Assembly: GCA_051294905.1 (NCBI GenBank) | Contig: CM119383.1 | Span: 2,852,001-2,916,000 of the forward strand | DNA: 64,000 bases | Source: Botryllus schlosseri | Taxonomy: Eukaryota | Direction: 5' to 3' | Notes under the pieces: generated by a model | What the model was told of the DNA's origin: nothing | The model's database searches: none | What the model saw: the letters and a program-made list of their open reading frames with translations, nothing else | In this document: piece after piece, positions 1 to 64,000 of the stretch | Numbering within the stretch: position 1 is the stretch's first letter | How the letters are laid out: every line of letters starts with the position of its first letter | Made by a program: the position numbers and the translations under genes

Positions 1-3000
1 ATTGATATCGTCCGTCGTTCTGCCCTGGGCTCTCATTTCGCCGAATCTTTTCTCCGCTTTTTCCCATTTCTCCACGTAAGCGTCCGCAGTTTCACCCATA
101 ACTCCAAGGGAAGTGTAACTGCGATGAGAGCATGATTTTCACTGGTCAGAATTGAGCCAGATTTGGTGTGCAACGTTTTTTTTTAGTTAACCTAACAGTT
201 TAATCAGTGAATTCCCAGAATCTGGAAAAAAAATTGGTTGAACAACCTTAATGTCCAGTGTCAAATCTGGGCCGTGCCAACGCTATTTAGATGTATTAAG
301 GTAATTTCTAAAAATTCACCAAATTTCATCTATTGTAGGCTCTACCTGTGCTGCATTTCAGAACCGGGCAATGTCAGCAGCTGATCCAATCTCTTCAGCC
401 TTCGCATATCTTTTTCCGACCTTTTCATATCGTGAAGATGCTTCTCAACAACTTGCCCGCCAACCGCCATACCTGGACTTTCCCGTTCTGGCCAAAAGAG
501 AATCAATCGCATTTTGCTAGAGCGATAAGTTACACACTAGATTACAACATACTAGTTGACACCGTGCAATACCAGGCTTCCAAATAACTGACAAAGCAAC
601 AAATAACAGATTTGGTGTCCAGCGCAAAGTGTGACATGATTTGTTTGAAAATTTGAGAGTTGACGTTTGTATTTCACATGGTCCCAAATAATCCACGGTT
701 TCTTAAAAATTGTTATTGGCTAGCTAAAATGCGACATGGTGATTTCACAAGACTGTCTAAGAAGTGATCATTTTAATATGTGCAATTTGAAATATGCGCA
801 CTTGAAGAAAATATAAAAATAAAGAGTAGAATATTGATATTTATCTGTTTCTATATATATTTATTGTGAGAAATTGTTTCCACATAGATAAATATTAATT
901 ATTATTATTAATAACAACATATAACTGAAGATAAATTGAGCAAATTGCCTATTTAATGTCAATTTATGTAAGCGCGTATCAAACTGGTAGCCCTTCGCAT
1001 TAATCAGTAGGCCTACCCAAGAAGTAGCTCTTGGTTTCAAAAAGATTGGTGATCCCTGGTTTACATAATCACACAAATAGAGTTACCTGATTTCGATTTT
1101 GCCATCTCAGTGAGTATAATGTGTCGCAGCATGCTATACTTGACGTCAAGAGCAGAGAGAAGATCGCCGACCGATACAACATTTTTCAGCTCGGTCGTGA
1201 TTGTTGGTCGTTTCATTTCAGTGCCGTCGTCGTAGATCACGGCTTCAGCTCCACCGAAACTCCATCTATTGCAAAACAGCAAGCCTATTTATTACTACCA
1301 GAAGTGGTCAAAGTAGTGCGCATTGTTACTAAAGTAGAAGTAACGCAGCAAATTTCTACTTAATTATAAGAAGAATTTCCAATTTCAAAGACATATAAAA
1401 ACTATGAAAATAAACCCGAATATTTTCGGCTGACACTCGTCAGGGGTAATGACAGCAACTAGTAGAGAATTAGAAAGAACATTGCCTATCACCAATCGTA
1501 TCACAAAATATGACGTCAGCAACATGGAATGTCGAATAATCGAGGCAAAGAGATCGCTTAAGCTTAATGTACCACTGTGTAAAATTGATTTTTTTTTCAA
1601 GTAATACTGTGCGTTTTACATGTTTTGAAATTGAGATGTCGTTTATGTCAAAACTTTGGTTTTTGATACCTTGAATCATTTTTGAGGCAAAAAAAACAGT
1701 CCAATCAACGTGAAATTTTGAAGTGCCTTGGGAAGCTTAACAAGATAAAAAGGTATATTTTTAGATTCATCAAAGTCAAAAATTTGCAATCTTTTTTAAA
1801 TTTTTCAAAATAACCCTTATTTTGTATAAAAAACTTTTCAAATTCGTATTTTGGAAATCACGGTGAAAAAAATTCACTGATACACTTTGCCACAAGAATT
1901 TTTGACAAAATTTGTTTCATAAATCATGGAAACACGGTAAACGTCAGAAAAATAGTCGGCCATTTCACACCAATTTTAACCAACGTTAGAATGTCCACTG
2001 AAGCACATTGTGTGCAAATTTCAGAATGATTGTTTTACTAGTTTGAAAGTTATAGGCCTATGACTGATTTTCCAATTCGAGGTGTAGCTTCACCTCGTAA
2101 GCCAAATGTAGTATTTCAGATGATACTCAAACTCCTTCTGTTGACAACTAGGTTGGCGTATTCTGATAAAAGTCGACTGCAAGGCACACAAATGAAAGTG
2201 TAAACGACCTGCCCTGACGACGCGAAATTTGTCATCTCGATAAATTTTCGCTTCAACAGAATTATCCAACAAATGTTTGCCAATGGCAGAATTCATGGCC
2301 GTTCAGATACTGTGATACAGGGGTTATTTCAAAGGAACCTTGCTATCCCTATGTAACAGTTAGAAGTGACATGATTCGGCTATATTAGTTTAATGTAATA
2401 TCCTTTTGTCACCTTCAGTTGAATAAATAAGGGAATCTGAGCCGCAGCGACAGAAATACATAAAAAAACTAAGATTTTTCAATTCAAGTATAGTGTAAAT
2501 TCAACGATAGCTGAAATCCAAATGACATTTCAATGATATATCAAGTAGACAGTAAGTATCGTCTACTAAGAGCTACTCTTTTGTGGAAGATCCCATTCAA
2601 AAAACTTATTGCCATGGTGAGATCACACAATAAATAATAATAACTTTTATACATTTGTGTTTATATACACAGGATGACAAAATACAACATATATGAATTA
2701 AAGAACTCTAAATGAAGTTATTTTTAACCTGTTCACAAGTCGATTTGTTTCATTCTTCACTTGTTCGTGGTATGCTTCTTGGTGATACTTCATTCGAGAA
2801 GAATATTCTTCATCATTCTATGATTAAAGATTTAATTCCATATAAGTGATAGTGGCATGTATAACATTCTTCTCTCAGAAAAGTATATAGTAGGTAGTAA
2901 CTTGTGGTAATTTAAGTTTTTATTGTGAACCTACAACCTGAAAACAACAAATTAGGTAGGCTAGTGTTTTGGGACATAAGAATGACACGTTTCCCATTCT

Positions 3001-4216
3001 GCTTCCTACTGATTTGAGACCAGCACCGAAATCAGCTGACATCTCGTCATACCAATATTCATACAGAAATTCCGACTCTGACTAATTGCCTTTCAAGTTT
3101 CAAAATCGTTGGAAGTTAAGCTATCTTAATGCTATTATAATCATGATACAAGGGCAATAATGTCTCGACAGGGAATTGTATTCACCATAGTAATCATACT
3201 AAATTAATTATAACTATATTGTAATACAGCTACCATTTACTTTTAACATTGAGACTTATAGCAAGTTGAAAATCAAACCCTAATATAATTATAAAACTTC
3301 TTGACCGTACAAGGCTATAGACCAAGCTATAATATTTATACTGTAGAAGTACCTCCAGCATTCCCTTCATTTCTTCATATTTCTCAATCATGGCATTCTG
3401 CTCGTTCTTAGCGACGTTAATAAATTCTTCATCAACTGCATCATCATCAGTAGTAATTTCTTGTGGAGCATGATCTGCGGCAAGTTCACATAATAATAAC
3501 CAGATATGCATTTGCGACAATGTTGAACTTACCAGGAGAATATAAATATTGTTGAAATTCTGTCCAGGAAATGTTTGAGAATGGCTCTGATCTGGAGTTT
3601 ACCCATGCTTTCCATTTTTTCAAGGAGAAATCTGGTTGAGCTGACCTGATTAACAGAATGACATGTATTTCAGTGTTTCAATCCTTTATCAGTTAAATAA
3701 TCGGGCACAGGGCACTACACTTTAATATATATTGCTGCAGAAGATATTAATATTTTCCTTTTTTTACTGAGATGCAATAAATCATATAAATTGTAAACCA
3801 AAATTACCTTGCCAATAATAAGCTCTGTTTCACAGATATCATCTGATAACCATCTTCATCGAGGGCAATGAAATCCCAGTACAAGGATTCCTCTCGTTTT
3901 CTGCCTTCTTCGAGCTTTATAAGGACGTTTTCGAACTGAACTTTAATGCAACCCAACCCATTCGAAGCACCTCCATGGTTTCTCAACACGGCATTCAACT
4001 GGGATAACAATATGAAGAATTATCCACAATTAGGTTATATTTTCTGGTTGATACAATGAAACTCACCAATAAATCGTGCGCAGATTTGTAGAACAGGCTT
4101 TGGTAAAAAGTTCCAATCTCCTCTGCTGTCAGATATCCGCGATTTGACAAGTCGAGAACATCAAACATTGCACTGAAGTCATCGTCTCCTGGCTGCCCTT
4201 CATTGACGGGCGCCAT
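1..4216 (-). CDS. Uncharacterised EF-hand-containing protein, 3'-partial (continues beyond the left edge)
   Basis: Phase-consistent GT-AG exons: 4216-4067, 3998-3808, 3645-3533, 3474-3353, 3081-~3010 (donor uncertain), 2817-2729, 1265-1087, 487-346, 118-<1. Starts MAPVNEGQPGDDDFSAMFDVLDLSNRGYLTAEEIGTF, with EF-hand-like loop DLSNRGYLTAEE and a degenerate second loop DEDGYQMISVKQ, followed by helical charged segments. Confidence 0.8.
2090..2300 (-). mobile_element. Penelope-like retroelement fragment (GIY-YIG endonuclease C-terminus) in an intron
   Basis: Translation NSAIGKHLLDNSVEAKIYRDDKFRVVRAGRLHFHLCALQSTFIRIRQPSCQQKEFEYHL matches the SAIGxHL...FHLxxLExxxI...PxLCxQKxF pattern I recall for Penelope GIY-YIG tails. 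In-frame stop immediately upstream. Confidence 0.7.
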
Positions 4217-4689
4217 CGAGTATGCGGTTTTCAACAACTACTGTATAGTTAGGATGAATTGTACATATGTACCTAGTTTATGTAGCAAAATTATTAAGTT
4301 TAAATTAGTGAAATTGAAAGTTAAAATAGATATAAATACAGACACGAAGTACCATGAAGGCATGAATGAGGCAGCTCGTCGCATACTGACCGTATTTCAA
4401 GTTTGTTGAATAATATACTGAAATCGAAATAAACCCGAATATTTTTGGCTAACACTCGTCAGAGGTAATCGTCAGCTACCAATAGAGAATTTAAAAGAAC
4501 ATTGTATATCAATAACCGCATCATCAACGCTCGCCAATGTAAATATTACGCAGCGTCACTTCTCCATGACAGTTTACGGTTCAGCTATCATATGGCTCAT
4601 AGTGTCAGTGTAGTGTCAGTCACATAACGCATTCTTGTATGATCAAGTAAAGGTAAGGTAAACCTTAGTTATCTATAGTGGAAGAGTAT

Positions 4690-5040
4690 CTCGTCGGCTA
4701 TCCGATATAGTCGTCGAACATGTCCAAAGTCAAGTCCACTTTCAAGTCGAATTACAAACAATTTCTACTGAATAAATACTAGCCAGCCCTCAGTTTACCG
4801 GATCACGACCTGACAGATCGATTCGCCTTCAGACACACGCCACCTCATTTGTCGCCTGTCCTTTTGTATTTTATTCTTCTACTTTTCATTCAGTGTGCCT
4901 GTGCAACTGCGTAGGCCATGCCTACTCGTCACATCACAGGCGAGTGTCTTGATTTCAAAGACTACTCCAAGTCGTTTCGACACCCTCCTACCTTTTCATT
5001 TTAATGCAGTTTTTCAATAACCGTTCAGTGCTTCACTGTT
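4690..5040 (+). mobile_element. 5'-truncated LINE (CR1/L2-group-like) 3' fragment
   Basis: Encodes FKSNYKQFLLNKY* followed by a 3'UTR-like tract. Visibly homologous to 54185-54500. Confidence 0.6.
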
Positions 5041-6418
5041 AGAACCGCAGTTTACTACTACTCACTTAGTAATGCTTCCACTCGCCATCTAGATATAAGC
5101 ATTGTGCCATATCCTCTGAGCATAAAACGAAGTCAGCATTTGAGAATCCATAGGTATATTTGATAACGTCGGGAGCATAACAACAAATCCTCCAATTATG
5201 AGACGAGGACAGATTATGGAACTGCACGACTCCCTTGATACGGAGCATCATATAATAAACCATACAAGAAAAATTAAGATGAACAACATGTAAAATAGAT
5301 CTAAATAGCAAAGTGAACACTACAGGCATTACATTTCATAGCAATACCATATGTCTGGGATTACACATACATTACGATACATTGTTGGAACAGTAAAAAT
5401 TCGTCAACTAGTGTCACTTTTATCAAGGCATGAATTTCAAATATTTTGAGAAGCTGGTTTATTTGTGGAGTCACAACTAACTATACATTGCCTGCTTTGT
5501 TTTCAACGAGCAACAGTTTTCAGTCAGAAATTGTGAAGTCACCAACACTGCATCAGCTTAGTGTGCATTATGACAGGTACGTACAATAGGTGTATCTTGC
5601 AGTAGATGATTACAATGTTAACATGCTATATTATAATGTATAGTATACTACAGGGTGGTCCAATATGCGGAGCACTGAAGGGGCTGCAAAGGGGTAAACT
5701 CAATATCATCAGATTACAAAATTTTACATCCTAAGCTTTCTCTTCCTTCCGCAATTCCTCAAAATTCAATGCGGTAAGGCTATAGCAGTATAGGCTAGCA
5801 ACAATCTATTGGTAATGCCTGCTTATTATTGTGACAAATGTATGATTTAATGTCGATAGTCGACTGGCAATCAAGAACACTTAGTGCTCACCAATGTTGT
5901 TGTGCGAGTAAAAATCTTTTGTGGAAGAACTTTCTCAGTTATGAGCAAATACATCGGAAAATTACACACAAGGAAATTAATTCCGCGAATACCAGCATAA
6001 TCGTATAAATAACATGAAAATAGTCGGTGAAAGTCGGATTATGTTTTGAATTGAAATTGGTGGCCTAACAACTACAAGTACTATTCGGTGGCCGCCGAGT
6101 TAGGACCACCCTATCCGACCACGCAAGCCAAGTTACACTGTGCTAAATCGAGTACCATCGCGTAATAACCTTCTCGTCATGCAACCAATTGATAACAAGA
6201 AGAGTCAAATTATTCAATGTACCCAATGGTGCGGTTCATATGTCGAAATATGAAAGAGTTTGGGAAATTTCAGTCAATACTCGAGTTGGTTTGGAGTAGT
6301 CAATTCCTTACATCAGCTCCTTGAGTGCTGTAGATGTGCAATTCAACTACTGTGATAATATGCGAATAGGAGACTATCCGATGTCACCAACTACAAAAAT
6401 TATTCGGTTTCACAGTGT

Positions 6419-9400
6419 TCATAACTTAGGCGGTGTCCATTGGTAATCTGAATCGTAGACGTATCCAATCTTTTTCATGAACTCATCGGCTTCCTTCGGT
6501 CCACGTCTGTAAGAGAGAACATGAAATTGATTCATCACTCATAACGCACGGTTTCAGGCGCACAGGAAAATGGTTTGAAGACGATATGTAAAAGATTTTT
6601 GTCAAGTCCAGAAATGACTCAACAGCAAAAACAAAAGAGCAGGCCTGGAGTTCATACATACCAGGGCGATTTTTTTTGACATGTCAAGAAAGTCAAAATT
6701 TTGTCAAAATTGTAGCGTTGAAGTCCAAATTTTTTTGACCTGTGCATTTCGTTTGTATCTCAGATTTTGCACTGTCAGTGAACTTATCATTTGATATTTT
6801 ACAGCTTGTAGCCTACTTTATAGGCCTACCGTTGTAAACGGCCCATCGTCTGCTCATTGTGAATCATAAACGGTCAAATGAAACAAATAGGTGGACATGG
6901 TAAACGTACCACAATATCCTGACTGAAGCAAGACTGCTTGGGCATTGCATGGTTCTTATATCAAGAAGCGCATGATGATAAATTGTGATGCAGACAACAT
7001 TGTCAGAATGAAGCAACACAGTGTGTCACCAGTTGTCAGCCAACAGCTACTGCTGTTGAACGTTCTTTCCTCATTCTTGGCAAGCTACTTAGCAAGGACA
7101 GACACATTCTATTCGAAAATGTAGGAAAGTCTCTTTCGTTGTATTACAACAAATTTTAATTATTTCTACCATAATACGTGATGTAAATACTCAAATTCTT
7201 CATGGGGCCAGATTTCGTTAAAATAGTAGTTTTTTTCATGTAAAAATTTGTCAGTTTTTAAGCCAAAAACGTTTTTTCAGGCCAAACTACTTAGTAAGGA
7301 CAGACAGTTCCAACCAGAAATGAAGATAAGTAGTATAATTCTAACATTATGTGCGAAAACACCTAATTTGCATACGCGAGGTCAAAATTTGGTCTAAATT
7401 CATTTTTTTAGGAAAAAAAAGTCAAAATTTAGATTTTTTAGGTCAAAATCTTCCGTTTTTTAGGTTAAAAAAATCGCCCCAATGATGACAAACACTCAAT
7501 TACCTAGGTCTTCGATACCCAGCATTCAAAATGTATCGAGATACTGTCATTGTATCAGTATGATAGATAGTGTGAAAGAATTGCAGTAATTGTAGAAACA
7601 TGTATATTATTTTACAACAACATTTCAATCCTATTGTGATCAAACTCAAAGAAGTACACAAGTATTTTTACTGAAATCCTAGTTAATGTTTCTATCAAGA
7701 ACTCTCGCCCTTATCTCACGCGGAGTTTGTGTCGATGGGGTTCAACCGAAGCCAAATTCAATGTTGATCTATGAAATTGAGCAAAGGATTTTGACCCGGG
7801 AATGAATGTGGGGTTAATATAAACTATCAGGATCTTTCTTGTTTGGTACTATTATTTTAAAAATGACCGAAATTTCAATTTGACTGACCTCGGCTTCTAC
7901 TGGTTGGGATTGAGTCAAATTTGGTGTGCAACGTTTTTTTATGTAACCTGACGATTTGACAATTAAACCGATGAAATTTGAAAAAAAGTTTCTTTTGAAC
8001 ACCCCTCTTGAGCATGCATGTATCCATTCCTGGGTTGTAATGACTCGTGTCATCACCCGACTAGAGTCACAATTTTCTGATGACTCGACTTGACTCGAGT
8101 CATTTTCTCAAAATACGGAAATGACTCGACTCCATTCAATCTTTGTATTGACTCGACTTGGATTTGAGTCATTGCGCACGACTCGAACCATGTCATATGA
8201 CTCGAGACTCAGACGGCCAAGGCCGACATTTCATTGAAATTTCGAAGAATAGTAAAGTAACCACACTATCGGGATTTCCCCTACTGGTGCTGGTACTTGA
8301 AAATGCGACCAGACACTGCCAGAAGTGGGGAAAATTATTATATTACAAATGTGAATCATTTGATATAACCAAACAGAGTTATAAAAAGTGGGTTTAATAA
8401 GACTTTAACTGGAAACTGAGCAGTCAACACAATGACTTGGACTCGGACTCGAGTCACAATACCAGGACTTGGACTCGACCCTCTGCTCGCTGACTTGGAC
8501 ATGACTCGGAGGTGAATTGAAAATGACTTGACTTGACTCGAGTCAAAACTAAAACAGTGAGATTGACTTGTGACTTGGTTACAGTTATGCACATATTCAA
8601 GTTTCAAAATTATGGAGGGAATGTTCTAAGTGGCAGCACATCCAATTCTGATGTGAAAAACAAATCGCATACAACCATTAAGTTGCATTTTCTGATCGTG
8701 TTCAAGTAGAACAACGTTGCTATCGATCAGTCTCTGATTGCAAAATTATAAGATAAGATCAACTCGAACTACACTTGTTGAATAGTAAAATCAAAGCTAG
8801 TACATATGCAAATACTTACACTCCGAACTTGTAAGGAATAGGCTTGATTTTTTCGTTCTCAATCTTATGAAGGAGAGGTGTGAATATCCTCCAAGCTTCC
8901 GCCAGCTCATCACTGAAATCATACAAGACTACATTCATGTACCTGTTTCGGTTAATCATCACTATACTATTCCCTACTGCTATAAACACTCATAACGTGA
9001 CTCATGCACGATCAACTGAGCACATACCTGCGTACAAAATTCATTTGAGAGCCGGTGAACACATCGAGAATCAATCTTTCGTATGCGTCAGGCATTTTGA
9101 CTCCCTGAAATTTGAATACGGCGTCATCAAACAACATTGCGGCATGAAATGGAAAAAGGTCGGGCACCATTCAAAACCAAGTAACACGCTTCAATATTCA
9201 CATATGGACTGGACAATTCATTCTAAAAAACTTGCTTAACATCTTTTAGTATCATTTTTAGGAATAGTATGGGGAACCAAAGAAATGGAAAATGACTCGA
9301 TTCGAGTCAAAACTATTTGAGTCAAATTGACTTGTGACTTGGTTACAACCCTGAGTTGTAGAACAAAACTGCAAAATAGCATTTATAAATGGATGAACAG

Positions 9401-12400
9401 CGATGATGTTTCAAGCTACATCCCCCAACATAAAACAGAGCCAAAACTAATTTGATCAATATCATACTTGATATCTTCTGCTATACGTTAAATCCAGCTC
9501 CGTGCTGACTGGCTCCACCTTCACTCCAGGTGACTTTGTCATCATTTTCAGATAGACCGACTCGTTGGGTTGCACCCGAATCACCATCTCATTTCTCCTC
9601 AACGCCCCCTCGTCGAATATATCGCCGGGGACAGTCTTGAATTGAATTCGCACTTCAGCTTTGCGTTCGTTCAAGGCTGGAAGATTACAGAATGTTATTC
9701 TAAGTCTTCCCAAGTATGAAATAAGTAATAATTGTATACATATGCACAGATCTTGTATATGTATATCATGAGTCGGTGTATGCAAAATAATCGAGGACAA
9801 TAATATACAACGTCTTATCCCATCCTACATACGGTGTAACGTACAATCAAGTAAGCCCACACCCCATAACCAGGTAAATCTGGTGAGGATTAAAAAATAT
9901 ACGGAATGGGATAATTCATAATTTAAATCAGTGGTTCCCGGCCCTTTTAGATCGAGGACTGGTAAATCTAACATCCATCTCGAAAACAAATATTGGAAAC
10001 TTCAACGTAATGGGAAAGTTGCTGCTTCCATTTGATATTACACTTGTTATATGTGGTTATATTCATGTTTCTGGAAGGAAAATTTCCAGCAACTAACTTG
10101 GTTTGCATTGTTCAGTTTCTTCTGAAAAAACGCCACTTCACAGATCGGTAGCCTCTATTATACTGCCAGAATGGCGCTAACTTATACTTTCAGATGTAAC
10201 AAATTTCGTTTGAAATGTATTCTTAGCTTTCACACATAACTGGCTGTGGAAGAGTTGCAAGGCTACGACACTCGCAGCACCATGACGTATCCAAGACAAA
10301 AGTACACAGCGAGCTCTCTTTATGACACAATGCAGCAAATTATGATCCAAATTTCTAAATCGATTCAAAATTTGATATTTACTTACTCTAATTAACAAAC
10401 AGTCGCCTAACATCCAGCATTTTGCAATTGAGTTATGGCATCTTAATACATTTGAATAACCGGCAGCTGAGTTGACACCTACAGGTAGTTTAGAATCACT
10501 GAAATTTCACACCTTTTCCGCACTTCATAATGAACGGGACTCCGTCCCATCGTTCGTTGCAAATGTTGAATTTTGCCATCGCAAAGGTCGGCGTCACAGA
10601 CCCGGTCGGGACCGTTTTATCGTCCAGGTATCCCAACTTGGCTTCACCCTCTCCTTTCGGATCCCCAACGTACTGACCCAGGATCGCGTCTTCTAATTGC
10701 AACGGTTTGATGGACTTGAGAACTTTCACCTATATCATCAAGTTGGAATAGTCCAAATTTTGTGTAATATACCATATGGAAATAAACAAGTGCATTTGCA
10801 CCAAATATGTTGTCACTGGCATGAAAATCAGACAACGTGAATAGATGGCTTCAGTAAGTGTTCAAATTTTCCTGCGGATGAGTATATGGTGATACGATTG
10901 ATGACATGCAATGTTCTTTTCAATTCTCTACTAGTTGCTGACGATTACCCCCGACGAGTGTCATCCGGAAATGTTCGGGTTTATTTCAATATGAATATAC
11001 CATTTGAAAATATAATGGTTTGCGAATACCACAAACAGCATGTTACCTTTTCGTCTCTGAGATCATTCGCGTTCTTCGTGGCCGGCTTCTCCATCGCAAC
11101 CAGGCACAGCACTTGTAGTAAATGATTCTGCATCACGTCCCTGTTTGTGAAAAGCAACACCGTATAACTATCACTAGCAGAGCCTGACCGATATCGGATT
11201 TTTGATCCGATTATCCGGTTAGTTTCCAGTCACTAGTATTGAGGCATGAGATATCTACCTTATAATTCCAAATTCGTCAAAGTATCCGCCCCTCCCTTGC
11301 GTGCCGAATGGTTCTTTAAACGTCACGATCACAGATGCGATATTGTCCCGGTTCCATATCGGTCCAAACACTCTGTTGCCAAACCTGCCAAACAAGAAAT
11401 ATAAGTTGAAAACTGCAACGCACAAGCCACGTCACAACGAGGGCTCAGTCGGGCTAGGGTTAATTGTAATGATTATAGTCTAGTAATAAGCAACGACTTT
11501 TTCCAGAACTATAATCATACACTTTCCACTAAGACTAATATTAACAACGAGAATTTATAGCCATCATAATTTTTCCCAACTTGTAATCCTTGAAACCTGG
11601 ATTGGTTGTATCACAACATCCAAAACATCTACATAGGTACACACGTTAGTGGAGATTACATTGACGCAATGAAATAGGTATAGTCGATAAAACACCAGAT
11701 TACCTTTCTGGGATGTAGAGCTGGTATTCTATTCTTAATGGTTGCATAACAGTTACATATTTAAACTTTACATATCATCCATATTCTTCTGAGGCCGTAA
11801 CACTCCTAAGTGCTCATGTTGAAGTACATCTCAATCAGATGAAGCATTACCTCAAAACCAACAGGTTTTGCACCATTTCTTTTCCGAGGTAGTGGTCAAT
11901 TCGATAAAGTTGATCTTCGGTATACAGAGACGATAGATGAGACGACAATTCGGCGGAAGAATCAAAATCTTTCCCGAAAGGTTTTTCGACTATGATACGA
12001 TTCCACCCACTGGAAAAGAGAGAGAATATGTTGTGCTATGAATTACATGTTATACGAGTATAGGTATAAGTATTTCTATTCAATTACAAGTAGAAGTAAT
12101 GATTTCAATAAATGTCAAAAATCCTTTCAAAGTAGAAGTAGAAAAGGAAGGTTTAAAAGTACTAAGTAAACAGTTTCAAGACGTAGATTTGGTCGAGGAA
12201 TAACATATTTTAAAAGTTGATGGGAAGTAGCTATTTTCAGAATTGCATTGTGAATCTTTGTGACCATAATATAATGATTATTGACACTGCCAAATAATAA
12301 AATTTTCATAAATATATTCCGTTACCATGATATAGGGTTGTTTGACCCAGTTGTTATGACAACAACTAACATATTATGTAAACTTATCCAAAACCACTTT

Positions 12401-15400
12401 CTGCTTTCTAAAATTGAAAAGTTGAAAAATGAGTTTTGGATAAAAAAAATGTGAATAAGAAGTACAAATAGTCTAAAAACATAACTACTTTGAGTTAGTA
12501 GGCAATAATTACTCGAGCACTCTGCAACAGTAAAAGTGCATTGTTACTGGTTAGTGGTTATACACAACTATACAATTACAGAACTGAGATTGCTCTATGG
12601 ACTAGTTCTCAACTAAATCCTAGGAGCCCACGAAATTCGAATTTTCTATAGAAATGAATACGATTACAAACCACATAAACAACACTTACTGTTTGCTCAT
12701 GCAAGCCCCTTTGATATTGGCAGACACATCCTTGAATACACTCGGAGGAAGTGCCAGGTAGAACAATCTGTTGGCTTGCACGCCGCCAGGAAGTGAATTC
12801 ATGCTGTTGTCCAACTTTTCAAAGGCAGACGCCTCGTTGTAGGCTCCCTGAAATACATAGCTTTGTGAACGGTTGTAGTATTTATACCACATACGGACAT
12901 ATCAGAGTTCTGGAGAATGTATCAACACATTATATGAGGATTTTTCTAGCATGACATCATAGTATGATCATGGAATCACTTCAATTGATGAAATGTTTTG
13001 GAGCCTATTTTTACCTGAAGTTCCAGTACCCTCTGAACAGGAATGGGTTGCAGTATCTTACTAGTCGATATTACATTATAAGCTGGCTTACACTTACTAC
13101 AACTGCATAAGTTTAGTCACCTGTACATACAAAACATTGCCAAAAAACTTCTCAAATTTTTCCTTCTCATCGTCTTTCACCTAAAAGAAAAATTTGTTAT
13201 CATCATTTATTCCCGCATTGAATTTGGGCACGAAAAGACCAACCCAACACTCACTTTCATGAAAGGCAGGACTTTTTCCTTCAGTTGAGGGATTGATAAT
13301 TTTGATCTCGCATACCCAACAATATAAGTGGTTGGTGGAAGAAGGTCATCTCTGTATAACCACCTGAAGTATAATAAAAAATATTTATATTATATATGAA
13401 CTACTGCTACTTTTGCTTACACATGAGTGTACATTTAAAGCATTACTTTTATCCCTACTTGATTAGTGGAAGTATTAAATGAAGGTATGAAAAGTAGCCT
13501 ACCAAGTCAGTAATTTCAAAAACTTGGTTGAAAGGTCACAGTTAGCAGCTTACGCATAATCCCCATTGAAACTAAAAATAGGCGCAAATTTCGAAAATAT
13601 CTTGATTTACCAAGCTACAGGTGCTATTTCGGCCAGTTATTGTGACAATTTCCTCATAAGGTCATTTAAACACACCCTAAAGCAACTTTCTTCTTGTGAA
13701 GGTAGTAGTTTTGCTCTTTAAGTAGAAGTGGAAGTTGTTATTTTGTTATGTATAATAATATCCAAGATGACGGCTACCAGAGCGGCGCAGTAACGACAAT
13801 TCAAGCACGGAATATCCGTCAGATCACGTCAAGTGCTCCATGTTGCAAATCAAAGGATTTAGCAACAATACCAAAGTATCGATTTCACGCGCTGCTAGAT
13901 GCTACAGAAATGCCTGTGGAAGATAGCCAGCAGGCATAATGCAATGGCGATCATCCTATGACACTGGAGAACAGTAATTTGCGATTTGCTTATCGCTCTA
14001 ATTTGAACTGGGGCCGCGATTTACAATTTCAAACCATCAACAATCCCGCAACTACCAACTCGGAAATAGATATATATCCCGTCGTCATAATCGTGTGTAT
14101 TACTGTAATTTTCCGACGCGTATTTTACGCGGGTCTCAAATGATACACAACGCTATACGCTTGCGTATGGGGCCTGTGATAGGCCGGTAATCAGCGCCAT
14201 GCACTGTTCACGCATTGAGCATGCGTTGAGCATCGCTGGCTACGGAATATGCGCGGCACATGTACTTTTACGACACGCATAGCCGCGATTTACCTACAGC
14301 GCACTCACCATAGGGTCGGGAATATCTTCTTTTTCGCCAAATCGCCCTGGAAATATAGCGAAAGATTACGCCAAGGTATGCGCACACTAATAATATCAGG
14401 CTGGGTAGTCGGAAACAACGTTCTCTCAAAACGCGCGCTGTCACGTTTAGCAAAATCATCGCGCGAGGTCAACGACTGAAAGTAATTTACGCTGAATCAT
14501 TGCCGGGTGGTTGACATCGCTCGATCGTTGAGTTAGGATTACCGCAAGTCGCGGTTTTCCGATGGAAACGCGCGATTCGATAGTTTCTCAACTTGTATGC
14601 CTTGCCTATTCATTCTTTCCAATTCTCTACTAGTTGCTGAAGATTACTTCTGACGAGTGTCAGCCGAAAATATTCGGGTTCATTTCCATATGAATATACT
14701 ATTTACTTGTATAAATTTTCCCACCAGCTGTGACTAACAACGATAAATACTTATTGCTTTACCAATAATAGTTGAGCGGCCTTGATTTATGCCGTTCCAG
14801 CATGATAATAGTATTATCTAGGAACATCTTCATCTTTAAATTCCGCGCTAGAAAATCACAGCACTCAACAAACGCGTAACGTTGCGTCCGCAGGATTAAA
14901 GTTTTGAACATTGGCAAACTCTAGCCTTGCAGTCGTGCGTTCGTAACGGAATGAAATCTTCATTAATCAGCAGCTGCTGCCCGTTGATATTTAGATGTAA
15001 GGTAACCCCGCAACGGATAGGTTGTCGATTGTCTTTTTCATAATTTATCAGTTTAAACCCGCCAAAAATGTGATGTTGTAACGTGATAGTCAGGAGTCGC
15101 AAACGTGCAGCTGCGAAGCTGTGATCAACTCGCAGCATTGTCTTGTCGCAAAAAATGCCAAATCATCTATAACGTGATATTGAACTGCCATTATATTCTT
15201 TGCGGTCGCATAAAAGATACATATTTGAGCTCTCCGCATCATTCATACCGTTGTATGAATCGAGTAACTGCGTATTCCAAATTTTCGCAGGCCACGAGAA
15301 GGGGCATATCAACTCGAAATCACACAACGCTAGGGTTACCATACGTCCTCTTTTAAGAGGATTTGTCCTCTTTTTTGAAAGTGTCCTCGGAGGACGCCCT

Positions 15401-16807
15401 TTTGTCCTCTTTTTTGAAAATTCAGGTCATATTAAGAGCAAAATGCGAGTGATATACCGTAAATTAGCACAGAGGTGACGCTCCGACTGGGCGATAGGTT
15501 GACCTTTTTTTTTATTTTTTTTTTAGTTAACCACCCGGCAATGTGGAGGAAGAAACGGTATTTTGGGCTCTGAGCGTGTAAGTTGAACTTTTTTTTTTAG
15601 TCAACCGATCACAAAGTGGGAAAAATTCACCGATTTTTGAGAATTCTTCTCCGGTTTTGCAAGTCTCAAATTTCTGAAAAAGTGTCATCTTTTTAGATTT
15701 CCAAAATATGGTAAGCCTACACAACGCAACTTCGGTAGTTACCAGACATCAACACTTTAATTAATATGCCATCGCGGCGCGTAGCCGCGCCTTCGAACAC
15801 GCCCAATTTTAGGAAAGAGATCAATGCGTTGGCTCATCATCTCGCGCGGCATTAGCCTCGTTTCCATTGATAACCATCGCAATAACCGCTAAGCCTGCGC
15901 AGAAAAACAGGACAACTACCGCTAAAATACATGCCGTAGCGCGCCACGAGCGGCTTCTCAGCCCTGCGTATCATCGCCACAACTTACCGAGTAGCACTTC
16001 ACAGCAGAGCTACTACGTGTCGGCTCATCAAGCCGCCTAAATAGCGCACGGCCGTAACACTGCTAGATAGTCAAAATACCGAGGAATTCGTTATTTTAAG
16101 CGGATAGGAGCGTTAAAATTAAATTTTCTAAATGCCGAGAGCGTGTAGCCGATAACAATTTGAAGCGAATAATCAATTCTCGTGATAATATCGGCAACGC
16201 AGTAACGATTGCGCTGTCATTATTACTATTGATATTGTTGAACAATATATTCATATTGAATTAAAAACATGTCAGAGCTTATCGCCAGCTTCTAGTAGAG
16301 AATTGAAAATAACATTGTATATCAACACTGACGATTAACCCCTGACGTATTTCAATACGAATATATCATTCAAAAGTCACATCAAATATCAATACTGTTC
16401 GAAGCAATAAAAGATGTCCTGATTCGTGTTATCAGCGCGGAAACTAGCGGACTAGAATCCTTTATACAGGCGCAGAATCAATACTGCTCGCAGTAATAAA
16501 AATGTACTAATTCACGAATGGTATATTATAGCTAACTAACTAGTACGGATACAGTACAGACTAACGCCGCGTTGAGCAACAGCTGCTAGGCAGACGCCCG
16601 GTCTCGAGTCGGTTAAATAAGATATACCACGCAAGGCGCAGGTCGTAAAAACATATATATTACCGAAGCTCCTAAGACCACGAAGATGTGAGCTTGCCCG
16701 ACCATAATCTCCATCGACAATGCGCGTCTGAAGCGTGACATGACGTTTTGTCCTTCAGCCTGCTCGGCGCCTTTCAATGGTCCTAACGTGTCTGCGGACT
16801 CGGTCAT
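6419..16807 (-). CDS. G6PD: Glucose-6-phosphate 1-dehydrogenase, complete, 13 coding exons, ~523 aa
   Basis: Exons 16807-16664, 14346-14309, 13363-13255, 13180-13121, 12847-12690, 12009-11851, 11384-11259, 11140-11047, 10729-10513, 9676-9468, 9104-9028, 8912-8820, 6506-6419 (1572 nt, all GT-AG, frame continuous). Diagnostic motifs [66 protein letters not shown]. Confidence 0.98.
6662..7480 (+). mobile_element. Non-autonomous hAT element (family E) with a transposase C-terminal remnant, in the last G6PD intron
   Basis: TIR cagggcgattttttt...aaaaaaatcgccc. 7031-7159 translates [42 protein letters not shown], resembling the hAT dimerisation motif PxSAxxERxFS. Paralogous to 25333-26191. Confidence 0.8.
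8030..8583 (+). mobile_element. MITE family B (gactcgagtc-rich), right TIR truncated
   Basis: Aligns by eye along its length to 17798-18369 and 41070-41601. A further right-end fragment lies at ~9290-9352. Confidence 0.8.
15331..15719 (+). mobile_element. hAT-type MITE family G
   Basis: TIR tagggttaccata / tatggtaagccta. Perfect 8-bp TSD cacaacgc. Paralogs at 50320-50765 and ~63679-63960. Confidence 0.88.
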
Positions 16808-17533
16808 TGTGCCTTCTTTATGCTTAGTCACGGAATATGTAAGTCTGTGAATGGGAGCGATACGCGAGAACAGCGTAACGGCTAAGGCGTGGGCTCTCTG
16901 TTGTCACCTAACGGTTTTGAAAACGAATGCCGGTAAATATACACTCCACAAAGTGTTGCTGATGAGATACGCGCTGACAGACATGGACAATTAGACAATT
17001 GTAGCTGTCTAATTAAACTAATTGGGAGCGAAATGTCGGTAATTTAATTTAAATGTAATTTGCGAAATGTTTCTATGCTCTAATTTTAAATCTAATCTAA
17101 TTCTTGGTTTTCCTGAAAATGCCACACTAGTATAGTTTGAAACAAGCCAGGATTGGTGTATCCCTGTTACATACACATTGTACATTGTACACTTGCACAG
17201 ATATTTGCCTTTCTTGTGCTTATGAGAACGAAAACCCTGATTTGAAAGTGAACTTTATTGTTGTTGTATTTAAGATTGCAATTTAATTCAATTTCTAAGT
17301 TTTTGCGAATTTAGTGATTCTAATTCTAATTCTAATCTAATTTGGAAAAACTAGTCTACATCTAAAGCGATATGTGATGCGTGGAAGACAACAGTGAACA
17401 GTCAATGCAAATGCGGCTTCATTATCAACAGAACACATATTCTTAACGAATTCACCCATAACTGCGTCCGTTGATACAGACTAGGGTAGCTATAATTCTA
17501 TCTAAGTAGCTATAATTCTCTGATTATAAGGAC

Positions 17534-17722
17534 TAGTGCTGTTCAAAAATACCTTTTTATCCAAATAGCGTAGGCTACATGAAAAAATTGTTGGGTTACC
17601 TAATAAAACGCTGCACACCAATTTTGGCTAAATTCCAACCAGAGGCATTGCCATAACAGAAAAAAGATTTGGATTCATTTAGCCTGTAAAATTTGAAAAA
17701 AAGTTATTTTTGAACAGCCCTA
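17534..17722. mobile_element. Short MITE family J
   Basis: TIR tag(t/g)gctgttcaaaaat. One-ended relatives at ~148-247, ~7900-8002 and ~21070-21182. No clear TSD. Confidence 0.6.
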
Positions 17723-17797
17723 GTGTTCATGAAGGTCAATTTCATTTGAGAGACAGATCAACTGAGTAACGAATGTCAATAGTGTGTTAAGGTTAGG

Positions 17798-18369
17798 CAG
17801 GGTTGTAATGACTCGACTCGAGTCACGATTTTCTGATGACATAACTTGACTCAAGTCATTTTCTCAAAATAAGGAAATGACTCGACTCAAGTCAATCTGT
17901 GTATTGACTTGACTTGGGCTCGAGTCAATGCGCATGACTCGAACCAAGTCATATGACTCGAGACTCAGACGGTCAAGACCGACATTTCATTGTAATTTTG
18001 AAGAATAGTAATAGTAAAGTAACCACACTATTAGGATTTCGTCTATTAGTAGCCTACCAGTACTTGAAAATACGGCATAAAAAAACTGGTAAAAGTGAGG
18101 GAAACTAGTATATTATAAATGCGAACCATTCGACATCACCAGAGTTATAAAAAGTGGGTTTGACAAGACTTAAACTGGAAACTGAGCAGTCAACACAATG
18201 ACTCGGACTCGCGGACTAGAGTCATAATAATACCATGACTCGGACTCGACCCTCTGGTCGCTGACTTGACTCGGTGGTGAATTGAAAATGACTCGGCTTG
18301 ACTCGAGTTAAAACTATAAAAGTGAGATTGACTTGTGAGTCTGAGCCTTGTGACTTGGTTACAACCCTG
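17798..18369 (+). mobile_element. MITE family B, full length
   Basis: TIR cagggttgtaa / ttacaaccctg. Perfect 8-bp TSD aggttagg. Confidence 0.92.
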
Positions 18370-19449
18370 AGGTTAGGTGAGGTATCAAGGAATGGACTCT
18401 ATTGATTCAACTATAATGTGACAATTTAGTGCTTGTAAATTTATTGCATATTTTTGATATTCAAACGATTACTACAGCACTTTTGAATGTGTCACTTCAA
18501 TGATTTGTTACTCAATCGATTGAAATGCAACTTTTAAATAAATGACAATGTTGTCAATCAGACTCGGACGAGCTGTACACCACGTGACAATACAATTTAC
18601 ACTATTTTAGCTACAGCTACCTAATAATAAATTCATAGTTTGCTAATGAAATATTACACTGTAGTGCGGGTAGGTATGTGAGAGAGGATTACTGACATAC
18701 ATTTGAATCTGACATGAAATTTTTGCATTTTTATCAGTGAATATACACTGATGTAATCCCCGATCAAATATTCAAAATGTCTTGATATTTCATGATGAAA
18801 ATGAAGAATTATATACAAAAGTGTACCAAGAATAGATAACAATTCACACTCACAAAATGAGACACATACAAGAAAAATATTAATAAAAACCTGATGTGGT
18901 GGGATAGGCCACATATTTTACGACAAATAATACGCAGTTTACTGCATTTGGTTTTGCAGGATAGTGTGTAGCTTACATACTGTGGATTGTGGAAGCAAAT
19001 CTAAAATTTGAGAAAATATTCGCCGTTACTCAGTGAATCTACATTCACTGGGAGACTCTGTTCAAACATCAGACAACTCCCATGTTGAGACACTGGAGCA
19101 TATTATACAGAGATTCAGGACTCATTATGCTATTATTTGAAATAGCGTTTTTTTCTTGCTGATTTCATTTGGAAAAATCTAAACATGCCATTTAGCCTAT
19201 TAAGTAATTTTTTAACTGACCACCCAATATGGAATCGGTGTCTCGTGCACACCAAAGATTCTACTGACTGCACACAGGTGTGACGCCGAGAACCGCCTTG
19301 GCACACCAAAGATATTGCGCTAAGCGTACCGGGATTCCAACCTGGCTGACCACTGTTTACATTTCATACAAACTGCACAAATTCATGACAAATTACATTC
19401 AGACATATCACATATCATATCACATGCAACCATATGATATTCACGTCAG

Positions 19450-20880
19450 GTCTCACCATACTTTGTATTAGATCCAGAGATCGATGAACCCATATTCTGT
19501 ATTAAAAGTCAATCATATCAATACTATATACTATCCACGATTCACGATTGCATACATTAACAAGAATGACAATTTCAACGAAGCAATTTGAAACATTCAA
19601 CATATACATTATTAACGATTTTAAATACCTTACTTCAAGAGATATCGTATAATATCAACTCAGAAGTGGGCACAATCCTAAAAACCTTCTCGAGATTAAC
19701 TCATTCAACCAGTGCAGTAACCCTACAGACAGAATCTATTTGCACGGCTAGCATTTTAGCAGAGAAGTATTTGCCGATTTGCAGAAACTCTCTAGCTCCT
19801 CTAAATTATAATGTAGAAACAAGCTCGCATTTGGGAAAGAATGTAACCTACGATAAAAAATTATTTCAGAACAATCATGCCTTAAAATATATGGAAGTGC
19901 TCCTGGCAAAACGAAGTTGCAAAATATCTCTTTTGATCTTATATTTGTCACGGTAAACTAAAATGACGGATTCGAGGTAAGGTGCCGTGTGCACCGGTGT
20001 GATGTTGAGGCTGTAATTCGATACTTGCAAAACAAACCAGCTAGGCAATTTGCCCAAGAATGCTTCGTCATTATGACCGAGACCGGAATGGTATATTCTT
20101 TCGGTGGCCTGTAAACGACGATGATTCATCGACAATTCAGCTGTTGACATGACAATTTTGCAATTTCGGATGGTGCCGAATCATATCACTATCGAATGTC
20201 ATACTCGATAATATAATCAATATCTGATTTCCATGATTTCCCATTCATGTTTTACATGAATCACTTACAAGTAAAGCCAATGAGCGAATGAAGGTAAGAG
20301 CTTAGATTGGCGCTCTCTTGGCGAAATCGATATGTAAAGCTCGTTTATTTTTGACTTATTGTTGAAAACAAGTCGAATGGTTAGGCTTACGCGAGAACAA
20401 TGATCATGATCAAATTGATCATCCATATCTGTTCGCACTCAAATTCCAAACTAATTCAGCACCAGTTGGCAATATCCGAGACACAAGCGTGCATCATCCC
20501 ATCCCGATTGGTGTTTGTACTAGTAGACACGAGACAGGGAATAGTCGACGTGTCGAGCGAACAACTAGGACAAGCCACAGCGGGCCCGTTTACACAGTGA
20601 CGTGCTCCGAAGCTGACTCGCGCGCCGAGTCTCTCGTTTTCGATGAAGAGAAATGGCAAACTGATTCAAGTCGTTTCTAGCTAGATATTTGCTCCGGAAG
20701 TTCTGCAGTGCAGTAACAATTACAAACCGGTATTTTCGCAGGGTTTTAACTTGTCACGAGGTTCAGGATCACACGTCAATCTAACTCTAATGCTTTTGAC
20801 TCGAATCAAGTCGAGTCATTCTCAATTCTCCACAGAGTAAAATCCAAATCAGGGATCAACGGGTCGAGTCTGAGTCCTTG
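19450..20880 (+). repeat. ~1.4 kb direct duplication, paralog at ~24745-26825
   Basis: Collinear shared blocks: tctcaccatactttgt..agatccagagatcgatgaac; aacaatcatgccttaaaatatatggaagtgctcctgg; cgggccc.tttacac.gtgacg; terminal B-like fragment. Confidence 0.85.
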
Positions 20881-21769
20881 ATTGGTGGATAATCCGAGAG
20901 TTATCAACGAAAAACTCAAATATCTCCCCTTCTACTAGTTGGAATTAAGTTAAATTTGTTTTGCATCGTCTTTGAAGACAACTTAACAATTCCATTGGGT
21001 TGACGGAAAAATTTTAATATTTTTTCAATTTTCTTCAGTTAATTAAAATTTTTAATTGGCTCTGCGGAGGCTTATACTTCTTAGAATTGAACTAAATTTG
21101 GTGTGCAGCGTTTTTTAGGGTAACCTGACAATTTAATCAGTGAATGGCTGGAATCCGGAAAAAAGTTATATTTGAACAGCCTTACTGTACAATTTGTATT
21201 GTACTGTACTATTTGAATTTTTCGTTGATAATTGTCGGATTATCCTTGATCGTTGGGTAATCTGAGAATGATCATAGAAGAACTCAAATAGAACTCAAAA
21301 CTCTCTATCATATCGAGAAATTAATGTATGAGTGCTTGACAGTTGATGCAGTCACTGAGGCAGTGGAATACAGAAAGGCTTGGTGTCCGTAGCATAATAG
21401 GCTACAGCTAAAACTCCAGAAATTTGGATCGGCAACCGGAAATAGCGCCTTTAACTGGGTCACCCAGATTATGCGTTTTCAGCATTGAAATATGATACTG
21501 GTTCGTTAATGGTAAAGTGTGTGCATATAAGACGTCATCTTATTCATTGACAAACCCATGTACAGTGTATACCCATCGAAATATTCATTTTGCGATCTAT
21601 CGGGAGCTGTGCAATGTGTATCCATTGAGAGACTTCGGACAGAACGTGCAAGAGCTGTAGTTGCCGCTTATGGGCACTGCCGGGACCAGTGTGCATTGCT
21701 TCGCGACTTACGACTCGCAACGCGCAACTCGCGATGTTGCGTCGCGAGGTCAGTGTGCAGAGGCCTTTA

Positions 21770-22543
21770 ATAACAAATATCGTGGATCGTAAAAGTTATA
21801 TTTAGTGTAGCTTTATTTTCGTAAAATAGAGGCATTACTACACTTGCTTTTATGCTTCAACATGTATATTCTGCAGACAAAAGAACGGAAAGTAAGTAGA
21901 ACTCAGAGTATGATACTCGGAATTGAAAGTGAAATACAAATACCACTTCTAGAAAGCGGAAAATATATTTCATATATTTTGTCCATAAAGCTTCAGAGGT
22001 GATCTACTAAAACAGGTGTAACGTTCAAAAGATCGGATTTTCCAGATTAGCAGGACACGTCATGGGCTGCTATATTACGATATGATAAGTAATTGCTAGA
22101 TTGCGAAATGGTACTTTCAAATGTTATGGTGGGCAATATTTACTACAATATTTGATATGGGCGACAATGCGGTGTGAGAATAACCAAGCAATCCGGTACC
22201 TAAATTATATTCATTGATATATTTGTGAAAACATATTCGTCACTCCATAACTACTGTGCGCGAAGCGTATCAAAATCTCTGGGCTTTACTTTATTTTTAT
22301 GAATATTAAATGTTGGTACTCCGTGAAAACAGCCCCGAAATTCCTCAGGGTATCTTTCGTATTGGGGAATTAAACTACTTCTACTTGACAAACTGAAAAT
22401 AGCGAAAAGTATGTAGGTAGATCGCAGAATATTACGAAGTAGAAGTAGGGAAAATCAGATCTACTTGAGTAAGTACCAGAAGTAGAGGAAAACTACTTGA
22501 GTACTCCCAAAAAGTAGAAGTACATCGTTACTGACTACCTCTG
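21770..22543 (-). mobile_element. One-ended copy of family H (left arm of the 57040-61775 element)
   Basis: Reverse complement is collinear with ~57040-57830. Ends in TIR tgactacctctg. Confidence 0.8.
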
Positions 22544-23029
22544 CGAAAAGACGCACTCGATTTCAAATTGGTACTTCTTTACTGGCTAATAATTTTTCCC
22601 AGCGGACAGGCATTTGTCTTGTGGGATTCAGATCGCCAGGACAGAACATTCGGCGCCAGCCATTTATAGGCGCCTCTGGACAATTAAACATTGAATATAT
22701 ATCGAAGTTTTCGGTCAGCACAAGGGCAGTCCTTTTCGACCAAGGTCTTCTCATTGCTGATCGTTCTGGCACACTTATCGGAGTTGCATGTTGCATGGCC
22801 GATAACTTCATATGTCTTGGTGCGTCGTGGCGCAGTAATGGCCTACGCCTAAGTGCCCATTTCTATAAATCATGCGTATTTTTTGTTTGGGGAAGGGTGC
22901 CCAATAATCAAGAGATTTGGCAACATTAAATCAAAAGTTGCCAAAATTTTCGAAGAAATACTTCATAATTAATGTTAATTCACGAAATTATTTTGAGCCC
23001 CTTTCAAGCTCCAGGCCCTTACGGTCCTG

Positions 23030-24480
23030 CATGCGATCCACGAAGAAATTCTGGATCAAAAATTGCTTGTATTATCAGGCACACCCAACAAAATCACAGA
23101 TTTTAGTAACAAATACCTTCACCGTAATCCCTGACAGTAAATGTCCAACATGTTAGTCTGCCAAATTTTAACCATTCGACGGAAATGTGGAATTTTCACT
23201 CTAGTCGCTATCAGGTACCATTCGTAGTTATTGACATGGAATTTCGAAATGACAAAAGATCTGTGCACACTCAGTTCATAGTTTTCTGGAAAAAATGTGC
23301 CAAATAAGAGCCATTCACAGTCGAAAACGCCAATGCGAAACATTTGTACGTAACCTATGCTACACACAGAATATAACAGTTGCGCATTATTTGTGATCGC
23401 GCTGCTGTGTAACTTCTGACTCAAAGAGGAACCAGAATGTTGATTTAATAAAAATGAACCAAATTTCAACTTCCGCGTTTACCGGGAAATATATTGCATT
23501 CCTCAAATCGCATATGCAGGGCCAACGCCGCATCACGACTAAAACAAAGGGTGCATAGAAATAAGCCGACATAGTCGTTGGAGCCACTGTTTTTAGCGGT
23601 TTATAGCTGTATTCAATCGGCCAATTATCGTATTTTTTTAGCAATTCCATTGTTTGGTAAGATAGAGGTTGCAATTAAGCAATTGGTATCACGCTGCTGC
23701 GTTTCGACCGAACAATACGATGACACTTTCGAACGTGAAGCCTCGCATTTCTGAATTGGTATCTTAAAGGGAAGAGCAATAAATATTCATATGTTATCAG
23801 TTTATGTGAAGATGCTATTTTAATGGTTTTGTTGATGCACAGTTCATTTTGTGCGCCTGCAATGTATAGTAATTATTAGATGTGTAGTCAGATGTGCACT
23901 GAGGTAGATTTTTGTTTTTATGATTCAGTGAGAATTTGGGGTTCCAAGAAGGGTTGAAGATTAGCGCGAGAGTTGCGCGGGTTGGTAAAGGCTAAGAACC
24001 CATGTACTATATTATGTATTGGCTTGATAATGTAGAATTCCGGGGAGAAGCAAATGTATGGAGTAGGAGGTAACAATTTTAGTCATTTGACTGCCCGCGC
24101 AAGCAATCAAAAAGTTTGAATCCGGCCCGCTGTGCGGTTGACAGTACAAGTACATGTACAGTACATGTACACTGTACACGTACAGTGTACACAGACAGCG
24201 TCTCTCGATACGCTCAATCATTTGGTAATTGTCTGGACTTGGGAGTCCTATATCCTGTTGCGTTTTCATTGTGATTTACGTCAAGGAAACCGCACGCACG
24301 TTTGTTACCATGGAAAATGTGGATAATTCTTAACATAATCTAATTATCCCCGAGCAATCTACAATCTATATTAGTCGCGCCATCGTTGTTGAAGTATTCA
24401 GGCAAAACACACCAACAGCTGCAACCGTGTGATCTCACAGACAGCCTTTTTGCAAACCAACACCTCCCAGCACTTGGGCT
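23030..24480 (+). repeat. ~1.45 kb direct duplication, paralog at ~32290-34015
   Basis: Collinear blocks: ttagtaacaaatac.ttcaccgtaatcc; aaacaaagggtgcatagaaataagccga; ggacttgggagt.ctatatcctgttgcg; gctgcaaccgtgtgatctcacagacag. Confidence 0.85.
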
Positions 24481-24744
24481 CTTCAAAAATGACTTTTTTT
24501 CTCAAATCGTACTGGCTACCTGATAAAATTGTTAGGTTACATAATTTAAGCCTACACACAAAATTTGATTCAATTCCAGCCAGTAACCGCTTTGCTACAG
24601 GAGAAGTAAGTTTCTATTTATTATATAAAAATAAATAATAAAAAATTTGAAAGTTTTCTGTTTACCCCATGAAAGTGTTAGGCTGTCTACAGAAACGATG
24701 CTCATTTTTTTTTTTTAGGGGTAACCATATAATATGCGTGTCAT

Positions 24745-26825
24745 GTCTCACCATACTTTGTCTTAGATCCAGAGATCGATGAACATGAACCCATATTCTG
24801 TATTAGAAGTCCAACATCAATACAAATACTATTCACGATTGCATACATTAACAAGAATGATAACGATGAAGGCAGGAACTACTATATAGAGTACTATACC
24901 GGAACCCTGCTAGGATAGAATGTAACCCACGATAAAAACAATTATGGCTGAACAAGTGAACAATCATGCCTTAAAAATATATGGAAGTGCTCCTGGCGAA
25001 ACGAAGTTACAAAATATATCTTCTGATCTTATATGTGTCACAGTAAACTCAAAACGACGGATCCGAGGTAAGGTGCCGTGTGCACCGGCGTGATGTTACG
25101 GCTGTAATCCGATACTTGCAAAACAAACCAAGAGGCAATTTGCTCAAGAATGCTTCGTCATTATGTCTGAGACCGGAATCGTATCTCCTCTCGGTGGCCT
25201 GCCTGAGTGCCTGGCCTGTACTGTAAACGACGATGATTATAATATCGATTTGACAATTTTGCGATTTTTGAATTTTTGCAATCATATCACTGTCGAATGT
25301 TATATTCCATAATATAATCAATATCTGATTAGTAGGGCGTTTTTTTTTTCATGTCAAAATTTGTAAAAATTTTGTCAAAGTTGTAGCGTTACATTCAAAA
25401 TTTTTTTGACGTCTGAATTTCGTTCGTATCGTAGATTTTGCACTGTCGGTTAACCTATCATTTGATATTTTACAGCTTGTAGCCTATTTTATAGGCCTAG
25501 CGTTGTAGACGGCTAATTGTCTGCTCATTGTGAATCATAAACGGTCAAATAAAACAAATAGGTAAACATGGTGTTATGATCAACTATAGATAACTAACCT
25601 ACGGTCCGTAGGTTAGTTATCCATAGATCAACGTACCGCAATGTCCTAACTGAAGAAAGACTTCTTGGGCATTGCATCATTCTTATATTAAGAAGCGCAT
25701 GATGAAAAATTGTGATGTTGACAACATTGTCAGAATGAAACAACACGGTGTGTCACCAGCAGTGTACGCACAACTTGAGTGTTGTCACCTAACAACTGCT
25801 GCTGTTGAACGACTTTGAACGGCAAGCTTTTTAGTAAGGACGTGCACTTTCTATCCAAGAATTTAGGAAAGTATCTCTCGTTGCACTACAATTTTTTTTA
25901 ATTATTTCTACCATAATACATATTGTAACCACTGGAATTCTCCATAGCGTCAGATTTCGTTAAAATATTGTTTTTTTCATGTAAAAAGTTGCCTGTTTCT
26001 GAGCCAAAAACGTTTTTTCAGGCCAAACTACTTCGTTAGGACAGCCAGTTCCTACCAGAAATGAAGATAAGTGGTGCAATTTCAACATTATGTGGGAAAA
26101 CACCTAATTTGAATACGTTTGGTCAAAACTCAGTTTGTTTAGGTAAAAAAAGTCAAATTTTCCTTTTTTTAGGTAAAAAATAAACGCCCTACTGATTAGT
26201 AATTTCCATGATTTCCCATTCATCGAATACAGAAAAATCAAACAAGAAGTGAATGAAGGTGAGTAAAGGCATAGAATGGCGCACTCTTGGCGAAATCGAT
26301 AAGAAAAGCTCATATATTTTTGACTTATTGTTGAAAACATTTTCAAATGGCTAGGCTTAGGCGAGAACAATGATCGTGATCAATTGATCATCCATATTTG
26401 TTCGGGACTCAATTGCCAAACTAATTCAGCACCAGCTGGCAATATACGACGCACAAGCGTACATCATCTCGATTGGGTTTTGCACTAGTAGACAGGGAAT
26501 GGTCGAGCCGACAACTAGGACAGGCCACAGCGGGCCCATTTACACGGTGACGGGCTCCGCAGCTGACTCGCTGCGTCGAGTCTCCCGTTTTCGAAGAAAA
26601 GAAATAACTGCGTTTCGAGTTAGAAATTTGCTCCCGATGTTTTTCAGTGCAGTAACAATTACCACTGGTATTTTCGCAGGGCCGTAACTTGTAACCAAGT
26701 CACAAGGTTCAGAATCGCACGTCAATCTAACTCTAATGGTTTTGACTCGAATTACGTCGAGTCATTCTCAATTCTCAACCGACTCAGGTCCAAATCAGGG
26801 ATCAGCGGGTCGAGTCCAAGTCATA
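24745..26825 (+). repeat. Second copy of the 19450-20880 duplication, interrupted by a family E element
   Basis: Same block order as 19450-20880, with an 859-bp insertion at 25333-26191. Confidence 0.85.
25333..26191 (+). mobile_element. Non-autonomous hAT element (family E), full length
   Basis: TIR tagggcgttt / aaacgcccta. Perfect 8-bp TSD ctgattag. Empty paralogous site at ~20221-20235. Degenerate TAAVER...GKLFSKD...KYLSLHYN remnant at ~25790-25895. Confidence 0.92.
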
Positions 26826-27017
26826 GTGTTTACTGTTCAGTATCGAGTTCAAATCAGCTTCAATTGACTTCTGTGTAAATCTTTTTCGTTACACTAACAC
26901 TGTTGCCCTACCTCGCCCAGACATTGCTTCATTGATCATTTGCTACCATCGCTAATTTTTCTTCTATTTTATTTTTTATCTATACTGTAACCTTTTTTAC
27001 AGCCAGACTGTTTAGAG

Positions 27018-29552
27018 CAGTGCTTTTCAACCTGTGTGACGGTTCGCACTGGTGCGAATGAAAAAAATTGCAGTGCGAATGACGAAGGTGGTGCGAATAG
27101 TGCGAATGAAAATCCGGATGAAGTGCGAATGACGAAGGTGGTGCGAATGGTGCGAATGAAAATCCGGATCAAGTGCGAATGAAAATCGTGGTTAATTGTT
27201 AACTTTTCTGACGTGAAATAATTCAAATAAACCTTATAGGAAATATAAGGTCAGCGTAACTTTTGCAATTGCGACGGAATTGTAAAACTTAATACGACGC
27301 ACCACTAATCGTAGCTCTCACAAGCCGTAGTGAATTTCCCGCACTATAATTATTACGTAACTCAACGCCTGGTTTTGAAGCTGGTTTAGTGGCAGTATAG
27401 AGATCTCTATAGTGCCAGACATACAGTATACCAGCCCGTCTGAGCCTGCGACAGGCTGGAAAAATGACTACAAATTGACTTTCTACTATATTTCGCTAAA
27501 CAATCGTCATATTTTCGTAATAACTGTTCGATAAGCGCGAGGCACGAGGAGACTAGGAAATACCATCATTACAGACTCACATTTGCAAGTTACTTTAACG
27601 CAAATTTTTACCCCTTCGAGGGTTATTAAAGTATGGACCGCAAAGGGTATAATTTTGGGTCGACACGGTGCTATCTGTTAATATGTATGTAATATTTATT
27701 GACTTTTGTGATAGTTTTTACATATACAAGGTCACTGTGTTGGGTACTATAGTCAATATGCGAGACACGCAGAAAATATAGCTTTATCATGAGAATTCAT
27801 GATAAGGTTTATCCGACTGTTTTTTCTGGAAAGCATGACTGTTGGGATGAAATAATGTAGGGGTGAGCAACGAGCGAGCTCAGGCATCTGAGATTTATTC
27901 ATTTCGAGGCTAACCCCTTCTGCGTCGGGACACATGAAGACGTAAAGTTTTGGCGAACAAACCGCTGGTAAACGGCGGCGCCAAAAACATATGCTGCGAC
28001 AAAACCTCAGTATAAAAATGACCGATGTTGGATGGCCAAACCTTTCGAAATGGATTGGATATATGCTCCGTTGTCGGAACGGAATAGTCCCATTCTCGCA
28101 ATCTGAGTAGGCAGTAGTACAACTGCGATACGCAGAGGAATTTAATTCGCCCTAATTTGAAATCGCGTGCGTCATACATGTTTTGTAGAGCTGCCTTGGG
28201 TAGAATTGTGGTGTTCGCGTTCTGTATGTCACACATGCCCGTAAAATCGTAGCATACAACTGTAATATCAAAAATGAGTTCCTTTTCATGGATAAGGCAC
28301 GGGTCGCGAGATGCCACAAAAACTCAAATTTTTGTGGTAGTCTAAATGCAACGTTACTGTTATTAAACTGTTATGAATTCCCAAGTTAGATTGAGCTAAT
28401 GAGTAAAACACACAGTATCGTGAGTTATTTGCTCTTCTCATAAACTCGCGAGACAGAAGTTGGAGCAACGTATCATATGGTAGCGAGCTCTAATGTGCCA
28501 TGGTCGTTTTGCACCTTTATGTTCCAGAGACGTAAGGCAAAAGCCTCAACACAAACATGTGGGTTTTCCATCCTTTCGAAAAACCGGAGCCTCGCGGGAC
28601 CTTTGTGTCAGCCAGGGTTGTAACCAAGTCACAAAGCTCCGAGTCACAAGTCAAACTCACTTTTATGGTTTTGACTCGAGTCAAGTCGAGTCATTTTCAA
28701 TTCACCACCGAGTCAAGTCCGAGTCCAAGTCATCGAACAAAGGTTCGAGTCCGAGTCATGGTATTATGACTCGAGTCCGAGTCCAAGTCATTGTGTTGCC
28801 TGCTCAGTTTCCAGTTAAAGTCTTCTTAAATCCACTTTTATGGCTCTGTTTGGTGATATCGAATGGTTAGCAATTATAATATACTAATTTTCCTCACTTT
28901 CAACAGTTTCGGGTCGCATTTTCAAGTACCAGTACCAATATACGAAATCCCAATAGGGTGGTTACTTTACTCTTCTTCGAAATGACAATGAAATGTCGGT
29001 CTTGGCCGTCTGATTCTCGAGTCATATGACTTGGTACAAGTCGAGTCGAGTCATTTTCGTATTTTGAGAAAATGACTCGAGTCAATTCGAGTCATCAGAA
29101 AATCGTGACTCGAGTCTGACTCGAGTCGAGTCATGACTCGAGTCATTACAATCCTGGTGTCAGCTCTCAAAAACGATTTCTGCCAGCAAGCATTTTTCAG
29201 GCGCGAAAAATTCGCTGTATTTTGGATAGTAGTGCAGAAGAGAATATAAAACCTGGTCATCCAAGCACTAGTAGACGTTCTTGTACAAATTCCCAACAAC
29301 ATTGTTTGGCCGAGAAGGGTTTTAGTGAAATAGTTGAAAGCAAAACGAGCGAAAAAAGTTGCTTTTTCAATGAGACACTTGATAGCTTAAGCTACATAGT
29401 AGTCAATTCGTTACACATCTGAACAAAATGTTGTTAAGTAGGCCTATCTTCTTCATCTTCTTTATGTATAACTATTTTCGATTAGTTTGTGCGAATGACA
29501 CTTATTTCACAAAAACAGTGCGAATGGAGCTCAAAAAGGTTGAAAAGCACTG
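27018..29552. mobile_element. 2.5 kb non-autonomous hAT (Buster-like) element with an unexplained interior and a nested B MITE
   Basis: TIR cagtgcttttcaacct / aggttgaaaagcactg. Perfect TSD gtttagag. Subterminal tgcgaat repeats at both ends (array 27050-27185; 29490-29527). Confidence 0.88.
28613..29156 (-). mobile_element. MITE family B, reverse orientation, nested
   Basis: TIR cagggttgtaa / ttacaatcctg. Perfect TSD gtgtcagc. Confidence 0.92.
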
Positions 29553-29718
29553 GTTTAGAGTCAAGTGTACCTGTTTGATGCTGGTGTGATCAGACTAGAT
29601 GACCTTCACGGTCTTATCGATCATTCTTATCTAATACCGAATACCGAATATGCAAGCATATTTTCTGTACCACCATTACTGCCGTGTGTTATGTATTTTG
29701 GTTGGATGAAAATAAAGA

Positions 29719-29746
<28 letters not shown>
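29719..29746. repeat. (CT)n microsatellite
   Basis: About 14 perfect CT units. Confidence 0.9.
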
Positions 29747-29749
<3 letters not shown>

Positions 29750-30510
29750 GTGATATCGAAGGCCATGGACTCATAACGCACTAGTTTTTCACACTCTAAA
29801 CGTACATAATTATAAACAGATAAAAGACAACAGACAGTTTCTGAAATTTTCGAATATGACATACCAACCCCGAATCAAGTCATATCGAATGTGTCGACTG
29901 TCGAGTCATACGCATGGACTCGAGTACAATGAGCACAAAATGACTCGAGTCAAGTCGAGTCAGGACTCGACTTATTACAACCCTGGTTGTAATGATATTC
30001 TTCATGCTATCATGTGCATGGCGAAGCTGTTTTATCTGCGATGTGACTGCTGATGGAATTATCCGATGGTTAGTTAGATATCAATAACAACAGCAGATAC
30101 GGCCGCCTTTGCGTAGTATTTGGCAGGCAAACTAGCATGTACTGTGCGCTTCCGTAAAAACCATTAACGGATTTCATTTCAAGTTCCCTTCTTGTGAAAG
30201 ATGATCACAGCTAAGCTGCCCATCGTTGACCACACAGCATTATAAGTCCGCAGACTATCGAATGTGACATGTCATATCATATCTTGTGGGATTGCCGAAA
30301 TTGGCAAGCCACAGACGAGCACGTTGATTGCGAAATGTCGTGTTGCATCTTGAATTACGAGATTTTATGTGAGCTCAAAGCGCCCTTGTGTGAGCTGTGG
30401 CAACAAAATGTTTTGAAATATCAATTTTGGCACTATGCGGTAATCGCATTCGAGAGAGCTCATTACCGATGGCGATTCTGATTTACCGCAATATTTTGTA
30501 GTGTTGCCCC

Positions 30511-30943
30511 TAGGGTTGCATTTAAAACAAACGGTGTTTTAAAATACTTCGTTTAAAACATGTTTTAAACAGTGTTTTAAACAAAGGCCTTTTAAAAAAA
30601 ATTGTGTAAGTCGTAAAATTATGCCACAATTGTGTAAATTCTTTCCAAACACATGTTTTCTGAGCCTACGGACAATTACCACCCGATATAGCCGACGTAT
30701 ATCGATATCGGATGGTTGGAACCCTCAAAATAGTCGCTTCAACATTAATAGTACAGATACTTCGTCAAATGAGCTATAATTACCCTACATTTTCAATTGT
30801 TAATGTCAATCCACTATGACATCACAATGGAAAATTCGTGACATCATGGCTTGAAAAAATAACAATACAAAACATGATTTAAATTAGGGTCTTGTTTTAA
30901 ACATGTTTGTTTTAAATCGATTTTTGTTATAAATGCAACCCTA
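30511..30943. mobile_element. hAT-type MITE
   Basis: TIR tagggttgcattta / taaatgcaacccta. TSD gttgcccc / gttgccgc (7/8). Confidence 0.82.
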
Positions 30944-32237
30944 GTTGCCGCTGGTGTAGATGACTATTGGAGTCGAAAGCTCCATAAAGGTCACAAACAA
31001 CGATGACGCATGCTATTTATGTAGTTGTAGGCAGCTATTACATACCACAATTTAAGGTATCTATGGATGGAAAATACATAGAATAACAGCTACATTAGTA
31101 AGGGAACGGATTTGCTCCGAATAACATATTGGCCGTCGCTACTACACAATTCACACAACACCGTCGGTTTCCGAAATCGATAGCTCGTTCCCTGTGATAC
31201 GATTGTCCGGTTGTTCGCGAATAGTGAGTGAGGCTGATTCGATTATGCCTCATCTGGCTATTGTTTCTCTGCACTGCCATTTTACGAAATAGACCCGAAT
31301 TTCACATTCTTTGGCGACTTTGAGGGTGTTCCGGGTTCCGGTGCTCTAAGATTGTTGATATTCGGATTTTCAGAATCGGTGTGAAACTAGCACTTGTTTG
31401 ATACCAAGTTATTAGGCCTACGAATTCTGAGTTGTTTATGATGATTTGCATTGCCGCAGGTGAGACACAACCCGCCCGTGCCTCACCTGCATGTGCCTCA
31501 CCCTCACCTCTCCTTTCGCGCTGTATTTTTTAACACTAAATATGAAAATTGGTGATGTTGGATAAAAAAAGATTCAAATTTAGTTATTCATGAACATCGA
31601 CGGTAAATATCCATAAATCGTGGAAGGCGCCACAATGTTCCTTTGCTAATCATGACGACCGGTGAGGCACTGCGTCACTTGCCTACCTGACCGCACGTCA
31701 CTGATAGTATTGATCACGTGGATGTTTGACGACTGAAAAATTGACTGGAAATTTTGTTCGGAGTCACAAGTTTATTCCAAATTATTCGTCGAGTCCGAGT
31801 CAATAAATGATGTCGTTCAGACTCGAGTTATCCCAACGCTAATACAAGATATCAATACACGAAGGTGATTAAACTGCAATAGGTATATAGTATGTTTTAT
31901 CGTAAGTATAGCGAAGAACCACGCTGTACTTTGATCGAACGCTAATACATGCTTACTAGAACGTCAATCGCATCCTGTATGAAATACTTTCAGACTACAT
32001 AATATTGCTGGTTGGAATATATCTACATCAGGAATACTATGAAATCCATGCACCAAACTTCGTGAGTGATTGTCGGTAGCCTACACTCTACACATAATGC
32101 GCCTGATGAAAACACAATTGCATGCACATTGAACATGCATCATTGAATACAACAAATGTGTGTTATGTGCGCAGGTAGGCCTATATGCAGGTCATTGGTA
32201 TTCCCATATACACTATATACTACTGTTTAGTGCACAG

Positions 32238-33690
32238 CAGGGGTGTCAAACATTAGGCCCGCGAGACGTTTTCATGCGGGCCAGCGAAGTAATTCTGGAT
32301 AAATTGAAAATTGCTTCTATTATCAAACACATCTAACAAAATCATAGACATTTAGTAACAAATACTTTCACCGTAATCCACGACAGTAAATGTCCAACAT
32401 CTTGTAGTCGGCCAAATTTTAATCATTGGACGGAAGTGTGGAGTTTTCACTGTAGTCACTATTAGGTACAATTCGTTGACATTGACGCGGAATTCCTAAA
32501 ATGGAAAAGGAGCTGTGCAAACTCAGTTCGTGATTTTTAGGAAAAAATGTGCCAAAAAAAGCTATTCACAGTCGAAAGCGCCAATGCGAAACCTGTGTAT
32601 GTAGCCTGTGTTACACACAGAATATAATAGTTACGCAAATCAAGTAATTACTTGTGGCTGCACTGCTGTATAACTCAGAAGAGGAACCCGAATGTTGATT
32701 TAATAATAATGAACCAATAAATTTCAACTTCCGCGTTTTCCGTGAAATCTCTTGTATACTCATCAAATCGTCATACGCATAACGAATGAAACAAAGGGTG
32801 CATAGAAATAAGCCGAATTATATATAGTCGAGAGCCAATGTTTTTAGCGGTTAATAGCTGTATTAAAACGGCCAATTATCGTATTTTTAGCAATTGCATT
32901 GTTTGCGAAGATAGGATTTGCTAGAATTGAGCCCATATGATCCGTAATAAAGTAAATTCTATATCAATGAGCCAGTTCTAGAGCTTCCGCGGAGATCAAG
33001 AGACACTCTCAGCTCATACATATGGTTTTGGATTATACGCCGGTCTTGGCGATCATAAATTGTAGGTAATTAGGGTCGACCAGGGGTGGCTTTGTTTTGT
33101 ACAAGGAAACTTTTGAAACATGGTAACTAATGAAACAGGGAAACAAATGAAAAAGGTAAACTTATGAAACGGGATTACTAATGAAACATGGAAGCTTATG
33201 AAATGATGAAACTTATTAAACTTTATTTTGTACAAGAAACTTATGAAACAAGGAAACTTGTGATATGCGATAGGCCTAATTATTCATTATGTTTTCGTGT
33301 TGTGTGAAAATTCTATTTTAATGGTTTTGTTGATGCACAGTTCGTTTTGTGCACCAGTAACGCATAGTAATGTATTAGATGAGTAGTCAGATGTGTATTG
33401 TGGTCGATTTTTGTTTCTATGACTCTGTGAAAATTTAGGGTTCCACGAAGGATTGAAGATTAGCGTAATTGTTACGCGGGTTGGTACAATATTATCAGGG
33501 ATATCTAGACTAGATAGTCTAGTCTAGATATCCCTGAATATTATGTATTGGCTTGATAATGGTAGCATTCCGGTGAGAAGCAAATGTATGTATGAGGACT
33601 GAGGAGGTAATAGTTTTAGTCATTTGACTGCCCACAAGGGATCAAAAGGTTTCAATCCGGCCCGCAACCAATTTGAGTTTGACACCCCTG
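32238..33690. mobile_element. hAT-type non-autonomous element (family F)
   Basis: TIR caggggtgtcaaac / gtttgacacccctg with ggcccgc subterminal motifs. No matching TSD. Contains an irregular aaacttatgaaac array (~33100-33265). Confidence 0.7.
33496..33536. mobile_element. 41-bp palindromic micro-element
   Basis: cagggatatctagactagatagtctagtctagatatccctg flanked by perfect 8-bp TSD aatattat. Absent from the paralogous site at ~24005-24020. Confidence 0.85.
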
Positions 33691-34240
33691 GCGTACTGTT
33701 GACAGTACACAGACAGTGTCTCTCGATACGCTCACTAGTCACGCGTTATTATATTTTAGTAAATGCCTGGACTTGGGAGTGCTATATCCTGTTGCGTTTT
33801 TATTGTGATTTACGTCAAGGAAACCGGGCGCGCTTTTGTTCCCCTGAAAAATGTGGATGATTCTTAACATTATCAAATTATCCCCGTGCAATCGACAATC
33901 TATTTTAGTCGCGCCATTGTTGTTGAAGTATTCATGCAAAACACACCTGTAGCTGCAACCGTGTGATCTCACAGACAGCGTTTTTGCGAACTTACACCTA
34001 CCAGCACATTTACCAGCATCGAAAATAGAAAGAGGGTCTACTACACTTAGTAGAGCGCAAATGCATTCGACATTGATGAAACGAAACTAATGGATATGGT
34101 ACTTGTGTCTATAGAGCAATATATAATTGCTGTTAAATTGCTGTGGCTTAGAAATAATTATATATGGTTTTATGTCCTAGAGAGTGGAGATATGTACTAG
34201 AATTGATAGCCGTATTGTTACATGATAGCTACAACTGAGC

Positions 34241-36488
34241 ATGCTAAAAGACGGAGTGTTCGTAATTATTGCGATTAGTTGCGCTGAAGGTCTACTCAAT
34301 TCCAATGAGGGTAAGAAGAAATTGCTATCCTTACTTGCCTAAATTTGACTAAACCTCTCATGGAATGCATAAATTAGCATTACCAGAGTTGAGACGGTGG
34401 GAAATACAGTATCATAACACGAGGTACATGTCATCAAACAACAGCCGATACTGCATTGCAGGCAATAATATAACTATAGTGTGATTTATTGTCATTCTGA
34501 AGATCAAATACCAAAGCTAGACGGCTAATCTATCCAGAATTTACTGACCTCGGACTTTGGTGCTGGTAGAGAATTAGCTACTGTCCACCCATGTTTCGTT
34601 AAATTTCTTGTAACTTATCCTACACCTACACTACAGTCATCGAACAAACCTCGGAATATATTAGCGGTGATATCCTGGAAATGTCTTACGTCTTAATCAG
34701 TCATAATATTCTTAGACCGTATATTTTACACCTCAACGGGTCATTGTTCATTTAAAGAGGTTAAGGTTCTAATCGTCGGTGTGTCACTGTGAATGATAAA
34801 GCCTAACTTACTGATCAAAGGCCTTATTGGAAATTTACCAACTTTATGGATAACGCAAATTCCCATGTGCAGATTGTGCACACTCTTTTTCGAGTTGATC
34901 AATGCGCTTATTTTCTGAAGTGCAATATATAACATGCCAGGAAAATAGTATAACCTGTGTATCATTCCCCACGCTCAGACTTTCAGAAGAGTGTATGAAG
35001 TGCCAATTTTTATCAAGCAACCTTGCAATATTCCACTTACAGTAATGACGTCGACCTTAAATTTAGACGTCGATGCCTGCGAGTCTTCTGTATGTTCTGG
35101 AAATGCTGCCGGCACTGATGGATCTCAAGGCTGTGCTTGCACATGCAGTGAGCATTGCACAAAAGATGGTTGTAGCTGCAAGCGTGAGTCGGAATTTTAA
35201 TAGGTGTAGCCTACTCAGCCAATACAGTTTTTGTAGTTGTATCAGGAATGCTTCACAGCGGCATGGTGTCGCAGTCGACTAAATTCATTTATCTGATCCG
35301 AAATTTCGTAATTTCCAGCATATGTCGTCTTCAGCGATTATTCCGTGAATGCAACAATATCGAGCCTTCATATAAACTTTTACATTACCCCGCGTTGGAG
35401 GACGACAGAGTACATTGAACTTTTTCATATTGAAATTTCCGGAAGCAAACACAAACAAGTATACAACAACGTGACGCTGGCCGACTTGAATGATGGCGTA
35501 AGTAATAGCAAATTCGCAAATCTATCACAATTTTAAACGAAAGGAATAAGCATAAGCATGGCCCGTGTACGCCCAGCAGTGGTTCGGTGCCTACGATAGG
35601 CCCCGAGCGATTCTTAACCTGAGGCGCTACAGGAGCATTTTGAATCAGACCATGGACCTTTCATTATTATTATGGAATTTGTGAAAAGTTTAATGCTGGT
35701 TGTCCCATCATTCCAGCCATATATATTCATAGTCTGCTGACAAAGGCATTGATGCTACTCTGATGGTATTAACGAATATGTTATCATTCATTTATCAGAA
35801 GAATCTCCCCGTTAACGGTCTGGAACCCTACACGCCGTATAAGATATCTGTAAAGGCGGTCAAAACAAACAAGTCGGCGGTCTTCAACAACACTCTGGGT
35901 ACTAAGGAAGTTTTCACGGCAAATTCAAGTAAGAGCTTCGCATAATCGAAATGAGTTGATATCGCTTCTGAATAACATTGATTTCGTCAGCGGCCGCAAC
36001 CCCAAAGAATGTCATCGTGACAAACGGAACCAGAGATCGTGCTACCATCACGTGGGAAAAACCTATTGAAATAGGATACGGAGTGGTTATATCGTATGAG
36101 CTGTGCTGTACACTAGCAAACGATTCCGCAACCAATAATTTGGCAGAAGCGCGAAACGTATCGTTGGAGCAGCAAGTGAGCGTTTCTACACCGCCATTTT
36201 AAATGTTGTACATTGCAGTTATGCCGTACCGTATATATTATATACCAGACCCGGGCAAAGTGAGGTCCGCGGAGCTATTCTGAGCGGCCCGCGAAAAGTT
36301 ACTTGGAATTCAGAACATAAAACCTTCTTTTTATTATTTCCGCGAGGACTAAAACCTGAGGCTGTAAACTGAATCTAAAATCCGTTCACGTTCAAGCCTG
36401 TTCATTAATATGCCGCGATTACACAGCCTATGTAGCCTACCTCGCACGCGCAATCTGATAAAATTGCTAATAAACCAATGATGATGAT

Positions 36489-36539
<51 letters not shown>

Positions 36540-39500
36540 CCTAGATTCAAAATAAAGTCAATGTAGCAAACTTGGCTGTAACAGTCAAAGTCACAAGAAG
36601 TAACCAAACCTTCATTGTTGCCATCGTCCGATTACGCATTACACGGTCAGTGCCTCAAATTGTAACGTGATACGTTTGCACATCGCTAATTCGTAAAACA
36701 GGTCAATTAGTGCCTATGATTACTATGAGTCATCATCACCCATAAAGGAGAAACGGGAATATCAAACAAAGCCGAGGGGCGGAATTCATAGAAGGTTTTG
36801 AGCAGTGCTTCTTAACCGGTGGGTCGCGAAGCTGTTTAAGGTGGGTCCCGAAGACGTTTTAAATGTTACACTTTCGTATTCATTTTTCCAAATATTCCGA
36901 ACAGTTTATGTGGTCAGGATTTGAAGAGAAATGCGCATTCTCCTCCTCCAAATTAAATTGTGTTCCGCCCATAAGCGCCACAAGCGACGTTGCCGTGCTC
37001 CCGATAATTCGTGAGCCAGGTTATCGTCACAGTCATATTGATTGGAGCGTGAAATCCGAGGGTGAGGTATTGTGTGTGCGTGAGATTGAAATTCATTTTT
37101 TCCTCCAAAGTCTTTAATCTATAATCAACAAACAAATACCGCTACGCAAGCTCCTCAAAACCCTTTTGTGTTCGACGTGATGGACGAATTGCTCATTGGA
37201 TACGCGCTTTCTCGTCTGTTATTGTTTGTAGTATTCGGTGTTTGCCATTACCGCGTCACGACATACCAAGACATGAAATTCCGGCCAATATGCGACTCCG
37301 TGAAATGTGCGGCCTAAAAGATCGAAACCTAGGGTATATATATGCTGAATTTTACATCGACTAGAGGCGCCTAAATGGCTGTTGAACATGATATAAATAT
37401 TGAAATGAAGCAGGATATTTTTGGCTGACACTCGTCAGGGGTAATCGTCAGCAACAAGTAGAGAATCGGAAAAAAACATTGTATATCAACAATCGTATGT
37501 TGACATTTGCTGATATACAATGTTCTTTCCAATTCTCTGCTATAGTTGCTGACGATTACCCCTGACGAGTGTCAGCCGAAAATATTCGGGTTCATTTCAA
37601 TATGAATATTCCATTCAATTGTATATTGAAGCTCTGTACCTCCCAGAAGCTCTCTAAATGGCTGTTTCCAAATATTATGCTGTCGCTAAAATTCATAGTA
37701 TAGTATACGCAATCGCCAATATCGCTGACCGAATACCATCATGAATTCTGGAAAATATTAACGCTAGGCGCGACCGGATGACTGTGACGCACTGAAAACA
37801 TAAAAACTGCCACTCATTAGCAGTGGTTTAAACGTTAGTCGCGGAAGAGCGTCTGGTGGGTCGTGCAATGAAATTTGGATGAAAAGGGGTCGCAAACTGA
37901 AAAAGGTTGAGAAGCACTGGTTTAAAGCACTCAGTCAGGGGTAAACCCGTCTTTTTAGAAGTGAGCGTCCAGCAGGTCGCCCTGTTACGTACACTAGTTG
38001 AAGGGAGGGCGAATTTCAGAAGAACTTCAAGTCTCGATCAACTATAAAGCTATTTCACCGAGCAGCGACCAAGACAATACGCTTTGTAGCATTTCAAATA
38101 TACAGTTTAACATGTATTGATAGGAAAATGCTGATAGGGGTTTAAAGAGAGTTCAAAATGTATCCTGTTTAACATTGGTTCGAAATATGGCGGCCAATGA
38201 ATATTATTTTTTGGTAATTAACCGTCACTTTCTCATTCTCTAATATCAACACATCAAGTGGGCAATATTTACTAACAGCGTAATTCACTTCTTTCAATGT
38301 AGAAATAAAATTAACACGGCCCGCCAACGTATATTTCTGCTTCTCATTTGGCCAGCGGGGAAAATGTTTGCCCACCCCTATTATGTACTCTATATATCTT
38401 GAGGTCACACGCCCGATTACGAGCCGCTCACACCAACAAGACTTGAGGGACAAACGGACAACTAGAAAATTTTCAGCTTTTCCTAATTAGACTGGAATTA
38501 GAATTACAGCTATACATTATTTTCCAAATTAGACTAAAATTAGAATTATGGCTACACGGGTGTTTTCCAAATTAGATGAGAATAGGGATTACCGCGCGAA
38601 CACTTGGTAATTGAATCATAGATCGGTTCATATCAAATCACAGTTCATTGTCAGAAGCATGAAAATGGCACATGTCTGTACAGCAAGCTTGGCTCATTCC
38701 GCACAATATAGTTCCAATGCAGCATTTTCAGGATAACCAAAGACAGTTAAAAAAAAAGTACATTAAAATTAGATTACCGGTATTTCGCAGTAATTATTCT
38801 AGCCATGCAACTGGAATTATCTATTTGTCCAAGTCTGTCACCAACTTGTCTGAATTCGCGCTTAACTTAAATCATTCTTGCGAGCTGACTTAAATTAAGA
38901 TTTTCGATTCACCTCCGGTATATTGATTAACGCTAAAATTTTATCGGACATCACATCAGAAATGAACCTTAATATTAGTACCCAGGTTTAATGCAACCTT
39001 GTGCAGGCTATATAGCCGCATGAATTCTTGGAGCTTTATCGTTCTTTTTTAATCGTTATATAAGGTCACAGGATTTAGTTTAGATGCGAAGGCGAACCCC
39101 TGCTTGACTTTAGTCGTGTTCGAGATGCGTTGGTGGGTCAGGTTGATAAAAGGTTTCAACAATAGAACGTTGCTAGCTACGGGTCCATCGTAATCAGGAT
39201 CATCAATTGTTGTTGATGACGACAGCCCTTCATTGCGTAAGCTGTGGCCTACTAGCCTTTTTCTTGTACACAATTATTCTATAGATACAAATTTTAGGAT
39301 CACTGGCGAGGTACAGCTTGGCCGACTATCACCCACAAGATGTATTTTTTCGAAGGTAGCCGTAATTTTGAGCCCGAAAGACATATGAAATGATTTTTAA
39401 TCGTGCAAAAAAATACACCATCCAGCAACACATTAAGTTAAACCGATCCCCCTTTTCGTTCAGTGCGAATTCTTTGATCACACATACACTGCTTATACGT

Positions 39501-42500
39501 GGGTAGGATTGCCAAGCTACCTAAATATATCATTCCGGATAAGAGCATACACATCAAGAGGACCTGGAAATTTTACAGACAACCAAACCGTTTATACAGG
39601 TGGATACAATATCATATATCTTAGCTACAAAAATTCTTGTTTGGTTTGCACGGTAGTTTATGTATCTTGTAAACCTCGAACATTATGCTAAAATGCCACC
39701 AGTCACAGACGGTATAGGCTATAATACACAATAACGACGCACTATTATAGGAAATCGATGTGATCCTTGGGAAGCATCTCACGATATGATTCACTGCGAA
39801 GACATGTACGGCTTGATACAGTCATCTGGACCTGTACGAGTTTCCCTCACTATGAATCATGTCAACTCCGCTCGGAAATGGAGCATCAATCTAACGCAGT
39901 TTGCCGGATGGAGAGCAAAAATTGTATTTTTGGAAGAAGAAGATGAGTAAGTTTAGGGATACGGGGACACATAATCAAAACAATTACGAAGATATAAAAA
40001 AGAAAAGGCATGCCGTAGCCCAAGAACTAGAGATTACATGTCATCTGAGCGTTCTTCATCAATCTAGAAGTGAAAGTTTGACCGGGCTTTGTACTAGAGC
40101 AAGGGTTTCCAGACTTTTTATGGTCGTGACCCAAATTTCGATTTGAAAATGTGTTGGGACCTACCTCTCAATTTGGCGTGCTGGTTACTAAAAAAGGGTC
40201 AGAACCTTCGTCCAAAGCAACTCACGGCCTATGTGTGAAGCTGGCGACTGTGCGCAGTAGTAGCAATTACGATCTCGTCAATATCCGTCCTTAGATTACG
40301 AAACACTATCAAGTTTCAAGAATAAGCAACGTATAGGTCTTTTGGAACGATTTCAATTTATGTCCAATCTAAAGTACTGCAACTAGAAACGCGAAACACA
40401 GATAACGATGTATACCAATGATTCCCAACCTTTTTCGACTCATCGCCCCCTTATCAATCTCGACACAAATTCTCGACGTCTTCTTTTGATTTTTATTATG
40501 CTGCCGGCACTTTAACGTTCATAATGATGGCCAGACACGCAGACACTAACCTCAAGTTATAGTAGGTTGCCATGTACAATAACGTTTGGAGCAGAGGTCT
40601 CAAACACGCGGCCCGCGAGAACATTTTGTGGGGCCCGCGACGGGATTTTGGAATTTCAAGTATTCGACAATATATTCAAGTGCCGTAGATCTTTTTTAGA
40701 TTTAAGAACCTAAAGTTCACTCTGAAACTACTACAAACTTCACTATCACATCACTTTTAAAATCTACTATGCGGTAGACGATCAGCTTTTACGTCGCATT
40801 TGTAGTTCCTGGTGATAAAACATGACCCGTTGATGATTCGTGACTTAAAATTGTGATTTGGTTTGGTGCGACCTTTCGAAAAATAACTCGATTTCGGATT
40901 TCGTGGGTGATAAAATAAAATGACTCTATAGTTGAGTCGTGTCAAACGTTAAAATCAAAGAACCTGCGACTCGGAACGCTGACTTGGTAATCCTACGGAC
41001 GCAACGATCTATGAAACTGTCATGGGGAATAGTAATACATCAAAAGGTCGTAGCTTCCGTTGCGTATGGCAGGGTTGTAATGACTCGAGTCATGACTCGA
41101 CTCGAGTCACGATTTTCTGATGACTCGACTTGACTCGAGTCAATCTGTGTGTTGACTCGACTTGGACTCGAGTCATTGCGCATGACTCGAACCAAGTCAT
41201 TGACTCGAGACTCAGACGGCCAAGACCGACATTTCATTGTAATTCCGAAGCCAACACACTATTGAGATTTCGTCTGTTGGAACTGGTACTTGAAAATGCG
41301 ACCAGAAACTGCTAAAAGTGAGGAAAATTAATATATTATAAATGCGAAACATTCGATATCACCAAACAGAGTTATAAAAGTGGGTTTTAAAAGACTTTAA
41401 CTGGAAACTGAGCAGTCAACACAATGACTTGGACTCGGACTCGAGTCATAATTCCATGACTCGGACTCGACCCTCTGCTCGCTGACTTGGACTCGGACTT
41501 GACTCGGCGGTGAATTGAAATGACTCGACTTGACTCGAGTCAAAACTATAAAAGTGACATTGACTTGTGACTCGGAGCCTTGTGACTTGGTTACAACCCT
41601 GGCGTATGGCAGAGGTCTCAAACTCAAATGTGCTCGCGGGCCAGTTTTCCAGTTTTGACGACGCCGCGGGCCGCAGCATTTGTAGGGGTATTTTATGCCT
41701 TTCCAAGTAGGCCTTATTTGGCGGGAATGAATTGTCCTATTGAAAGTGCGCCGATCCAGCAGACTGACAGTAAACACAGATCGTCAAAATTTGATTTACT
41801 TTTGCATCAATTTAGGCCTGGCACGAAAAGAATCATCACATATATAACTATTTGAATGGAATTGTTGTTGTACTTGATATATATTAATTATAAGATATAG
41901 ACACCATATGGGCGGACAAATATATGGTGCCATCACGAATGCTATCGGGTTATAATTTTGCAGCTACTATGAATATTTTGAATTTAACAGATTGATAATA
42001 GAGACTGTTCTGATATCAAAACATTTTTAGGTTGAGCATTGTAATTCCAATCCAGGACTCAGGTATACTTCTGATAAGTAGGCTATTAATCTCATGGCCA
42101 AATATCTTCAAATATAGGAGCAGAAAAAAATATAAATATAATATAAATATATTATTGAATGTGTCCTAGTGATTGAAATGTCGGAACGCCGAACGGCCCA
42201 TTGTTGTTACATCGTTGGAGCGTACCACCACGGTACTCGGTACCTTTAAGTGGCCTTAATAATATGATTTAGCGACCAAAGATGTAACTAACAGATTGCC
42301 AATGGTTGCCATAACTACTTGCTTAGTTAGCGAAATACCAAGCTGCGACCTTCTGATCTATTACTATTCCCCTGATACGCGATTAGTTTGTTGCGTCCAT
42401 GGTTCTAACAAATTCGCGGCATTCCGAGTCACTCCGAGTCCACTCGAGTCATTTTCATTTTGTCATCGAGTTAGCCCGAGTCTGAGTAATTCTAAGAAAG

Positions 42501-45500
42501 GTCGCGTCCAAGTCCAACTCACAAACTTCAGTCATGAATCGTCTTAGGGTCAGGTTTTGTCGTCATGAATTGGAAATGTGGCGTAATAGTAAATCTTCCA
42601 CTGCATGGTAGCGTTTGCAATTGATGTGATAGTGATGTTTGATGAATATAGTTTCAGGCTTTCGGAGCAATGTCAGAGGGAATTTTCACTTTATAAGCTG
42701 AAAAGATATATATGACACTTAGATATTGTCAAATTAATAAAAATCTAAAATGTCGCCGCGGGCCGCCCAAAATGCTCTGGCGGGCCGCGTGTTTGAGACC
42801 TCTGACGTATGGTATATAGCTATTTAATCAGGTCAGCAAGGAAACCATGGCCATGCTGTGGCCTACGTGACGTATAGTTGGTTGCATCCTGAGTGTTGTT
42901 TGTTCTACTTATTCATGTTATTATCGGTGGCGAGTAATGGTACTATCCACAGCTGTAACCCCAATGGATTCTTCGGCGATTGAACATTTCTATTCCTGGG
43001 GTCCGTACTCCGTAGACCCTTTCGGGGTACGAAGCATCACATCAGGGGGTACGAGATGCATTGTGGAATTATGCATATATGATGTGGAATATTTTCTGGG
43101 CCAATTTATTCAACTGGAAAATATTCTTCGCGCTAGTCGCGATTTTATGTGAATGGGCTTTCTGATTTTAATATAGGTGCCATCGCAAATTGTGTTAAAA
43201 ATGGACTGGGAGTACGAGAAATCTTATTGAAAGCTCAAGGGTACGATCGCTAAAAGCTCAGGAACCAATGCTATTTCTATGGCACAATAATGATTATATT
43301 TTAATTGTTCTTGATCTGTTCCGATAATACTGGAAGGCAAATCTTACGCTGATTTAATTTGACTTTGACAATGACAGTAAACACAGCCTACTTAACAGGA
43401 CTATATAAGAAACACGGGTTATGCTATACAGCAGTGGTCGGGAACCTATGGCTCGCGAGCCACATATGGCTCTTTTGGGTATAAGATGTGGCTCTTTGAC
43501 ATGTTTTTAATTTTGTACCTAATTTTATCGATATTGCAGCAACTTGTTAGTAAATTATCACAACGGACAGAATAGTTATTCTTGTGGCAGCATAAACATT
43601 TATTTGAGAGGTCAAGACAGTGCCGTATCCAGGTTAAGTGCTCGGACCCCTTTACAAAATGCTCAAATTTAAGTTGCTGTCGCGGCAGCGACCAATATCC
43701 CTCGCGAATTCGATGTACTCCGCATCGCGCTCTATGTAATCTTGGATTGTACCACACGTTATAGGAGATCAAAGAGAACTAGGACGTCTATATGACAATC
43801 TAGTTTTCAAATAGGCTACACATTGTCGGCCTGATCTACGCCGAGAAATGAACTGTTTTGGAAGTGACATTCCAATTACAAATCGAAATTACAAACCACG
43901 CTTGGCTATCCACGTTCTTCATTGATAAGTAGCTTTCTAGTAATTCCGTTAAAATGTAGGCGTTTAGTGCAACGTTTATGTTACCGCCGAATTGAGAAGT
44001 CGATCAATATTTAGATTTTCGGAATCAGTGCTGCAGTTATATTAGATAAATATCAATTATTTTAAATTCTGAGCTATTTACGAGGAATTGCGCTACCACA
44101 GGATGATTAGTAGCCTACCAGATTTTACAGAAAAAATACGGCGCCCACGACTAATCCAATGTAGTGAGTTCGAATTTGTACTACCATGACGTCACTAATT
44201 TTCAATTGTGACGTAACACTTGATTGACATGTATGGCTCTTTGGGACTTGAAATGGAAAATATAGGTCTAAAATGGCTCTTCAGAAGAAAAAGGTTCCCG
44301 ACCACTGCTATACAGCGCTCAAATGCTCTGATATCAGATCGAACTTAAGTAAATTACAAAATATTCTACATAAAATTGAGGCAAGTCAAAGGTCCACCAG
44401 CTGCAATGTTATAACCCGACAGATTTGACGATGTCATGATATGTCCTCTCGCATGATGTCTATAACTCAATATTTTAACAAAATATGCCCGGCGCAAAAA
44501 CAATTTTATTCAAATATTTGAAAATGTGATTTTTCCGTGCCAAGCGTGAATAGTATAATAGTAAATGACATTTTCACGATGTTTGTGGAATGCCTGTCTG
44601 CACGGTCCGTCAAATAAGGCCTTCTTGGAAATTATATGCATTGAATATACTACCCGTATATTATTGATGCTGCGGCCCGCGGCGTAATCAAAAACTAAAG
44701 AAATTGGCCCGCGAGCACATTTGAGTTTGATACCTCTGGTATAGAGTAATATCTTGTGTACCATTCCTCAGAGGTCTTGTCTTCTTCTATGAAATAAAAT
44801 GTTCAGAAATGAGCCTCCGATACCATCCGCTTAATTGGCATTATTGTAATAGTCATTGGTATTTAATTTTCGTCGGCGCGACCCCAGAGAATAGGCAAAC
44901 GACCCCATTGCGGTCGCGACCGCTAGTTTGGGAAACCCTGTACTAGAGGCGTAGGGGCCCAAATCAGACCGCAATTTCAGTCCGAGAGTTCGGATCAAAT
45001 GTACGCGAAAATGAATTCATTTCAGTTCCTATAATTTCGATGGTCTAACACGGGATGGATCAAATACCAACATCTTGTACCCGAACATGATAGCTACAGA
45101 CGAGCAAAATATTCTTTGGATTGTCGAGACCTCTGAACAGAGTCAACGAGGTTTTGAGCTTCAACTGGAAATCGAACTTGGTGAGAAGCATTCAAAGCTT
45201 AGGTTGAGTTGCCGAAATCGTATTTTCTTGCTGGAAAATGAAATCGATTTTGTATAGTACTGATGAAAACGTATTTTGCAGATGGTGATGATTGTGCATC
45301 ATCGCCATGTCTGAACGATGGGATATGTATCGACAAAAACTATGACTTCGAATGTAATTGCACAGCGGAATGGGCTAATAAAAGTTGTCAAACGCGTGCG
45401 TATAGATATTAGTTGGAACAACACCACGTCCGTAGCTTGCTCGGTATATTGTTTCGTCAGCTCGCCTAGACCCTGATGTGAATTGCATGCCTCACGAGAG

Positions 45501-48500
45501 AAATGTAACTTTGAAGTACAGCATACCGGGAGGATGGGGAAATGACGAAACCATAATTAGGGTAAGAATTGGCTTGTATACGTGTATTTGCTCAGGGGAA
45601 AGCGGTATTGAGTTTTGATTTGACCCGTGTTTGGAGGGCTGATACATTGTGATTTCATCATGATTGTGAAGTGAAATATTGATCGGTTCTAACCACTGGC
45701 GTGGTACTACACAGCATTGACCCATGTACAAATGCAAACGGTAATTGAGACATCACATCGAAAAACCGAGCGTGTTGTTTAGGGATACAGCTGCGAAATA
45801 TGGTCTGATGGAATCGTGCAGCACAATGCCACAACGGTAGGAATTCGGAAACGAGAGATGGAGTTGCCTGGACTATCTCCGTTCACAAACTATACGATTC
45901 TATGCTATGTAAAGCCGTCAAAAAGGAGTGCTGTATTGTTAGCGAAAAACCTTTCATGCGAGACGTTGAAGGATGGTAAGTGTTTTTGTTTACAGAAGTG
46001 TCCAGACATCATCTGTAGGTGTCGATTTCAAGACGTTTTCATGATAAATCGCATAAATTCCACGTCATAATGATGTAAATGAGAATATGTATAGATGTCA
46101 TAGCATTCTTCTTTCGAATTGGCCACAACTGTAGGCTACCTCACGAAAAGTTACCTCACCGTGCGCCACGAAATGGTTTCTATCTTCAACAACTCATCCT
46201 CTCCCCACCTGATTACCTGTGATGTACCCCAAGGCTCAGTATCTGGTCGGTCCTTTTCACGTTATATGTAAATGATATTTTCAACGATAAAATTGCCAAA
46301 TACCTCAGGAGAACTCGACACGAAAAAGTACCGGTAGAATAACATTATAGTTCACCTACCGATTCATGTCACTACCTTTCTATCGCTTGTCTTTTTTCTT
46401 ATCTTCTGTTACTTTCAAATCATGTCACACGTCACTGCATGTTCTAGCTAAGCAGATATATCTAGAACTCTAGTTCTAGTTCTAGATATCTCTGGAGCCA
46501 AGCCAAGGTGGGTATTTGATTGAAAGTCTATTCGATTTCATCGCAATGATGTTTTCAAATTAGGAAATTATTAATGAAAACTGGACTGAAGATAGGCCTA
46601 TCGGCGCAAATTACCAGTTATTACAATCACAAATTACCTCGTATACATTATATTATTCCAGTTCCCACTGTTCCTCGGAATGTCACCCTATTACCGGGAA
46701 ATCAATCGATCAAAGTATCATGGACACCACCTGCGGAACCAAGCGGTGAAGTAACGTATACCGTGTCAGTTAACTCAACGGTAATTATGCGCCACTCTTG
46801 GTTAGATTCTCGAGCAACTTTACCCCTACGTAGTATTCATTGCAACTATTTATTTCATAGCTGACAAGCGGCAGGCCGAATCTCAAATTTCTGTACTTAG
46901 AACAGCAGCGTGGAACCTTTTGATTACCGCGGGCCGCATCGATCGCAAAAAAAAACTTTTTCTGTTCATTCTCACGAGATCTCTCCGATCCTATTACTAG
47001 GCTATGCAATAGGGCAGGGGCCGGCGACCTTTCGTGTGCAACGTGCCAACATATGTCAATTTCAAAAATATTACCAACTGGCGTGCCAAACATTTATTTA
47101 TCGTTTCAAGCAAGGAAATCTACCAATCGCTTATCTGAAGCTGCCAACGGCACCGGTTACGCTAGTGGTTCTCAAAGTATGGGTCGCGAAAGGTATAAAT
47201 TATGGTACACAGCTACGCACAACAGCTATCATCTAATGTACATATTATTTGCTTAATTTATTGCGAAAATAATTATTCGCGCTAAGTGTTATCTAATGTG
47301 GTTGCTTTTGTAGTTTCTGTAATCGGTACCAGGGCCAATAAGCGACACACGCACCATCGTTGTTACGACGCGGTATGGCTTGATCATGATAAATATACCC
47401 ACTCCTGTACCATACAAGTCGGTTGACACATAGGTTTGTCAGCAACGCTCTAAACGTCGCGGTAAATACTGTCGCTGTTCAAAATACATTGGAATCACTT
47501 ACTCGTATCAGACTAAACTATGGAATAAAATCTCCTTTCGCGAGATGAACGCGCATTTCGCATTTCGTCGCGGGGCTCATTATTTTACCTGCGGGTCTGA
47601 TTTGCACCGAGCGACTCAGGCTGCGGGCACAGGACTATTCAGCCCCGGTCATTTCGACGCCTGGATATATCAATATCGGAAGTTTTGCAAGATTTTATCG
47701 CCGCCAGTCGTTTTAGGAGCGCAGTTAACGGAGGCGCATGTCTCCCGAAACGTTATCTGTGTTGGTGTCTCCTAGCTTAAAAACACCCAGCGCCGAAATG
47801 CCGGTTCCTAATAGTAGCGCTACCGCGCAGGCTGCGCAGAGCGCACCCCTAGACTAGAGCATCCGAACGGCCACATACGATATTAGCATGCAGTTCACTT
47901 ATAATTGCTAATACGTTTGGAGTCATTGCTGTATTATATTAAGCATAGTTTGTATTTTTTCGATGTATTTTTGGGGGTATCCACAATAAAAGGAAATCGG
48001 TTCAATTAAATCGCGCCATGCGCGAAGAACATTTTCAAGTTAAATAGAATAAAAAAAATCGCCCTAATTATACCATGTCGTGTGTACCAATTCATTTGAC
48101 GTGCCATGAAAAATCACTCGCGTGCTACAATTGGCACGCATGCCAGGGGTTGCCGACCCCTGAAATGGGGTCTTGCATTCCAGACTTTCAATTCTCCTGT
48201 TTGGTAGTATTAAAGGGGAAGTGAGCAGACTTGGACAACTAAATAACGCTGGTTGACTTATTTTTAGCAAAATGCCGGCAATCCAATTCTATTCCTATTT
48301 TGTGAATTGTTTCCGCGCTGTAATTTTAATTCTAACCTCTGAAAAGGCTACAGGAGAACTGTATAGTGCGAAACGAGCCAAGCTACGCGTATACACTGTA
48401 CAATGTACATGCATTTGCCATTCTCGTGCTTACGAAAATATACTCTGCGTTGATGCGAACTGTGCTGTTGAATTTCTTTATAACTCGGAATTTAATTCAA

Positions 48501-51500
48501 TCTCCAAGTTTTTGCGAATGCAGGAATTCTAACCTAATTTGAAAAAAAAACTATGTAGCTATAATTATAGAATAATTATTCGGAAAAGCTGTAAATTTCC
48601 CAGTTGTCCAACTCTGGAAGTGAGGGCACTGCACAACGCCGTAACTTCCACGCCTCTTCAAGTTATTTCGTAACACAACATTCGTCATCCGAGCCGGGAA
48701 TTCGGGATCGTTTTGGGGATCGAAACATTCCAGAATCAATCGCTCAATAATTCTTAGCGACACCATATTCTTTTTGTACCAGGATCATGAAGAATACAAC
48801 GAAACTGAATACGTCAACGTTACAACTTCCATTACTGACACTGTATTCTACATTCGAAACCTACGTCATTACAGAACGTACGCTGTGGTGGTTCAGGTCA
48901 AAAACACAGAGGGAACAACGAATGCGGAAGCTGTTCCTGGCTGGACCAGTCCCGGAAGTATGCTCAACGTAACCAATGTTTAGTGAAATGATTTCCAATA
49001 ACTATGTATAATAAAGCACCATTGGAAATTTATGGAAAAGTAGCTGGAATCACATCTGATTCTGCAGAAAATGAATGGTCTTGTCCGAACGATTTTTGAA
49101 CTAATGACCTTTCATGCAAACAAACCTTCTGTATGTCTCACAGTACCTCGCGCTGTTGATGGATTCAGTGTAATTGCAACTGCGACTCAAATCAATATCT
49201 CATGGATCCCTCAATCTCCTTCTGTTGGGGAAACGACATACGACCTCAAACTTACAAACGCTACCGCCAATTGGATGAATTCTACCGACGTTACAACGTT
49301 CACGTTTACGGACCTGATGCCGTACACTAACTACAGCATCACAGTAAGCTGCATATTAATTAACATCAAGCTACGCTCAGCGATCTATTCTACTTGCTAA
49401 ACAAAATTTTATGTATCATAATTATTAGTCACCCGTTATTAGATTTAACTCAACATCTTAGCGGCGACCACGTTTTGTAATAATTCACCCTGTGATAACA
49501 CACAGTAGTTATTCCTGCAATACTAACTCAATATCGAAACGGGCATGATTGTCATTGTAGTTGATGTTTATCAGTACAGCAGATAGGCTATGGGTAGGTA
49601 GACAGTAGATACGTACCTATCGTTTCATTTTATCTTGTGGTGCTTTGAAATGATAAAATAATATATAAAGTGAATAAAGTGATACTGATACACGACCGTG
49701 TACGCCTTTGTAGCCTAATATTTTCGCGTATGTCGTGTTTAGATCAGTGGTTCTTGACCGCCGGTCCGCGACGACTTTTCTGCCGGTCCGCCGGGTGAAT
49801 AACAATTTTATCCCTTAATTTCAAGATGCAATTTGTTTAAGGCTTTCGATTGCTAAATTAAATAAAATGTCAAATTTTAAACACATTCAAAACTTCGTGA
49901 GGTAACATTGGGTCTGGAAAAGTATTTGATTTGACTTGAAGTTCAATCCGTGTCATTTGACGACATGCAAGCGACCAGTACAAGCTGACTCACTAAAACG
50001 TACAGTTTGCGCGATTATTCGTTTTCGATCAATTCATTTTGTGCGGGACAGTAACTGCCACACCCCAAACCCCCCAATTCGACCGGGGCCGAGCTTGACG
50101 GGGGCCCAAATTATTCGTGAATGAACATAAATTATAAAGTAATTTTTGAAACTTTATCCAACTTTTTCAATTGTTTTCGCGATAGTGTCGCAAAATTTCT
50201 TCATTATCGGGTGCGCTTCACACAAGAAATACGCTTAATTTATATAAATAGTCATTTCGGCATCAGCCATTACCGCGCCACGACGCACCAACACATAATG
50301 AAGTTTAGGCTAACATAAGTAGGCTTACCATATTTTGGAAATCTAAAAAGAGGACACTTTTTCAGAAATTTGCAACTTGCAAAACCGGAATACAATTCTC
50401 AAAAACCGGTGAATTTCTCCCACTTTGCGATCGGTTGACTAAAAAAAAAAGGTCATCTTTCCCGCTCACAGCTCAAAATACCGTTTTTCTCTCCACATTG
50501 CCAGGTGGATGACTGAAAAAAAAAAAAAAGTCATCTTTTCGCTCAGAGCTGAAATCACCGTTTTTCACTCCGAAATACCCGCGGGAGCGTCAGTTCTGTG
50601 CTAATTTGCGGCATATCACTCGCATTTTGCTCTAAATCTGACCTAAATTTTCAAAAAAGAGGACAAAATCTCAAAAAAAGGATAAAAGGGCGTCCTCCGA
50701 GGACACTTTCAAAAAAGTAAAAAAAAAGGACAAATCCTCTTAAAAGAGGACGTATGGTAAGCCTAAACATAAGACTCCGAAAAGTGTGGAAAAATTCGGC
50801 AGCGAGAAAACCTTAGCTGAAAACGACTGCACTTTTTGAACGAAAATTGCGATATATATATATATGTATAATTTTCCATCGACGCCTAAATGGTTGGCGT
50901 CGAATGTTACTGTCCTGGCAATCTGTACCCCACAGGACCAATGCCATACCACAGAGAAAATAATTTGACAGTGAAGAAGTAGCAATTTTGAATCGTGTTC
51001 GTCTTTTAGTTTAGAACGCTTCGGCGATTTCAATATCTATTCAAAATATAACAGACAGTAGGTCACAAAATAAATACACCCAACGAAGTAACTATTCCAA
51101 CTGGCCCGCCCTAACATGTTTTACTATTAACTACACGCCCTTAATATTCCAAGACGACTCCTCATTCAGCTTTACCCGAAAATCTTCTTATGGGATAAAA
51201 AATTTATAGTAATATATATGCATTGCAATTACCAATACTATGCAAATACCAATATTGTTGACCGATTCAGTCACGAATTATAGAAAATTTTCCCGCTCGG
51301 TGCGATTAGGTGACAAAAACTCTCTGCCTGCACTGAGTAGAATGAATATACTCACAAGTACTAGTGGAAACATCCACACAACTGTGGGGTATTGGGGGCT
51401 GGGGCCAAATCCCCAGGTGTTTGGTTTATCGCCCTATGGGGGGCCCAAGACCAACGTGAGCAAGATAGTACGATAAGGTGCTTGGCTCGACTCCGAAACA

Positions 51501-54500
51501 CTTCTTCTCTCGCTATTGTCGAAAAGTAGAATATTATTCGAGTGTGATCGGTTAAATCCATTGCCTTCTGTGCGAAAGACTGTAAGCGACTCTCGGCGGT
51601 AGCACGTTGGTTTGGGCAAGGCAATTTTACCTCGACTCAGCACAATCAATACCGTAAAATCACATGGATGTCATCAAGAACATAATTAAGTACGATCAAA
51701 ACCCTCAAGATGTCACTCTCTATCACAATATGCTTGCAAAAATGGTTGTATACGTTACGTTTTGGGGTGATTTCAATTTCTGAAGGTCCATCGGTCCGCC
51801 AAATATTTTTGGAAATTTTGCCGGTCCGCCAACGGTCCGCGAGGTGAAAAAGGTTGAAAGCCACTGGTTTAGATCATGATTCGTGGACATGGACATTGTT
51901 AAACAATAGCTCCGTGAAATTTATAATTATCGCATGAATTCCAAGGACCTCAGTTATCTCACAATTGGGCGTTATTTCAAGGTTACGGCGAAGACAAATG
52001 CCGGGAGCGCGGGACCATTTCTGAAAACCATTGAGACCGAACAGTACATTCCTAGTCGACCGCGAAATCTTTACGTTTTTCCGTTTAGTCCCGGTAGCAA
52101 TGTCTCGGTCAAATGGGAAACACCAGAATTCCCCAACGGCATAATCATCGCTTACACGTAAGCTGTCATACTGTATTTACAACTGTTGTTATGCTACCGA
52201 AATACCATGAAATTGTGTCTATATCCATTATTTTACCAGCCTAAAGGGGAGACGGGTCTTCCCAAGTTCAATAGTATACCAGATGATCTGAGCACTAATA
52301 CGTTCTCTAAGGGTGTCTCGACTTCATTGGTGATACTGTTATGTCTAGCCACCCGTCTATACGGTGTTTACTTTATCAAATTTCTGTTAACTGCATTTTT
52401 ATAATGTATTTGTAAGATTTAACAAATAAAAGATTCCCTCTCTCTATCCGCGAGAGTTGCACACTATTTATTCAGTGTGTATATACAGTGGTACATTGGA
52501 GTATTCGGTTGTATTAAGTTTGTGGCTAATCGATACCGAATTGAAAAACTCAAATTTAATATCAAATATAGCCTAACAATATGTAAATTTTGCAAGTCGT
52601 ATACGTTAACAGCCTGCCATTAACAGTTCCGAATGGAATGGATTGTGACAGGATCGTGGAAATAGCGTTGTCATTCTAGCCAGACATCAAAATTCATGTG
52701 TTGCAATATTGGCGCTATTATTCCATGATCGTGAACAGAAACTGTATATTTTCACATATCAGCAGTGGCCGGTATCGGATAATACTGATAAATATGAGCG
52801 TTGCGGTTCAACGTTGCGGTTCGAACCAAAGCGTGGGTTTTGGATCTGATTCGTCGTTTTGATTTTAGCCATACTTAAATATTGAGACAACATCCCACAG
52901 ATGCGAAATGGGCATACGGATAAACTGCCTCGATGCGACATTACCTAACGTCAATCTCAACAATGTGGCACAGCTAAGGTTGTGATTTACTAACAGAATC
53001 AAAGGTGTTAGCTTCGTGAAATCTATGTACAGACTAATCTTATTGCGTGACGTAATACTGTACGGTTGGATACGCTGTAAGCATGCTGGGTATTCCAATT
53101 CACGTACCGTATGTTTAATCAGGGTAACATGGTGGCCAGGAATAAGCCACAATGTCACCAATACCTCCTACGTAATTCAAAACTCGGGGTGCAGAACAAT
53201 CAACTCAATCAACGTAACAGCTTGGACTGAAGTGGGTCACAGTGACACCGCTAGCGCACCTGTTACCAAATCGCAGTCCGGTAAGATCGTGTTATATTGG
53301 TAGGTTAGCAACGCGACTAAATTACATATCTTCAGAACCATGCAGTCAAAGAGATCCCTTAAAGTTCGAGACGCTGCTTAAAAACTTTGCGTCTGGTGGG
53401 ATGTGTTTACCTTGCGATTTCGCAAAGCTTCAAAATTCTACGAGCACAACTGTCAGAGACAATTTGACATGCACTGAAACTTTGGTGATAGGATTCTACG
53501 GTATATCCTGTCCAGAGGTGATGGGAGCTTCTAAATTTGCTGTGGCCGAAATAGAATCAAACACCACCGAATTGAATCATTATATTTCCACTAAACACAC
53601 TTTCGTGGAAGGTACTCAAAGACGCAAGACCCTCATCCCCCCGGTCGACAATAAACTAGTTTCAATCAGCGTTTTGAATCCGGAACAGCAAGATTCCACT
53701 GGACTCATTACTTTTTCGTATGCTATCGACTATGACAGCGTGTTCAGGAAATATTCTTACGACTTATCGTTCGATACAAGCCAAGAAGGATTGCTTCGCA
53801 CATCGTACAGATACTCAAGTCACAAGCCAGTAGGAGTCTATCTTCGGGAAGATTTGATATTTGATACTTACGGAATTGAGTGCAATGATCGTGGAGGTGT
53901 GGTTGAATGCGTCAGCAATCATACAACAGTATTCGCTGTCTTGCTTTCGGTGGAAACGATTGCGATACCAAGGAGTTTAAAGGTGAGTCAAAAATTGGAA
54001 ACCCTGTTCCCTGTTGATATGCACCGCAAACACAACATGTACAATTAGGAATATAAAATAAATGAATTCTTTATCTCGGAATCAAAAGCGCACAAGTACG
54101 ACACACGCGCGTCCACGTCGTCCAAATATCACATGATCGACCGAAAAGATCATCGCTCCATAAAATATGCCGAACGTGTATCCCGCCGGCCATCCGACAG
54201 TCGACGAGCGTGTCCACATTCAAGTCGAAATACAAGCAATTACTACTACATAAATACAGTCCATCTTCAAAATTACCGGACCACGACTGACCTATCGATC
54301 TTGCTTCCCATAACATGCCGCCGTATTCTTGTCGCTTTCTTTTTCAATACTGTCTTCTTTACTTTCATTCAGTGTGCATGCCTCATATTTACATTGCCTA
54401 GGCCAAGGTGGGTGTCCGATTCCATAGACTACTCCAAGTCACTTCGACATCTTCCTGTCTATTCATTGTATCGCATTTTTTGTGGTGCATTGAACTGTTA

Positions 54501-56604
54501 AAATTGCTAATAAACCAATGATGATGATGATGATAAAACCAGGATTAAAATTTGAGACAACGACGTCATAAGGGAGACGATGACGTCAGAACTTCCAAAT
54601 CCAAAATTGGTCGGAACAGCTTTTTTCTAGTATATCACCGTCAGCGATTTTCTACGCAACTCATCCCACATAAATAAGATAAGAAAAGGTTTGAAGTATA
54701 ACCAAATGAATATAGCTTTAAAATCAACTTTACCGAGATGCTGTTGTTGCTCGGTGCCGTTTTGAGTTTACACTTTGTTTACAGATCTTCGCGGTTGTCG
54801 CTGAATCCACATCAGTGTTCTTTCTATTCATAACTTTCGTGATACTACTGAGGGTCAGGAAACGAACCGGCGGAGAACGAATTCCCATCCAGATAAACCT
54901 ATCAGTGTCTTTGTTGCTTCTACATTTCTGGGTGCTATGGGGAGATATCGCATTGGAAATACCGGATTTCTGCAAAGCCATCGGGGTTCTCACTCATTTC
55001 TTTCTGCTTTCGTCAGGTATGGAACCATGTTTTGATATACGAAAAGTTGTCTAAAATCACGTGGTTCATTAGCCTAACGCACTAATTTCATCACCAAATC
55101 CAGTGGTGCTGAGTCTTACTATGAACGCTGACGGTGATTGTTAATATAATGAGACTTACTTTTCCTCTGTCACTCAGCGTTTTGGATGATGAACGAAGCC
55201 AATTTGCTATTCTTCAAAACCAGTAAATGGGCGGCTACGTCTACGAAACGCAGCAAGATCGTTGTCGTTACAATGTGTATCGGATGGGGAATTCCGTTTA
55301 TAATAGCGGGGATAACTGCAGCAGTCGGCTTCGGTCGAGGAGTGTACATGGAAAAAAGCGACTACCTGACGCACGAAGATTATGAAAAAGTGTCTATTTC
55401 CAAACAAGGACCGCAATACAATCATTGCTTGCTGAGCTCCAAAAACGGAACGCGTCTAGCCTCTATCATACCAGTAGCAATTATACTCGCATACAACCTT
55501 GTAATGGCAGTGAGAGCCGTGATATTCGTTCACACTAAGCGGGCAGAAGTCAAAAAGTACATGCCGTCCAACCAGGATGAAAAGACCAAGAGTAAAATGA
55601 TCTCGGAAACTCTCGACAACGTATTGCATTTACTGAAAGTGATATTTCTGCTTCTTCCGGTGCTTGGGGTACCGTGGATCCTCATACTATTATCAAGTGA
55701 GTTGCATATCATTTGCGAGCAATGCAGCTAAGGCGGCCTACTCAAATTACGAAGACTTGTCTCTATAATCACGGAAAGAAGAAAAATGGTCCACTCCGAA
55801 TAGCCTTATTATACGACTCTGTGTATACTTATAGTTGCGTAGTCCGGTGGAAATAAAACCTCAAATTCTTACTTAGCCGCAATAGAGCTGTTTCCAAGTC
55901 AAGCGAAAGATAAAATCAAACTGATGATCAGTGTAGATTGTGGAGATGCGTGACAGACTTTCGGTACCAATCGCCAATGACAGATTTCAAAATTGCAAGA
56001 TTCAAATTAGCGACTATATAATAGCCAAGAAGAAATGATGGTGCGACAAATAGGTAGGCCTGCAATGTTAGAAAATTACAACCCGTTAAAAATAACTACT
56101 TTGACTCCCACAAGCAATTGAGAACTCCAAAAAATACAGATATTGCTATATTGACTGCCTTTTATACTTTGGTTCCGTATATCTAGCATCACACACACGA
56201 TAACACCATGTATGCTATAGATTGCCATCGTGTCATACGATCTGACATGTAATATTGCGTACATATTTTATGTTTATAGACCTAGCTGAGTTATCATGAT
56301 GCGCGATTTTTTAACAGATTGGGGAAGCGAATCCATACAACTGAGCTTCCTATACGTAAACACTTTGGTGAGTGGATTGCAAGGAGTGTTCATATTTCTG
56401 ATTTATTGCGTTGCCGACACCAAAGTGCGGGGTGCTACAAGGAAATCGATCGCTACTCTCAACTCTATGTTGCCGAGCATATCCGATTCTCGATACGGTA
56501 TTAGCAAGCAAAGGCGCGCTGGAGGAAGTACCGACTTTATAGTGGAGTCAGGTGGTTCTGCGTCCCGTACTGAGACGAGACACAGCTCAACGTCGACACG
56601 TTGA
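34241..56604 (+). CDS. Adhesion-class GPCR, ~1362 aa: SP-EGF-like-FN3-FN3-CUB-like-EGF-FN3x4-short GAIN/GPS-7TM
   Basis: 20 phase-consistent GT-AG exons: 34241-34310, 35067-35183, 35319-35497, 35799-35928, 35991-36175, 39464-39599, 39751-39946, 45026-45180, 45282-45395, 45461-45561, 45783-45975, 46662-46780, 48783-48957, 49144-49343, 51982-52157, 53123-53280, 53336-53982, 54785-55016, 55178-55696, 56318-56604 (4089 nt). FN3 motifs GLEPYTPY, GLSPFTNY, DLMPYTNY, PSRPRNL...VKWETP. EGF DDCASSPCLNDGICID. GPS-like CVSNHTTVFAVLL. Family-B-like TM motifs THFFLLSSAFWMMNEA, GWGIP, LLPVLGVPW, GLQGVFIFLIYC. The first exon (MLKDGVFVIIAISCAEG) is the least certain. Confidence 0.92.
36460..36540 (+). repeat. 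(GAT)n tract, probably the tail of an extremely 5'-truncated LINE
   Basis: About 20 GAT units preceded by aaattgctaataaacca, the same 17-mer that precedes the (GAT)n tail at 54501-54534. Confidence 0.8.
36803..37919. mobile_element. hAT (Buster-like) MITE in an aGPCR intron, hosting a palindromic MITE
   Basis: TIR cagtgcttct(t/c)aacc at both ends. Flanks gttttgag / gtttaaag (6/8). Confidence 0.75.
37390..37612. mobile_element. Palindromic MITE family A (~220 bp hairpin)
   Basis: Arms ggctgacactcgtcaggggtaatcgtcagcaac..gtagagaat and its reverse complement. Single arms at ~1410-1492, ~4430-4512, ~10912-11005, ~14615-14700 and ~16292-16370. Confidence 0.82.
41070..41601 (+). mobile_element. 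MITE family B, full length
   Basis: TIR cagggttgtaa / ttacaaccctg. Perfect TSD gcgtatgg. Confidence 0.92.
41610..42804 (+). mobile_element. Family C hAT element (inner copy)
   Basis: TIR cagaggtctcaaac / gtttgagacctctg. TSD gcgtatgg / acgtatgg. Confidence 0.88.
43432..44307. mobile_element. hAT (Buster-like) MITE
   Basis: TIR cagtggtcgggaacct / aggttcccgaccactg. Perfect TSD ctatacag. Confidence 0.92.
46150..46560 (+). mobile_element. Degraded LINE: reverse-transcriptase fragment plus 3'UTR remnant
   Basis: 46155-46290 reads YLTVRHEMVSIFNNSSSPHLITCDVPQGSV then frameshifts, matching the CR1/L2 RT motif YLxxRxQxV...GVPQGSVLGPxLF. 46360-46520 resembles 54290-54430 (gccaaggtgggt). Confidence 0.7.
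46453..46494. mobile_element. 42-bp palindromic micro-element, same family as 33496-33536
   Basis: cagatatatctagaact...agttctagatatctctg. Flanks tagctaag / gagccaag (6/8). Interrupts the LINE 3'UTR remnant. Confidence 0.7.
47015..48162. mobile_element. hAT-type MITE
   Basis: TIR caggggccggcgacc vs caggggtcggcaacc with gtgcca subterminal motifs. Flanks caataggg / aaatgggg (6/8). Confidence 0.72.
49745..51866. mobile_element. 2.1 kb hAT (Buster-like) element hosting a family G MITE
   Basis: TIR cagtggttcttgacc vs cagtggctttcaacc, with ccggtccgc motifs at both ends. Perfect TSD gtttagat. Confidence 0.88.
50320..50765 (-). mobile_element. MITE family G, nested
   Basis: TIR taggcttaccata / tatggtaagccta. 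Perfect TSD aacataag. Confidence 0.9.
54085..54534 (+). mobile_element. 5'-truncated LINE (CR1/L2-group-like): ORF2 C-terminus, 3'UTR and (GAT)n tail
   Basis: AHKYDTRASTSSKYH...RSIKY then, after a frameshift, TFKSKYKQLLLHKY, matching the HxYxTR...SIxY...FKxxxKxxLL ORF2 terminus. Ends aataaaccaatgatgatgatgat. Confidence 0.75.
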
Positions 56605-56940
56605 AATGAATTGCGATGTCTATCATTTTAGTGAGAAAAAAATCGAAAACCTGTCTTATACTTACGAAAGCATGTTATTATTTCTAATTATACGGTGTAT
56701 TTACATATTTCAGATATTATTAATATGTTCCGCTGTATTGTATTGATGATGTTGTTCTACTTTTACCAACATTCAAGGTCTATCGAAGTTTATGTACTCA
56801 ATTTTATGAAAACGTTCTGTCTCATTTTTCGCACATAGCGCTGTGCGTCGGGCTCACATGCAATCATCATTAAATTTATCAACTTGCTGATATTTGTTTT
56901 AACGTGAGTGTGGTATAATGTATATGTTTGTATATACTAT

Positions 56941-56946
56941 AATAAA
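56941..56946 (+). promoter_or_regulatory. Candidate polyadenylation signal of the aGPCR
   Basis: AATAAA about 340 nt after the stop codon, just before the 57040 element. Confidence 0.5.
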
Positions 56947-59172
56947 TACAATACAGAGAAATCTTACTGGCCTATCTTGAGTACTAGGGAATAGTAGACG
57001 CTATGAAAACATCTGGAGCACTGGCGTTGGCGTGTTAGTGGGAGGTGGTCAGTAACGAAGTACTTCTACTTTTTCGAAGTACTTGAGTAGTTTTCCTATA
57101 CTTCTGGTACTTACTCAAGTAGATCTGATTTTCGCTACTTCTACTTCTACTTCGTAATATTTTGTGATCTACTTACTTACTTTTCGCTATTTTTAGTTTG
57201 TCAAGTAGAAGTAGTTTAATCCTCCAACGGGAAGATAGGCTGAGGAATTTCGGGGCTGTTTTCACGGAGCATCGATATTTAATTTTCATAAAATTTGAGT
57301 AAAGCCCAGAATTTTCGTCGCGCTTCGCGCGCAGGCTATACGGGTTAGCCAGTATGATTTCACGAAAGTGTCAGTGAATATAATTTAGGTAGGGGATTGG
57401 CGTGGTTCCGTTCACACCGCATTGTCGCCCTTCGCAATATCAAATATTTCATCACAGTATATAATATTACGGCTCATCAGAACGTTTGAAACTGATGTTT
57501 CGCAATCTAGCATTTACTTATCATATCGTAATCTAGCAGTCCATGGCGTGTCCTAATCTGAAAAAGTGGATTCTGATTTTTTTTAGTTTTGAAACTGTTT
57601 TAGCATACCAACCTTCGAAACTTTCTGGACTAAAGTCATGAAGTATATGTTCCGATTTTAGAAGTAGTATTTACATTATATTTCACTTTCAATTCACAGT
57701 ATCATGTACTTTGAGTTCTACTTAGTATCAGTTCTTTTGTATGAATAACATACATGTTGAAGTATAAAAGCAAGTGTGGTAATGCCTTTAATTTCTGGAA
57801 ATAAAGCTACACAGTATGGCATTTTTACGATCCACCATATTTTTTATTGATGTTTACTAATCGCGCAAATTGTTTACACCATATCTTATACAACTTCTCC
57901 GTATTCCTCTTCGACTAAACTATACAGGCCTTAATATGGGGAGGGCGCCATACCATGATATTTTCTAAAACGTGCTGTTCGAGTTAAAAGAGGAGCAGTA
58001 TCGCATTTCCTCAGACATGGGGTGATTACTTCATGAATGTAATCGATTGCGATTACGATTACTTCTGAATCACGCGATTACGATTACGATTACGATTACA
58101 GCAAAATCAGGAAGTAGTCGATTACGATTACGATTACATTGGAAAAGTAATCACGATTACTCACGATTACATTTATTTTGCTTCTTAGAACTAATCTTGC
58201 AAGATATATTGAAGACAATATAAGGATTGCGTCGAAAAGGCCTAATGAGATAACAACAACTTCCTCAATAAATGACGCGCTATTTGCTTGTTACGTCATA
58301 ATGTACCCATTGCCCAACTTAATAAGGGACGATTTATCGCATCAAACGATTTGCATTCTTGCCAGTTCCGTAACTGCCGCACCCCAAATTACTTAATAGG
58401 GTGGTGAGAGCGCTCGAAGGGGACTCAAAATTATTTGGTAAAACCAACATAAATTATAGAGTATTTTCGTGAGATCTGATTACCCTGAACATTTTTTTCG
58501 GGCTTCGCGATTTAAATGTCTTTTAATAACTTAATTTAGAAATGCATACATCTCACCCTCATGAAAAAAGTATGCATAATTTACAGGAATAAGCATTTCG
58601 GTGCCGGTCATTATACCGAGCCACGACATACCAAAAGACAAATGCAGTTTCGGCCAACATACCAGATGATATAATGATGAATTACGTGCCCTCAGTTCCA
58701 CTGGTAAATCTGACTATCGGGGGCTTAGAGAGGCCTAAAAATGAATAGTAATATAATGCAATTACTAATATTATTGACAATAATTCAGTCTTCAACTTGA
58801 GAATTGACCACGTTATTGGGGCCCACGACTAACGTTCGGAATGCGGGACGAATTGCTGTTTTGGTCCTTATTCTAGCTACAACCCACGCTATCATGGCAT
58901 ATAAGCGGATGGCCATGGCAGCAGGTTAAGAATTGCGAAATAACGATCGACGCCAGTTTAAGGTGTAGAGTCATATGAGAATAAGATAAAGTGACCATAA
59001 AATTCTGCCTTATTCTTAATGCGGATACTGCACGCTGCCGTCACGAGAAACGGCAAAGAACGGTTCGGTTATGATGTATATCAGCAGCTGTTGATTTTTA
59101 ATGCTTCGTTGTGGAAATTGTAATGTTTTATTTGGCGAGTACAAAATTTCAAATCTTTGCTCGGTGTGAGCT

Positions 59173-60875
59173 CGGATGGTGTGAGCCTCTGAAAGGTTCA
59201 GGTTCGTGTGAACGTGAACCTTTTTGAAAGTTACTGTGTGAACACGAACGTGAACCTCATGACGTCACGTGACGTCGTATTTCTAATTCCAACCCTACAT
59301 TTTAGTGAAGTTATAGCCTATATTAATGTACAACACGATACCAATAGCGATTACTCCGGCAACATAATGCCACTATGCTAAAGTACAAATTGACGTTTTA
59401 AACGTCGGCGGATGTTTCAACTATGGGGCAATCAAATGGTATATTATTCCCATAAAATCAATATCTTCCGTCGCTTTGCCAGCAATTTCGACGAGGACTT
59501 GCAAGGGAATATAAGCTTACGCCTTAACGGTCCAGGCCAGCCCGACAATGTATTCGCCGTCTGGGTATTGTGACGTTAATATTGAGCAGAGTGTAAAACG
59601 GGATTATATACTTGCTACCGATATTACCCCATTACCAAATTATACAGCAGTAGCCAACACCCCAATCCCGCGGATTTTGTTTTTATGGTACAATAAACAT
59701 ATGAAGTCAAGATTGACCACGTACACCTGCTAGATTTTTTACATTAGACAACGATATCAATTCCTTTGATTGGTCGAATAAGCATAATTCTCTGGCTATC
59801 ATGTAGTGCAGGGGTGGCAAACCTTTTCAGCCAAAGGGCCACATTTGATTGACGAACTATTGTGCGGGCCACTAGCCGCGCCATGCGCGAAAATTTTTCG
59901 AAGTTCATGGGTCAATAATGTTGTCACTTGACTATATTGCAGGCCTGTTGTATATCACTGGGCTCAGTTAGCAAGGAATGGACTATTTGGCACCTGGACG
60001 TATCGATATCGAAAGTTTCAACCAACATGCGTCAATCATTTTGTGCCTAGGTTTCATAGTCGACGGTCCTTCTGCGAGCGCGAACGCAAGGTCGCATGTA
60101 TTGAACGACACTTTGTCTCGTCATCGCGAATATAGTTAGACTCAATCTGATACATTAGGTGTTCTTTCATTTTCAGAAAGCGGGTAACAATATTAAAAGC
60201 AAGAAATCGAGTGACAGCATGTTGAGCGAAGCGTATAGAAAATTTTTACTTTTGATAAATCCATCGCAAATTATTCTGCTTTATTGTTGTGCACGAAGAT
60301 CTACCAAAATGTGACTGGCTCAGGGATCTGTCAATGCGTCGGAACTGATATTTTAGTCATCATAGCTCAAGTGTTGCGGCCAGACTAATCAAATTTTTGG
60401 TTGGCCTCGCAAGTTCACAATCTGTGCAATCCATTTTTTGATAATATTACTAATTTCGGAAATTACCGCGCGGGCCACTCAAAACCTTCTCGTGGGCCAC
60501 GGGTTGGCCGGCCCTGATGTAGTGCATCTCGCTATTGATGTTTTGTCAATGCTGGTCAAGCTCACAGCAGAGAGTCACTAAATATTCGCAAACGAGATGC
60601 TGGTTATTTCGAGCAAAATTTTTGAGATTCTCAAGGTGCATGCTCGTTTAGTGTTGATTTTTTTTTATGCTGCCAGCGCCATGCATTGAGTGGCCAGCAG
60701 TAAAAATGCAATAAATTTCAACCGAAGCTGTTATAATGAAGTGAAAACTGTAATATGTGAAAAAAGGTTTACAGCTCAGAACCTACAAAGGTTCGTTTGT
60801 GTACGTGAACATCTAAATTTCTGAGGTTGAATACACACAGAACGCGATGCGTGAACCTCACGTTCACACCATCCT
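59173..60875. mobile_element. Third-level nested element
   Basis: TIR (c/a)ggatggtgtga, with gtgaacgtgaacc motifs near both ends. No intact TSD. Confidence 0.68.
59809..60516. mobile_element. Innermost hAT (Buster-like) MITE
   Basis: Ends caggggtggcaaacc and gggttggccggccctg. Perfect TSD atgtagtg. Confidence 0.85.
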
Positions 60876-62345
60876 TGGTATGTAGGCTACTGCATAGGCC
60901 TGCTTCTCGCCAAACACCAACAGACAAATTGCGTTGAACTATAAGCATAACCTTTAACGAAACATCAATATTACCATTTGCAACTAGGCAGAATGGTGAT
61001 TATTATCCTGCTGCGAGGTAGTGGCGTCTAGAGTGTTGCGAAAACAAGATATGTCGCGCGGCAGGTGTTCTTACAATCACACTACAATGTAAGTCGATTA
61101 TCTATTTACATACAATGTGTGGAAGTGGATACTTCTTACGCAATCATGAGCGAAGCTAGTACTTCTGACGTAATAATGAGCAGTGGTGTTTATAAATCAG
61201 ACGTTCGTGCTATCATTAACCTGGTATAATGTCTTTTCCTTGTTCGCGAATGTTGAGTTTATGTCATAGTCCTTGTACTAATAAAAAGTAATCGCTCTTT
61301 CACAAAGAAATCGATTAGATATGGGAAGTAGTCGATTACGATTACGATTACTTCGGAATTTTTTCGAATGTAATCGATTGCGATTACGATTACTTGAAAA
61401 TGCTGTAATCGTCGTAATCGATTACGATTACTAATCGCGATTACCCCATGTCTGACTATCATATACATCCCATGATGCGGACGAATGCTTATGCTGTCGA
61501 ATATTGGATACTTCCTGGTATGTATCAATAAGAATCAAGCTCTGCAACTTTGGCGTAGCTCAAGTTGCACCTTTTGACACTCCATGTGAACGAATTACGA
61601 TCGTTTTCACAACTACTTACTTACCTGAGTAGATTTAAAGTTAGTCAATTCTACTTCTACTTCAAGTGGTTTTAGGTTGCTCATGGAAGTACTTCTACTG
61701 GTACTTGAGTAGATTTTTTCGTCGCTACTTCTACTTCTACTTGAGTAGTTTTCTTGACTACTTTGACCACCTCTGGTGTTAGTCCATAGCTAACTGAGAG
61801 TTTACATCAATACCACGGTTAGGCCAAGTCAGCAAAGTTGTTGTTATAGATAAAAAGATATATCGAATGCGTACAACTATATATATTCGCCAAACAAAGT
61901 GTTATTGTCACGCCGGAATTGAGTCTAAAGTAACATCAAAAATACTGGGAGTAGAATATTTCGGATCGCTTCCGAGGCGCAGTTTAAAATTATCAATATA
62001 TTGCACTTAGCGAATACATCCATTTGTACAGTGCAGCTCGATTATTCTATTCGAACCGCATTCACGCCTCAGACACTAGGCGATAGGTAGCTTATATGCG
62101 AATATAACTAGATGACAGGATCAAGACTGAATGGTTGGGAAGCGCCTTCTTCCTTCCTTGATGCTCTGAAACAAAATATATGTTCTGTGGATCCATTCTA
62201 GCGGATCGAGACGACACACGGCACGGCGATTGTCGTTGTTTATTTAAAGGAACTATTAGCTGCTTGTCGCCTGGCGGTCCTCAGAATGTACCTTTGCATA
62301 ACTCATAGCTGTTGAAGGGACAAGCGCAAATGCGCATGCGCACTC

Positions 62346-63368
62346 TCATTGACATGGTTCAGCGGGTTCGTTATGCAAATGTGCGTTTCGAGACCTTTGA
62401 CATAGGTGGGTATCTGGGCAGCTTAACAGTCTCGAAGCGGATAGTGAGCCAAGACAAGAAATGTTTAAACACACTGGGAGATAAGCGTTAAGAGTAGTAT
62501 ACACAAACCTTTTCTTTAGGCAATACGAAGTTATGAACACGACGAGCACTATCAACGCAGCTCCCAACATTGAAGACAAGATGATAGAACCGATTTCTCC
62601 TTCTGTAAGTCCCGTGGCTGAAAATAAACCTTTTATCGCCTGCTGAAGTATTCCATCTCAAGATTCTAAACCCGAATTCAGTTTCGCAAATCCCAAGTCC
62701 TAATCCGTGCTCTTGTTATATGTGATGCTAATTTCACATCCTACGATTTTCAACAACACATTTAAAATGACACAACCGAATAACATTAGATCTAGAAAAT
62801 AATATCTTCCGATTTCAATGTGTGATCGTGATACCTCATACCTACACAAGATACTCCATCACCAACATGTCCCGACTTGCAATGGCATTCGTACGCCCCG
62901 ATGGTGTTGGAGCATATTGCGTCAAAATGACAGTAATTTAGCCCACTGGTGCACTCATCTTCATCTGTGAATATATACAATATACATATAAACGGCCGTC
63001 AACACGCATCAAGATCGCCAATACACAGATACAATCATTTCCAGAACGAATAAAACCCCCATCACAATTGCAATGGTACGAGCCTGCTGTGTTGCTGGAT
63101 GTTGCATTGGTATGCCACCCGTATAGGTCAGCAAAGCACTCGTGTTTATCTGTGGATTGTCAAACAAACCAAAAGACTATTCCGATACTGTCCGGTCACA
63201 TTGCTTTAGTCTGACATGAATATTTCTATTTTGGTTTACCTGTACACGGTCCATCGTCTCCTCCATAGTAACCATCGAAGCATTCACATTTAAAATTTGT
63301 CCCAGTTCTAATACATATTCCAGTGTCGACGCAAGGATCAGTAGGCGAATCAATACAAGCATCGATAA
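62346..63368 (-). CDS. C-terminal part of a single-pass EGF-repeat membrane protein, 5'-partial
   Basis: Exons 63368-63240 (IDACIDSPTDPCVDTGICIRTGTNFKCECFDGYYGGDDGPCT, EGF), 62964-62842 (DEDECTSGLNYCHFDAICSNTIGAYECHCKSGHVGDGVSCV, calcium-binding EGF), 62617-62509 (TM: IGSIILSSMLGAALIVLVVFITSYCLKKR). The last exon (~62430-62346) has an uncertain acceptor and frame. Confidence 0.85.
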
Positions 63369-63678
63369 CTGGAAAGGTACATTAAAATCAACTCACTAGC
63401 CGCAGGGGCGGGCAACATACGGCCCGCGGGCCGGATCCGGCCCGCGGACAGTTTCTGGTCTTAGTTGATAATCTGGCCCGCCGGCCGGTGTCCGGTCAAT
63501 ACCGAGAAAGCCATTACCGAGAATGGACACCACCGAGAATGCAATGTATGCAATGCAGGCAAGTTATGCATATATACAGGTCGTGTGCATGTGCAGTGCA
63601 TGACGGCTTTGCCACATTCGGTGTGGATTCTCAGATATAAATTTCTCGACAACGCCTTCTCAGTAAGTTCGATTCTTG

Positions 63679-63960
63679 TAGGGTTACCATACGTCCTCCT
63701 TTTTCAGGTTTTTCAAAATGTCCTCCGAGGACGCCCAAATGTCCTCTTTTTTGAGAATTTTGGTTTAATATAGGGCAAAATTCGACTGAGATACAGTAAA
63801 TCAGCACTGAAGGAACGCTCCGGCGGCTATTACGGGAGCTGAGCCGGAAAGTTGACCTTTTTTTAGTCTACCGACCACGAAGCGGGGAAAATTTACCATT
63901 TTTCAAAATTTTCCTCCGGTATTCTAAGTTTGAAAATTTTGAAAAAGTAGAACCGCGGCC
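63679..63960 (+). mobile_element. MITE family G, partial
   Basis: Begins tagggttaccatacgtcc and is collinear with 15331-15700. No right TIR seen. Confidence 0.7.
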
Positions 63961-64000
63961 CTAGTCTGCCGAGATTCCCCACCACTTCTCGGCAGACTAG

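Follow-up and report, generated by a model that had tools for sequence, protein, structure and literature searches.

A stop-free frame on the forward strand of the 64-kb Botryllus schlosseri window, by which we mean the whole stretch of DNA that was analysed, extended from an ATG at position 34241 to a stop codon at positions 56602 to 56604. It was modelled as 18 exons, all with GT-AG introns, where the original prediction had counted 20 (Table 1). The 1250-amino-acid product was predicted to contain, in this order, a signal peptide, an 8-cysteine module, 2 FN3 modules, an EGF module, 4 additional FN3 modules, a short GAIN/GPS region, 7TM helices, and a Ser/Thr-rich tail. The ectodomain contained 34 N-X-S/T sequons, and its part before the GAIN domain, which comprised the 8-cysteine module, the EGF module and all 6 FN3 modules, was about 690 amino acids long. 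In the gene model, introns at module borders were in phase 1, as had been anticipated for most of the ectodomain, while no intron separated FN3-5 from FN3-6; the introns within the FN3 modules were in phase 0, with the exception of FN3-6, where the intron was in phase 2. The intron at positions 39600 to 45281, directly before exon 7, was 5.7 kb long and filled with transposons. The 3'UTR reached at least position 56900, and a search of the whole window against Rfam gave no match.

Table 1. Exons of the gene model and the excluded open reading frame, in window coordinates
Feature	Position	Strand	Content
Exon 1	34241-34310	+	Start codon; signal-peptide-like hydrophobic N-terminus, aa 1-23; hydropathy peak aa 1-19
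Exon 1 donor		+	GTAAGA; phase 1
Exon 2	35043-35183	+	8-cysteine module, aa 24-70; phase 1-1
Exons 3 and 4	35319-35497, 35799-35928	+	FN3-1, aa 71-174; phase-0 intron between
Exons 5 and 6	35991-36175, 39464-39599	+	FN3-2, aa 175-280; 3.3-kb phase-0 intron between
Exon 7	45282-45395	+	EGF module, aa 281-318; phase 1-1
Exons 8 and 9	45470 (or 45461)-45561, 45783-45975	+	FN3-3, aa 319-413; divergent, 4 Cys
Exons 10 and 11	46662-46780, 48783-48957	+	FN3-4, aa 414-511
Exons 12 and 13	49144-49343, 51982-52157	+	FN3-5 (aa 512-600) and first half of FN3-6
Exon 14	53123-53280	+	Second half of FN3-6, to aa 689; followed by 55-nt intron
Exon 15	53336-53982	+	Short GAIN domain, 216 aa, with reduced GPS
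Exons 16, 17 and 18	54785-55016, 55178-55696, 56318-56604	+	7TM, aa ~906-1190; 60-aa Ser/Thr-rich tail
ORF probably meant by "CUB-like"	45026-45254 (ORF 45015-45254)	+	Most likely intronic

A CUB-like module had also been proposed, but the ORF that was probably meant had no Pfam match at E<=1 and its acceptor at position 45026 disrupts the reading frame. The RNA runs contained a fraction of 0.06 to 0.23 of the words sampled from positions 45026 to 45395, compared to an expectation of about 0.25 if the EGF exon were the sole exon there and of about 0.6 to 0.7 if both were exons. Furthermore, a tblastn search with the CUB regions of 2 crinoid receptors gave no match here. The module was rejected on the basis of the missing Pfam match, the frame break, an RNA word share that fits the EGF exon alone, and the failed tblastn match, and this segment is most likely intronic and outside the protein.

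Transcript support for the gene model

RNA contigs from 3 studies (2015, 2021, and 2022) were compared with positions 51000 to 56900, and every joint between exon 12 and exon 18 is proven by them. The GT..AG joints in the contigs were 52157>53123, 53279>53335, 53980>54783, 55012>55174 and 55696>56318, the first 2 of which were present in 3 runs. The X1 contig extended 336 nucleotides upstream of position 51982, a length equal to that of exon 12 plus 136 nucleotides of exon 11; the last 30 nucleotides of contig sequence before 51982 corresponded to positions 49314 to 49343 in exon 12, which are followed by GTAAGC in the genome. A contig of 2068 nucleotides covered FN3-4, FN3-5, FN3-6, the GAIN domain and TM1 to TM5, and a second contig continued from TM2 into the 3'UTR. 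The FN3 and 7TM exons are therefore located on one transcript, which contradicts the concern that they might belong to separate transcripts and agrees with the proposal that an array of FN3 modules and EGF sequence were joined to a GAIN/GPS-7TM region in one frame. The gene is expressed, being present in RNA runs of several studies.

Exons 1 to 11 were modelled from the frame and splice logic, and exon 6 was linked to exon 7 by frame logic only. It is conceivable, albeit unlikely, that the locus contains 2 genes, with exons 1 to 6 encoding a Cys-rich/FN3 protein that is secreted or anchored on its own, and a shorter adhesion GPCR starting from a putative, unseen first exon inside the intron before exon 7. 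Such a division would fit the span of the RNA-contig comparison, the long, transposon-filled intron and the closest relative, P0001 (730 amino acids, from transcriptome SRR32906214), which has only about 175 amino acids before its GAIN domain. However, the end of exon 6 and the start of exon 7 are both in phase 1 and the frame is open over all 18 exons, exon 7 has neither a start codon nor a signal peptide of its own, and a terminal exon with a stop codon was looked for downstream of exon 6 but not found. Moreover, the intron is flanked on both sides by FN3 modules with the same split layout, in which a phase-0 intron interrupts the domain. We prefer the interpretation that a single expressed gene encodes a 1250-amino-acid adhesion GPCR that belongs to a tunicate-only expansion of this family, and assign it a probability of about 0.8.

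Modules of the predicted receptor

The only module to pass the gathering score of the Pfam fn3 profile was FN3-5, for which exon 12 gave a match with an E-value of 7e-8 and 33 bits. Half-domain matches below the threshold but in the correct register were obtained for exon 4 of FN3-1 (E 0.0017, profile positions 51 to 72), exon 5 of FN3-2 (E 1.2e-4, positions 2 to 51), and exons 10 and 11 of FN3-4 (E 0.0014, positions 3 to 37, and E 0.015, positions 41 to 75). No Pfam fn3 match was obtained for FN3-3 and FN3-6 when the exons were scanned singly rather than as spliced modules. In a jackknife analysis, in which each module was scored with an HMM built from the other 5, all 6 modules exceeded 499 or all 500 of the 500 shuffled sequences. 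The score of FN3-1 was 17.7 bits compared to a shuffle maximum of 9.6, and that of FN3-3 was 10.9 bits compared to 8.1, while the weakest module, FN3-2, scored 8.8 bits, a value reached by 1 of the 500 shuffles. Language-model features of the exon containing most of FN3-3 placed it near fn3 clusters, which accounted for 73 of its 100 nearest atlas clusters, with a best score of 0.92. The array had been described as RPTP-like, a label that found no backing when a single FN3 exon was compared to solved structures: nothing was significant, and the sole FN3 match was a designed consensus FN3 (E 0.42).

Two EGF modules had been proposed. The one in exon 7 was recovered, with the six-cysteine pattern of EGF and a Pfam EGF match at E 1.6e-6 (28.7 bits, cut-off 21.5). 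The other, in exon 2, is an unassigned 8-cysteine module, which lacked both the EGF pattern and a Pfam match, and whose look-alikes were metallothionein-like by composition only.

As in adhesion GPCRs, a predicted GAIN domain is located directly before helix 1. The AlphaFold model of the GAIN exon had a pLDDT of 78.5, rising above 90 over the C-terminal strands, and the top 6 Foldseek matches in the PDB were all GAIN domains (CD97, CELSR1, BAI2, BAI3), with probabilities of 0.97 to 1.0 and TM-scores of only 0.27 to 0.42. The look-alikes of the exon in the atlas were likewise GPS/GAIN-B clusters. A canonical GPS motif has 4 cysteines, a tryptophan and the sequence H-L|T/S. The GPS of the predicted protein matched the Pfam profile only weakly (E 0.089, 13.8 bits, cut-off 22.5), and an alignment to relatives showed that it lacks the tryptophan and 2 of the 4 cysteines. 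It reads H-T|T rather than H-L|T, so that the histidine and the +1 threonine are present and P1 is a threonine. Because of this degeneration, autoproteolysis may not occur. The GPS is followed by the tethered-agonist core of a Stachel, T-V-F-A-V-L-L-S-V, for which the consensus among 21 relatives was T-x-F-A-V-L-L-S-V. Across these relatives, H196, T197, T198 and F200 were invariant or nearly so, with F200 being invariant. The reduced GPS was common to P0001, the relative P0105 and, in part, Styela clava LOC120347314, and is therefore an old, retained state.

The C-terminal part contains a predicted secretin-like 7TM region, as expected for adhesion GPCRs (class B2). The Pfam 7tm_2 profile matched 2 exons with E-values of 2.8e-6 and 8e-12, both above the 20.6-bit cut-off, and an HMM of the clade matched the model over amino acids 737 to 1232 with an E-value of 5.4e-135. 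Hydropathy peaks were observed for 6 helices, with TM3 below the cut-off. The P-x-x-G and tryptophan motif in helix 6 and the Q-G motif in helix 7 were retained. Exon 17 was very divergent: a search of 1.84 billion representatives gave only 85 matches at E<=1e-3, and its single sequence gave no significant match to solved receptors. A profile of the relatives matched the solved structures of ADGRD1 (6e-83) and ADGRL3 (1.4e-82) far better than secretin-type receptors (about 1e-36).

That the gene encodes a decaying or non-signalling receptor, either an adhesion-only protein or a young pseudogene, is very improbable: the sub-threshold GPS with its lost residues and the few relatives found with exon 17 would be in line with decay, but the ORF is intact through 18 exons, expression was seen in runs of several studies, 15 of the 21 listed differences between RNA and reference in the GAIN and 7TM exons were synonymous, and the shared GPS, the Stachel core and the motifs in helices 6 and 7 have all been kept.

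Placement within a tunicate expansion and origin of the FN3 array

The preferred reading, an expressed adhesion GPCR of a tunicate-only expansion, draws on a tree in which P0001 was the sister of the gene (support 100) and the next branch was that of Styela clava LOC120347314 (XP_039273165.2; support 99). The gene was contained in a cluster of 58 rows (support 96), the named members of which were all from tunicates, and the nearest outgroup in this limited tree was fish ADGRD2 (support 87). It grouped with none of the named vertebrate ADGR subfamilies (A to G, L, V) in the tree, the sampling of which was incomplete and did not include subfamilies A, B, C, E, G, and V. A tunicate expansion of "unclassified Adhesion" GPCRs is part of the repertoire of Ciona (PMC2396169).

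The nearest members, P0001 and LOC120347314, are homologous to the gene in the GAIN/GPS and 7TM regions, and share with it both the Stachel and the reduced GPS with the sequence C-x-S-N-H-T-T, the latter only in part in LOC120347314. The identity to P0001 was 51% over amino acids 696 to 1226 and 62% in the 7TM columns. However, the GAIN domain of these proteins is preceded by only about 175 to 265 amino acids, in which Pfam recognised no domain, compared to about 690 in the gene. No fn3 domain was found in 46 long relatives at E<=0.001, nor at E<=0.1 in 10 relatives, 9 of which were among the 46, and the relatives scanned did not match the ectodomain of the gene or its FN3 HMM. A search of the 1.84 billion representatives with the 7TM exon recovered neither the product of the gene itself nor an FN3-bearing ortholog, the best match being 58% identical and without FN3; the GAIN exon gave a single match of 237 amino acids, which was neither of these. 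Only FN3-less Styela proteins were found with P0001 as the query, at lengths of up to 1277 amino acids. An architecture search with a Kringle-bearing relative as the query gave only 19 matches, none with fn3, and was too shallow to serve as a survey. The match to the genomic contig of relative P0105 (L002) was confined to the GAIN part.

The FN3 array looks like a recent gain by exon shuffling because the relatives scanned are devoid of fn3. An older GAIN-7TM core may thus have acquired the FN3/EGF array in this way, a history consistent with phase-1 introns at the borders of the modules and with the nesting of the gene among FN3-less receptors. Both the tunicate-only clade and the FN3-less long relatives scanned speak for the lineage-specific receptor that had been suggested.

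Among solved structures, those of the vertebrate ADGRD (GPR133/GPR144) and ADGRL (latrophilin) receptors were the best matches for the clade profile, although they are not orthologous to the gene; their ectodomains, with pentraxin/LamG in ADGRD and lectin/olfactomedin/HormR in ADGRL, are both unlike that of the gene. CD97/ADGRE5 provided the best structural match for the GAIN domain (9mqr_A, E 2.3e-4, probability 1.0) and also has EGF modules in its ectodomain, but these are tandem calcium-binding EGFs, there is no FN3, and the GPS is canonical and cleaved.

The original prediction regarded the locus as the best candidate for undescribed biology in the window. This assessment was not supported, as FN3 has already been catalogued in the ectodomains of adhesion GPCRs from the sponge Amphimedon (PMC4302439, Fig. 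4), from Salpingoeca and Capsaspora, a choanoflagellate and a filasterean (PMC3251606), and in a holozoan survey from 2025 (PMC12716839), all of which list domains without function, and ectodomain shuffling is the norm for the family (PMC2246102). These receptors carry FN3 in the ectodomain of a GPS-7TM protein, as does the gene, and represent, as far as can be told from domain listings, which were the only basis for the comparison, unrelated lineages with independent acquisitions. Modular ectodomains, FN3 included, are already part of the definition of adhesion GPCRs. The gene is a modest lineage-specific variant, with a combination of FN3 and EGF that is absent from its nearest relatives, and opens no new receptor class. 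It offers a transcript-backed case of exon shuffling, in which phase-1 FN3/EGF cassettes appear to have been added to a GAIN-7TM core within a fast-evolving tunicate-only expansion. The searches of large protein collections did not recover the product, and the gene model is therefore useful for annotation.

Putative signalling and variation in exon 13

A mechano- or adhesion-sensing role, as originally suggested, is a reasonable inference. In the proposed mechanism, which adopts the tethered-agonist model (PMC11810715), the presumably heavily glycosylated FN3 rod would bind a partner in the matrix or on an adjacent cell, and the pull or binding would be relayed to the GAIN domain, whereupon the conserved T-V-F-A-V-L-L segment could engage the 7TM region, which in turn would activate a G protein.

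It is a long shot that the FN3 array represents a recent capture in the botryllid or styelid lineage, with a surface under diversifying selection, serving as a polymorphic sensor of cell-cell recognition. If true, the receptor, the GPS of which may be uncleaved, would fulfil this function in a colonial animal able to tell self from non-self. Diversifying selection is suggested by the mostly non-synonymous changes in exon 13, as opposed to the mostly synonymous ones in the GAIN and 7TM exons. The RNA contigs of 2 independent studies differed from the reference at 12 of the 176 nucleotides of exon 13, and 7 of the 8 listed changes were non-synonymous, resulting in 6 amino acid replacements.

Gene model and domain order

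The plus strand of the window contained many stop-free stretches with clear domain signatures between positions 34241 and 56604. Pfam searches of these single stretches identified 2 matches to 7tm_2 (E = 2.8e-6 and 8e-12), matches to fn3 (E = 7e-8 and 0.004) and EGF (E = 1.6e-6), and a weak match to GPS (E = 0.089). By splice-site and phase bookkeeping, we obtained a model of 18 exons with GT-AG introns throughout, in which 3753 coding nt encode 1250 aa with no internal stop codons.

Modules of the predicted receptor protein, in order from the N-terminus
Module	Residues (aa)	Strand
Signal peptide	1-23	+
8-Cys module	24-70	+
FN3-1	71-174	+
FN3-2	175-280	+
EGF	281-318	+
FN3-3	319-413	+
FN3-4	414-511	+
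FN3-5	512-600	+
FN3-6	601-689	+
GAIN/GPS	690-905	+
7TM	~906-1190	+
Tail	60 aa	+

None of the FN3 modules was contained within a single exon. Pfam, applied exon by exon, recovered in-register half matches in FN3-1 (profile positions 51-72), FN3-2 (2-51) and FN3-4 (3-37 and 41-75), and a full fn3 match in FN3-5. Exon 9 (45783-45975), which encodes most of FN3-3, had fn3 in 73 of its 100 nearest atlas clusters. The 6 modules aligned on the usual FN3 landmarks, and each scored above 499 to 500 of 500 shuffles with a leave-one-out HMM. Between the signal peptide and FN3-5, 7 module borders coincided with phase-1 introns, as did the FN3-6/GAIN border, bearing out the exon-shuffling signature proposed in the original prediction. 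The FN3-5/FN3-6 border had no intron, and a phase-0 intron was located mid-domain in each of FN3-1 to FN3-5.

The 2 EGF modules and the CUB-like module of that prediction were only partly recovered. One EGF module was identified by Pfam; exon 2 (35043-35183), the candidate for the second, encodes eight Cys and had no Pfam match, and its look-alikes resembled it in cysteine composition only. The stretch probably meant as CUB-like (45015-45254) matched no Pfam family, and the CUB regions of 2 crinoid receptors had no match on the plus strand. As an exon, this ORF would lose its frame at the good acceptor (45026), and the in-frame acceptors at 45094 and 45100 are poor. Furthermore, the share of words from 45026-45395 found in RNA runs holding the rest of the gene was only 0.06 to 0.23, versus an expectation of about 0.25 if the EGF exon alone were exonic and 0.6 to 0.7 if the ORF were as well. 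The CUB-like module was therefore rejected. On the minus strand, an EGF-like segment at 63259-63342 matched EGF repeats of crinoid receptors (E = 0.003 to 0.05) and is probably an exon of a convergent downstream gene.

Transcripts of the receptor gene

Of the words sampled from 53218-56604, a share of 0.3 to 0.47, approximately the exon share, was present in RNA runs from the same organism. We compared positions 51000-56900 with contigs of 3 runs (2015, 2021, and 2022 studies) and raw reads of a fourth. This identified the joints 52157>53123, 53279>53335, 53980>54783, 55012>55174, and 55696>56318, all with GT..AG. A single contig of 2068 nt extended from 55696 back via the intervening exons to 51982 and continued upstream for another 336 nt, with its loose end at 49314-49343, where GTAAGC follows in the genome. 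A second contig connected 54845 with 56870. Exons 12 to 18 are proven by RNA, the 2068-nt contig is long enough to imply exon 11, and exon 7 (45282-45395) is supported by the RNA word share; exons 1 to 6 and 8 to 10 are predicted from frame logic alone. Since the joints and the 2068-nt contig span FN3 exons, GAIN, and 7TM, one transcript holds all three, which removes the alternative that FN3 and 7TM exons belong to separate transcripts.

The second joint spans a GT-AG intron of 55 nt (53280-53335) that separates the last FN3 exon from the exon encoding GAIN. The genomic ORF 53218-54045 continues across this intron, and the exon is therefore shorter than the open stretch suggests.

RNA was also noted within introns. 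The segment at about 53955-54545, between exons 15 and 16, had a word depth in the thousands, versus about 10 to 40 on the receptor exons, and many differing loose ends on both sides. These features suggest a repeat that is dispersed and highly expressed; neither an Rfam family nor an internal inverted repeat was found for it. RNA contigs at 51394-51787 and 52379-52575 had depths of 20 to 42, similar to the exons, and probably reflect transcription from transposons or the retention of intron pieces.

GAIN/GPS region and tunicate relatives

An AlphaFold model of exon 15 (53336-53982), made with 20 relatives, had a pLDDT of 78.5, exceeding 90 in the C-terminal strands. Its 6 best PDB matches were all GAIN domains (CD97, CELSR1, BAI2, and BAI3), with probabilities of 0.97 to 1.0 and modest TM-scores. 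Compared with the GPS consensus of the relatives, C..W..GC....C.C.N-H-T-T.F-A-V-L-L-S-V, the receptor GPS is reduced: the first Cys, fourth Cys, and Trp are absent, and the H, T, T, and F, invariant or nearly so among relatives, are retained. The reduction is common to the nearest relative, a transcript-derived protein of 730 aa (P0001), and to P0105, and in part to Styela clava LOC120347314. In the small subclade of P0001, P0105, and P0002, the fourth Cys is replaced by Ser, and the first Cys is absent except in the Styela protein. Among the aligned tunicate relatives, the consensus reads H-T-T instead of H-L-T. The core of the Stachel, the tethered agonist after the GPS, is intact (T-V-F-A-V-L-L), and the 7TM domain retains P-V-L-G-V-P-W in helix 6 and L-Q-G in helix 7. 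Activation by a tethered agonist is the accepted mechanism in this family (PMC11810715) and may apply to this receptor.

A search of 1.84 billion representatives with the TM3-TM5 exon (174 aa) yielded only 85 proteins at E<=1e-3, with P0001 as the best match (58% identity). The named matches were all from tunicates (Styela clava, Ciona, Clavelina, and Phallusia), with disagreeing automatic names (E3-like, F1-like, L3-like, and GPR133-like). This is consistent with the "unclassified Adhesion" class described for Ciona, in which 21 of 24 receptors have a GPS only (PMC2396169). In the 7TM tree, the receptor was sister to P0001 (support 100), then to Styela LOC120347314 (99), nested within a clade of 23 rows (95) and a cluster of 58 rows (96) whose named members were all tunicate; fish ADGRD2 was the nearest outgroup (87). 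Against solved structures, the clade profile matched ADGRD1 and ADGRL3 best (about 1e-82), far above secretin-type receptors.

Pfam identified 7tm_2 in all 46 long relatives, GPS in 42, Lectin_C in 3, Kringle and Trefoil in 2 each, VWA and EGF_CA in 1 each, and fn3 in none; nor was fn3 found at E<=0.1 in 10 relatives scanned singly. None of 127 fetched proteins matched the receptor ectodomain or its FN3 HMM. By parsimony, the FN3/EGF array was acquired after the split from the lineage of P0001.

Novelty and exon 13 differences from the reference

To our knowledge, no human adhesion GPCR carries FN3, and neither this receptor nor any FN3-bearing tunicate adhesion GPCR was described in the literature searched. 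In this respect the architecture is not an already described family, but published catalogs of ectodomain modules in adhesion GPCRs already include FN3 for Amphimedon (PMC4302439) and Salpingoeca/Capsaspora (PMC3251606), and a further study lists it as conserved between filastereans and either choanoflagellates or metazoans (PMC12716839). Shuffling of ectodomains within single lineages is likewise well documented, as in amphioxus (PMC2246102). On these grounds, we consider the novelty of the receptor to be modest.

The only hint of anything out of the ordinary in the gene was in exon 13 (51982-52157), where 12 of 176 nt differed from the reference in both the 2015 and the 2022 RNA contigs, from independent studies, versus 0 to 5 nt in each neighboring exon of the same contigs. 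These differences could stem from a divergent allele, from selection acting on the ectodomain, or from a paralog, as a chimera or a paralog-derived contig. Seven of the 8 changes listed, out of the 12, were nonsynonymous, resulting in 6 amino acid replacements (F>V, E>R, F>V, F>S, S>G, and K>I), whereas 15 of 21 listed changes in the GAIN/7TM exons were synonymous. Counted by codons, the ratios were 6:1 and 6:15, respectively (Fisher p = 0.023), in a small sample with 8 of the 12 exon 13 differences listed.

What the first reader, a model, noticed from the sequence alone, without database searches (positions are those of the whole stretch)
53336..53982. Single-exon mini-GAIN with a rewired GPS: Trp and three of four canonical Cys replaced
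Seen: only ~215 aa lie between the last FN3 and TM1, ending KPVGVYLREDLIFDTYGIECNDRGGVVECVSNHTTVFAVLL. Established: the canonical GPS is CxxW...WxxxGC...CxCxHL/TxFAVLM, with two disulfides. Inference from alignment by eye: C1 is G, WxxxGC is FxxxGI, C4 is S, and a new Cys eight residues before C3 could form a replacement disulfide. The catalytic His, the +1 Thr (HT/T) and the Stachel TVFAVLL are intact. Autoproteolysis may persist on a remodelled scaffold.
Basis: partly seen in the sequence, partly recalled or inferred. Interest (0 to 1): 0.7.

Follow-up and report, generated by a model that had tools for sequence, protein, structure and literature searches.

The report
Compact GAIN domain with rewired cysteines
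One exon of an expressed sea-squirt-type adhesion receptor gene encodes a small but complete self-cleavage (GAIN) domain that has lost both hallmark tryptophans and three of its four hallmark cysteines yet keeps the cleavage residues and built-in agonist, a real, rare but modest lineage-specific variant of a well-known domain.

Summary
Exon 53336-53982 (+) has its splice junctions shown by transcript contigs from two studies and by raw RNA reads. It encodes the 215 residues between the last FN3 exon and the TM1 exon of an EGF/FN3 adhesion GPCR.

Two AlphaFold2 models (pLDDT 73 and 71; 86-90 over the GPS) match solved GAIN domains first: CELSR1 and CD97 at Z 11.1, then GPR97, BAI3, BAI2, CL1 and GPR56. 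All 30 best Swiss-Prot model hits are aGPCR GAIN domains.

- C1 is Gly.
- CxFW is GVYL.
- WxxxGC is FDTYGI.
- C4 is Ser.
- A new Cys lies two residues after the old C2 position.
- His, the +1 Thr, the Gly and the Phe-position aromatic (Tyr) are kept.

In both models the new Cys lies opposite C3 in the last hairpin. A register-shifted disulfide is therefore plausible but was not measured.

The small size is not new: G1, G3 and E5 have GAIN domains with 2-3 helices that cleave. The Cys and Trp pattern is rare. Only 4 relatives turned up among 1.84 billion representative proteins, and there is one paralog in this genome beside at least 85 GPS hits above Pfam's cut-off. Relatives with intermediate patterns show a stepwise loss.

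Autoproteolysis is unproven. The residue before the cut is Thr, not Leu.

The parts
53123..53280 (+). Last exon of the final FN3 repeat. It is joined from an exon ending at 52157, and its last base is the first base of the Glu codon that continues into the GAIN exon.
   Evidence: Transcript contigs map 53123/53124-53279, and a loose end reads the end of the exon at 52157. The donor ACAC|gtaagc is at 52157. A 55-nt GT..AG intron leads to 53336.
53336..53982 (+). Single exon encoding the whole GAIN domain (215 full codons, window:53338-53982:+). It comprises a short helical N-terminal part (about residues 7-33, low confidence), a beta-sandwich subdomain B, the GPS and the Stachel.
   Evidence: splice joints; AF2 models; GAIN domains are the top structural matches.
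53839..53841 (+). Tyr168. It sits at the position of the Phe of CxFW (S10.49) that pi-stacks on the catalytic His. The neighbouring C1 position is Gly166 and the Trp position is Leu169.
   Evidence: HMMER alignment to ADGRF1. In ADGRL1, F803Y keeps full cleavage (PMC13062082).
53872..53877 (+). Gly179-Ile180. This is the 'Gly-Cys' position, with the Gly kept and C2 (S12.50) replaced by Ile.
   Evidence: The Gly is strictly conserved in cleavage-competent human receptors, and the C2 disulfide is present in all human GAIN domains (PMC13062082).
53881..53883 (+). Cys182, a new cysteine two residues after the old C2 position. It is the proposed partner of Cys191.
   Evidence: It is conserved in the window gene, L002, P0001, P0002 and P0003 and absent from relatives with the canonical four Cys. 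In both models the hairpin strands 180-185 and 188-193 place residue 182 opposite 191.
53908..53916 (+). Cys191-Val-Ser193. C3 is kept and is invariant in all 10 aligned relatives. C4 is replaced by Ser.
53920..53928 (+). His195-Thr196|Thr197, the putative autoproteolysis site. The scissile bond lies between 53925 and 53926.
   Evidence: It aligns to H-L|T of ADGRF1 and ADGRG1. H195 is invariant and T197 nearly invariant in A3.
53926..53982 (+). Stachel (tethered agonist) and linker, TVFAVLLSV... up to the exon end. It forms the last beta-strand (198-210) of the model.
   Evidence: It matches the TxFAVLM consensus (PMC12716839).
54785..55016 (+). Exon encoding TM1, TM2 and the start of TM3.
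   Evidence: Pfam 7tm_2 E 2.8e-6. The joints 53982|54785 and 55016|55178 are seen in transcripts.
55178..55696 (+). Exon encoding TM3 to TM6.
   Evidence: Pfam 7tm_2 E 8e-12; joints.
56318..56604 (+). Exon encoding TM7 (GLQGVFIF motif), the cytoplasmic tail and the stop codon.
   Evidence: Joint 55696|56318. The spliced CDS from the GAIN exon to the stop is an open 561-codon frame.

Best explanation
The exon encodes the complete, compact GAIN domain of an expressed, lineage-specific (ascidian-type) adhesion GPCR. Its ectodomain carries EGF and several FN3 repeats.

The domain keeps the GAIN subdomain B beta-sandwich, and the Stachel is its last strand. The GPS scaffold has been remodelled:
- Both conserved Trp are gone (Leu169, Phe175).
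- The C1-C3 and C2-C4 disulfides are gone (Gly166, Ile180, Ser193).
- C3 (Cys191) is kept.
- A new Cys182 sits one rung nearer the hairpin turn.

My inference is that Cys182 and Cys191 form a single cross-strand disulfide stapling the last hairpin (about 70% likely).

The catalytic environment is retained. It consists of His195, the nucleophile Thr197, Gly179, and an aromatic residue (Tyr168) at the position that orients the His. The receptor therefore most likely works like other aGPCRs: the GAIN domain holds the tethered agonist TVFAVLL, and the agonist activates the 7TM domain when it is exposed.

Self-cleavage at HT|T is plausible (about 55%). It is not shown.
For: Shown:
- Gene model and expression. 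Spliced transcripts from two studies plus raw RNA reads support all four junctions. The frame is open for 561 codons to the stop, and 12 of the 19 listed transcript variants are synonymous.
- Context. There are fn3 and EGF exons upstream and 7tm_2 exons downstream.
- Fold. Two AF2 models give pLDDT 73.1 and 71.2, pTM 0.71 and 0.70, and 86-90 over residues 160-210. Foldseek against PDB ranks CD97, BAI3 and CELSR1 GAIN domains first. VIA-align gives CELSR1 Z 11.1 (159 aligned, rmsd 3.6), CD97 Z 11.1, GPR97 9.7, BAI3 9.4, BAI2 9.2, CL1 8.5 and GPR56 8.3.
- Independent fold check. An exhaustive search with the second model puts six GAIN domains on top (Z 9.3-7.2). All 30 best Swiss-Prot AFDB hits are aGPCR GAIN regions (E 2.5e-6 to 2e-4).
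- Sequence homology chain. The window profile finds P0001 (1.6e-47), P0003 of Styela clava (4.7e-14) and P0004 (6e-4). P0004 passes Pfam GPS at 30.4 bits. The profile also hits ADGRF1 in PDB (7.5e-4) and paralogs of this genome with the canonical four Cys (5e-10 to 8e-8).
- Conservation. C191, H195 and F199 are invariant, and G179 and T197 nearly so, across 10 relatives at 13-44% identity.
- Hairpin register. Residue 182 lies opposite 191, and 180 opposite 193, in both models.

From the literature: F803Y keeps full cleavage in ADGRL1, and the Gly is strictly conserved in cleaving receptors (PMC13062082). GAIN domains with 2-3 helices do cleave (PMC13197933).
Against: - No cleavage data exist for this protein.
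- The residue before the scissile bond is Thr rather than the usual Leu. L837A impaired cleavage in latrophilin-1, where that side chain sits in a hydrophobic pocket (PMC3321182).
- The two disulfides are described as holding the kinked GPS turn in place (PMC3321182). They are absent here.
- Receptors with an intact HxS/T motif, such as BAI2, can still fail to cleave (PMC13062082).
- Model confidence is only moderate. The N-terminal 60 residues differ between the two models (two helices against one).
The Cys182-Cys191 distance was not measured, and the disulfide rests on strand register and co-occurrence in five sequences.
- The exon has an odd number of Cys (seven), one of which (Cys23) is not conserved.
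Confidence: 0.75

Rival explanations
1. It is a GAIN domain that folds and holds the Stachel but does not self-cleave. The receptor would then signal as an uncleaved holoreceptor (non-dissociation mode), and His and Thr would be retained for structural or agonist reasons.
For: Thr is at P-1, and L837A impaired cleavage in CL1. The disulfides said to fix the kinked turn are lost. BAI2 keeps HLS yet is uncleaved. Cleavage-deficient aGPCRs can still function (PMC13197933).
Against: His195 is invariant across all 10 relatives, whereas known non-cleaving receptors often lose it (BAI3 has Arg). The Tyr at the Phe position and the Gly, both linked to cleavage competence, are kept. H-T-T also occurs in 7 of 50 other sampled GPS motifs of this genome, all with the canonical cysteines, so it is a lineage habit rather than decay.
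Confidence: 0.4
2. The GPS is decaying in a redundant or dying gene. The missing Cys and Trp would then reflect relaxed constraint, with no compensating design.
For: Tunicate aGPCR families are large and fast-evolving (PMC2396169). Other GPS motifs of this genome show scattered Cys losses, and one (L036) also lost the nucleophile.
Against: The gene is transcribed and correctly spliced. The frame is open to the stop and synonymous variants predominate (12 of 19). The same Cys pattern is conserved in a 45%-identical paralog on another contig and in two sequences from other samples. The 7TM motifs are intact.
Confidence: 0.05
3. It is not a GAIN domain but another beta-sandwich (ZU5/FIIND-like or a carbohydrate-binding-like module) that happens to end in a GPS-like string.
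For: ZU5 and FIIND domains and axonemal proteins appear at Z 6-8. Model confidence is moderate. The Pfam GPS match is sub-threshold.
Against: GAIN domains fill the top ranks in four independent structure searches and cover residues 1-206. The domain lies directly before TM1 of a 7tm_2 receptor. Sequence homology reaches canonical GPS motifs.
Confidence: 0.03

Closest known systems
Compact GAIN domains of ADGRE5/CD97 (9mqr, 8ikj), ADGRG3/GPR97 (7qu8) and ADGRG1/GPR56 (5kvm)
   Same: The overall size is similar. About 200 residues precede the cut, against residues 171-382 in human G1. Subdomain A is short, subdomain B is a beta-sandwich, and the Stachel is the last strand. The whole model aligns to them (Z 11.1, 9.7, 8.3). 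These small GAIN domains self-cleave (PMC13197933).
   Different: They keep CxxW, WxxxGC, CxC and both disulfides, and have Leu before the cut. The window protein has one candidate disulfide at a shifted register, no Trp, and Thr before the cut. Sequence identity is only 12-15%.
Styela clava LOC120347314 (XP_039273165.2; P0003)
   Same: It is the only named relative. It is an aGPCR of 762 aa with a 7tm_2 domain, C4 is Ser, the extra Cys two residues after C2 is present, and it has an HTT site and a similar Stachel.
   Different: It still has C1 and C2, so it looks like an intermediate state. It has a lectin-like N-terminus (Lectin_C, E 0.062, weak) rather than FN3/EGF repeats. It is 24-26% identical over the GAIN region.
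Ascidian 'Unclassified Adhesion' GPCRs (Ciona; Kamesh et al. 2008, PMC2396169)
   Same: This is a lineage-specific aGPCR expansion without vertebrate orthologs. Many members have short ectodomains with little more than the GPS region, like the relatives L056, L057 and P0004 found here.
   Different: The window gene has a long EGF/FN3 ectodomain. The Cys- and Trp-poor GPS is not described in that paper, and no Ciona protein was retrieved by the profile search.
Cleavage-resistant GAIN domains ADGRB2/ADGRB3
   Same: They show that the GAIN fold and Stachel can persist without efficient cleavage, and that residues outside HxS/T decide competence (PMC13062082).
   Different: B2 and B3 lack the Phe and Gly (and, in B3, the His) but keep both disulfides. 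The window protein is the reverse: it keeps His, the aromatic residue and Gly but lacks the disulfides.
ADGRD1 and ADGRG2/G6 seven-transmembrane domains
   Same: They are the best PDB sequence matches of the family's 7TM region (P0003 against ADGRD1, 4.9e-21).
   Different: This is only distant class-B2 similarity. No orthology is implied.

Membership tests
GAIN domain (GPCR autoproteolysis-inducing domain) | Subdomain B twisted beta-sandwich fold with the Stachel as last strand | tested here: met
   GAIN domains are the top matches in Foldseek PDB, VIA-align (Z up to 11.1), an exhaustive VIA-align search (Z up to 9.3) and AFDB Swiss-Prot (30 of 30). The models are of moderate confidence.
GAIN domain (GPCR autoproteolysis-inducing domain) | Located immediately N-terminal to the first transmembrane helix | tested here: met
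   The exon is spliced directly to the TM1 exon. About 20 residues separate the cleavage site from TM1.
GAIN domain (GPCR autoproteolysis-inducing domain) | H-x-S/T cleavage triad | tested here: met
   His195-Thr196-Thr197 aligns to HLT of ADGRF1 and ADGRG1. The middle residue is an unusual Thr.
GAIN domain (GPCR autoproteolysis-inducing domain) | Two conserved disulfides (C1-C3, C2-C4) and two conserved Trp of the GPS motif | tested here: not met
   C1 is Gly, C2 is Ile, C4 is Ser and both Trp are replaced; only C3 remains. These residues are conserved features rather than strict requirements of the fold. Other GPS motifs of this genome also lack single pairs.
GAIN domain (GPCR autoproteolysis-inducing domain) | Pfam GPS (PF01825) above the gathering score | tested here: not met
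   The score is 14.3 bits against a cut-off of 22.5. The motif is not among the 86 hits of the own-genome scan. The relative P0004 passes at 30.4 bits.
GAIN domain (GPCR autoproteolysis-inducing domain) | Actual autoproteolysis | not testable with these tools
   This needs protein expression and a cleavage assay.
Adhesion GPCR (class B2) | 7tm_2 transmembrane domain with aGPCR motifs | tested here: met
   Pfam 7tm_2 gives E 2.8e-6 and 8e-12 on two exons. The TM6 P-x-L-G-x-P-W and TM7 GLQGVFIF strings are present in the spliced CDS.
Adhesion GPCR (class B2) | Tethered agonist (TxFAVLM-type Stachel) after the GPS | tested here: met
   The sequence TVFAVLLSV directly follows the putative cut. F199 is invariant in the family. 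Agonist activity was not tested.
Compact GAIN type (2-3 helix subdomain A, as in G1/G3/E5) | Subdomain A reduced to a few helices, with about 200-220 residues before the cut | tested here: inconclusive
   There are 196 residues before the cut. The models show one or two helices (7-18 and 25-33, or 7-22) at pLDDT 50-75, and the two models differ. The size is clearly in the G1/G3/E5 range.

The most novel reading that the evidence does not exclude
This would be a natural GAIN domain that still self-cleaves (at HT|T). Both universal GPS disulfides and both Trp would have been replaced by one register-shifted hairpin disulfide, Cys182-Cys191. Extant intermediates (canonical four Cys without Trp; then C4 lost with the new Cys gained; then C1 and C2 lost) would trace how the scaffold was rewired. 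That would show that the canonical Cys/Trp framework is dispensable for GAIN autoproteolysis. It would also provide a minimal, differently stapled GAIN domain for studies of mechanical stability.
Probability: 0.4. Interest if true: 0.5.

Novelty: new variant of a known kind. Interest (0 to 1): 0.38.

Why it matters
The two GPS disulfides and the Trp residues are treated as hallmarks of the GAIN domain. The C2 disulfide is reported in all human aGPCRs, and the disulfides are thought to fix the strained turn that makes self-cleavage possible.

A transcribed, conserved receptor that drops them while keeping His, Thr, Gly and the aromatic residue is a natural dissection. It could separate which scaffold features are needed for folding, which for cleavage and which for holding the Stachel. 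It could also help studies of how disulfide placement tunes the mechanical unfolding of the last four strands.

The find remains a small, fast-evolving, lineage-specific family. No function is known and no biochemical evidence exists.

Tried and rejected
- Word-indexed protein searches gave no new relatives. The exon peptide found nothing, P0001 found only itself, and P0003 found only Styela clava isoforms.
- The own-genome protein search found only one close paralog (L002, 45% identity).
- Model coordinates are not exposed to scripts. The Cys182-Cys191 distance and the His/Thr geometry could therefore not be measured, and only the DSSP strand register was used.
- RNA run X20 (organism B) laid no reads and is no test.
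- Rfam found nothing in the intron after the exon.
- The idea that small size makes this GAIN domain special was rejected after the alignments to CD97, GPR97 and GPR56 and the 2026 review.
- Pseudogene and non-GAIN beta-sandwich readings were considered and rejected (see rival explanations).
- dN/dS between the paralogs was not attempted, because 45% protein identity implies saturated synonymous sites.
- The 5' end of the gene was not defined. FN3- and EGF-like open frames on the + strand reach back to at least about 34.9 kb.
Full report
**What is in the sequence.** The stretch 53336-53982 on the + strand is one exon. It begins after a cag acceptor and ends at AAG|gtgagt. The peptide ends with the string containing GVYL, FDTYGIEC, ECVSNHTT and VFAVLL.

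The junctions were checked with public reads. Spliced contigs from two studies (X1 record 4, 1774 nt; X2 record 7, 2068 nt) carry the joints 53280|53336, 53982|54785, 55016|55178 and 55696|56318, and so do raw RNA-seq reads of X23. The first joint removes a 55-nt intron. All four are GT..AG.

The CDS spliced from the GAIN exon to the stop at 56604 is an open frame of 561 codons. Of the 19 transcript variants the tool listed inside it, 12 are synonymous. Two conservative changes fall in the exon, E171K and V192I in the 215-residue numbering used throughout this report. The gene is therefore real, expressed at low level and under constraint.

**Context.**
- Downstream exons are Pfam 7tm_2 (E 2.8e-6 and 8e-12).
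- Upstream + strand exons carry fn3 (E 7e-8 at 49044-49397, with weaker matches elsewhere) and EGF (E 1.6e-6 at 45242-45409).
- The exon directly before (53123-53280) completes the last FN3 repeat.
- FN3- and EGF-like frames continue upstream to about 34.9 kb. I did not define the 5' end.

**Is it a GAIN domain?** Sequence alone is weak. Pfam GPS matches only residues 176-202, at 14.3 bits against a cut-off of 22.5.

A profile of the window peptide and its paralog was searched against 1.84 billion representative proteins. It found only four relatives:
- P0001 (730 aa, 1.6e-47)
- P0002 (a fragment)
- P0003 (762 aa, 4.7e-14)
- P0004 (a fragment, 6e-4)

P0003 is Styela clava LOC120347314, so the family is of ascidian type. 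P0001 and P0003 are 7tm_2 receptors, and P0004 passes Pfam GPS at 30.4 bits.

The six-sequence profile hits the GPS of ADGRF1 in the PDB (E 7.5e-4), followed by G1, G6, L3, G3 and D1. In the window's own genome it hits paralogs with the canonical four Cys at 5e-10 to 8e-8, and these matches extend about 40 profile positions upstream of the GPS.

Two AlphaFold2 models, built on 6 and on 10 sequences, gave pLDDT 73.1 and 71.2 and pTM 0.71 and 0.70. Confidence is 86-90 over residues 160-210.
- Foldseek against the PDB ranks CD97, BAI3 and CELSR1 GAIN domains first.
- VIA-align gives CELSR1 Z 11.1 (159 residues, rmsd 3.6), CD97 Z 11.1, GPR97 9.7, BAI3 9.4, BAI2 9.2, CL1 8.5 and GPR56 8.3. ZU5 domains come only at about Z 7.
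- An exhaustive search of 48,161 chains with the second model again puts six GAIN domains on top.
- All 30 best Swiss-Prot AlphaFold entries are aGPCR GAIN regions.
- A language-model search also lands on GPS/GAIN-B clusters (a lead only).

The fold is GAIN.

**The rewired GPS.**
- C1 is Gly166.
- The Phe of CxFW is Tyr168, and the Trp that follows is Leu169.
- The second Trp is Phe175.
- The Gly of Gly-Cys is kept (Gly179), and C2 is Ile180.
- C3 is Cys191 and C4 is Ser193.
- HL|T is His195-Thr196|Thr197.
- An additional Cys182 lies two residues after the C2 position, giving C-x8-C.

In latrophilin-1 the disulfides are C1-C3 and C2-C4 (PMC3321182).

In both models the last hairpin is formed by strands 180-185 and 188-193 with a Gly-Gly turn. 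This places residue 180 opposite 193, the old C2-C4 pair, and residue 182 opposite 191. The new Cys thus sits exactly one rung nearer the turn, across from C3, in the same type of cross-strand pair.

That is what a shifted replacement disulfide would look like. It remains an inference from strand register, because the coordinates could not be read.

**A stepwise path among relatives.** The ten-sequence alignment A3 shows graded states.
- The more distant paralogs L056, L057 and L061 have all four Cys, the second Trp and no first Trp.
- P0004 and L055 have four Cys and neither Trp.
- Styela P0003 has C1, C2, the new Cys and C3, with C4 already Ser.
- The window gene, its paralog L002, P0001 and P0002 have only the new Cys and C3.

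C191, H195 and F199 are invariant, and G179 and T197 nearly so.

The window clade also shares four conserved Cys in the first 60 residues (C2, C26, C45, C58). Their pairing is unknown. The single-exon layout of the GAIN region is shared by L002, L055 and the P0004 locus.

**How rare is it?** A Pfam GPS scan of the window's 495-Mb genome found 86 hits, 85 of them above the cut-off. The window motif was not among them.

The 30 best hits are all fully canonical. Among the 20 weakest, five have lost Cys, none in this combination:
- L044 lacks C2 and C4 but keeps an HxT site (HAT).
- L034 lacks C2 and C4 and keeps HLT.
- L047 lacks C3 and C4.
- L036 lacks C2 and C4 and also the nucleophile.
- P0003, listed above, lacks C4.

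H-T-T sites occur in 7 of these 50 motifs, all with the canonical cysteines. Thr before the cut is therefore a habit of this lineage.

The exact pattern is rare: two genes here, plus P0001, P0002 and in part P0003. Partial Cys loss in GPS motifs, however, is not unique in this genome.

**Is the size unusual?** No. GAIN domains with only 2-3 helices in subdomain A (G1, G3, E5) are known and do autoproteolyse (PMC13197933). The human G1 GAIN construct spans residues 171-391. The model aligns end to end with CD97 residues 326-540 and GPR97 residues 45-249. With 196 residues before the cut, this domain is at the small end of the range. The helical N-terminal part is poorly defined, since the two models disagree.

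**Mechanism and its uncertainty.** I read this as a working aGPCR. The GAIN domain buries the Stachel as its last strand, and exposure of the Stachel activates a 7TM domain that keeps the usual TM3, TM6 and TM7 motifs.

For cleavage:
- His and Thr are invariant or nearly so.
- The Gly is strictly conserved in cleaving human receptors.
- An aromatic residue sits at the position that orients the His, and F803Y keeps full activity in ADGRL1 (PMC13062082).

Against cleavage:
- Thr replaces the Leu whose side chain sits in a hydrophobic pocket, and L837A impaired cleavage.
- The disulfides credited with holding the kinked turn are absent.
- BAI2 shows that an intact triad is not sufficient.

I put self-cleavage at about 55% and the Cys182-Cys191 bridge at about 70%. 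A non-cleaving GAIN domain that still holds the Stachel is the main rival. Pseudogene and non-GAIN readings are unlikely.

**Verdict.** The 'mini' aspect is ordinary and the cleavage claim is open. This is a new variant of a known domain, in a small lineage-specific family. It is of moderate interest as a natural test of which GPS features are needed for cleavage.

Noticed in passing
window 54043-54550 (intron between the GAIN exon and the TM1 exon): A dispersed repeat of about 475 bp. The first look found 4909 candidates in the genome, and the 40 scored were about 91% identical. RNA depth is in the hundreds to ten thousands, with many differences from this copy. There is no Rfam match. A related copy lies beside the GAIN exon of the distant paralog L055.
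   Followed up: partly
L056 (G000:C5:17921263-17924571) and L057 (G000:C14:4141758-4144937): Two apparently intronless adhesion GPCR genes (open frames of 679 and 676 aa). They have short ectodomains, the canonical four Cys in the GPS and an HT|T site. They are distant paralogs of the window gene.
   Followed up: partly
L044 (G000:C9:22042808-22043104), L036, L047, L034: Other GPS motifs of this genome have lost one canonical Cys pair. L044 and L034 lack C2/C4 but keep an HxT site, L047 lacks C3/C4, and L036 lacks C2/C4 and also the nucleophile. Loss of GPS disulfides has therefore happened several times in this genome.
   Followed up: partly
G000:C3 30.0-32.8 Mb and C4 1.2-5.6 Mb: Large tandem clusters of canonical GPS-bearing exons. 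Most of the 86 Pfam GPS hits lie in these two regions, which points to local aGPCR gene expansions.
   Followed up: no
window 53338-53520 (residues 2, 26, 45, 58 of the exon peptide): Four Cys in the N-terminal 60 residues are conserved between the window gene and L002, and four Cys stand in the same region of P0001 and P0002. They are absent from relatives that keep the canonical GPS cysteines. They may be added disulfides in the reduced subdomain A. Their pairing is unknown.
   Followed up: no
window 53123: Transcript contigs read T where the assembly has G at the first base of the exon. This is a synonymous Thr codon split across the 52157|53123 junction.
   Followed up: partly

What the first reader, a model, noticed from the sequence alone, without database searches (positions are those of the whole stretch)
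57040..61775. Four-level Russian-doll transposon stack between two convergent genes
Seen: 57040-61775 (TSD gtgttagt) contains 58012-61454, which contains 59173-60875, which contains 59809-60516 (TSD atgtagtg). Each level has its own TIR pair, and the outer three have mirrored subterminal arrays (ctactt, cgatta, gtgaac). It begins ~95 nt after the aGPCR AATAAA. The outer TSD is perfect while the middle two are not recognisable, which is unexpected for simple outside-first ageing. Inference: the whole 4.7 kb composite may have transposed recently as one unit.
Basis: partly seen in the sequence, partly recalled or inferred. Interest (0 to 1): 0.7.

Follow-up and report, generated by a model that had tools for sequence, protein, structure and literature searches.

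The report
Nested hAT transposons, inner trio pre-assembled
This is a real four-deep nest of non-coding "cut-and-paste" (hAT) transposons in a sea-squirt genome, built in two steps: an old outer element, into which a ready-made three-layer composite later jumped as one piece. It is an ordinary kind of transposon nest with some instructive detail.

Summary

A composite did move as a unit, but it was the inner 3.44 kb (layers 2+3+4), not the whole 4.7 kb.
- The layer 2/3 junction recurs at more than 15 loci. Ten of 13 fully sampled copies carry their own perfect 8-bp TSD.
- The layer 3/4 junction recurs at 7 loci.
- A complete 2+3+4 sibling on contig C10 has its own TSD (CTCTCAAT) and differs from the window copy by about 1.7% per lineage.
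- The outer layer-1 arms are older (best matches 86-90%). Its left terminal CA is mutated to GG. No second 1+2+3+4 copy was found.

The "missing" middle TSDs have explanations. Siblings show ATCAATAC (layer 2) and GTACGTAC (layer 3). In the window these were removed by small lesions sitting exactly at element ends.

One result was unexpected. Layer-2 elements occupy the same site, in the same orientation, in five layer-1 copies, and divergences are discordant (hosts 80-83% alike, inserts 93.5-96%). Layer 4 entered the same layer-3 site at least twice. This points to insertion hot spots or element replacement.

The scan holds 21 notes that mention nested hAT elements in this genome, so the nest itself is ordinary.

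The parts
57033..57040 (.). Left copy of the layer-1 target-site duplication, GTGTTAGT
   Evidence: Identical 8 bp at 61776-61783
57041..58010 (+). Layer-1 left arm. Non-autonomous hAT with TIR CAGAGGTGGTCA, here GGGAGGTGGTCA because the terminal CA is mutated. CTACTT subterminal array.
   Evidence: 86-91% identical to 40 scored genomic copies, all ending at 58010. 7 other copies start CAGAGG. Motif counts.
58011..58011 (.). Single T between layer 1 and layer 2. It stands where uninterrupted layer-1 copies read ATATCAATAC. This is the eroded left TSD or filler.
   Evidence: comparison with L008, L025 (uninterrupted) and L062, L063, L064 (TSD ATCAATAC intact)
58012..59170 (+). Layer-2 left arm (TIR CAGACATGGGGT, CGATTA array). 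It carries a subfamily-specific deletion of about 300 bp at 58655-58660, shared with the C10 and C6 siblings.
   Evidence: 97.8% to the C10 sibling and 94-95% to 2+3 copies over the left arm (58012-58660). The terminal 90 bp are 99-100% identical at more than 25 loci.
59171..59800 (+). Layer-3 left arm. The canonical TIR is TAGGGATGGTGTGA. In the window the TAG and the left TSD GTACGTAC are replaced by a 6-bp scar (GAGCTC, 59168-59173). GTGAAC array.
   Evidence: This is the only window-unique indel of 3 bp or more in the inner 3.4 kb.
59801..59808 (.). Left TSD of layer 4, ATGTAGTG
   Evidence: Copies without layer 4 have one ATGTAGTGCA.
59809..60516 (+). Layer 4: 708-bp Buster-type hAT MITE with TIR CAGGGGTGGC.../...GCCGGCCCTG
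   Evidence: 4456 first-look candidates. Free copies 90-93% identical, siblings 96-97%. Family TSD consensus nnyTAnnn in 17 of 17.
60517..60524 (.). Right TSD of layer 4, ATGTAGTG
60525..60877 (+). Layer-3 right arm, ending CCATCCTTG (canonical CCATCCCTG)
60878..61454 (+). Layer-2 right arm. It begins with the decayed right TSD of layer 3 (GTATGTAG, canonical GTACGTAC) and ends CCCCATGTCTG.
61455..61775 (+). Layer-1 right arm. It starts AC, the last two bases of the eroded right TSD ATCAATAC, and ends with an intact TIR (...GACCACCTCTG).
61776..61783 (.). Right copy of the layer-1 TSD, GTGTTAGT

Best explanation
The stack consists of four different non-autonomous hAT transposon families, but it records only two insertion events at this locus.

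First, a 1.29-kb layer-1 element inserted 94 nt downstream of the receptor gene's AATAAA and duplicated GTGTTAGT.

Much later, a 3.44-kb composite landed inside it as one piece, moved by a transposase acting on the layer-2 ends. That composite (layer 2 already carrying layer 3, which already carried layer 4) had been assembled elsewhere and was already multiplying.

So the inner junctions are older than the 1/2 junction, and their TSDs were inherited rather than made here.

The landing site is not random. It is the same 8-bp site (ATCAATAC, matching the layer-2 target consensus nTnnnnAC) that layer-2 elements occupy in four other layer-1 copies. The most likely reason is an insertion hot spot (inferred).

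Afterwards, small lesions arose exactly at element ends:
- loss of the layer-2 TSD on both sides;
- a 13-to-6-bp replacement at the left end of layer 3;
- CA to GG at the left tip of layer 1.

The most likely cause is abortive transposase cleavage followed by imprecise rejoining (inferred). These lesions hide the middle TSDs and probably immobilise the outer element.
For: SHOWN
- Layer-1 arms are contiguous at more than 10 loci at 86-90%.
- The 2/3 junction is present in more than 15 layer-2 copies. 10 of 13 fully sampled copies have distinct perfect 8-bp TSDs.
- Layer-2 copies without layer 3 exist (L066, L070, the C11 copy).
- The 3/4 junction occurs at 7 loci.
- A complete 2+3+4 sibling on C10 has its own TSD CTCTCAAT. 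It shares the ~300-bp deletion.
- Window and C10 carry 44 and 47 unique substitutions in 2649 columns.
- The 2+3+4 copies form one clade in the layer-4 tree and are nested inside the 2+3 clade for layer-3 arms.
- The layer-1 terminal branch is about 0.08, against about 0.014-0.027 for the inner parts.
- Siblings show TSD ATCAATAC around layer 2 inside layer 1 and GTACGTAC around layer 3.
- The same 1/2 junction is found at 5 loci.
- C6 versus C11: the layer-1 host is 80-83% identical but the layer-2 insert 93.5-96.3%, with the step at the junction (Fisher p 8.5e-7).
- Target consensus is nTnnnnAC for layer 2 (T2 9/11, A7 11/11, C8 9/11) and nnyTAnnn for layer 4 (17/17).
- The genome holds at least 150 hAT dimerisation-domain matches over the Pfam cut-off, many in ORFs above 600 aa.
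- Target reuse is seen directly elsewhere in the window (TSD-B-TSD-C-TSD).
Against: - Layer-1 age is inferred from divergence to other copies, which dates lineage splitting, not arrival at this locus.
- The layer-1 tree is star-like, so it cannot show whether the five hosts that carry layer 2 are related.
- The window has no TSD around layer 2, so a canonical insertion here is assumed, not seen.
- Only the 40 best candidates are scored per genome search, so further copies, including another 1+2+3+4, could have been missed.
- Two junction-bearing loci (C2:516559, C8:18849604) and the right half of C6:5.06M could not be fetched.
- Short-read contigs gave no usable presence/absence evidence.
- No autonomous partner was linked to any layer.
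Confidence: 0.75

Rival explanations
1. Element replacement. The layer-1 copy arrived here already carrying an old layer-2 element, as one of a 1+2 composite family. The resident layer 2 was later swapped for a young 2+3+4 copy at the same site. This could happen by capture of an excised element into the double-strand break left by excision of the resident, or by gap repair with template switching.
For: - Same site and orientation in five layer-1 copies.
- In the window, 8 bp of layer-1 target (ATATCAAT) are missing instead of duplicated, with one filler T and exact layer-2 termini. That is what end-joining capture into a resected break would give.
- Host and insert divergences are discordant.
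- 3 of 13 free layer-2 copies also lack a TSD.
Against: - The other layer-1 copies with layer 2 have perfect ATCAATAC duplications, as expected from ordinary insertion into an empty site.
- The layer-1 arms of those hosts share no derived characters (1 versus 2 sites).
- hAT excision leaves no element sequence at the donor site to guide homologous copying (established knowledge of hAT hairpin chemistry).
- No 1+old-2 allele of this locus was seen.
Confidence: 0.2
2. The whole 4.7-kb four-layer composite transposed recently as one unit on layer-1 ends, which is why the outer TSD is perfect.
For: - The outer TSD is a perfect 8/8.
- Composites demonstrably do move as units in this genome.
- Divergence of the layer-1 arms does not strictly date arrival at this locus.
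Against: - Junction searches found the 1/2 junction at only four other loci. In the three that could be read, the layer 2 present is an older, more diverged type, and layer 3+4 is shown absent in two of them (C11, C14). For C6:5.06M the stretch past the layer-3 site was not fetched.
- The left terminal CA of layer 1, conserved in 7 of 7 other copies, is GG here.
- A perfect TSD is expected in roughly a third or more of copies at 5-8% divergence, and 10 of 13 layer-2 copies keep theirs.
Confidence: 0.07
3. Strict in-situ stacking. Four separate insertions happened one after another at this locus, outside first.
For: Each layer has its own TIRs, and layers 1 and 4 have perfect TSDs.
Against: Identical 2/3 and 3/4 junctions, the shared ~300-bp deletion and shared TSDs occur at many other loci with unrelated flanks.
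Confidence: 0.02

Closest known systems
Nested or composite non-autonomous DNA transposons that amplify as a unit (MITE 'multimers'; a SINE-derived domain carried along by the MER6 DNA transposon burst, PMC6887750)
   Same: An element that lands inside a mobile non-autonomous element becomes cargo and is copied with it. Subfamilies are then marked by the nested insertion. Here that applies to 2+3, 2+3+4, 3+4 and an old-2+4 composite.
   Different: Three hAT families are stacked in one mobile unit, and that unit sits in a fourth. The comparison with plant MITE multimers rests on my own knowledge, not on a paper read here. For PMC6887750 only the title and abstract were seen.
Ac/hobo/Hermes-type hAT elements (target consensus nTnnnnAn, hobo nTnnnnAC; Ac TIR YAGGGATGAAA)
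   Same: Layer 2 makes 8-bp TSDs with consensus nTnnnnAC. Layer 3 has Ac-like TIRs TAGGGATGG/CAGGGATGG and an 8-bp TSD. Subterminal short repeats are present, as in Ac/Ds. Repeated use of specific hot-spot targets is described for hobo and Hermes in plasmid assays (own knowledge).
   Different: No transposase was linked to these families here. The layer-2 TIR starts CAGAC rather than the usual YARNG.
Buster-family hAT MITEs such as Mar of Drosophila willistoni (PMC3517528)
   Same: Layer 4 is a ~700-bp non-coding element with TIR CAGGGGTGGC (Mar: CAG(G/A)GGTAGGC). It makes 8-bp TSDs with consensus nnnTAnnn (17 of 17; paper read).
   Different: Different host phylum. The autonomous partner was not identified.
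P-element replacement / targeted transposition in Drosophila (own knowledge)
   Same: A new copy of a family ends up at exactly the site of a resident copy.
   Different: That mechanism relies on P-end sequences left at the break. hAT excision leaves hairpinned flanks without element sequence. Not shown here.

Membership tests
hAT superfamily (all four layers) | 8-bp target-site duplication | tested here: met
   Layer 1: GTGTTAGT here and CCGGTAAC at the C2 copy. Layer 2: 10 of 13 free copies perfect 8 bp, plus ATCAATAC. Layer 3: GTACGTAC in siblings. Layer 4: ATGTAGTG here and about 17 free copies.
hAT superfamily (all four layers) | Short TIRs with a YARNG-type tip | tested here: met
   Layer 1 CAGAG, layer 3 TAGGG/CAGGG and layer 4 CAGGG fit. 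Layer 2 CAGAC deviates at position 5.
hAT superfamily (all four layers) | Autonomous partner with the same ends that encodes a transposase with the hAT dimerisation domain | not tested
   The genome has at least 150 PF05699 matches over cut-off, many in long ORFs. None was linked to these TIRs because no further genome sequence could be fetched.
Ac family of hAT (layer 2) | TSD consensus nTnnnnAn | tested here: met
   T2 9/11, A7 11/11, C8 9/11
Buster family of hAT (layer 4) | TSD consensus nnnTAnnn | tested here: met
   T4 and A5 in 17 of 17 TSDs. Criterion as used in PMC3517528.
MITE (layer 4) | Short (under ~800 bp), non-coding, high copy number, TIRs plus TSD | tested here: met
   708 bp, no ORF of 60 aa or more, 4456 first-look candidates
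Composite transposon that moves as a unit (inner 2+3+4) | Same internal junctions at other loci, with unrelated flanks and their own TSD at the outer ends | tested here: met
   The C10 sibling has TSD CTCTCAAT. 2+3 copies have 10 distinct TSDs.
Composite transposon that moves as a unit (whole 1+2+3+4) | Same internal junctions at other loci, with unrelated flanks and their own TSD at the outer ends | tested here: not met
   No other locus combines layer 1 with a 2+3+4 insert

The most novel reading that the evidence does not exclude
Nest-building in this sea-squirt genome may be directed rather than random. On this reading, hAT transposases repeatedly deliver elements to one particular 8-bp site inside another hAT family: layer 2 into ATCAATAC of layer 1 at five loci, and layer 4 into ATGTAGTG of layer 3 at least twice. 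This would happen either by strong extended target recognition or by homing to, or replacement of, resident copies. Repeated abortive cleavage would then leave diagnostic scars exactly at element tips. If so, nests would be a readable record of transposase targeting and failed excision.
Probability: 0.35. Interest if true: 0.5.

Novelty: new member of a known kind. Interest (0 to 1): 0.3.

Why it matters
The case is mainly a caution for annotation. A deep nest does not mean as many local insertion events, and the innermost layer need not be the youngest junction. Composites that travel as units invert the naive "inside = youngest" dating and carry inherited TSDs.

The recurrent same-site insertions and the lesions confined to element tips are modestly interesting for hAT biology (target choice, abortive excision). 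They could be tested cheaply in a genome that apparently still has many intact hAT transposase genes.

No effect on the neighbouring receptor gene is shown.

Tried and rejected
1. Single-origin 1+2 composite spreading on layer-1 ends. Rejected for at least the C6/C11 pair: hosts are 80-83% identical but inserts 93.5-96.3%.

2. Layer 4 copied into the 2+3 lineage by gene conversion from a stand-alone 3+4 copy. Rejected. All 2+3+4 copies carry 2+3-type states at every diagnostic site up to 17 bp (left) and 30 bp (right) from layer 4.

3. Layer 4 ancestral, then precisely lost in the 2+3 majority. Rejected as unparsimonious. The 2+3+4 copy is nested inside a 0.985-supported derived subclade of 2+3 copies, and its layer-4 sequences form their own clade.

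4. L035 as an old 2+3+4 copy. Mapping showed layer 4 inserted directly in an old layer 2 at another place with a similar TSD (ATGTAATG), plus a separate layer-3 copy without layer 4.

5. Coding capacity. Only three ORFs of 60-89 aa, none followed up.

6. Presence/absence in other individuals or species. The runs are short contigs swamped by paralogous copies. Run X16 holds the right layer-1/flank junction, no empty-site joint was listed, and nothing firm follows.

7. Fetching more loci. C2:516559, C8:18849604, the right half of C6:5.06M and uninterrupted layer-1 copies were not read.

8. Literature searches for ascidian hAT MITEs and nested composites gave only general parallels.
Full report
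CONTEXT

The window is contig C13:2852001-2916000 of a 495.5-Mb, 219-contig genome. Earlier notes of this scan call it a sea squirt.
- Upstream + strand ORFs hit 7tm_2, and the last one ends at 56604. AATAAA lies at 56941-46.
- Downstream, a - strand ORF hits EGF_CA, and another has a membrane-anchor-like stretch.
- There are no N in the window.

THE FOUR LAYERS ARE REAL

I re-mapped them on the fetched loci.

Layer 1 (57041-58010 plus 61455-61775)
- It is contiguous, about 1.29 kb, at more than 10 loci at 86-90% identity. The first look found 5580 candidates.
- Its TIR is CAGAGGTGGTCA in seven other copies. The window's left tip reads GGGAGG. The right tip is intact and GTGTTAGT flanks both sides.

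Layer 2 (58012-61454)
- Its tips are CAGACATGGGGT.
- Thirteen other copies have both ends inside fetched loci. Ten of them have perfect, mutually different 8-bp TSDs.
- The TSD consensus is nTnnnnAC.
- Its terminal ~90 bp are 99-100% identical at more than 25 loci per end, so the family has been active recently.

Layer 3
- It has Ac-like tips, TAGGGATGGTGTGA and CAGGGATGG. In sibling copies its TSD is GTACGTAC.

Layer 4 (59809-60516)
- It is an abundant ~705-bp MITE with 4456 first-look candidates.
- Its TSDs have T4 and A5 in 17 of 17 cases. That is the Buster-family signature used in PMC3517528.

Other checks
- The subterminal arrays (CTACTT, CGATTA, GTGAAC) are concentrated in the terminal 120-200 bp.
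- No ORF of 90 aa or more lies inside.
- The genome has at least 150 hAT dimerisation-domain matches over the Pfam cut-off, many in ORFs above 600 aa. None lies in the stack.

THE INNER THREE LAYERS WERE ASSEMBLED ELSEWHERE

Layer 3 in layer 2:
- In more than 15 layer-2 copies, layer 3 sits at the same place.
- Layer-2 copies without it also exist: L066, L070 and the copy on C11.
- So layer 3 entered layer 2 once and the 2+3 composite then amplified.

Layer 4 in layer 3:
- Most 2+3 copies lack layer 4 and read a single ATGTAGTGCA.
- Four copies carry layer 4: the window, C10:24.11M, C6:0.45M and C6:13.47M. They share a ~300-bp deletion at 58655-58660. The missing stretch is present in the 2+3 copies and in old layer-2 copies.
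- These four copies form one clade in the layer-4 tree.

The C10 sibling:
- It is complete and has its own TSD, CTCTCAAT.
- Window and C10 carry 44 and 47 private substitutions in 2649 shared columns, about 1.7% each.

The 3.44-kb unit 2+3+4 is therefore a mobile composite, and it arrived here as one piece.

THE OUTER ELEMENT IS OLDER, AND THERE IS NO SIGN THAT THE WHOLE STACK MOVED

- The window's layer-1 arms are 80.5-89.9% identical to the six other copies that could be aligned. Their terminal branch is about 0.08, against 0.014-0.027 for the inner parts.
- Searches with both 1/2 junctions found them at only four other loci: C6:5.06M, C11:8.61M, C14:21.96M and C2:0.517M.
- In the three that could be read, layer 2 is an older, more diverged type. 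Layer 3+4 is absent from the C11 and C14 copies. The C6:5.06M locus ends just before the layer-3 site, so its state there is unknown.
- A perfect outer TSD needs no special explanation. At 5-8% divergence about a third of 16 bases stay untouched, and 10 of 13 layer-2 copies keep theirs.
- The mutated CA tip argues against recent mobility on layer-1 ends.
- Divergence to other copies does not strictly date arrival at this locus.

WHY THE MIDDLE TSDs ARE INVISIBLE

Layer 2:
- Uninterrupted layer-1 copies read ...GCATTTCC ATATCAATAC TATCAT....
- The other layer-1 copies that carry layer 2 have ATCAATAC on both sides of it.
- The window reads GCATTTCC-T-[layer 2]-AC-TATCAT. It is the same site, with 9 bp lost on the left and 6 bp lost on the right.

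Layer 3:
- At its left end, siblings read ACGTACGTACTAG and the window reads GAGCTC. That removes the TSD and the terminal TAG.
- This is the only window-private indel of 3 bp or more in the inner 3.4 kb.

Together with CA to GG at the tip of layer 1, every sizeable private lesion lies at an element tip. I infer abortive transposase cleavage with imprecise rejoining. This is not shown.

RECURRENT USE OF THE SAME SITES

Layer 2 in layer 1:
- Layer 2 sits at the same site and in the same orientation in five layer-1 copies.
- The C6 and C11 copies have unrelated flanks. Their layer-1 parts are 80-83% identical and their layer-2 parts 93.5-96.3%, with the step at the junction (Fisher p 8.5e-7).
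- They therefore cannot be copies of one transposed 1+2 unit.
- The layer-2 inserts at this site belong to at least three lineages that interleave with free copies.
- Another 2+3 copy sits in a layer-1 copy at a different site, with TSD GTGTGAAC.
- Layer 1 offers about 55 positions matching nTnnnnAC.

Layer 4 in layer 3:
- Stand-alone layer-3 copies L008 and L020 carry layer 4 at the same ATGTAGTG.
- The 2+3+4 copies have 2+3-type states right up to layer 4.
- They are nested in a derived 2+3 subclade, and their layer-4 sequences are a separate clade.
- So there were at least two independent insertions into one site.

Elsewhere in the window, at 41062-42812, two different elements share one target: GCGTATGG-B-GCGTATGG-C-ACGTATGG.

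A hot spot is the simplest reading. Replacement of a resident copy is the main rival.

LIMITS

- Each genome search scores only 40 candidates.
- The read data were short contigs dominated by paralogues. Run X16, another sample of the same species label, holds the right layer-1/flank junction. No empty-site joint was listed.

VERDICT

This is an ordinary hAT nest of a kind this scan has noted many times in this genome (21 notes mention nested hAT elements). There are secondary indications of site-directed nesting and of scars at element tips.

Noticed in passing
window 41062-42812: Two different hAT-type elements lie back to back and share one target: GCGTATGG - element B - GCGTATGG - element C - ACGTATGG. 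The same 8-bp site was used twice.
   Followed up: partly
window 21769-22541: Another, more decayed layer-1 family copy (79% over ~810 bp) lies on the opposite strand.
   Followed up: no
L041, L046, L052 (C9:26.63M, C4:11.60M, C3:26.04M): A further composite subfamily: an old layer-2 variant carrying layer 4 at another site (TSD ATCTATTC). It is present at three loci whose layer-4 parts form a tight clade. The L052 copy has its own layer-2 TSD, GTCCCTAC.
   Followed up: partly
L015/L004 (C10:24.11M), inside the 2+3+4 sibling near window-equivalent 58963: After the split from the window copy, the sibling acquired a fifth nested element of ~616-625 bp with TIR GGGCTGTTCAAAAATAAC. It also gained a 71-bp insertion near 60655.
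   Followed up: no
L035 (C12:2.645M): Layer 4 is inserted directly in an old layer-2 copy with TSD ATGTAATG, 7 of 8 identical to the ATGTAGTG site in layer 3. Beside it lies a stand-alone layer-3 copy without layer 4.
   Followed up: partly
window 57073-61755 (joints in run X16, and run X18 for two of the three): Contigs join layer-1 positions ~57073-57094 directly to ~61726-61755. This suggests very short internally deleted layer-1 derivatives elsewhere in the genome.
   Followed up: no
L006, L007, L017: Three of 13 free layer-2 copies lack a recognisable TSD. In L006 the right flank looks like the left TSD shifted by 2-3 extra bases next to the TIR, another tip-adjacent alteration.
   Followed up: no
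genome-wide: At least 150 matches to the hAT dimerisation domain exceed the Pfam cut-off, out of 2620 first-look candidates. Many lie in uninterrupted frames of 600-934 aa, and several are identical in score at different loci, suggesting recently active autonomous hAT elements.
   Followed up: no
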